DNA from: Pseudodesulfovibrio piezophilus C1TLV30
GTDB taxonomy: Bacteria; Desulfobacterota; Desulfovibrionia; Desulfovibrionales; Desulfovibrionaceae
Length of the DNA: 32,000 nt
Assembly (NCBI RefSeq): GCF_000341895.1
Contig: NC_020409.1
Span: forward strand, 2,220,001-2,252,000
Direction of reading: 5' to 3'
The notes beneath the pieces were generated by a model that was given only the letters and a program-made list of their open reading frames with translations, did not search any database and had not been told where the DNA came from. The translations under genes were made by a program, and so were the position numbers. This document shows, in pieces, positions 1 to 32,000 of the stretch; position 1 is the stretch's first letter; every line of letters begins with the position of its first letter.

Positions 1-196
1 AGAGTCATTGCATTTGCGTCCTGCCATCTTTGAGACACCGGATTCCTGAGCGAAAAATTCTTCACATGAAACGAACGCGCTGATGAGCGTTCAGGCTTTG
101 CCATGCGAAAAGAAGTGGGACACTGAGGCTCATTTCCAGGAGTTTACCCTCTGCCCGGATCGAAAAAGACGTTTCCTTGGCAGAAGGCAGATGCAT

Positions 197-1852
197 CTAA
201 TCGTCAAATCCATATTTGACAATGACCAGCGTGATATCGTCTTCAGCCTTGGTACCACCCGAAAAATCGCTGACCGCCTTGAACACCGCGTCCATAATTT
301 CCTGAGCACTATATCCGGCATGATCACGCACAACTTTCTTGAATCGATCCTTGCCAAACATCTCACCTTTTCGATTTCTGGCTTCCCATATGCCATCTGT
401 GCCAATGGCGATGATCTGACCGGGGTGCAATTCATTGGCCTGTTCATCATAGTGCGATTCACGGGTGACTCCCAGGGGCAGCCCGGTTCCTTCACCACCA
501 AGCTCGGTAAAGACATCAAGCACCGGACAATAAATCATGGCAGGGTCATGTCCGGCCCGGACCCAGCGGGCTGATTGCTTTTCAGGGTCCAGATTCAAAT
601 AGAACAATGTCATGAATCGACCTGAACCATCCAGATCCGAGGCAAGTTGACGATTCATTTCGGTCACGATCTGGGCAGGACTCCCCGGCTGTGAAGCCCG
701 CATGCGCAGGAATCCCCGCGCCGAAGTCATCAGCAGCGCCGCATCCACACCATGGCCGGAAATATCTCCCACAGCCACGGAAAGAGACGGATGCTCCGGA
801 TCCAGCCCTTCCAGATAATCAAAATAATCTCCACCCGCTATTTCACTGGCAATGGAAGAACCGGCAATATCGAGTCCGGGAATATGCGGCGCAGAATCCG
901 GCAGTAGACTTTTTTGCACCTCCCCCGCCAACTCTATGGCCTTTTTCTGTTCCGTAATATCAGCGACAAAGGCGACATTGCCCAGAAAAGTGCCGTGCTG
1001 GTCACGGAGCGTATTGGCATTGACCAATATGGGAATGGCATGACCATCCTTATGAAAGACGCTTCCCTCAAAACGCCTGTATTCAAGCTTGAGCAACTGT
1101 TCCCTGTTGCGTTCCAGAAAGAGCCTGTACTGCGGCGTGGCGTAATCGTGCGGCCGTCTGCCCACCAGCTCTTCCCGTTCACGGCCAAGCATCCGGCAGT
1201 AGGCGTCATTGACTTCCTTGATCACCAGTTCCTCATCAAGCAGCATGTAGCCTTCTCCGGCACCTTCGATGATACGGCGAAATTTATACTCACTATATGA
1301 AAGTGCTTCTTCTGCTTCCTTGCGTCGGGTTATGTCGATGAGCACACCTTGATTATAGAGCAATCGCCCCTGTTCATTCCGAATGACCGAGGTCTCATCC
1401 GAAACCCACCGCACCTCCCCATCGGCCGTTCGAATACGATATTCCTGCGTGTACTCTTCCAGATCGAGGTCACGATATTTCTGCAATTCGTCCCGCATAC
1501 GGGCCTGGTCAGCATCAACAATCATATCCTTGAAGGTGACAATGCCACCCATTAAATCCGAGGCGGCATATCCCCACTGGCTGATATTTTCCGAGACATA
1601 CACGATCCCGGCTTCATCATCGGCATTACGGCGAAATAATACTGCCGGGGATTTTTCCACTATCAGGTTGGCCAGTCCCATGGTTTCCCGAGCCTGACGG
1701 AGCTGTTCGATCTCGTCGATGCAGATGGCGCTCTCCCTGGCCCGCATTTGCATATGTTCCGCCAATGCGGCTTCACTTCGAGCAAGGCGACCTCGCAGCT
1801 CGGAGAGCTCAAGGGACAAATCTTCCTGCGTCATGGTAGTCTCTCTGGTCAT
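197..1852 (-). CDS. PAS-domain sensor fused to PP2C/SpoIIE-type serine phosphatase (RsbU-like)
   Basis: 551-aa ORF. It has a coiled-coil-like leader and two PAS-like segments ('IVYVSENISQWGY', 'MLLDEELVIKEVNDAYCRMLGREREELVG'). The C-terminus carries SpoIIE/PP2C motifs 'GGDYFDY', 'VAVGDISGHGVDAALLM' and 'IIAIGTDGIWEA'. The other ORFs listed over 83..1913 are alternative-frame shadows of it. Confidence 0.85.
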   Translation of the reverse strand: MTRETTMTQEDLSLELSELRGRLARSEAALAEHMQMRARESAICIDEIEQLRQARETMGLANLIVEKSPAVLFRRNADDEAGIVYVSENISQWGYAASDLMGGIVTFKDMIVDADQARMRDELQKYRDLDLEEYTQEYRIRTADGEVRWVSDETSVIRNEQGRLLYNQGVLIDITRRKEAEEALSYSEYKFRRIIEGAGEGYMLLDEELVIKEVNDAYCRMLGREREELVGRRPHDYATPQYRLFLERNREQLLKLEYRRFEGSVFHKDGHAIPILVNANTLRDQHGTFLGNVAFVADITEQKKAIELAGEVQKSLLPDSAPHIPGLDIAGSSIASEIAGGDYFDYLEGLDPEHPSLSVAVGDISGHGVDAALLMTSARGFLRMRASQPGSPAQIVTEMNRQLASDLDGSGRFMTLFYLNLDPEKQSARWVRAGHDPAMIYCPVLDVFTELGGEGTGLPLGVTRESHYDEQANELHPGQIIAIGTDGIWEARNRKGEMFGKDRFKKVVRDHAGYSAQEIMDAVFKAVSDFSGGTKAEDDITLVIVKYGFDD

Positions 1853-2055
1853 GTTTTCCTGGCTCCCGAAATGTGAAGGAAACGTGTCAAAAGGAGGGCA
1901 TTCCGCTACATAAGTCCAAACAGCCCAAGGTCAAGCTCGGAGAACACTCCTATACACTGCCTATAACCCAGGATGAGGAAGAATAGCCAGCAGGGACCAT
2001 GCTTGAACACCAAGCAGAAAAGCCCATGATTATCGAGTGCAAGGTTCTTTTGAGG

Positions 2056-2083
2056 TTGACAAACAGAAATTAATACTAATAAT
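2056..2083 (+). promoter_or_regulatory. candidate sigma70-type promoter for the small gene at 2111
   Basis: TTGACA (2056-2061), a 16-nt AT-rich spacer, then AATAAT (2078-2083), about 28 nt upstream of the ATG at 2111. The spacer/-10 area holds a short direct repeat ACTAATA x2. This rests on consensus matching only. Confidence 0.3.
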
Positions 2084-2110
2084 TACTAATAGCATTAGAG
2101 AAAGTATATT

Positions 2111-2296
2111 ATGGATTTTCCAATGCAGAACTTGGTTTTCACAGCCATGAAAGCAGTAGGTAAGCCTGTACGCCCAGGAGATATTGCACACGTCCTCGGA
2201 GCCGAAGCAAAGAGCTCTCCAAGGCCATACAATCCCTTAGAAAACAAGGAAAAGGTCTCTCCCCCAAGCGGTACTCCTGCAAACCTGCATAGATGA
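2111..2296 (+). CDS. small (about 60 aa) winged-helix-like protein whose reading frame appears broken
   Basis: The ORF-track frame reads 'MQNLVFTAMKAVGKPVRPGDIAHVLGAE' and then turns into low-complexity 'AKSSPRPYNPLENKEKVSPPSG'. Shifting frame near 2200-2210 gives 'SKELSKAIQSLRKQGKGLSPKRYSCKPA*' (stop 2290-2292). That reads like the recognition helix and wing of small wHTH proteins. A hairpin terminator follows. Confidence 0.35.
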   Translation: MDFPMQNLVFTAMKAVGKPVRPGDIAHVLGAEAKSSPRPYNPLENKEKVSPPSGTPANLHR

Positions 2297-2342
2297 AAGA
2301 ATCACAACCCTCACACTCTCCTCAAACCTCCAAACCCCCGTC

Positions 2343-2378
2343 AGCCCCGGTTTCATGCCCCGAAACCGGGGCTTTCTC
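2343..2378 (+). terminator. rho-independent terminator after the small wHTH gene
   Basis: Perfect 12-bp stem AGCCCCGGTTTC (2343-2354) / GAAACCGGGGCT (2362-2373) with a 7-nt loop, followed by TTCTCAT. Confidence 0.6.
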
Positions 2379-2510
2379 ATGCTGATTCGATTCTGCCAAT
2401 GGCAGCAGGAGCGATCGTAACCAGTTCCCCTTTCAATCAGGAAAAATGGGAGTGGGAAGCTCGTCCGATATGCCTTCGCACAAAGCGGGATTGTGTCGTG
2501 AAAGAATGAA

Positions 2511-3143
2511 TCAGACGGATTTGGTACAAGCCAGCCGAACACCGAGCGCGATGAAGAGTGTTCCGGCAGAACGTTTGATCCATCCAACGTATTTGCCACC
2601 CCCTTGAAAGAAGCTCGCCGCACGGGCGCCGACCCAGGCCCATATGAGATTGATCAAGACGGCATTGAAGGTGAACAGGATGCCCAGTATGAGAAATGCC
2701 AGGGGTTTCGAGGGAGCTTCCGTCATGACGAATTGTGGAAGAAAGGCCAGAAAGAAGAGGGCGACTTTGGGATTCAAGGCATTTGTGAGGAATCCCTGTG
2801 TGTAGACTTTTCGCAAGGAAGCTCGACAGTTGACAGAAATTTTTTGCTGCCCGGAGCCTGCTCTTCGCCACATGGCAAGCCCAACCCAGACCAGATAGCC
2901 TGCCCCGATGAATTTGACCACAGTGAATGCCGTGGCCGAAGTCGCCAGGATGGCGGACAAACCAAGGGCGGCAGAAAAGACATGGACAAAGCATCCGGTG
3001 CCAACACCCAATGCAGCGACAATCCCGATCTTCCAACCATGGCCGGCACTCCGACTGACAATATATGCGACATCCTGCCCAGGCGTGATATTGAGCAACA
3101 GCCCGGAGATGATGAACAAGGCAAGATCGTGGATACCAAACAT
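2511..3143 (-). CDS. LysE/RhtB-family amino-acid exporter
   Basis: About 210 aa counted from the internal Met 'MFGIHDLALFIISGLLLNITPGQDVAYIVSRSAGHGWKIGIVAALGVGTG...'. This matches the typical LysE N-terminal 'PGP/PGQ' motif and a multi-TM hydrophobic profile. The ORF-track start at 3233 adds 30 non-hydrophobic residues and is less likely. Confidence 0.85.
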   Translation of the reverse strand: MFGIHDLALFIISGLLLNITPGQDVAYIVSRSAGHGWKIGIVAALGVGTGCFVHVFSAALGLSAILATSATAFTVVKFIGAGYLVWVGLAMWRRAGSGQQKISVNCRASLRKVYTQGFLTNALNPKVALFFLAFLPQFVMTEAPSKPLAFLILGILFTFNAVLINLIWAWVGARAASFFQGGGKYVGWIKRSAGTLFIALGVRLACTKSV

Positions 3144-3344
3144 GAAGAATCCTTTTCCGGTCGGCCCGATGCAGCAGACGTCGGGGTTGGGAAAACAAAA
3201 ACGGACTGTGGCTGTGAAAGGAATGCTCCTCACATCTTCCCAGATGCCGACATCAAAGGGAAAAACTCTCGGAGCAATGCCACGTCAGTGCCATGAAATA
3301 CACTCGCCACCATGGATTGTCCAGAATACCAGCCCCACACGGCG

Positions 3345-4121
3345 TCAATGCCCAGAGTGAACCGAGCCGCTCAAGCCATCATAGTCGGGATATTCCCGAA
3401 ACCACCGATCAAAGATCGGTTTGAGTTTCCCAGTCCGGTGAAGCCGCAGCAGTCCCTCCTCAAACATCGAACAGAGGGTTCTGCCTCGATCGGAATTGCT
3501 GAACAAAGGATAATAGGAACGAGTCCCGGCCGGTTCTATGGCATAGTCATTCATGGCAAACGGAATCATGGTCCCGGCCATGGACTGCTTGATCAGGATC
3601 ATGTCATCCACATAGAAATCCGAACGATCCATGAGAATCATACCCAGAGCCTGAATCCCATCAATGACCATCTTGATGCGCACGGGGACCGGAAAATCCT
3701 TTTCAGTATAATACGTGGCCTGACTCAAAATCTCCTTTCCCCACAGGGTCTCCAGACCATGCCATGTTCCGATTCGTTTTTTCTTGAAAAAAACGTAAAA
3801 CATACTCTGATACAAAGGATAACGGGCTGTTACCAAAGCCGGTGTTTCGGTCCCGGAACAGGTCATCACATCGGCCTGACCGGATTCAAGCAGTGCTATG
3901 GAACGAATGGACTTTGAATAAATATGGCGTACCGGGACATCATACAGGTTGAAAACTTCCCGCAGAATTTCATGATACAATCCGGTTCCATCCCGATTTG
4001 TAAAGCTTTCCCAGGCCGGGCTGGTGGAAATGACTGCTCTGATTTCACCGGCACTGGCCGTTGAAAAAAGGAGTGCAAAAGCAGAGATAACAAAAAAGAA
4101 ATAGAACCTTATAAAAACCAT
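3345..4121 (-). CDS. periplasmic solute-binding protein (PBP type 2 / family 3-like)
   Basis: The probable start is 'MVFIRFYFFFVISAFALLFSTASAGE', a signal peptide. The mature part 'IRAVISTSPAWESFTNRDGTGLYHEILREVFNLYDVPVRHIYSKSIRSIALLESGQADVM' resembles transporter substrate-binding domains. Confidence 0.7.
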   Translation of the reverse strand: MVFIRFYFFFVISAFALLFSTASAGEIRAVISTSPAWESFTNRDGTGLYHEILREVFNLYDVPVRHIYSKSIRSIALLESGQADVMTCSGTETPALVTARYPLYQSMFYVFFKKKRIGTWHGLETLWGKEILSQATYYTEKDFPVPVRIKMVIDGIQALGMILMDRSDFYVDDMILIKQSMAGTMIPFAMNDYAIEPAGTRSYYPLFSNSDRGRTLCSMFEEGLLRLHRTGKLKPIFDRWFREYPDYDGLSGSVHSGH

Positions 4122-4153
4122 ATTTCTGTTATAGCACCCCTGACGCCAGGAGA

Positions 4154-4830
4154 TCAAACATTCCCTTGTCGATCCATGGTTCGATAATTGATGGCCTCCG
4201 CCAGGTGATCGACAGAGAGAGAGGCTGTCTTTTCAAGGTCTGCGATAGTCCGGGCGATCCTTAAGACACGAGTATAGGCTCGAGCGGAAAGTCCCAAGGT
4301 TTCCACGGCCTGTTTCAGGAAATCATGCCCTTCCTCTTTCAAAACGCAATGTTTCTCCAGAGCAGATCCGGTCAATTCGGCATTCAGTGTTATCCGTTCG
4401 TCTGCGTACCGGGTCGACTGCATTTCCCGGGCATCGAGAATACGGGCGCGCATGGTTGCCGAATCCACATCACTTCGGGTCTTCTTGAGCTCCTCATACG
4501 GTACAGCCGGAACATCCACATGCAAATCAATCCTGTCGAGCAACGGCCCGGAAAGTCTGCTCCGATAGCGCTGTACGGCTAACGGCGAACACGTACAGAT
4601 ATGAGTTTCATCTGACAGGTACCCGCACGGACACGGATTCATGGCAGCCACCAACATCACATCAGCAGGATATTTCAGGGTAATCAGTGAGCGAGAAATC
4701 GAAACTTCACCATCTTCCAAAGGCTGCCGAAGCACTTCCAGAACCTGTTTCTTGAACTCCGGCATTTCATCGAGAAATAAGACTCCCCGATGAGCCAGCG
4801 ATGTCTCGCCTGGCTGAGGGTATCGCCCCC
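4154..4830 (-). pseudogene. comM: 3' fragment of comM/yifB (Mg-chelatase-like AAA+ competence protein), cut off by transposon insertion
   Basis: The minus-strand frame is open from 4830 to the stop at 4154-4156. It reads 'G RYPQPGETSLAHRGVLFLDEMPEFKKQVLEVLRQPLEDGEVSISR...AAMNPCPCGY...'. These are the Walker B, sensor and C-terminal regions of YifB/ComM. The N-terminal 288 codons lie at 28704..29567. Confidence 0.9.
4826..4830. repeat. target-site duplication copy 1 (CCCCC)
   Basis: CCCCC lies directly outside the TGT terminus at 4831. An identical CCCCC lies directly outside the ACA terminus at 28703. A 5-bp duplication is the Tn7-family hallmark. Confidence 0.8.
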
Positions 4831-4964
4831 TGTAATATGTTGCAATAGATGCGACAACACCCCCTAGAAAACCTCTCTTTACGGAAAGATCTCTTGAAAT
4901 AAATGCGACAGAAATCTACAATTAAGCACGACGGAGCTAGATGTGACTTATAATAAATGCGACG
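4831..4964. repeat. tnsA-proximal transposon end with three spaced TnsB-type repeats
   Basis: 'TGCGACA/G' cores end at 4856, 4910 and 4964, a regular 54-bp spacing. Each is preceded by an AT-rich 'TTGCAATAGA / TTGAAATAAA / TTATAATAAA' segment. The third repeat overlaps the first codons of tnsA. Confidence 0.7.
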
Positions 4965-5635
4965 AACAACCGCGCCAAGTCCGTAAGATTAAATCCACTC
5001 GAAGAAGTATTTCGGGCGTGTATGTATTCAGAGGAGAGTCTTCTGTACAGTTTGAGTCTTCGCTTGAACGCGACTTTCTTATTCGACTTGAGTTCAATCT
5101 TTCTGTGCTCGACGTAATCCCTCAACCATGTGAAATTCCTTTTACAGACCGAAATGGCCAAACACACATCTACACTCCAGACTTCCTCGTTTATTACAGG
5201 ATGGGCAACTCACACTATGGACACCACATTCGTCCACAACTTATCGAGGTAAAGCCAGAAAATCATTGGCGGACAAACCGTCATAAATGGCTAACCAAAT
5301 GGAAGGCCGCCTACCGATACTCCAAAGAGAGAGGATGGATTTTTCACATCCACGATGAGTCACGGGTTAGGGACCAAGTTTATCAGAATGTCCGCTTCTT
5401 AGAGCGCTATGGTCAGATGAATTTTTCGCCAGAAGAATCAGCCTGGGTTTTACAAAACGTCCAAGCAAAGGGTGCCGTTCCTGTTAATCGCATTTTGGCA
5501 CGGCATTTTATGGGTAATTACAAAGCGGAAGGCCTCAGCCACATTTGGCACCTATTGGCAACTCGCAAGCTGGACTGTGACATGTCTCTCCCTTTAAACG
5601 AACAAACCGAACTATGGGTGCCCGCACATGACTAA
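4943..5635 (+). CDS. tnsA: TnsA-type transposase endonuclease subunit
   Basis: 230 aa with a GTG start. 'SVQFESSLERDFLIRLEF...VLDVIPQPCEIPF...YTPDFLVYY...QLIEVKP' matches the restriction-endonuclease-like TnsA N-terminal fold (E/D...D...K pattern). It overlaps tnsB by 8 nt. Confidence 0.85.
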   Translation: MTYNKCDEQPRQVRKIKSTRRSISGVYVFRGESSVQFESSLERDFLIRLEFNLSVLDVIPQPCEIPFTDRNGQTHIYTPDFLVYYRMGNSHYGHHIRPQLIEVKPENHWRTNRHKWLTKWKAAYRYSKERGWIFHIHDESRVRDQVYQNVRFLERYGQMNFSPEESAWVLQNVQAKGAVPVNRILARHFMGNYKAEGLSHIWHLLATRKLDCDMSLPLNEQTELWVPAHD

Positions 5636-7547
5636 ACATATTGCAGAGTACCAAACGAAAAAAGCCTACGAGCCTAAACGAACTCCGGTTGATCTTAGAG
5701 TTGGCAACTTAGTGTCTTGTGGTGATCAGGTATACCGCCTCTCTGAAATACTCGATTTTGGATCCGTTATTGGCGTTGAAGTGCACAGCGGACGAAGTGT
5801 ACCTCTTCGAATAGGAGAATTGCGAGCTCTCGATGACCAAGAAACCCAAATTTCTGTTGACCAAGATATTGACGAGATAACATCTGACGACTGGAAGATC
5901 GCTGAAAAACGATACGAGGCAATTAAGCCCATCGTTGAGTTTGATTCTCCTGGAAGGAAAAGAGTAACTCAACGAGCTAAAGAGATTGGAGTTCACCCGT
6001 CGACGCTTTATCGTTGGCTGGGAGCTTTTCAAAGCTTTGGCGTTATTTCAGCCTTAATCCCAAGGCGACGCGGCTGGAAAGAGGGTAATGGGCGTATCTC
6101 TGTTGCTGCAGAGGAAGTAGTCCAACAGACCATCAAAGACTTTTACCTGACCCCTCAGAGGCCATCTGCACAAGAAACCGTCGTCGAAGTCCGCCGTCGA
6201 TGTCGAGAAGTTGGAGTAAACGCTCCAAGTGCATCCACCATCCGTTCAAGAATTTCAAAGATCACAGAAAAAGAACGATTACGAGGACGTGGGTACAGAG
6301 AAAAAGCCAAAAACAAATTTATTCCAACTCCTGGCACCTTCCCTCACGCAGACTACCCTTTGGCTGTCGTTCAAATTGATCACACTCCAGTGGATCTTAA
6401 CATTGTCGATGACGAATTTAGAAGACCCATCGACCGTGTGTGGCTCACCCTTGCAATTGATGTCTATTCTCGAATGGTAACGGGCTATCACCTTTCGCTT
6501 GATAGTCCTTCAGGGACCTCTGTGGCCATGTGCGTTGCCCACTCGATGCTCCCTAAAGAAGAGTGGCTAACACTTCACGGCGTCGATGCTGATTGGCCCG
6601 TCTGGGGCAAACCCCGTACTATTCACGTTGACAATGGTCCTGATTTCAAATCGGACAATTTCAAAAAGTCTTGTGCGATGCACTCGATTAATCTCGACTA
6701 CCGACCAGTTAAAGTCCCCAGGTATGGTGCCCATATTGAGCGGTTGTTAGGCACTTTCATGAAGCATGTTCACGGCCTCCCAGGTACCACTTTTTCGTCT
6801 GTTCACCACAAGGCCGAATACGACTCCGAAAAGCACGCCGCCATGACCAAGTCAGAACTCGAAAAGTGGTTGGTTGTGCTCATCTGTAAGTATTATCATC
6901 AAAAAATGCACAATGGCATCGGCATGTCACCTAGTCGAAAATGGGAAATCGGAATCTTTGGGAACGCTGAAGAGACAGGAATAGGAATGCGTCCTCGCCC
7001 GTCGGACAGGCTTTCTATCCAACTTGACTTTCTTCCCTCTTTCAAAAGGACAATCCAGACTTTTGGAGTAACTATTGACGGGTTGAAATATTATTCCGAA
7101 TCCTTAAGACCTTGGATTAACTACAAGGACCCCAAGAAAAAGACTAAACGTAAATTCGTCTTCCGTCGTGATCCGAGAGATATCAGCAATGTTTGGTTCT
7201 ATGACCCAGACCTTAAGCAATACTTCAGAATCCCCTTTGCTAATCTTTCCCTACCGCCAATGAGTTTTTACGAGTACCAACAGGCTCAAAAAAAACTCAA
7301 AGCTGAAGGAGAAAAGAGCGTCAACGAACATCGCCTGCTAGACGCGGTTAACGAACTCCGTGAAATGGTTGAGGTCTCGAAAGAAAAAACCAAAAAAGCA
7401 CGCCGTCAAGCCCAACGTCGAAAAGAACACGAAAAAAAGATTACTCCTGCAACGCCATTCAAAAAAACGGCCAGTAAGCCGAGCAAATCAAAAACGAATA
7501 ATAGCTTCGTTGATGGCGACATCGATGGGTTTGGAGATATTGCCTGA
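5628..7547 (+). CDS. tnsB: TnsB-type DDE transposase (Mu/rve superfamily)
   Basis: 639 aa. It has an N-terminal HTH ('GVHPSTLYRWL') and DDE core motifs 'VVQIDHTPVDL', 'IHVDNGPDFKS' and 'GAHIERLLGTF'. The C-terminal tail is basic. Confidence 0.9.
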   Translation: MTKHIAEYQTKKAYEPKRTPVDLRVGNLVSCGDQVYRLSEILDFGSVIGVEVHSGRSVPLRIGELRALDDQETQISVDQDIDEITSDDWKIAEKRYEAIKPIVEFDSPGRKRVTQRAKEIGVHPSTLYRWLGAFQSFGVISALIPRRRGWKEGNGRISVAAEEVVQQTIKDFYLTPQRPSAQETVVEVRRRCREVGVNAPSASTIRSRISKITEKERLRGRGYREKAKNKFIPTPGTFPHADYPLAVVQIDHTPVDLNIVDDEFRRPIDRVWLTLAIDVYSRMVTGYHLSLDSPSGTSVAMCVAHSMLPKEEWLTLHGVDADWPVWGKPRTIHVDNGPDFKSDNFKKSCAMHSINLDYRPVKVPRYGAHIERLLGTFMKHVHGLPGTTFSSVHHKAEYDSEKHAAMTKSELEKWLVVLICKYYHQKMHNGIGMSPSRKWEIGIFGNAEETGIGMRPRPSDRLSIQLDFLPSFKRTIQTFGVTIDGLKYYSESLRPWINYKDPKKKTKRKFVFRRDPRDISNVWFYDPDLKQYFRIPFANLSLPPMSFYEYQQAQKKLKAEGEKSVNEHRLLDAVNELREMVEVSKEKTKKARRQAQRRKEHEKKITPATPFKKTASKPSKSKTNNSFVDGDIDGFGDIA

Positions 7548-8452
7548 TGACCAATAGCATTCAACAAAACACACAACATATTCATCCAGACTTTCGGCAC
7601 ATTCTTGGCTTATCTGCTGAAGAGAGGATTGCATTCATGGACCTACCTCGATGGGTTGGTTATGGGGCAGCCCAAAAAGTACTCGATACACTGCAAGGCC
7701 TTTTACACAAGCCTAAACGACCAAGAATGCCCAATCTTCTTCTTGTCGGTGATCCGAACAATGGAAAAACAACCATCGTAAGACGATTCAAACAACTCTG
7801 CGGGGAGGGCTACGTCAACGAAGACAATGATCCCGTTAAACCCATTATCCTTGCTGAAGCTCCACCAACCGCAGATGAGAAGAGCCTTTACATTTCAATT
7901 CTTGAACGCTTCTTCACTCCGTATCGTCCAACGGACCCTGCCTCCAAGCTTCGTTATCAGGTCGTCCACTTGTTCCGCGAATGTCATGTAAGTCTTTTGA
8001 TCATTGATGAATTTCACTCCTTACTCACTGGCACTCCTATCAAACAACGAGAGGTTATGAACGCAATTAAACTCCTGTGCAACGAGCTTTCGATTCCTGT
8101 TGTGGGGGTTGGGACGCGAGAGGCTGTTACTGTACTTCACACAGACCCACAACATGCCAGTCGTTTTGACGTGTTGGCACTCCCTCTATGGGAAACAAAC
8201 AAAGAATTTCAGACGCTTTTGACTGACTTTGAGAAAATACTGCCATTGAAAAAACCATCCACCCTTCACACACCTGAACTCGCACAGTCCCTCCACTCAA
8301 TTTCTGGCGGGAACTTAGGGAACCTGCACCGCCTTCTGGTCGAATGCGCAACTGAAGCTATCAAAAGCGGCAAAGAGCAAATTGATAAACCAATTATTGA
8401 AGGCAAAACATGGGTACGACCTACTCGTGGCATAAGGGAGCTGTCAGGGTAA
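7547..8452 (+). CDS. tnsC: TnsC/TniB-type AAA+ transposition regulator
   Basis: 301 aa. Walker A is 'LLLVGDPNNGKTTIV' and Walker B is 'LLIIDEFH'. The start overlaps the tnsB stop (TGATG). Confidence 0.85.
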   Translation: MTNSIQQNTQHIHPDFRHILGLSAEERIAFMDLPRWVGYGAAQKVLDTLQGLLHKPKRPRMPNLLLVGDPNNGKTTIVRRFKQLCGEGYVNEDNDPVKPIILAEAPPTADEKSLYISILERFFTPYRPTDPASKLRYQVVHLFRECHVSLLIIDEFHSLLTGTPIKQREVMNAIKLLCNELSIPVVGVGTREAVTVLHTDPQHASRFDVLALPLWETNKEFQTLLTDFEKILPLKKPSTLHTPELAQSLHSISGGNLGNLHRLLVECATEAIKSGKEQIDKPIIEGKTWVRPTRGIRELSG

Positions 8453-9540
8453 ATCCCGTATGGGTGGCTTCGACCGATATACAGCCAGATGAAATCTTTT
8501 CTTCATGGCTAGTACGAAGCGCCCTTATTAACGGCTGTGACCCCATGACTCTGACATGGGATATTTGGCCTAGATGGCGTGTCTGGACAACAGACATTGA
8601 TCGAGGGCCCCCGCTCGAAAGGCTCGCACCATTGTCTCGTCTTTCTGGAATTCCAATAGCCAGATTACAGCTCACGACCCTCCACTCAGTAGCTTCATCA
8701 ATCACCGCCCCTCTGTCACCCAACTCTGTCTGGCCATGGATTCTCGCCATTGGCGCACGAGGTAGCAGTAGACGTAGTGGGCAGCAATACTGTCCACGAT
8801 GCCTCAAAGAAGACCATAAGCCCTTTTTCCGTATCCAGTGGAGGTTTGGATGGCACACCGTCTGCTCAAAACACGGACACTCCTTGTTAGACAGGTGTCC
8901 CGCGTGTCATCTCCCTATTCAGCCCCACCAGCTAAAAGCAGAAAGTAGATTAATTACGCTCTGTCCAAAGTGTGGAGTGGATCTAAGAAAAGCGAAAAGC
9001 CATGATGCTCACCCCAATCTCCTTGCCCTCCAAATTGTAGCTGACGGCGTTGTGACAAATGGATGCGGCCTCTTTGGAAATCATGCTCTGAGCGTAGCAG
9101 AATGGTTTGAGCTAGCTTATTTCTTTTCACTACTGACTAGAAGATTCACGGTTGCAGCCACCAATGCCCACAAACAACTGGCAACCATTTTTAACCTTAC
9201 TGATATCCACAATTGCGCTCCTCCAAGGGATCGAATTGAGACACTGCGTATCCATGACCGACAGCTGCTATTTAAAGGAGTTGCTATCATGATGAAAAAG
9301 GGGCCCAAGTTTTTTCAAGAAGCCATGTTGAAAGCAAAAGCAAGTAGACAAAGCTTGTGTCCTAAAGGTGTTGCGTTGCCCAGGATTCTCAATCCCATTT
9401 TTGAAAGGCTTCCGGACAACCCACTACTGCGCAACCGGAAACGCTCAATAAAATCTTACCCTCCAAAGCCTACCCCTCGTCACCTTGTCGAAAAGCGAAT
9501 GAAGCACATCATGCGCTTAGTTAAGGAGCAAAAGGGATGA
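8410..9540 (+). CDS. tniQ: TniQ/TnsD-family target-selection protein
   Basis: The N-terminus 'PDEIFSSWLVRSALINGCDP' and the zinc-finger region 'QYCPRCLKEDHKPFFRIQWRFGWHTVCSKHGHSLLDRCPACHLPI...CPKCG' are typical TniQ signatures. The ATG at 8410 overlaps tnsC by 43 nt, so the true start could be slightly downstream. Confidence 0.85.
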   Translation: MGTTYSWHKGAVRVNPVWVASTDIQPDEIFSSWLVRSALINGCDPMTLTWDIWPRWRVWTTDIDRGPPLERLAPLSRLSGIPIARLQLTTLHSVASSITAPLSPNSVWPWILAIGARGSSRRSGQQYCPRCLKEDHKPFFRIQWRFGWHTVCSKHGHSLLDRCPACHLPIQPHQLKAESRLITLCPKCGVDLRKAKSHDAHPNLLALQIVADGVVTNGCGLFGNHALSVAEWFELAYFFSLLTRRFTVAATNAHKQLATIFNLTDIHNCAPPRDRIETLRIHDRQLLFKGVAIMMKKGPKFFQEAMLKAKASRQSLCPKGVALPRILNPIFERLPDNPLLRNRKRSIKSYPPKPTPRHLVEKRMKHIMRLVKEQKG

Positions 9541-10970
9541 AGGGCACCTCTAGATGCGACATCTGTGGCAAATCTGTCCACACCCTCACGAGGCGCTACA
9601 AAGGGGAAGGGTACTGCTCAAGATGTTATGCACGCTACTTTGTAAAGCGACTTTGCCCTAAATGCGGTGAATCCGCTCGGCTACCTCTTGATGACACCTC
9701 CGCGATATGCCGCAAGTGCGAAGTCACAAAGCCGTGTATACGGTGTGGAAAAAATGAATACAGAACAGGAAAGGTTACTCGGTATGGGCCGGTCTGCAAT
9801 GCCTGCTCTGTGTACTTCCGCAAGCCACGAGCCTGCCCGAGGTGCGGCAAACTCTCCAGGAGGCTCTCTCGGGCTTTTAGGCTTGGAATCACTGAACAGG
9901 TATGCCCACAATGTTCAAACCATGACCGCGGCACTTGCAGATCGTGCAGAAGACATCGGCGTCTTTACGAATCGCCTTTGGGTGTTTTTTTATGCAAAGC
10001 ATGCCTCGAAACCGGAAAGATTCCTTGCCCGAAATGTGGGCAGCTAATGCCTGCAGGGAGAAAGGACAAATGTGAGCCCTGTTACTGGCTGGGAACTCTC
10101 TATAAACGTTTAAAACTGGACTATGCGGCATTCAACTCTCAAATAATGGCTGAACACTTCGAGACTTTTGGGAAATGGCTTGGAGGCCATTCTGGCTACA
10201 AAAAGGCAAGCTTGACCATTCACCGCTACCTTCCATTCTTCAAAGACATCGAATCAAGATGGCAATCAATACCTGAGTATTCGTCACTGCTTACGGCTTA
10301 TGATGTATCTCACCTTCGCCGACAGCTATTACCGATGAAGTGGATGGTGGAGAGCGACTTGATTCAAATCGACCTCTCGTTGAAGGCTGAAGCAACAGAA
10401 AAGCGACTCATTCATAACATCCTTGATTCACTCAGTGAAGGCAAAGTGAAAAAGGTTCTACTCGAGTACCACGACATCCTAAATCAGAGTTATAATCAAT
10501 CGGCAATCTCCCTTCGCTCAGTGCGACTGGCACTGCAACCAGCGAAACAACTCTTGTCTGAAGCGAATAGGCACAATCGAATTATACCGAATCAATCAGA
10601 CATACTTTCTCTTTTGCATAGAGTGCCGGGCCAACGAAACGCTCTTTCGAAGTTTGTCGGCTTCCTAAACGAAGCCTTTGGACAAAATCTCCGCCTCCCA
10701 TCGCCGACAAAAAGAGCCTCCATCGCAAGGCGTAAAAGACTCAAAGAAGAGTTAATACTATTACTTGCAGAGCATAACGACAGCCTTAAGTACAAGAAGC
10801 GATTACTTGGAGTCGCTTTGGCCTATTTTCACGACTTACCACTCATCATTGGCCAAACCCACCTTCACATTGTGAAGTCCGATCCGTCTGGCGGATTGGC
10901 GTTTCAGTTCAAAGGACATAACTATTGGCTTCCTGAGGATATTCGCAACAGGCTTTTTGCCTCACTGTGA
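9537..10970 (+). CDS. multi-CxxC zinc-ribbon protein, fifth gene of the transposition operon (function unknown; possible second target selector)
   Basis: 477 aa with an ATGA overlap onto tniQ. The first ~185 residues contain 12 CxxC pairs in a repeated 'CxxCG...CxxC' pattern, about six Zn-ribbons. The C-terminal part ('HFETFGKWLGGHSGYKKASLTIHRYLPFF') loosely resembles recombinase SAM-like/core-binding domains, but no catalytic motifs are seen. Confidence 0.65.
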   Translation: MKGTSRCDICGKSVHTLTRRYKGEGYCSRCYARYFVKRLCPKCGESARLPLDDTSAICRKCEVTKPCIRCGKNEYRTGKVTRYGPVCNACSVYFRKPRACPRCGKLSRRLSRAFRLGITEQVCPQCSNHDRGTCRSCRRHRRLYESPLGVFLCKACLETGKIPCPKCGQLMPAGRKDKCEPCYWLGTLYKRLKLDYAAFNSQIMAEHFETFGKWLGGHSGYKKASLTIHRYLPFFKDIESRWQSIPEYSSLLTAYDVSHLRRQLLPMKWMVESDLIQIDLSLKAEATEKRLIHNILDSLSEGKVKKVLLEYHDILNQSYNQSAISLRSVRLALQPAKQLLSEANRHNRIIPNQSDILSLLHRVPGQRNALSKFVGFLNEAFGQNLRLPSPTKRASIARRKRLKEELILLLAEHNDSLKYKKRLLGVALAYFHDLPLIIGQTHLHIVKSDPSGGLAFQFKGHNYWLPEDIRNRLFASL

Positions 10971-11254
10971 AAACAGCACCAACCACCTTAATCCTCACGA
11001 AGAAATAGGGCCAGTTTTTTAGACCAACCTCTATCAGATAAATTGTATTGAACTTAGAATTGTTTTTGATACGCTTGCGACCGATCGTGGTGTTGGAGAA
11101 GTGGGTTGTGATCTATTGATACCAACGAATCATTTGCTAAAGCTATTAAGCGAAATCTGAGCTTTTAAAAAAAATCAATAAGATGAAAACGATAGTAGTT
11201 GGTTCATAGTTCTATTTGGCTGATATCAAGCCATTAACAATATCGGAGCAAGTG

Positions 11255-12487
11255 ATGAATAACTCTCATGATCCTATTAGGCATTTAAAATATTTACGGC
11301 AATCTTTGGCACAAGACAATGAATCTATAGGTTTTTTCATCTCTGCTGGCTGCCCCCTATCTGTAGAAATGCCAGCTGATGAATGGCCGATAATACCAGA
11401 TGTTGAAAGGCTAACAGCATTTGTTAATGAGCAATTGAAGGCGAATGAGAAATATATCGTCCTTACTAATGAGTTAGTAAAAGCAGAGAAAAACACAAAT
11501 AATATTGAAGATATATTAAGCTTTGTTCGAAGTCTGCTGCTCGTTTCTAAAGGCGGTAAGGTCCGCGGATTGAGTGAAAGTGATTTGTTGTCTTTGGAAC
11601 GGGATATTTGTGCAGAAATTGTTAAAAAACTTAACGTGGATATACCCACAAAAGAGACCTCATATCATCGCCTTTGTAAGTGGATAAGATCAATTGACCG
11701 AAAGATCGCAGTCGAGTTGTTTACCACAAACTATGATCTGTTGATGGAGCAGACCTTAGAAGCGTTGGAGATTCCGTACTTTGATGGTTTTGTCGGAGCA
11801 AGGCGGTCCTTTTTCGACCTTAGGGCTGTTGAGGACGCTTTGATTCCTACCCATTGGTCTAGACTTTGGAAAATTCACGGCTCAATTAACTGGTATCAGG
11901 AAGAGTTTGAAGGTCAGAAAAAAGTATATCGATCTTCGGAAATCAAGGAAAACGCTTCGCATTTGATCTACCCATCTCATTTAAAATATGAGGAAAGTCG
12001 CAAGATGCCATATTTGGCACTGATAGACCAATTGAACAGGTTTATACGGAAGAAATCTTCATTCTTAGTTCTTTCAGGCTATTCCTTTAATGACGGTCAT
12101 TTGAACGACACAATCATAAATGCATTAAAAGCAAATCCAACAGCAATGGTACTTGGATTGATGTTTGACAGGTACGAGATGGAATCTTCACCAGATGCCG
12201 GGGATAGTGTTGAAAGATATCCAGAGGCATATCGATTGGCAAAAAACCAACACAATTTGAATATCTGGACATTCGATAAAGCTATTATTGGAACCAATTA
12301 TGGTGATTGGGGTGGGATCCGAGGTCAGGACGACGAGGACGATGAAATCCTAGAGTTTGTTCACCGCGAAGAAAGTGCAACTGATGAAGGGATAGAGTAT
12401 CAAGTGAGACTTGGGGATTTCGCGGTCTTCACTTCTTTCTTACAGCGGATAATAGGTACTCCTGCGGGGGGCCAAAATGTCAAATAA
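11255..12487 (+). CDS. SIR2-family NADase-like protein (SIR2-HerA defence system, SIR2 subunit)
   Basis: Motifs 'FFISAGCPLS', 'ELFTTNYDLLMEQ', 'WKIHGSINWY' (His codon at 11876-11878) and 'LVLSGYSFNDGHLN' are typical of SIR2_2-type defence proteins. The ATG at 11255 has GGAG about 7 nt upstream. The ORF-track start at 11216 is TTG. The 3' end overlaps herA by 11 nt. Confidence 0.8.
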   Translation: MNNSHDPIRHLKYLRQSLAQDNESIGFFISAGCPLSVEMPADEWPIIPDVERLTAFVNEQLKANEKYIVLTNELVKAEKNTNNIEDILSFVRSLLLVSKGGKVRGLSESDLLSLERDICAEIVKKLNVDIPTKETSYHRLCKWIRSIDRKIAVELFTTNYDLLMEQTLEALEIPYFDGFVGARRSFFDLRAVEDALIPTHWSRLWKIHGSINWYQEEFEGQKKVYRSSEIKENASHLIYPSHLKYEESRKMPYLALIDQLNRFIRKKSSFLVLSGYSFNDGHLNDTIINALKANPTAMVLGLMFDRYEMESSPDAGDSVERYPEAYRLAKNQHNLNIWTFDKAIIGTNYGDWGGIRGQDDEDDEILEFVHREESATDEGIEYQVRLGDFAVFTSFLQRIIGTPAGGQNVK

Positions 12488-14348
12488 GGAAACTTATCTT
12501 GGCGATGTGCAGGATGTGAATGGAACAACGGTTAGCATCTCTTTGTCAAAGGAGTCGTTGACTGGGTTTGTGTACATTGACGGACAAGGGTATCGGGTTA
12601 GTCAAGTAGGCAGCTTTGTTCGAATTCCTATAGGTTTTAACGATTTGTTTGGAATCGTCAGTCAGGTTGGAGCAAGTGCGGTCCCAGAGAATCAATTGGA
12701 ATCTCAAAATCATGGAAATAGGTGGATGACGATTCAACTTATAGGTGAAGGACCCAGGAATGGGGTCTTTCAGCGAGGTCTATCTCAGTATCCGACTATT
12801 GGTGATGAGGTCCATTTAGTCTCAGAAAATGAACTGCAAAATATATATGGGCAACCAGACAAGCCATATTTTGTAAAAGTGGGGCATATTTCAAATGCAG
12901 ACTCAATTCCAGCATTGATTGATGTCAATAAACTTATCAGTAGGCACTCTGCTGTAACCGGAACAACTGGCTCTGGAAAATCTACGACTGTAGCAAGTAT
13001 TATTAATGCTTTGTCTGACCGTGAGAAATATCCATCATCTAGGATAATAATGTTAGATCTTCACGGAGAATATGGCCAAGCGCTTCAGGATAAAGCTCAA
13101 ATTTATAAAATCAACAAAGAAACATCTCCAAGGTTGGAAGAGAATGAACTTCAAGTGCCATTTTGGGCACTTAATTTTGACGAATTGTGTGAGATCAGTT
13201 TCGGTGAGTTTAACAATGAAAAGGATCGGAATATCGTTATGGAGCGCGTCCATAAGTATAAACTTGAGTCCTTAACGAAGCATCCGCGAAAAGGAGTGTC
13301 TGCCGATACTCTTAGTGTTGATTCGCCTGTCCCGTTTAGTCTGCACAACTTATGGTATGAACTGTTTGTTGAGCAGTTTGGAACATACTATCGAGAAGGC
13401 GATGGTAAGCCGATAGAAAAATTAGCATACGAAACAGATGAAAATGGGGTTGAATTGAAAGGGAATCCTTCCGAGGGGATTCCTCCAATCTTTAAAAATA
13501 TTGCTACTGGGGCAGGTGAAGTAAAAGTTAATTATTTGCCTGGTAATTTAAATATTGGGAAACAGCTTTTGCTACTTGGGACCAAGTTGAGAATCCCACG
13601 ATATAACTTCCTCTTCAAGCCAGACGACTGGACCCCCAATGCTGAAGGTGACGTAGTACAAGATTTGGATACTCTTTTGATGAATTGGATTGGCAGCGAT
13701 AGACCTGTAACTATTCTAGATCTGTCTGGTGTGCCTGCCGACATTTTGCAAACAACTATAGGTGCACTCCTCCGGTTACTATATGAAGCCTTATTCTGGG
13801 CTAGAGACTTGTCTCAGGGGGGAAGGCATCGGCCTCTATTAGTCGTGATGGAAGAAGCTCACATTTATTTGAATGGCAACTCAAAAGGAATGGCTTCAAA
13901 AGTCGTACAGCGTATTGTGAAAGAAGGGCGAAAATATGGAATTGGAGCGATGATTGTTAGTCAACGCCCTTCGGAAATTAACTCAACCATATTGTCACAG
14001 TGCGGAACTTTTTTTGCCCTCCGGCTATCAAATGCTTCTGATAGAAGTCACATCACTTCTACGCTATCAGATAATTTAGATGGGCTAACAGGGATGCTGC
14101 CAATATTGAGAACAGGTGAAGCGATAATACTGGGTGAAGCTGTTAAGTTGCCTATGAGGACAACAATTGAAGCCCCCCCAAAAAACCGAAGGCCAGATAG
14201 CCAAGATCCTGTCGTTTATGATGAGGTCCCCATGGAGGAGTCTCAAAACCCAGGTGGCTGGGGAATCAAAATGGAAGCTGCTCCTCGCTATGACGAATTA
14301 GTAGAAGCTTGGAGAGCCCAAAATCCAAGAATTGACAAAGTTAAATAG
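12477..14348 (+). CDS. herA: HerA-like (DUF87) hexameric ATPase/helicase, partner of SIR2
   Basis: 623 aa. The N-terminus is HAS-barrel-like ('YLGDVQDVNGTTVSISL'). Walker A is 'GTTGSGKST' (12960-12986). Other motifs are 'DLHGEY', Walker B 'LLVVMEEAHIY' and 'RKYGIGAMIVSQRPSEI'. Confidence 0.85.
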   Translation: MSNKETYLGDVQDVNGTTVSISLSKESLTGFVYIDGQGYRVSQVGSFVRIPIGFNDLFGIVSQVGASAVPENQLESQNHGNRWMTIQLIGEGPRNGVFQRGLSQYPTIGDEVHLVSENELQNIYGQPDKPYFVKVGHISNADSIPALIDVNKLISRHSAVTGTTGSGKSTTVASIINALSDREKYPSSRIIMLDLHGEYGQALQDKAQIYKINKETSPRLEENELQVPFWALNFDELCEISFGEFNNEKDRNIVMERVHKYKLESLTKHPRKGVSADTLSVDSPVPFSLHNLWYELFVEQFGTYYREGDGKPIEKLAYETDENGVELKGNPSEGIPPIFKNIATGAGEVKVNYLPGNLNIGKQLLLLGTKLRIPRYNFLFKPDDWTPNAEGDVVQDLDTLLMNWIGSDRPVTILDLSGVPADILQTTIGALLRLLYEALFWARDLSQGGRHRPLLVVMEEAHIYLNGNSKGMASKVVQRIVKEGRKYGIGAMIVSQRPSEINSTILSQCGTFFALRLSNASDRSHITSTLSDNLDGLTGMLPILRTGEAIILGEAVKLPMRTTIEAPPKNRRPDSQDPVVYDEVPMEESQNPGGWGIKMEAAPRYDELVEAWRAQNPRIDKVK

Positions 14349-14360
14349 AAGGAGATCATC

Positions 14361-14570
14361 ATGGAAATGGAAAATGTAGAGTCTTCAAATCTTGCGGCAG
14401 TAGGGTACGATGAGGATAGTTCCACTATGCAGGTAGAGTTCAATAATGGTTCTATATACCAGTATTTTGATGTGCCTGAGCATGTTTTTGAAGAATTACG
14501 TGATGCGGATTCAGTTGGCAGATACTTTAATGCCAATGTTAAGGGCGTTTATAGGTACTCAAGGGTGTAA
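14361..14570 (+). CDS. KTSC-domain protein
   Basis: 69 aa. 'VESSNLAAVGYDEDSSTMQVEFNNGSIYQYFDVPEHVFEELRDADSVGRYFNANVKGVYRY' matches the KTSC domain pattern. The RBS AAGGAG lies just upstream. The gene starts 12 nt after the herA stop. Confidence 0.75.
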   Translation: MEMENVESSNLAAVGYDEDSSTMQVEFNNGSIYQYFDVPEHVFEELRDADSVGRYFNANVKGVYRYSRV

Positions 14571-15043
14571 GCGCGTCGAGGACTGCACTCTTCATTGCTG
14601 CTAGTGGGAATTCTGCCTGGACGGTTTTCGTGTCCGTTATGTGTCCGCTTCTTCTTTTTTGCCATGTGTAACTAATTGGAATTTAGTCCATGCTGCACGT
14701 TATGCATATGGCTTAGGTTCGATGTGTGACGAATGAAAACTTTTGTTTTCAGGCGGTTGTTTGCTGAACTGTTTGAGATCACTGTGACCAGCCTCCTTCA
14801 TTGAGAGTGTCGGATCAGGCTAGTGTGGCTGAATAATAAAGTTCTTAAGTCACAGGACGATTCCCGTCGAATTATCATATGCTGGCCAGAAGCGGTGTCA
14901 TCTATGATGAACTTGTTTCTCGCCTCGCTGTTATCGGTGTTGAAGAAACTGTCCAGGGCATCAAAGGCAAACTTCATCGCGGCACGTTCAGCTTCTTTTG
15001 GGTGCTACAATGCTGCCGTGCGTTGGATATCAAAGAGCTTCGA

Positions 15044-15892
15044 CTAGACTAGATCTGGCCTGATCAACTTTAGCAGCCCCGTATTGAGCAGCACAACCTG
15101 TTGCTCATAGGCTGGTATCTCCATCTTCTTCTGCTCTTCTTCAGTCCGGTGCAGGCCGAGCTGCTTTAATACGTAAAAGAGCATGGATCTTCGGACCTCA
15201 AAGACGGTTTCTCCGTCTTCCATTCCATAATCCATTTCGATGGCAGTTCTCTGGTTTTCATTCAAATCAGGATGAGACCCTATCCGGACAAAAAGAATTT
15301 CATCCCATTCCTCATCTGTCTGACCTTCGATCTTCGAGTAACCCCGATCACCTGTTTCTACGATTCGTCCAAGGACGAAATCCCTGAACTCTCCACGCAG
15401 AGAACAATATGCGCGAACGTGCCAACGGAACCCGTCATGGCCAAAAGCATGTGGCGTTATACGCCTCCAGGTCGGCTCAGGGCTGGACATGGAGCGATAC
15501 AGGATATCGATAGACTGATCATCCGCCATGGTTGAAAGCAATGTTCTGAGGATGTCTGTCGGAATTGCCCTTTTGGGAACAGGCAACCGCATCATTTCAG
15601 GCATTGGAGACAGAAATCCGTCTTCAAGCAGAAGATGTCCCAACACCTGATCCGGCGTCGGATTGATGATCATCGGCTTGAAATTCTTAGTAGGTTTGTA
15701 AACTTTATCAGACGGGTCATAGTGGGCGTTGTCAGGCGCAAGCTTGACGTACTCTCTGATTGCTGCAGAAGCGCGTTCTAGAGAGATACCCAGATAATCG
15801 GCCATATCCTTTCTGCTGGCTCTTCCGAGCCAAAAAAGCCTTGCTTCAAAAAATGCAAGACGCATATATTTACTGCTATGCTTGACTGTCAT
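15044..15892 (-). CDS. HTH-WYL domain transcriptional regulator (BrxR/CapW-like)
   Basis: 282 aa. The N-terminus is wHTH ('RKDMADYLGISLERASAAIREY'). The central WYL-type segment is 'RRITPHAFGHDGFRWHVRAYCSLRGEFRDFVLGRI', followed by a C-terminal extension. It is divergently oriented from the operon starting at 16001. Confidence 0.8.
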   Translation of the reverse strand: MTVKHSSKYMRLAFFEARLFWLGRASRKDMADYLGISLERASAAIREYVKLAPDNAHYDPSDKVYKPTKNFKPMIINPTPDQVLGHLLLEDGFLSPMPEMMRLPVPKRAIPTDILRTLLSTMADDQSIDILYRSMSSPEPTWRRITPHAFGHDGFRWHVRAYCSLRGEFRDFVLGRIVETGDRGYSKIEGQTDEEWDEILFVRIGSHPDLNENQRTAIEMDYGMEDGETVFEVRRSMLFYVLKQLGLHRTEEEQKKMEIPAYEQQVVLLNTGLLKLIRPDLV

Positions 15893-16000
15893 AAAAGTGG
15901 TGTGTTAGAAATTCAAACGGTTTCATTAAATCAACTACAAGAAGACATTCTCACAGTGTTTAATAAAAGTCAACATAGTCATAGTTTGTTTTAGGGGTTA

Positions 16001-17347
16001 ATGATGGCTTGGAACGATGTAATGGTCGCAGTCATGCGGCTTGTCGACCTGTACGACACTCCAAAAACTCCAGAGAACTTAGCAGCTCAAGTCGTTAAGG
16101 GAGGACGTAAGGAGTCCACTGACAATCCTGTTGCAGGAATGTTCTTTGACGCTGGAACCGCTGTCCTGGAGTACCTGGATGCGACAGAGGAGGAAGCACC
16201 CGGCACCTATACTCTTCTGAGTGTTGTCGTGAGAGATCTAAGGGAGGATTTTCCTGAATTTTCAGAGGATGACTTTCATTACGTGATCGCCAAGCTGACA
16301 GAAACATACCCAGTTTTCTTTGTTCGCGACGGGGTCATGATAAGAAATACAGCTCTTATTGATCGTGCCCCTGCAGGCAAGCGCATACGACTCTCAGTCA
16401 AAGGCCGAATGGCTTTGGCTTTATCTGAAGCTGCTGACGACTGGATTTATCTTGACTTGGATGCAGAGCGAATTGTGAGGGCAATAGGGCGTGGAAATTT
16501 CGGGGAAGTCGAGAAGTTCTGCATTGCCATGAAGCAGAGTATCAAATCGGCAAGCTTACAAGTCAGGGCCATTCTTGAAAAGCCTTCTACCAGTCTCGTC
16601 AAGGAGGCCCTTTACAATGACAACCACCTCTATGCAAAGACAGTAAGTAATATCCAAAAGACTGTGTCAAAGGGGTTGGACAATATGCAGAGCCCCGAGA
16701 CTCAAGATTTAATTGATGACTGGATAGAGTTGAGGCCGGAAGATGAAGGCATCGAATGGACAATCAAAAACAACCTACACACGATTAACTCTCTAATCGA
16801 AACTATCTCTCGAAATCTTGGCGATATCCTCGTGCGTGCCCAGCAAGATGGTGAGAGAACTCTTTCAATCCCAGACTTCCTTGCTGCTGCAGATGTCTTT
16901 GTGCTGAACAAAGACGCAAATGTCGCAGTCTCTGCAATCAATTTTCTCCATCGTCCCACGACCGAACATGCTTCCATTGTGGACGCCATCAAGCCGATCG
17001 AGATCAAAAAGGTCAAGCCAAGGATTGTTGCCACATTTGATGTAGGCGTAGCAGAGCAGGTGCTTACCATTGCCGATATTTTCCAAAAGAAGCACGGTGA
17101 CAGATTTCTTGAGCTGGCATCTGGAGGAAAGCTCTCCTTATTTGATTTGGTTCAAACAGGAGAACTTGATTCTGACAAAGTAAGTGACCTGGGTATTCTC
17201 CAAGGAGCATTTCTTGATGCCCAGACCATGGGCTTTTCAAAGGGCTATTTCAACGTATCCCTTGGTACAAAGCAGCTCTCAATGAAGATTCAAAAGAACA
17301 TGCATATTTTTCAAGACCTTATCCTTCAATATACCCCTGAGAGGTAA
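16001..17347 (+). CDS. hypothetical protein; JetA/kleisin-like by position in a Wadjet-like operon
   Basis: 448-aa ORF, first gene downstream of the divergent WYL regulator. Its size and position match JetA/MksB-type subunits, but I recognise no motif. The assignment is by synteny only. Confidence 0.4.
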   Translation: MMAWNDVMVAVMRLVDLYDTPKTPENLAAQVVKGGRKESTDNPVAGMFFDAGTAVLEYLDATEEEAPGTYTLLSVVVRDLREDFPEFSEDDFHYVIAKLTETYPVFFVRDGVMIRNTALIDRAPAGKRIRLSVKGRMALALSEAADDWIYLDLDAERIVRAIGRGNFGEVEKFCIAMKQSIKSASLQVRAILEKPSTSLVKEALYNDNHLYAKTVSNIQKTVSKGLDNMQSPETQDLIDDWIELRPEDEGIEWTIKNNLHTINSLIETISRNLGDILVRAQQDGERTLSIPDFLAAADVFVLNKDANVAVSAINFLHRPTTEHASIVDAIKPIEIKKVKPRIVATFDVGVAEQVLTIADIFQKKHGDRFLELASGGKLSLFDLVQTGELDSDKVSDLGILQGAFLDAQTMGFSKGYFNVSLGTKQLSMKIQKNMHIFQDLILQYTPER

Positions 17348-17350
17348 GTT

Positions 17351-18133
17351 GTGTTTCAAGATGCTGAATTGTTTAGTCGTTTTACAGGATGGCTGTTTAC
17401 CCATCGTCAAATCAGGACCAGAATTCCCAAAGGGGAGCGATTCAAGGATGGGGAAAAAGAACTGAGTATTGAGATCCGCCAGATTACAGACAAGGAACGC
17501 GCCTTCCTCATGGATTACTTTGCGTTCAATGGCTTCAAGCTCATTGTTTTTGGCTGGGATGAGTTCAAAGGAATACCTGAAGGTGGGCAGATATGGACAA
17601 TTGTTCGTGACCCCTTGGCTGGAGATCCGCCCCCTTGGATTTCTGAGGCCGAAGCGCGTGCCAGGCTTTCAATTGGTCCTGAGACAAAGAAAGAGACCTG
17701 TATTTGGACTCTCGTCATATATTTGCACTACCTGAGCTACACCTACACACTGATAGGTCGTCATCCTTCTGAGATCTCGCGCTATGTGGATGCCATTTTC
17801 ACTAAAGAACAGCTTTTTGAAGCTATCAAAGAGTGGCTTAACGAGCTTGCAAAAGAGAATTTTCAGAAAACTGAAATCATGACAATTCTAACGAGCGAAA
17901 GCGAGACTCAGCTATATCGGCGTGTTTCAAACTTGCTCGATTTCCTCAAAGAAACGAATTGCATCGCTTTCAGCAAAGAGGACAACGCGTATAGCCAGAC
18001 TCTCCTCGGAGCCGCTGAAGTCAATGAACATTACGATGGTGAAATCGCCTACCTTGTTCCCAAGGACGAGATAACCGAATCTGACCTCGAATCCATCCTT
18101 TTTGAAGAGCAGGACAACACTCCGGAGAATTAA
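17351..18133 (+). CDS. hypothetical protein; JetB/KITE-like by position in a Wadjet-like operon
   Basis: 260 aa. GTG start 3 nt after the upstream stop, with GAGAGG upstream. The C-terminal tail is acidic. Its size and position match JetB/MksE (DUF4194-like). The assignment is by synteny only. Confidence 0.4.
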   Translation: MFQDAELFSRFTGWLFTHRQIRTRIPKGERFKDGEKELSIEIRQITDKERAFLMDYFAFNGFKLIVFGWDEFKGIPEGGQIWTIVRDPLAGDPPPWISEAEARARLSIGPETKKETCIWTLVIYLHYLSYTYTLIGRHPSEISRYVDAIFTKEQLFEAIKEWLNELAKENFQKTEIMTILTSESETQLYRRVSNLLDFLKETNCIAFSKEDNAYSQTLLGAAEVNEHYDGEIAYLVPKDEITESDLESILFEEQDNTPEN

Positions 18134-18134
18134 G

Positions 18135-21100
18135 ATGTCATTAATGTTTCTGGCCCAAGTTGCCAACTATCTCAATGGCGATCAAAATGATGAATGGACA
18201 CCGTTTTATATAAATTCGGTCATAATGTTCCGAGGGTATTCGTCCATATTCAAAGGGACAAACGGCATCGGGAAAACGACCTTGTCGAAAGCTATCCTTG
18301 CTTGTCTGGGATGGAAAAATGACTTCGTTTTGCACACCAAAGAGCGGATGTCTCCTCCTGACAGCACAATGAGCCATATTCGCATTGAGTTTGTGCGTCC
18401 GTTTGCCGACCCAGAGCCCATGCAGGCCATACTGCCAATGGATCAAGTTGGCGTTCAGGGCGAACACTGGGTCTTCGGAATTTGCGGACACAAGGGGACC
18501 GGAGACGTCATTCGCTATAAGTACAAAGGTACAATTGCGGATGTGCCGTTAGGCAATGTCGTTGACGGAAGGCACATCTTGCTGCCGGATGAAGATGTAC
18601 AGAAGATGATCGAGAGTGCCGATGAGGGGGCGTATTCTGTAAGCGAGGCCGCGTGGAGAAAGGAGGTCGCACACCATATTCGTCCACGCCAATTGCGCAT
18701 GCTTGAAAAGTTCCAGCGCCAAGGAGCTGGTGATCATTCCACAAGCTTGTTTGATGTTCAGGCAAAGGGTGTGGAACGATATGATCAAGCATTTTTTTAT
18801 AGCCAGATTGTTCCGGAGCTTATGGATGGATTGCATTCTGAGAAGAAGGATGGAAATGCCGACAGCGAAGAGGTCGTTGAGTCCTTTGAGGACACAGTCG
18901 TTCAAGGTTCTCAGAAGCTGATCCAAGCTAAGATTAAACTTGGGGAAACGAAAACTCGGATTGATGATTTAAAAAAACTTCAAACTGGACTCGTGGGGCT
19001 TGGCCAGAAGGCGCATGAGTATTCAGAATCCAAAGCGAGCTACCACAAAAAACTGGGGAAAGTCGCTGAGATTGGTGCCGCTCTTGATGTTGTTAGCCAC
19101 CGAGAGCTCCCTGGCGTTCCCAAGTGGGTTGGGCATTCTGACGAAGTCGCAGAAACACTGTTGATGAATATGGCTATACGGCCTGGCATAGGCCCATGCC
19201 TCCGCCCTCAAGGGATTGATGAGTTGTTAGAAATCAAAAAAGACAGGACTACTGCCTTACTTGCCGACACTGAAATTGAATATGCAAAGTCGCTACAAGT
19301 TGTTGAAATTATTAACGAGGAAACTCCCGCAAAAAAGGGTGGCCCCTCTTCTGGTTCATATCTCTCTTTGGCCAACTCTTTGGATTTTATCGATACGATT
19401 CCAGCTAGTGTTTTTAAGGTGCAACCTCAAAACGAGTTACACCGCCGCGAGGAACTGAAACAGATAATCACCATGGCCTTTGCTCATTTTGGTAAAAAAA
19501 TGGACACAAGCCCTCATCGAAAATCCATGGCGATCATAGAAAAACAGGGCAACACAGAAAAGTCACGCCTCGACTCCCGAAAAGACAAGTTTGAAGAAAT
19601 CAATAAGGATATCCAATCGATAAAGGACATGCGAGATAGCATGGCCAAACCTCGTGCGGCCTGGGAAGCCATGCGTGAGAGTGAGGAGTTCTATTCAGCC
19701 CAACTCGATGATCCAGGACGGACAGGCGAATGCGTCCAAAAGAAGTTCGAAAAGCTAGATGGTGAGGTCAGCCGCTTGGATCAGATGATTGGTGGTATAA
19801 GCGACAATGAAAAAAGCCTGCTGTTGTTTAGAGATAAATACGGCAATAACGCAGATCCTCTTCAGATCAAAACCAGCCTCAACGAAACTCTGGAACGTAT
19901 TTCCTCCATAAAGGCCTTGTACGAAGCCTCATTTGAACATCTTGAGCTTGAAAAGGGATGTCTCGTCTCGAAGGTCACAGAATTAGCTGTTGACTATAAT
20001 GGGGCTACGAGTGCGCTTTCGGTTATCTCAAATCAAAAAGAAGCTTGGGATCGTATTCAAGAGGTGTTTCAGGGCTTAAGCTATGAGACTATACGCGATC
20101 GATTGAATGAGCAGGAATTGATTCTTGAGAAGGTCCTTGCTGACGCAAAAAAAGATAAGGGGTATCTCAAAGAAGACATGAAAGAGCGCCTTGGCCTGGG
20201 TTATACTTTAATTAAAAAGTGCACTGAGCAGTCTGACATCATCCAGAGGGAGCTTTGCACCAGCGAAAGTGCGCTCCAGGAAGTCCTTTGTGCGCTTAAA
20301 GATGTTGAGGCTTTCAGAGCTAAGTACGGTGAGGAGACTACACCAGAAGCCGAGCTTGACCTTCTGAATAAATGGCAGCTTAAGACTGAGAATCGTATCG
20401 AGGACTTAGAAGCCTGTGTCAAAGGGTTTAAGGATCAACTACATATACTTAAATCAAAACAAGGCGCACCGTCCGGTGTTGTGGCCGAAGCCTTGGCCAT
20501 GGTACAGGAGGAAACCGAATTTCAGATGCTGTTCGAAGTTATTGAGGCGGAACCGACTCTTTCAACTGAGCAGAAAGAAGAAGCCCTTGAGCAGCTTTCT
20601 GCAACGCTCTTTGCGCCGGTTGTTAAGAGCAAGGTTGAGGCTCAAGCGATTGCGAATATATTCGAAAGGGAGAACTATCCTATCCCTGTCTTCCTCCTTG
20701 AGGGTTTTCAAAAGCTCCTAAGAAGCAATGAGCTTTCAAATCTTTCCGATGCCATATTTGCTCACAAGAGCAAAATGGTGGGTATCATCCTCAACAAGGA
20801 TGAACGTGAGGCATTAAAGGCTAGGCTTGAAAAGAAGATCGTCACATATGGTAAAGCCGTATCTGTCGCAAATGAATTTGCTCTCAAGATTGGTCCGTCC
20901 TCGCCTTTGGCGAAAGCGCTGATTCGAGCACAGACCGCTGTGGAGAGTGATGCCGAGACGAAAGCCTCAAAACGTTTCTCGGAAGTTATCGGTAAAGCCA
21001 GACGTCTTATCCATGTCTCCAAAGTATTTGATAATGCTTGTGATGATTGGGGGGAAGCCCCCCAAAGGCTCAACTCATTCGAAAAGGATTTTGCAGGGCT

Positions 21101-23204
21101 CCTGGAGCTGCAAATGGGTCGGGCTTCATGTGTTCACGATGTCGAGGAAGTTTCTTCCTTGGCCATAGAGTCTGCAGTAGGGAATCTGCATGAGGATATG
21201 GGCACGGCTTCACAGAAGCTGCAGAGCACTGTGAAAGAGTTCGAGGGACGTTTGGTTGACTATGAGGCCGACATAAATAAAGAAGCGAGGCTCATCCAGG
21301 GACGGGTGGATGCTGCAAAGGATAACCTTTTTAAGTTCAAAGAAGAATTTCGAAATGAGAGTTCGTTTGCAACAAACTTTGCCCGTGCAAAGGGCTTTAG
21401 TGAATCTATCTATGAAGAGGCAAAGCTGGGAGTCCGTAACACGAAAGACGTCCTCGACTCTCATAGCGGAGCTCTCGAAGAGAGCAATGATGCCCTGATT
21501 GCGATATCCGAAAGTGTGGCAGAGTTGAAGGTAAGGGAAGAAAACGTCGCCAATCGATTGGACAAGCTCAATTTTGACGATTTGGCGGCGTTCATCGCTT
21601 GTGGCGAAGGAAATGATAAAGACGACCTGGTCAAGCGCTGTGATCAAACAAAGGAAGAGCGTGCGGATTGGATGTTGCTGCTCAAGTATGAGTACGATCA
21701 GGCTCAAAAGTATGTACCCAAAAGAAGGGAAGATGAAGATCTCCTCGTGCGTTTGGAGTCTCTAAAGGAAGAGCGTGCTGGAATCGAAGATGAGATCAAA
21801 TCCATCAAAGATCGTCTTGAGGTGATTAATAAGTCCTATGCAGAGTTGAAGAATAAGTCTTTGGAGTATGATCTCCAACTCTTGAAAATTCAAAAGCAAC
21901 GTAAAGCATTTGCTTCCCTGCTTGGTGAAATTGAAACGTTGGACAAGAAAGAAGATTCACCAGAAATTGAAGCAGTTAGGCAGCACGTCGATAGTGTTTT
22001 CAAGGCTGTGGATGAAGAACATTATGAATCCCTGGTTGAATTTGTAAGAGCAATCGCATCGACGCTCGAAGCGTTCAAAGCAGAACGCAAAGTTGAGCGT
22101 GCGAAAACTGCCAAAAATAAGATGATAACGAAGAAAGACGCATTTGGAGATGCGTGCGATAGGTTCGTTGAGAACAATAAAGAAAAAATCCTTACCGGCA
22201 TGGCCAATGACCTGTTGAGCGCCAAAAGCCAACCGGGCATGATCGGCAAAATCATCCAGGAAAAACGAAGGGAAATCGAAGAGAAGGATGAACACTACGA
22301 TGTCCAGAAAGGTATCTTTGACGATCTTTGGAGAGATCTGCTTGTCAGAATGAAAAACATGTCGGCCCAGGCCAAAGACTCTTTCCGCCTTCTGAGACGT
22401 GTTTGCAACAAGTACAAAGAAGGTGCGACCTTCTTCCTGGAAGCTGATGTCGCCTCGGATGAGGCCATCATGGCAATTTTGGAAGAAATCAGGGACAGAG
22501 TAGAGCTTCAAAACGCGAAGCTCCAACTAGAGTTGGAAAGCGGTAATATCACTCCCAAGCATGCCAAAAGGACAGCCGAGAAAGGGTATAATAGCCAATT
22601 CATGGCCGATGTTCGTAATACCCTTTTCAAGGGCTTCTTTATCAATGTTTCAATCAAATTCAGGCACCCTGAAATTGCTGGCCACAATAAGCGCCTGTAT
22701 GACGACAACAAGCTGAGCGACGGGCAAAAGACGGCCCTACAGTTGCTCATGGTGGTCAGGTTGGCCGAGTACGCCATTTATCGCGATCGTTTGAAAGAAC
22801 GCCCCCGTGGCCGCGTCAGGAGGAAGAGCCAGGCGGAGCACAGCTTCATTCTCCTGGATGGCATGCTTTCAAATCTTTCAGACGATGATCTTATTTCTGA
22901 AAGCCTTAGTGCCTTAAAGTCGTGTCTTGGTTCATTCCAACTCATCGGATTCATTCACAACCGAGGGTATGTGAATAATTATGACGTGTTCCCGTGCTAT
23001 AATGAGGCCCGTAAGTGGGACATCAAACGTCCCAATAAATCCTCTTCCAAATGGGTGAGAGTTTTGGACATAGACAAGGATGGAGAGGAAGTAGATCACA
23101 CCTCAGGTGTTGAGGTCTGGCATTCTGCAGTTGTGCCGCTTGAGTCCGAGCAAGCTGGCTTAACGTTTGATGATAACGTTGAAGTTGAGGCGGAAGCAAG
23201 ATGA
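18135..23204 (+). CDS. giant SMC/Rad50-like ABC ATPase (JetC/MksF-like), about 1689 aa
   Basis: - The N-terminal head carries Walker A 'GTNGIGKTT' (18255-18281).
- More than 1200 residues are E/K/L-rich and coiled-coil-like.
- The C-terminal head carries the signature-like 'LSDGQK' (22713-22730) and the Walker B-like 'FILLDG' (22845-22862).
- The ATG at 18135 lies 1 nt after the upstream stop. The ORF-track TTG at 18102 is less likely.
- An ATGA overlap links it to the next gene. Confidence 0.7.
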   Translation: MSLMFLAQVANYLNGDQNDEWTPFYINSVIMFRGYSSIFKGTNGIGKTTLSKAILACLGWKNDFVLHTKERMSPPDSTMSHIRIEFVRPFADPEPMQAILPMDQVGVQGEHWVFGICGHKGTGDVIRYKYKGTIADVPLGNVVDGRHILLPDEDVQKMIESADEGAYSVSEAAWRKEVAHHIRPRQLRMLEKFQRQGAGDHSTSLFDVQAKGVERYDQAFFYSQIVPELMDGLHSEKKDGNADSEEVVESFEDTVVQGSQKLIQAKIKLGETKTRIDDLKKLQTGLVGLGQKAHEYSESKASYHKKLGKVAEIGAALDVVSHRELPGVPKWVGHSDEVAETLLMNMAIRPGIGPCLRPQGIDELLEIKKDRTTALLADTEIEYAKSLQVVEIINEETPAKKGGPSSGSYLSLANSLDFIDTIPASVFKVQPQNELHRREELKQIITMAFAHFGKKMDTSPHRKSMAIIEKQGNTEKSRLDSRKDKFEEINKDIQSIKDMRDSMAKPRAAWEAMRESEEFYSAQLDDPGRTGECVQKKFEKLDGEVSRLDQMIGGISDNEKSLLLFRDKYGNNADPLQIKTSLNETLERISSIKALYEASFEHLELEKGCLVSKVTELAVDYNGATSALSVISNQKEAWDRIQEVFQGLSYETIRDRLNEQELILEKVLADAKKDKGYLKEDMKERLGLGYTLIKKCTEQSDIIQRELCTSESALQEVLCALKDVEAFRAKYGEETTPEAELDLLNKWQLKTENRIEDLEACVKGFKDQLHILKSKQGAPSGVVAEALAMVQEETEFQMLFEVIEAEPTLSTEQKEEALEQLSATLFAPVVKSKVEAQAIANIFERENYPIPVFLLEGFQKLLRSNELSNLSDAIFAHKSKMVGIILNKDEREALKARLEKKIVTYGKAVSVANEFALKIGPSSPLAKALIRAQTAVESDAETKASKRFSEVIGKARRLIHVSKVFDNACDDWGEAPQRLNSFEKDFAGLLELQMGRASCVHDVEEVSSLAIESAVGNLHEDMGTASQKLQSTVKEFEGRLVDYEADINKEARLIQGRVDAAKDNLFKFKEEFRNESSFATNFARAKGFSESIYEEAKLGVRNTKDVLDSHSGALEESNDALIAISESVAELKVREENVANRLDKLNFDDLAAFIACGEGNDKDDLVKRCDQTKEERADWMLLLKYEYDQAQKYVPKRREDEDLLVRLESLKEERAGIEDEIKSIKDRLEVINKSYAELKNKSLEYDLQLLKIQKQRKAFASLLGEIETLDKKEDSPEIEAVRQHVDSVFKAVDEEHYESLVEFVRAIASTLEAFKAERKVERAKTAKNKMITKKDAFGDACDRFVENNKEKILTGMANDLLSAKSQPGMIGKIIQEKRREIEEKDEHYDVQKGIFDDLWRDLLVRMKNMSAQAKDSFRLLRRVCNKYKEGATFFLEADVASDEAIMAILEEIRDRVELQNAKLQLELESGNITPKHAKRTAEKGYNSQFMADVRNTLFKGFFINVSIKFRHPEIAGHNKRLYDDNKLSDGQKTALQLLMVVRLAEYAIYRDRLKERPRGRVRRKSQAEHSFILLDGMLSNLSDDDLISESLSALKSCLGSFQLIGFIHNRGYVNNYDVFPCYNEARKWDIKRPNKSSSKWVRVLDIDKDGEEVDHTSGVEVWHSAVVPLESEQAGLTFDDNVEVEAEAR

Positions 23205-24340
23205 CGCAAAAAAAGGAAAGCATAGTAAGAGAAGCCCTTCGGAAGATGGCAGGCAAAAATGCCAAGCTCAATCCCGGCAAGCTCCAAAGCCGAATAATGC
23301 GGACAACTGGTCTTGATACCGTCTCAATCAAAATCGGGATGCAAGCGTTACTCGACAAGAAGGAAATTGAGGCTGTTGAATGGGATTCAATGAACTGCAT
23401 GCCTCTTGGCCAAATGTCTTTGAACCTAAAGCCACTCCCCGTTGAGCCGCATGTGCATTCCTGGCAGCAAGCTGTATCAATATCATCCCTTGCACCCAAA
23501 GCAAAAAAAGCTCTTTCACACAAGCGAGTTGCTGGCAAAATGAAGGGGGCATCTGATGGTTTTATGGTCGAGCTTATCAGATCTATTGAAGTGTTGATTC
23601 AAGGTCAGGATGACATACCAGAAGGAAGCCCATTGTTTGAGGCCAGCGCCAGGTTTCTTTGTGGATCTTCAAAGATGCTCGATGATTTTGGCCCAACACT
23701 ACTTAAAACGATCGGCTTAGATGTCGAACGCTTTTCTAGGTCACCTAGATATGTGATAGTGGCAGGCCCACCTTCTCCAGAAGCGGTTGTTCTTATTGAA
23801 AATCCACATTCTTTTGAAAGAGCCATTCAAAGTGATGCTTCCTGTGCTTACGTCTGTACATATGGGTTTGGTTTGACGATGAGCCATGATGGATATGGAA
23901 CTCTTTTACTTGAAAATATCACAACCCATCTTCCCCATCTAAAAACATTGGTTCGCCGAGGGAATCCTCCAAAAATTAGGACTCTACTTGAACATCAAAA
24001 ATTGTTTTTTTGGGGAGACTTGGATCTTTCAGGGATGCGAATCTATGATTCATTACACCTGCAATATCCTCATATACGACTTTCAGCTTTATATGGCCCC
24101 ATGTTGAAGTCATTAAAGGAGGGAGGAAGTCATCCTTATATACCGGCTGCAGGGAAAGGAAAGCCTGGACAGCCAGTACAACATAAGAAACTCGGTGAAT
24201 TAAAGGATTCGGTTGCACAAAGGGTAGCTAATCTTTGTGCTCAACGAGCCGTTGATCAAGAGATAGTTCTTGAGGGATTCAAAGAATTAAGCATGCACCA
24301 ACTCAGTGAAGCAATGATTGAGGAGTTCTTTAATGAGTAA
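23201..24340 (+). CDS. JetD/MksG-like Toprim (DUF2220-type) nuclease subunit
   Basis: 379 aa. The C-terminal half, 'VVLIENPHSFERAI...LFFWGDLDLSGMRIYDSLHLQYPHIRLSALYGPML', matches the JetD pattern 'ENxxTF ... YWGDxDxxGxxIL'. The WGDLDLSG codons lie at 24011-24034. The N-terminal half is not recognisably DUF3322-like to me. Confidence 0.7.
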   Translation: MTQKKESIVREALRKMAGKNAKLNPGKLQSRIMRTTGLDTVSIKIGMQALLDKKEIEAVEWDSMNCMPLGQMSLNLKPLPVEPHVHSWQQAVSISSLAPKAKKALSHKRVAGKMKGASDGFMVELIRSIEVLIQGQDDIPEGSPLFEASARFLCGSSKMLDDFGPTLLKTIGLDVERFSRSPRYVIVAGPPSPEAVVLIENPHSFERAIQSDASCAYVCTYGFGLTMSHDGYGTLLLENITTHLPHLKTLVRRGNPPKIRTLLEHQKLFFWGDLDLSGMRIYDSLHLQYPHIRLSALYGPMLKSLKEGGSHPYIPAAGKGKPGQPVQHKKLGELKDSVAQRVANLCAQRAVDQEIVLEGFKELSMHQLSEAMIEEFFNE

Positions 24341-24740
24341 GCATATCGCCATGGAACTGAACTGCCCAGGATGGATTCAAAAGCTCATCGAGAACAAAGA
24401 CGAGATCCAAGCAAAGCAAGCTATCAGAAATGAATTTGAAAAGCTTGTGGAAGGGCTGGAACTACCTCTTTCCGAACAAACGATCGGTGAATCTCATTTG
24501 CACGGTGATTGCCGGGAATTCAGACGCCTGAGCCTCTTTGTGAAGTACCACAGTACCTACCATGTTCGACGAGGAGGCTGCGGCCTGTGCAGCAAACACC
24601 ATTGGCTTGCGACATGGTGCATCCTGCCTAGCCATCACGCTAAGGAAGTAGAGATCGCAGAACAGGTGGCTAAAGACTTTGATCGTCGCTATCCGTACCT
24701 GGGCATCCTCTCGATGCCCTATGAATGGTGGCAAATTTAG
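24333..24740 (+). CDS. hypothetical Cys/His-rich protein, translationally coupled to the jetD-like gene
   Basis: 135 aa counted from the ATG at 24333, which overlaps the upstream stop by 8 nt (ATGAGTAA). It contains 'HLHGDC', 'GGCGLCSKHHW' and 'CILPSHH', a possible metal site. I recognise no family. Confidence 0.55.
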   Translation: MSKHIAMELNCPGWIQKLIENKDEIQAKQAIRNEFEKLVEGLELPLSEQTIGESHLHGDCREFRRLSLFVKYHSTYHVRRGGCGLCSKHHWLATWCILPSHHAKEVEIAEQVAKDFDRRYPYLGILSMPYEWWQI

Positions 24741-24755
24741 AACAGGAGTATAGAC

Positions 24756-25019
24756 ATGACTACTACAGCATCATCTGTCGATTGGGTTAAGCTCATTGGC
24801 GGTGGTTTCGCTCACCAGACAGCTCCCTTTGCTGTGCATCCTCTTGATAAAGGCCGTGCTAAAGAATATCTGCAACAAGCGAAGGCCCATGGCTTGACCG
24901 TTTCAGATGCAGTTGCCCACGCTAAAGAATACCTGGCCACGGCCATAGGATGGCCGGTCAATGAAGCAGAAGCACTCCAGCGCGTAAGGGAGTTCTTCGC
25001 AGGGAAGCTGCCCCAGTAA
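24756..25019 (+). CDS. hypothetical 87-aa protein
   Basis: AGGAG RBS about 8 nt upstream; the gene starts 15 nt after the previous stop. It has an internal repeat 'AKEYLQQAKAHG' / 'AKEYLATAIGW'. I recognise no family. Confidence 0.55.
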   Translation: MTTTASSVDWVKLIGGGFAHQTAPFAVHPLDKGRAKEYLQQAKAHGLTVSDAVAHAKEYLATAIGWPVNEAEALQRVREFFAGKLPQ

Positions 25020-25166
25020 CTCCCTACCAATGACATTGGGCTTACTTATTGATACAAAGACGAAGAGAGCCTGATTGCTTTGCGACCAGGACCATTTCAA
25101 CCCCATCACTCAAGGAGGCACGACATGACATTTCTATAGGTAATCTATAACCATAGGAGGTCTGTC

Positions 25167-25712
25167 ATGCCTGACTATCGTTGGTCGTACTATCTCACCG
25201 CTCCGTGGGAGCTGGTGGATGAATGGTATCGTGCGGTCAAATTCGGTATCCGTAATCTGTTCCAGTGGTTTCCCGTTGTGTGGGCCGATCGACACTACAC
25301 GTCCTGGGGAATGTTCAACGTTATCCGTCACAAGCTCGTGCTCATGCAGCGTGAGTTGAGCCGTAATCCGTATTACGTGGGCGCAGAACGCGATCTGCAC
25401 TTGATGCACATCTGTGAGCTGCTCATCGAGCGCTACTTCGCAGATAAGTACAGCGAACGTTGTTTCAAGCGCCATGAGGAGAAATGGGGTGAAATGCGCG
25501 ACTTCTGGGAACCGTCCTACGACCACGAAACCGGCGATATCGATCCGAACTACTGCATGTCGTTTACGGATTGGCCAAACGCTCCCACTCCGAAGTTGGA
25601 AGGAAAAGCGTGGAAGGAAATGCGTGCTTGCTTCGACCATGAGCGAAAACTCGCAGATCAGGATATCCAGTATCTGTTTAAGCTTCTGAGCAAGCACTAT
25701 CGCCGTTGGTAG
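25167..25712 (+). CDS. hypothetical 181-aa Trp-rich protein
   Basis: Strong RBS (TAGGAGG) 7 nt upstream. The composition looks protein-like. A 16-bp perfect hairpin follows immediately. The longer antisense ORF 25134..25919 crosses that hairpin and the next gene's start, so I treat it as a shadow. Confidence 0.6.
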   Translation: MPDYRWSYYLTAPWELVDEWYRAVKFGIRNLFQWFPVVWADRHYTSWGMFNVIRHKLVLMQRELSRNPYYVGAERDLHLMHICELLIERYFADKYSERCFKRHEEKWGEMRDFWEPSYDHETGDIDPNYCMSFTDWPNAPTPKLEGKAWKEMRACFDHERKLADQDIQYLFKLLSKHYRRW

Positions 25713-25714
25713 GC

Positions 25715-25755
25715 AAAGGAAAGGGACGACACCTATTTGGTCGTCCCTTTCCTTT
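25715..25755 (+). terminator. hairpin terminator after the 181-aa gene
   Basis: Perfect 16-bp inverted repeat AAAGGAAAGGGACGAC (25715-25730) / GTCGTCCCTTTCCTTT (25740-25755) with a 9-nt loop. There is no clean T-tract beyond the T-rich 3' arm. Confidence 0.5.
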
Positions 25756-25806
25756 GAGGTTGGCCTTGAGTGAATACAGCAGTATGGTACGTCAAGGAGT
25801 TTACCT

Positions 25807-26784
25807 ATGATTTTGAGAACAGCTTCTAAGAATGTAGCCCTAGCCTTGGCCTTTTCTTTGGCCTTCCTTCTTTCTGGAACGTATGGAGACGCTGCTCCAT
25901 TAAAAGTTGTCTCCTTCAATATCCAATTTCTTGGTCACTTCAAAAAGAAGGACAACAAAGCTTTAGCCAAGTTGCTTTCTGACTACGACCTTGTGTTCAT
26001 TCAAGAGCTCGTGGCACCGCCTATAGCGGGTAAATATCCCGATGGTACGCCATTCAAAGCCGATAAAGAAGCCAAAGGGTTCTTTGACATCATGGGCATG
26101 CACGGCTTTTCTTTTAAGCTTTCGGAAGAGGACACCGGTACCGGTGATGAAATCCACAAAAACTCATCCGCAACCGAATGGTTTGTGGCCTTCTACAAGC
26201 CTGACAGAGTAATGCCGGCAGAGGATTTGCCTCACGGCTTCCTTGCTACGGACAGGTCAAATCATGACGACTATGAACGCGTCCCCTATGCTTTCCCATT
26301 TAGAGCAGGTGGTAGCGACCTTGTATTCATTTCGGTTCACCTGCAGCCAGGGGGAAGCGCCAAGAAAACTGCTCGACGTGCTCACGAATTCATGTCGATC
26401 TTTAACTGGATAGGAAATCAGACTGGTCAAGAACGGGATTACGTCATTCTTGGGGATATGAATATTGAGGACTGCGACGAGCTCAAATCCATCCTACCGA
26501 AAGGATACGCCTCACTGAACGACGCATGCACACCTACCAACACGAACCCTAACGGCCCAAAGCCATACGATCACGTCATTTACAGTGTGAAAGATAGCGC
26601 CAACGAGATGGCCAACAACCATTTCCAGGTAATTGACTTGGTGGCCGCTATGGAAACGACCTGGAACGAAGAAAATGGGAGCTTCCCTGGAAATCCCTAT
26701 AGGCACAAAGAACTCCGGATGCGGTACTCTGACCACCATCCTATTGCGTTAAATATTGTTATCGAAGGTACGGATGATGATTAA
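25807..26784 (+). CDS. secreted endonuclease/exonuclease/phosphatase (EEP, DNase I-like) family protein
   Basis: Signal peptide 'MILRTASKNVALALAFSLAFLLSGTYGDAAP'. EEP motifs appear in order: 'VVSFNIQFLG', 'VFIQEL', 'FISVHLQP', 'VILGDMNI', 'YSDHHPI'. Confidence 0.8.
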   Translation: MILRTASKNVALALAFSLAFLLSGTYGDAAPLKVVSFNIQFLGHFKKKDNKALAKLLSDYDLVFIQELVAPPIAGKYPDGTPFKADKEAKGFFDIMGMHGFSFKLSEEDTGTGDEIHKNSSATEWFVAFYKPDRVMPAEDLPHGFLATDRSNHDDYERVPYAFPFRAGGSDLVFISVHLQPGGSAKKTARRAHEFMSIFNWIGNQTGQERDYVILGDMNIEDCDELKSILPKGYASLNDACTPTNTNPNGPKPYDHVIYSVKDSANEMANNHFQVIDLVAAMETTWNEENGSFPGNPYRHKELRMRYSDHHPIALNIVIEGTDDD

Positions 26785-26798
26785 AAAAATTGCCCACG

Positions 26799-28586
26799 CT
26801 AGAGGGTCACACCTACTTTTCTCAGTGCATTCCTCACGGAGGCTTCTTCAGGGGTGCTTTGATCTTTGGCCTTAGAGTGATTGAAAAAATCAGACTCTCC
26901 AGGGCAAAGATCTTTAACTTTTTTAAAGACCCCTTTTGCGTAACGAATTTCATCACGTAACTGCCTTAACCAAGACTCAAGATTGTTCTGATCATATAAG
27001 GTAAAAACGAGTCCGGTCAGTGACTCTTCTTCAATGGTGGATTCACCAGCATTCCCCATTACGACAGCATGTCTCCTCTGAATCTCGACAATATAAATAG
27101 GGACATTTTGCACAACTATTCTGACAACCAACAATCCCCGAGGGCAAGTTTTCTTCTTTGCATCAAGAAACACCCAGCTCCTGACGGCGGCCTCTACTTC
27201 ATCGTCATCCCTAAACGGCTTAATAGCTATCAGGGCAATATCTTCGTCAGAGCTGAAACCATCTTCTATGGTAAACCACTGCACCGATGACACTTTATCT
27301 GGATAACATTCCTTCAAGTAAAGCAAAGCGTCCCAAACATCTCTCAACTTTCCTTTTGACTCCATGGTAGTGGGGTTGTGTATGGATGCAAATCCAATAT
27401 CGCCACCTGTGCCTTGAGGCTCGTCCGTTGAGAACTCTGTTGAGGTGATATCGTCGTACCAATCCTGGACATCGCTTTCCTTGGCTTCTTCGACCTCTTC
27501 AATAATTACTCTCCCAGGGTTGCCAATCTTCATCTCATGGTTTTGTATTTCGGCAATTGACCCTCCTTGGTTCGGCTCGGAATCATCTGTTATATGCGCT
27601 TCATCAGGGGGAGTCATGATTTCAAGCTTAACTCGTCCCTTTCCTCCGGTATCATCATCTACTGGCTCTTGCTGAAGTTCCCCATATTTATTCATTAACA
27701 ACGACACTATCGGTTTACCTAACGGAAGGTCATAGCCCATTATTTGAAGACCGAGAAAGGCGTTACCATTATCGCAAGATATTCCCCTTAAAATTAGCTT
27801 GGTTTTACCAACAAACCAAGGATCAACCTCTATAAAGATTGGCTCTGGTTTTTTTGCATCTTTGTCATAGCCAGACTCAATCTGAGAATAGATTTTTTTG
27901 GAGGCACTTTTGGTCCGTTGATCATAAAATAAGTGTGCAAGGAATGCGTTGTCACTTTTTCGAAACTTCTTACGTCTTGCGATTTTCCACACATTTTCAT
28001 CAGTGGGCTGCTTTAGGTCTCTGAAGAACCTTCTTTTGCATTCTTCTCTTCCATATGTTGCTATGACTCGTTTTACCTCTTCGCTTGCACCATACATTCT
28101 TGAAAAAAACTCTAAGCTTGGAATAGAGATCAACTCTCCCGTAATTGCCTTGAATTGCAAGTTTATGTTTTTGTCACCTTCAAAATGCAAAGGATATTTA
28201 CCCTGATCAAATGGGCGGTACCAATAGTCCAGTCCATCCACCATATCAAAAGAAGTGTGCCAAAAGTTATTTGTAAAGTTTACTTCGAATGTTCTCTCTT
28301 CAAAACGTGCAATTTTACGACATCGCCCATGACGCCAGACTGATCCCAAGCGGAGACTTCCAAGGCTGGTTAACAGGACTCTACGGTAGAGTACTCCCTC
28401 GCTTACCTGGTTGCCGACTATTTCTTTGAAAGCAACCCACACATAAGGCTGACTTTTTGCCCTACTACTTTTATTGATCCCAGAATACCACCAAACGATC
28501 CAATCACGATCATTCCCGAATAACGATTTCTTCAAAACAACACTGCTTTGTATCCGGTCAAACTCATAGTTGAAATCGAAAGGCAT
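26799..28586 (-). CDS. large hypothetical protein at the distal transposon end; possible TnsE-like target selector
   Basis: 595 aa with RBS AGGAGG upstream. It reads inward from the distal end. The central linker is acidic. Several colinear short motifs resemble my recollection of Tn7 TnsE ('IPSLEFFSRMY', 'FIEVDPWFVGKTKLILRGIS', 'STDEPQGTGG', 'IYIVEIQRR'). Coding status is firm. The functional call is tentative. Confidence 0.45.
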   Translation of the reverse strand: MPFDFNYEFDRIQSSVVLKKSLFGNDRDWIVWWYSGINKSSRAKSQPYVWVAFKEIVGNQVSEGVLYRRVLLTSLGSLRLGSVWRHGRCRKIARFEERTFEVNFTNNFWHTSFDMVDGLDYWYRPFDQGKYPLHFEGDKNINLQFKAITGELISIPSLEFFSRMYGASEEVKRVIATYGREECKRRFFRDLKQPTDENVWKIARRKKFRKSDNAFLAHLFYDQRTKSASKKIYSQIESGYDKDAKKPEPIFIEVDPWFVGKTKLILRGISCDNGNAFLGLQIMGYDLPLGKPIVSLLMNKYGELQQEPVDDDTGGKGRVKLEIMTPPDEAHITDDSEPNQGGSIAEIQNHEMKIGNPGRVIIEEVEEAKESDVQDWYDDITSTEFSTDEPQGTGGDIGFASIHNPTTMESKGKLRDVWDALLYLKECYPDKVSSVQWFTIEDGFSSDEDIALIAIKPFRDDDEVEAAVRSWVFLDAKKKTCPRGLLVVRIVVQNVPIYIVEIQRRHAVVMGNAGESTIEEESLTGLVFTLYDQNNLESWLRQLRDEIRYAKGVFKKVKDLCPGESDFFNHSKAKDQSTPEEASVRNALRKVGVTL

Positions 28587-28605
28587 TAGATCCTCCTAAT
28601 GAAAA

Positions 28606-28630
28606 ATGCCACATTCAAAACATGTGGCAT
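28606..28630 (-). terminator. hairpin between the transposon tip and the 595-aa gene (possible read-through terminator or operator)
   Basis: 9-bp inverted repeat ATGCCACAT / ATGTGGCAT with a 7-nt loop. On the minus strand it is followed by TTTTTCATT and then the AGGAGG RBS of the 595-aa gene. Confidence 0.35.
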
Positions 28631-28635
28631 CATCT

Positions 28636-28703
28636 GTTGTCCTTATTTGGAAAGACATGTCGCAGCTAATTTCAAAATGTCGCAACAATTTCAAAAAATC
28701 ACA
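28636..28703. repeat. distal transposon end with contiguous TnsB-type repeats
   Basis: 'ATGTCGCAGCTAATTTCAAA' (28656-28675) and 'ATGTCGCAACAATTTCAAAA' (28676-28695) are head-to-tail 20-bp repeats. A degenerate third copy, 'TGTTGTCCTTATTTGGAAAG', lies at 28636-28655. The terminus ends ...AATCACA at 28703. Confidence 0.65.
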
Positions 28704-28708
28704 CCCCC
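28704..28708. repeat. target-site duplication copy 2 (CCCCC)
   Basis: CCCCC lies directly outside the ACA terminus and matches 4826-4830. Confidence 0.8.
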
Positions 28709-29567
28709 CACCGATGAGACCGACATCCGATATGGTATGATGCGGTGTTCGGAAAGGGCGGGTGACCATCAATGCCTGTTGCTTGGGTAACAGGCCGGCC
28801 ACGGAATAAATTTTGGTCACCTCCAGCGCTTCATCAAAATGAAGGGGAGGCAAAATGGTAGGAATTCGCTTGGCAAGCATGGTCTTACCGGAACCGGGAG
28901 GTCCGATGAACAACAGGTTATGCCCGCCAGCGGCTGCAATCTCGATGGCGCGCTTGGCATGTTCCTGCCCTTTGACTTCGGCGAAATCGGAAAGAAAATC
29001 CTGCCGCTCGTTCCACAGAGTATCAATATCCACGGTTGCAGGCTCCGGGACATTTTCCCCCAACAGAAGAGAAACGACTTCGGACAATGTCTGTGCGCCA
29101 AAAACCTCCAGATCAGTGACCACGGCTCCTTCCCTGCCGTTACCTGCCGGGACGATGATCCCACGTCCGCCTTCCTCTCGGGCAGCCAGAGCCAAAGGCA
29201 ACACGCCGGGCACCGGTTTCAGTTCACCGGAAAGGGACAGCTCTCCCGCGAGGAACCATCCCTGCACGGCTTCCCTGCCGATGATTCCCATGCCGCACAA
29301 GATACCGATGGCCAAGGGTAAATCATATGCCGACCCTTCCTTGCGGACATCGGCAGGAGCGAGATTCACCGTAATACGAGCCGGAGGCACCTTGAATCCG
29401 CAGTTTTTCAGAGCAGAAAAAACACGCTCCTTGGACTCTTTGACTGCGCCCTCGGCAAGACCGACCATGGTAAAACATGGCATGCCGGAACGGGAAAAGT
29501 CGACTTCGAGCTGAACCTTGAAAGCATCAATGCCCATCAGGGCAGCGCAGGATATGGTGGAGATCAT
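28704..29567 (-). pseudogene. comM: 5' fragment of comM/yifB (288 codons) truncated by the transposon
   Basis: ATG at 29567-29565. '[25 protein letters not shown]...' is the Lon-like N-domain. Walker A is 'GPPGSGKTM'. After '...[19 protein letters not shown]' the frame runs into the transposon end. This adds 35 unrelated residues before the stop at 28596-28598. The upstream part of the 443-aa track ORF (29568..29927) is non-coding read-through. Confidence 0.9.
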
Positions 29568-29772
29568 GTTGAATCCATTGTGAATATTGATAATTGTATT
29601 TTCAAATATCGATGATATGTAGCCGACTCCGGGATATCCTGCAAATATCCGTTTTCTTGCTTTCATAAAAGAGTCTCTCAAGCATGGTCCAGATTTCCTG
29701 CCCGGTGCATCCAAGCGCGGAAGATGCATCCCGAGGCTGGATTCCCCATCCATTACCTGATAGACAAGACCC

Positions 29773-30369
29773 ATGCGATACCAATTTCGAATCCCCACTT
29801 CGGCAGCACTGCTCCTGACCTTCCTGCTCCTCCTGACACTGGTGGCCTGCGCCGGAAAAGAGGACGCCCCCATTGACGGCGGCGACACCCCAGCCGGGGA
29901 GACCTCGGACACGGAAACCCAGGCCACAAGCCAGGACCAATCCTCCCAGGCGGATCAGGAAGATGATGACGCGTTCGATGTTCAAGCCATCAATCTCGAT
30001 CCCCTCGGCGATATTCGCCTTGTCGATGGAACAGTCCTTGAGTTGACCCAATTGGAACCCATTGGGAAATATTACGTCTATCTTTCCGGCAAACTCAATG
30101 ACCGCTCCTCCACAGTCATCAGCCTCACACGAATAAAAGACCTGCGCCGATGGAAATCCATCACCTTCCCAGAACCACGCACCGTTGTGATTACGACACG
30201 GGACGAAAAAGAACTGAAATTTACGAGTGCCGCCCTCTACTTTGGCAATGACAGCTACGACACCTACACTTTTCGCGTCACCCCACCCGGCTCCTACCAG
30301 TCAGAGATCACTGAGGTGAAGAAAAAAGATGTCATCGCCATCAACTTCAACCCGCTGAAAAATCAGTGA
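29773..30369 (+). CDS. lipoprotein, function unknown
   Basis: 198 aa. Signal peptide with lipobox 'LLLLTLVAC' followed by an acidic S/T/D/Q-rich linker. It is divergent from the comM start. Confidence 0.65.
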
Positions 30370-30371
30370 CC

Positions 30372-30782
30372 ATGAGGATGCTTCGCGCTTCTTTCTCTCT
30401 GATATCGATTGCAGTCCTTCTTGCCTGCATGGCCGGATGCGGCGCGGTCATCGCAGGCAGTGCCGCTGCTCTGGGCACATATGTGTATATTGATGGGCAA
30501 ACCCAAGGGAACTATGAAACCGATCTGCCCACAGCCTTCGCCGCGTCGCTGAACGCCTGTGCCGACCTGTCCATTCCCGTCACACGGGAAACCAGGGAAA
30601 CGACCTCCGGCACCATCGAGGGAGTTCTCTCTGGTGATCGCGTCCACATATCCCTCGACCTCAAAGCAGAGAACGTGATCAGAATCACTGTCCGGGTCGG
30701 CCTTGTGGGTAACGAAAATGCTTCGCGCCGAATCCACAGCGCCATTGCCATGCATCTTCCAACACCACGCCCAGGAAACTGA
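30372..30782 (+). CDS. small lipoprotein (DUF3568-like)
   Basis: ATG 2 nt after the upstream stop. 'MRMLRASFSLISIAVLLACMAGC' is a lipobox signal peptide. The body 'GAVIAGSAAALGTYVYIDGQ...' resembles DUF3568-type lipoproteins, judged from memory. Confidence 0.6.
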   Translation: MRMLRASFSLISIAVLLACMAGCGAVIAGSAAALGTYVYIDGQTQGNYETDLPTAFAASLNACADLSIPVTRETRETTSGTIEGVLSGDRVHISLDLKAENVIRITVRVGLVGNENASRRIHSAIAMHLPTPRPGN

Positions 30783-31112
30783 GAGCACGCGGTCAGCACG
30801 ACTCTCCTTGACCTTCGGACAATTTCAAGATAAAAATCGGTAAGTTTCTTTTGACATATTGCCCTTGCAAAACAAGGGTGACGATTGGTGACGATATGAA
30901 CAAGGAGGACGGCATGATTCGGCTCGCCTTTGGTTCCATTCCCACCCGGATCAGTCTCAGATTGGGCACACGGAAACACTCCGCTCTCGCTATGGCCCCT
31001 CGCCTGAAGCAGGCGACCTGCATCTGGGACTCCGGACGCACGCCATGGCCCAGAGACGTTCAACTGGCCACACGAAAAAAAATTCATACAACCCCACGAG
31101 CGAGCACACGCC

Positions 31113-32000
31113 ATGCAAGACACCTATACTCATAAGGACCTGGCCCGCCTCTGCCTGGTTTCCGAAACCACCATCAAAAGCTACCGACGCAAATTTCCCG
31201 GCTTTATTCCTGTCCTGACCCGTGGCAAACCCATCCGGTTCAAGAAGGAAGCAGGAGATGTCTGCCTCGCCATCCGCGACTGTTTTGAAAAAGGCATGTC
31301 CGTGCGCGAAACACGAAAAACCCTGAAAGAGAACTTTGCAGAACACCCAACGGCTCCGCAAAAATCCGCACAACGAACGCCATCCGCTCCGCACAGTGTT
31401 GTTTCAGAGGAATACCTGGAAAAATTTTTCGCGACCGCAGGGCAAATGATGCAGGGAATGGCCTCGCTGGCCACTGCCCAGGCCAAGGCTGGACAACGCT
31501 TACAAAAGCTGGAGGACGCCGTTGCCCGACTGGTCGAAATCGAGACTCGAAACACGGAGATGTTCTCCGAACTTCTGTCTGCCAATTCCCAGCAACCTCG
31601 ACCGCAATCTGCCACAGCACAAACGCCCGAACCAAAGCCCACAGAACAGAAAATGCGTGCTCGCAAGATTGTCAACGTCACGGATCGGGAAGGCGAAGTG
31701 AAGTCCTATGCTATTGAAAAGGACACCACTGAAATGCCTGCGAACATGGAGCGCCCATCCGACGCCTTTCTGGAGACTCCCATTGTTATCATGAATGATC
31801 AGGGTGAGTTCCTTGGAGTTCCGGGACGACTGTCTCTCGCAGGATTCCTGGAGATTCTTCTCCATGAGGCCGAAGAGGCGGGAGATTCTCAGGCCTTCTG
31901 GAAACGGGAAAATGAAACCTGGATTTTCACCATGGTCGCCCCTGATGGAGACACGCATGCGCTCTACTTCATGTCCACCACGACTCCTCGTGGCAACCTT
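31113..32000 (+). CDS. MerR-type HTH protein, 3'-partial (runs off the window)
   Basis: I translated this frame by hand and found no stop from the ATG at 31113 to 32000 (296 codons). An in-frame TGA lies at 31005-31007. The N-terminus 'YTHKDLARLCLVSETTIKSYRRKFPGFIPVLTRGKPIRFKKEAGDVCLAIRDCFEKGMSVRETRKTL' is MerR-like. It is absent from the ORF track because no stop codon falls in the window. Confidence 0.55.
   Translation, partial: MQDTYTHKDLARLCLVSETTIKSYRRKFPGFIPVLTRGKPIRFKKEAGDVCLAIRDCFEKGMSVRETRKTLKENFAEHPTAPQKSAQRTPSAPHSVVSEEYLEKFFATAGQMMQGMASLATAQAKAGQRLQKLEDAVARLVEIETRNTEMFSELLSANSQQPRPQSATAQTPEPKPTEQKMRARKIVNVTDREGEVKSYAIEKDTTEMPANMERPSDAFLETPIVIMNDQGEFLGVPGRLSLAGFLEILLHEAEEAGDSQAFWKRENETWIFTMVAPDGDTHALYFMSTTTPRGNL

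What the first reader, a model, noticed from the sequence alone, without database searches (positions are those of the whole stretch)
15044..25019. WYL-regulated, enlarged Wadjet-like SMC/Toprim operon with two extra coupled genes: candidate undescribed variant system
Six forward genes (16001..25019) are packed with gaps or overlaps of 3 nt, 1 nt, ATGA, 8-nt overlap and 15 nt. They sit divergent from an HTH-WYL regulator.

Genes 3 and 4 carry clear motifs:
- Gene 3 is an SMC-type ABC ATPase with Walker A GTNGIGKTT, signature-like LSDGQK and Walker B-like FILLDG.
- Gene 4 has a JetD-type Toprim pattern (LIENPHSF ... FFWGDLDLSG).

The order (448 aa, 260 aa, SMC-like, Toprim) mirrors JetA-JetB-JetC-JetD of the anti-plasmid Wadjet/MksBEFG family. 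Several things do not fit the canonical picture:
- The SMC-like protein is about 1689 aa. That is roughly 1.5 times the approximately 1100 aa I recall for JetC and longer than MukB.
- I cannot recognise JetA/JetB or DUF3322 motifs in genes 1, 2 or the N-terminal half of gene 4.
- Two additional small ORFs (135 aa Cys/His-rich; 87 aa with an internal repeat) are translationally coupled downstream.
- The whole module is cargo of a Tn7-like transposon.

This could be a new Wadjet subtype, or a distinct SMC-Toprim defence system with accessory or sensor subunits.
Basis: partly seen in the sequence, partly recalled or inferred. Interest (0 to 1): 0.8.

Follow-up and report, generated by a model that had tools for sequence, protein, structure and literature searches.

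The report
Divergent fourth-type Wadjet-like SMC nuclease operon
This is a real but rare four-gene DNA-defence operon built like the anti-plasmid Wadjet system (kleisin-like, KITE, very long SMC-like ATPase, JetD nuclease) that current annotation libraries recognise only by its nuclease, whereas the "extra" small genes are local passengers, not part of the system.

Summary
The window comes from Pseudodesulfovibrio piezophilus.

**Core.** Genes 1-4 form a conserved quartet found in 53 distinct loci. Only gene 4 matches known models (PADLOC JetD1, E 1.4e-21, Toprim residues intact). A canonical type I Wadjet run as a control hit all four models massively.
- Gene 2 folds as a tandem winged-helix protein; its 15 best PDB matches are all MukE or JetB.
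- Gene 1 gave a poor model, but its three best matches are MukF.
- Gene 3 (1512-1905 aa across the family) has a split ABC head, a constant central domain of about 138 aa, and two arms of about 480-600 aa whose lengths co-vary.
- Its Walker B reads D-G in 45 of 45 sequences, so the catalytic glutamate is missing.

**Regulator.** A BrxR-type WYL gene accompanies 24 of 33 JetD-containing loci and 0 of 8 JetD-less loci.

**Small genes.** The two small ORFs, plus an unnoticed 181-aa gene, occur only in the window's narrow clade, within a conserved frame in which three diverged core cassettes have been swapped.

**Verdict.** This is an undescribed, divergent Wadjet-like lineage: a new variant of a known kind, carried on a Tn7-like transposon inserted in comM. 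It is not an "enlarged" six-gene system.

The parts
15044..15892 (-). BrxR-family wHTH-WYL transcriptional regulator, divergent from the operon
   Evidence: It hits Pfam WYL at 1.3e-11 and PADLOC WYL at 6e-14. Orthologues at 74-86% identity carry WHD_BrxR, WYL and BrxR_CTD. A WYL gene is adjacent in 25 of 43 evaluable loci: 24 of 33 JetD-containing loci against 0 of 8 JetD-less loci.
15882..15973 (.). Divergent promoter/operator region with an imperfect inverted repeat, TTGACTGTCATAAAA / TTTAATAAAAGTCAA
   Evidence: Repeat found. Both arms are conserved in L002, L009 and L001, although the L001 core genes are only 32-47% identical to the window's. An operator role is inferred, not shown. No consensus sigma-70 site was called here.
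16001..17347 (+). g1, 448 aa: candidate kleisin (JetA/MukF analogue)
   Evidence: - It is always the first gene of the quartet.
- Its family has 116 clusters at 50% identity among 1.84e9 proteins.
- None of 95 members has a Pfam match, and there is no PDB sequence hit.
- The AF2 model is poor (pLDDT 47.8). Even so, the three best Foldseek hits are MukF chains (9gm7_C E 3.6e-4, TM 0.13).
- The model ends in three helices plus a beta-hairpin, which looks like a winged helix.
17351..18133 (+). g2, 260 aa: KITE subunit (JetB/MukE-like tandem winged helix)
   Evidence: The AF2 model has pLDDT 77 and pTM 0.71. Its 15 best Foldseek PDB hits are all MukE or JetB: 3rpu_Y at E 3.3e-4 (prob 1.0), Wadjet-II JetB 9qe0_D at 1.6e-2, PA14 JetB 8dk1_F at 4.5e-2. 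There are no sequence-level hits to DUF4194, MukE or MksE.
18135..23204 (+). g3, 1689 aa: SMC-like ABC ATPase with extra-long arms and a small central hinge-like domain (JetC analogue)
   Evidence: - Walker A NGxGK[TS], signature SxG[QE] and the H-loop His are each present in 45 of 45 sequences. Walker B is hhhhD-G in 45 of 45.
- Conserved blocks lie at 1-240, 761-920 and 1481-1640. Indel-rich stretches at 601-720 and 961-1120 are symmetric about the centre.
- N-arm and C-arm lengths co-vary (r 0.76, rho 0.81), while the centre stays at 134-144 aa in 43 of 45 sequences.
- There is no significant JetC, MukB or SMC sequence hit.
23201..24340 (+). g4, 379 aa: JetD-type Toprim nuclease
   Evidence: - It hits PADLOC JetD1 PDLC00527 at 1.4e-21, covering residues 81-319.
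- It hits Pfam JetD_C at 26.5 bits, above the 22-bit cut-off.
- The Toprim Glu (LIENPHSFE), the DxD (FWGDLD) and VDQE are at least 90% conserved in 37 family members and align with canonical JetD1.
24333..24740 (+). g5, 135 aa, Cys/His-rich: clade-restricted passenger or accessory, not a core component
   Evidence: It is found only in the window, L001 (88% identity) and L057 (92%). It is absent from L002, L009 and all other loci. It has no Pfam, PADLOC, NCBIfam or PHROG hit.
24756..25019 (+). g6, 87 aa: clade-restricted small gene
   Evidence: It is found only in the window, L002/L003, L009 (61-66% identity), L057 (92%) and as a fragment in L059. The 88-aa ORF at this position in L001 is unrelated.
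   Evidence: It is 72-97% identical in L001, L002, L009, L057 and L060, always downstream of a JetD-like gene. It also occurs in L061, beside a membrane protein and a putative ribbon-helix-helix (RHH) protein (assigned by eye), and as a pseudogene in L062. No system gene is detectable in the 1.6-1.8 kb upstream on those short contigs. The antisense 261-aa ORF at 25134-25919 is probably spurious.
4831..28703 (.). Tn7-like transposon carrying the operon as cargo, inserted in comM
   Evidence: TnsA, TnsB, TniB and TniQ were identified. The split Mg-chelatase/ComM gene is shown. The ends read TGTAATATG... and ...AATCACA, with ATGCGACA repeats and a 5-bp CCCCC duplication. Other cargo includes the SIR2+HerA pair at 11216-14348.

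Best explanation
Genes 1-4 encode a deeply divergent, so far unclassified lineage of Wadjet-type SMC-nuclease immunity.

**Proposed assembly.** By analogy with JetABCD/MksBEFG, a g3 dimer would form a long-armed SMC-like ring: split ABC head, arms of about 500 residues, small hinge-like centre. g1 (kleisin-like) would close the ring at the heads, and g2 dimers (KITE) would sit on g1.

**Proposed action.** The complex would load on DNA and recognise small circular or foreign DNA. It would then license the JetD-type Toprim nuclease g4 to cut it.

**Proposed regulation.** The divergent BrxR-type WYL protein most likely represses the operon from the conserved inverted repeat in the 108-bp intergenic region, until a ligand or DNA-damage-type signal releases it.

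**Shown here**
- g4 is homologous to JetD and keeps its catalytic residues.
- g2 has a KITE fold.
- g3 has ABC motifs and head-arm-centre-arm-head architecture.
- The quartet is conserved in 53 distinct loci, and the WYL gene tracks the nuclease-containing loci.
- The operon is mobile: Tn7-like cargo and a 305-kb conjugative plasmid.

**Inferred**
- g1 is a kleisin.
- The four proteins assemble into a complex.
- The mechanism is loop extrusion or 'DNA measuring'.
- The target is plasmid or other circular DNA.
- The WYL protein acts as a repressor.

g5, g6 and g7 are not part of the machine. They belong to a conserved downstream frame of this transposon lineage.
For: - **g4.** PADLOC JetD1 at 1.4e-21 and Pfam JetD_C above its cut-off. 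The Toprim E, DxD and VDQE motifs are conserved and align with canonical JetD1.
- **g2.** A confident AF2 model whose 15 best PDB matches are exclusively MukE or JetB.
- **g1.** The three best Foldseek hits are MukF. Its length (about 450-490 aa) and first position in the operon are constant.
- **g3.** Walker A, signature and H-loop are invariant. Conservation follows a head-arm-centre-arm-head profile. Arm lengths are balanced and co-vary around a central domain of 134-144 aa. Only coiled-coil proteins match the arms. The centre has no invariant or nearly invariant Cys, so it is not a Rad50-type zinc hook.
- **Gene order.** It is identical to jetA-B-C-D of the type I control locus L012.
- **Defence and mobile-element context.** The operon is Tn7-like cargo next to SIR2-HerA. 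Tn7-like genes flank the system in 8 loci. It sits on the Burkholderia plasmid pBTU. A BrxR-type regulator accompanies 24 of 33 JetD-containing loci and 0 of 8 JetD-less loci.
- **Literature.** JetA/B/C are defined as kleisin, KITE and SMC, with JetD as the Toprim nuclease (PMC10586767). BrxR homologues co-localise with Wadjet among other systems (PMC9122601). JetD-marked Wadjet is known Tn7 cargo (PMC8649781).
Against: - No JetA, JetB, JetC, MukF/E/B or MksE sequence model or hhalign comparison reaches significance for g1-g3. Common descent with Wadjet therefore rests on JetD, one fold match and architecture.
- The g1 model is unreliable (pLDDT 47.8) and its MukF match has TM 0.13.
- The g2 TM-scores are only 0.32-0.40.
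- The Walker B catalytic Glu is replaced by Gly in all 45 g3 sequences. This is hard to reconcile with an ATP-hydrolysis-driven loop extruder of the canonical kind.
- Ten loci lack JetD and lie among housekeeping genes, so the g1-g3 core is not intrinsically a nuclease system.
- No functional data exist.
Confidence: 0.7

Rival explanations
1. One reading: an enlarged system of six or seven genes in which g5, g6 (and g7) are obligatory sensor or accessory subunits translationally coupled to the core.
For: - g5 overlaps the g4 stop by 8 nt, and g6 follows 15 nt later.
- g5, g6 and g7 stay downstream of a JetD-like gene in several loci even where the core cassette differs (L001, L057, L060). That could mean they serve any cassette.
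Against: - They are absent from all other loci surveyed, more than 40.
- g5 is absent from the closest relatives, L002 and L009.
- In L001 a Metallophos gene separates g4 from g5, and the ORF at the g6 position is unrelated.
- g7 occurs with no system gene in the upstream sequence available in L061 and L062.
- None of the three has any recognisable domain.
Confidence: 0.12
2. The complex is a MukBEF/MksBEF-like condensin that organises or segregates DNA (of the chromosome or of the mobile element), with g4 acting as a decatenating or resolving Toprim enzyme rather than an immune nuclease.
For: - Ten loci carry g1-g2-g3 only, with no JetD-like gene, among housekeeping genes such as Fe-ADH, GGDEF and histidine kinase genes.
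- The g2 and g1 models match MukE and MukF better than JetB and JetA.
Against: - In the window and most loci the operon carries a JetD-type nuclease with intact catalytic residues.
- It is governed by a BrxR-type regulator, which typically accompanies defence systems.
- It travels on Tn7-like transposons and a plasmid, beside other defence genes.
- It is very rare and patchy (44 loci in 185,579 species genomes, a lower bound), unlike a housekeeping condensin.
Confidence: 0.1
3. It is a Lamassu-like or other SMC-like sensor that detects phage replication intermediates or DNA ends and triggers abortive infection through the JetD-like nuclease. On this view it is a phage rather than a plasmid defence and does not act by loop extrusion.
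For: - The loss of the Walker B Glu fits a slow ATP-binding switch better than a motor.
- There are weak PADLOC LmuB hits in the arm region (2e-5 for L001, 2e-11 for L010).
- WYL regulators of the CapW type respond to ssDNA or DNA damage (PMC11662680 abstract).
- L007/L008 carry the core next to phage-like counter-defence genes.
Against: - The LmuB hits lie in coiled-coil sequence, and canonical JetC1 hits the same model.
- Lamassu has no KITE subunit and no JetD; here both are present.
- The four-gene order equals jetABCD.
- The phage origin of L007 is unverified.
Confidence: 0.15

Closest known systems
Wadjet / JetABCD (MksBEFG, EptABCD), types I-III; nearest by JetD is type I
   Same: - Four-gene operon in the order kleisin-like, KITE, SMC-like, Toprim nuclease.
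- g4 is homologous to JetD, with its best match to JetD1 models and conserved E, DxD and VDQE motifs.
- g2 matches the JetB and MukE folds.
- It is carried on mobile elements, including Tn7-like cargo and large plasmids.
   Different: - g1, g2 and g3 match none of the PADLOC JetA/B/C models of types I-III, nor Pfam or NCBIfam. A type I control scores 1e-84 to 0.
- The SMC-like subunit is 1512-1905 aa, against JetC model lengths of about 1100-1470.
- Walker B is D-G instead of D-E, and the signature is SxGQ instead of SGGE.
- It is frequently coupled to a BrxR-type WYL regulator.
- Nuclease-less three-gene relatives exist.
MukBEF / MksBEF bacterial condensins
   Same: The best structural matches are MukE for g2 and MukF for g1. 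The central domain is small (about 138 aa) rather than a large SMC hinge. Some family members lack a nuclease, as MukBEF and MksBEF do.
   Different: There is no sequence similarity to E. coli MukF or MukE by hhalign. The distribution is rare, patchy and tied to mobile elements. JetD is present in 40 of 50 evaluable loci. The Walker B Glu is missing.
BrxR / CapW family wHTH-WYL regulators of defence islands
   Same: The window protein has a WYL domain. Its 74-86% identical orthologues carry WHD_BrxR, WYL and BrxR_CTD. It is divergently transcribed with a conserved inverted repeat in the shared promoter region. BrxR homologues are reported next to Wadjet and many other systems (PMC9122601).
   Different: Neither the operator nor the ligand has been tested. 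In eight loci the WYL gene is co-directional and immediately upstream rather than divergent.
Lamassu (LmuB SMC-like sensor with LmuA effector)
   Same: Both have a long coiled-coil ABC ATPase in a defence context. There are weak LmuB model hits in the arms.
   Different: Lamassu has no KITE subunit and no JetD-type Toprim nuclease. The hits are of coiled-coil type and are shared with canonical JetC.

Membership tests
Wadjet (JetABCD) | JetD: Toprim nuclease subunit of the JetD/MksG family with catalytic E and DxD | tested here: met
   PADLOC JetD1 at 1.4e-21. Pfam JetD_C at 26.5 bits against a cut-off of 22. The motifs align with canonical JetD1 and are at least 90% conserved in 37 sequences. 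There is a weak MksG 8b7f match over WGDLDLxG.
Wadjet (JetABCD) | JetC: sequence membership in a JetC/MukB-like family (DUF3584, SbcC/MukB-like Walker B, TIGR02680) | tested here: not met
   No significant JetC hit for the window protein or for four distant members; only P-loop-level matches at E 1e-2 to 5e-4. The type I control scores E = 0. PDB profile searches of the heads and centre were negative.
Wadjet (JetABCD) | SMC architecture: split ABC head, antiparallel coiled-coil arms, central dimerisation domain | tested here: met
   This is met by sequence architecture only. The ABC motifs are invariant. The conservation profile and symmetric indel zones fit. Arm lengths co-vary (r 0.76) around a centre of 134-144 aa.
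Wadjet (JetABCD) | Hydrolysis-competent head: Walker B Asp followed by the catalytic Glu | tested here: not met
   D-G in 45 of 45 family sequences, against 'MMIDEAFDKMD' in canonical JetC1.
Wadjet (JetABCD) | JetB: KITE subunit (tandem winged helix, MukE-like) | tested here: met
   The fold criterion is met: pLDDT 77, and the 15 best Foldseek hits are all MukE or JetB. The sequence-family criterion (DUF4194, MukE, MksE) is not met.
Wadjet (JetABCD) | JetA: kleisin bridging the SMC head and neck, with N- and C-terminal winged-helix domains | tested here: inconclusive
   The model is poor (pLDDT 47.8). The three best Foldseek hits are MukF, but with TM 0.13. The model has a winged-helix-like C-terminus. 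There is no Pfam, PDB or hhalign signal.
Wadjet (JetABCD) | Four genes in one operon, all conserved together | tested here: met
   The quartet is syntenic. JetD is present in 40 of 50 evaluable loci. The order matches the type I control locus L012.
Wadjet (JetABCD) | Restriction of small circular DNA by cleavage | not testable with these tools
   This needs transformation or cleavage assays.
BrxR-family WYL regulators | wHTH (WHD_BrxR) + WYL + BrxR C-terminal domain, adjacent to a defence operon | tested here: met
   The WYL domain is present in the window protein. All three domains are on record for its 74-86% identical orthologues. The local Pfam scan did not report the two BrxR-specific domains for the window protein itself.
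Lamassu | LmuB SMC-like protein with an LmuA effector (and LmuC); no KITE or JetD | tested here: not met
   There are only coiled-coil-type LmuB hits and no LmuA or LmuC. KITE and JetD are present instead.
Tn7-like transposon (context) | TnsA/TnsB/TnsC(TniB)/TniQ genes, terminal TGT...ACA ends with repeated TnsB-type sites, 5-bp target duplication | tested here: met
   element 4831-28703, CCCCC duplication, insertion in comM.

The most novel reading that the evidence does not exclude
This may be not merely a 'type IV Wadjet' but a separate branch of MukBEF-like SMC complexes, with three unusual properties:
- The ATPase has dispensed with the Walker B glutamate (D-G in every member), and the arms are about 40-60% longer than in type I JetC. 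It would then recognise DNA by a mechanism other than canonical hydrolysis-driven loop extrusion, or with a different size threshold.
- The family exists in both a nuclease-armed, BrxR-controlled immune form and a nuclease-less chromosomal form.
- Its core cassettes are exchanged as units within a conserved regulator and downstream-gene frame on Tn7-like elements.
Probability: 0.25. Interest if true: 0.8.

Novelty: new variant of a known kind. Interest (0 to 1): 0.62.

Why it matters
**Detection.** Wadjet is the model system for how an SMC motor tells foreign circular DNA from the chromosome. A fourth lineage that standard detectors see only as an orphan JetD means such systems are under-counted, for example when Tn7 cargo is scored by JetD alone.

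**Natural experiments on mechanism.** This lineage offers three:
- Arms of about 500-600 residues bear on how arm length relates to DNA measuring.
- A family-wide Glu-to-Gly change at the catalytic Walker B position asks whether hydrolysis as known is needed.
- Sister operons with and without the nuclease show how condensin-like complexes become immune systems.

**Regulation and evolution.** The tight link between the BrxR-type regulator and the nuclease-bearing form gives a handle on regulation. So does the swapping of diverged cassettes within one conserved frame, which also bears on arms-race dynamics.

Tried and rejected
**Searches that found nothing useful**
- Sequence searches of g1, g2 and g3 against PADLOC, Pfam, NCBIfam and PHROGs, as single proteins and as family sets, gave nothing significant.
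- phmmer and profile searches of PDB sequences with g3, g4, g1, g2 and with 33-sequence N-head, C-head and centre alignments gave only coiled-coil or P-loop noise.
- hhalign of the family alignments against single canonical JetA/B/C (L012) and E. coli MukF/MukE gave probabilities below 3%. Templates were single sequences, so the negatives are weak.
- tblastn of g3 against phage genomes gave no match. Megablast of the L007 contig against phages also gave none, so its 'phage' context stays unverified.
- No tRNA or Rfam element is present in the window.

**Technical dead ends**
- A crude composition-based coiled-coil proxy was uninformative. I replaced it with conservation, indel and arm-length analysis.
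- The g1 alignment was too divergent for the search for related loci, so I used the g3 alignment instead.

**Ideas rejected**
- A JetB-like N-terminal motif in g2 as a marker of JetD coupling: the motif is equally present in JetD-less loci.
- g5 or g6 as conserved subunits.
- A Rad50-type zinc hook: the central domain has no conserved Cys.
- Membership in Lamassu.

Full report
**1. Observation**

- WYL gene 15044-15892 (-)
- g1 16001-17347 (448 aa)
- g2 17351-18133 (260 aa, GTG start)
- g3 18135-23204 (1689 aa)
- g4 23201-24340 (379 aa)
- g5 24333-24740 (135 aa)
- g6 24756-25019 (87 aa)

The junctions are a 3-nt gap, a 1-nt gap, an ATGA overlap, an 8-nt overlap and a 15-nt gap. All quoted motifs are present.

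A seventh co-oriented gene, g7 (25167-25712, 181 aa), was missed. It is 72-97% conserved in related loci. The 261-aa antisense ORF that overlaps it is therefore probably spurious.

The g3 protein is 100% identical to a Pseudodesulfovibrio piezophilus 'coiled-coil domain-containing protein'.

**2. Context**

The operon is cargo of a Tn7-like transposon spanning 4831-28703.
- It carries TnsA, TnsB, TniB/TnsC and TniQ.
- Its ends read TGTAATATG... and ...AATCACA, with ATGCGACA repeats and a 5-bp CCCCC duplication.
- It splits a comM/yifB Mg-chelatase-like gene into 28596-29927 and 4154-4765.
- Other cargo includes a SIR2+HerA pair, a KTSC protein, an EEP (endonuclease/exonuclease/phosphatase) family nuclease and a 595-aa ORF.

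No tRNA or Rfam element is present.

**3. What annotation libraries see**

Only two proteins are recognised:
- the regulator: WYL, Pfam 1.3e-11
- g4: PADLOC JetD1 at 1.4e-21 over residues 81-319, and Pfam JetD_C above its cut-off

g1, g2, g3, g5, g6 and g7 match nothing significant in PADLOC, Pfam, NCBIfam or PHROGs. Distant family members match nothing either.

This is not tool insensitivity. I ran a canonical type I Wadjet on a Ralstonia megaplasmid (L012) through the same PADLOC scan. It scored JetA1 6.5e-189, JetB1 1.7e-84, JetC1 0 and JetD1 2.2e-126.

**4. The family**

- A word-based search found only 11 g3 clusters among 5.8e9 proteins.
- An exhaustive profile search with g1 found 116 clusters at 50% identity among 1.84e9 proteins, almost all 450-490 aa.
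- A pattern scan of 185,579 species genomes gave 44 loci, which is a lower bound. They include Endozoicomonas, Oceanospirillum, Idiomarina, Marinobacter, Thiobacillus, Gallionella, Desulfopila, Desulfamplus and Sulfurimonadaceae.
- The same system sits on the 305-kb conjugative Burkholderia plasmid pBTU. A Tn3-disrupted remnant sits on a P. aeruginosa megaplasmid.

HMM mapping of all loci gives 53 distinct loci:
- g1-g2-g3 are present wherever the contig allows.
- A JetD-like gene is present in 40 of 50 evaluable loci.
- A WYL gene is adjacent in 25 of 43 evaluable loci (17 divergent, 8 co-directional).
- The WYL gene accompanies 24 of 33 JetD-containing loci and 0 of 8 JetD-less loci.
- Tn7-like genes lie nearby in 8 loci.

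The orthologous regulators carry WHD_BrxR, WYL and BrxR_CTD.

**5. The subunits**

*g4.* It aligns with canonical JetD1 at the Toprim Glu (LIENPHSFE against FVENAATFE), at the DxD (FWGDLD) and at a C-terminal VDQE. All three are at least 90% conserved in 37 sequences.

*g2.* AF2 on 8 sequences gave pLDDT 77 and pTM 0.71, with two winged-helix-like halves. The 15 best Foldseek PDB hits are all KITE subunits. MukE comes first (3rpu_Y, E 3.3e-4, prob 1.0), then Wadjet-II JetB (9qe0_D) and PA14 JetB (8dk1_F). TM-scores are only 0.32-0.40.

Its three best Foldseek hits are nevertheless chains of MukBEF entries. By length (440 aa for 9gm7_C) these are MukF (E 3.6e-4, TM 0.13). The model ends in three helices plus a beta-hairpin. 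I treat this as suggestive only.

*g3.*
- Walker A NGxGK[TS], signature SxG[QE] and the H-loop His are each present in 45 of 45 sequences.
- Conservation is high at 1-240, 761-920 and 1481-1640. It is low in the helical, Pro/Gly-poor stretches between them.
- Indel-rich zones at 601-720 and 961-1120 lie symmetrically about the centre.
- Across 45 sequences (1512-1905 aa), the N-arm (481-606 aa) and the C-arm (473-686 aa) co-vary: r 0.76, rho 0.81, not corrected for phylogeny. The centre stays at 134-144 aa in 43 of them.
- The arms hit only coiled-coil proteins in PDB.
- The centre has no conserved Cys, so it is not a zinc hook.

That is the architecture of an SMC-like protein with a small hinge. 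No 3D model or significant JetC, MukB or SMC sequence match was obtained.

**6. An unexpected feature**

The Walker B motif is hhhhD-G in 45 of 45 sequences (window D1575-G1576). Canonical JetC1 has 'MMIDEAFDKMD'. The catalytic glutamate of SMC and ABC ATPases (established knowledge) is therefore absent across the whole family. This argues against simply transferring the hydrolysis-driven loop-extrusion mechanism to this system.

**7. The 'extra' genes**

- g5 occurs only in the window, L001 and L057.
- g6 occurs only in the window, L002/L003, L009, L057 and as a fragment in L059. The 88-aa ORF at that position in L001 is unrelated.
- g7 follows a JetD-like gene in six loci. It also occurs in L061 and L062. 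L061 has a membrane protein and a putative ribbon-helix-helix (RHH) protein beside it. The L062 copy is a pseudogene next to an ORF I read as Tpx. These contigs hold only 1.6-1.8 kb upstream of g7, and no system gene is detectable in it.

No downstream gene family is shared across the wider family; the WYL gene is the only widespread neighbour. g5, g6 and g7 are therefore not subunits of the system.

**8. Mosaic structure**

The flanking genes are far more conserved than the core.

| Compared with the window | WYL | g5 | g6 | g7 | Core g1-g4 |
|---|---|---|---|---|---|
| L001 | 86% | 88% | no homologue | 90% | 32-47% |
| L057 | not on the contig | 92% | 92% | 97% | 24-36% |

In L057 the EEP nuclease and the 595-aa gene are also conserved. 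Three deeply diverged core cassettes thus occupy one conserved frame.

The WYL-g1 intergenic inverted repeat (15882-15896 / 15959-15973) is conserved across this boundary. It is a plausible operator.

**9. Nuclease-less relatives**

Ten loci (Oceanospirillum, some Endozoicomonas, Desulfamplus and others) have g1-g2-g3 but no detectable JetD-like gene. The eight of them where the upstream region could be evaluated also lack a WYL gene. Their neighbours are housekeeping genes, and their g2 is often longer. This parallels MksBEF against MksBEFG.

**10. Comparison with what is known**

The literature I could search defines JetA/B/C as kleisin, KITE and SMC, with JetD as the Toprim nuclease, and recognises types I-III only (PMC10586767). 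No 'type IV' or equivalent turned up. BrxR homologues are reported next to Wadjet among many other systems (PMC9122601). JetD-marked Wadjet is known cargo of Tn7-like transposons (PMC8649781).

This locus works like a Wadjet by architecture and shares JetD by descent. It fails the sequence-membership tests for JetA, JetB and JetC, and it fails the Walker B Glu criterion.

**11. Verdict**

This is a genuine, rare, undescribed Wadjet-like lineage regulated by a BrxR-type WYL protein. It is not an enlarged six-gene system.
- I rate it a new variant of a known kind, interest 0.62.
- The main caveats are the weak g1 model, the absence of a g3 structure, libraries of fixed date, and the lack of any functional data.

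Noticed in passing
window 22857-22862 (g3 residues D1575-G1576); all 45 family sequences: The Walker B aspartate is followed by glycine, not the catalytic glutamate, in every member of the g3 family. Walker A, the signature motif and the H-loop are invariant.
   Followed up: partly
window 15044-15892 and 24333-28586, compared with L001 6911-18214 and L057 1-15319: The WYL gene, g5, g6, g7, the EEP nuclease and the 595-aa gene are 86-97% identical between loci. The g1-g4 core between them is only 24-47% identical. Diverged core cassettes appear to have been swapped inside a conserved frame.
   Followed up: partly
L019, L024, L026, L028, L030, L031, L037, L038, L041, L053: These loci carry three-gene g1-g2-g3 operons with no JetD-like gene, and no WYL gene where the upstream region could be evaluated. 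They sit among housekeeping genes (Fe-ADH, GGDEF, histidine kinase). Their g2 is often 90-120 aa longer. They may be a nuclease-less, condensin-like form of the family.
   Followed up: partly
window 4831-28703: A complete Tn7-like transposon (tnsA, tnsB, tniB, tniQ plus a conserved 477-aa ORF at 9537-10970) is inserted in comM/yifB, with a 5-bp CCCCC target duplication and ATGCGACA repeats near the tnsA end.
   Followed up: yes
window 11216-14570: A SIR2-like gene (11216-12487) and a HerA-type ATPase gene (12477-14348) form a pair, followed by a small KTSC-domain gene (14361-14570). This is a second, separate defence module in the same transposon.
   Followed up: no
window 25807-26784 and 26799-28586 (-): An endonuclease/exonuclease/phosphatase-family protein has a signal-peptide-like N-terminus. 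Next to it is a 595-aa ORF with no domain hits. Homologues of the 595-aa ORF lie next to the SMC system in L056 and L057, and weakly in L015 and L022.
   Followed up: no
L010 (Burkholderia plasmid pBTU, 4331-13083) and L011 (P. aeruginosa pPUV-6): The same variant system, with its WYL gene, sits on a 305-kb conjugative plasmid. A remnant (g3 C-terminus plus JetD-like gene) lies next to a Tn3-family transposase on a 490-kb megaplasmid.
   Followed up: partly
L007 4361-17395 / L008: The core quartet, without a WYL gene, is flanked by an AcrVA2-like gene, NAMPT and NUDIX/NMNAT-type NAD-salvage genes, and a Dam-type methylase. This gene content looks phage-like, but the phage database gave no match.
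   Followed up: partly
window 17504-17545 (g2 residues 52-65) against L012 JetB residues 54-67: The local motif FLMDYFAFNGFKLI in g2 lines up with LLGEYFEVGGFRLL at the equivalent position of canonical JetB in two independent hhalign runs. This is statistically insignificant, but it is a possible trace of remote homology.
   Followed up: no
window 25134-25919 (-): A 261-aa ORF lies antisense to the conserved g7 gene. It is probably not a gene.
   Followed up: partly
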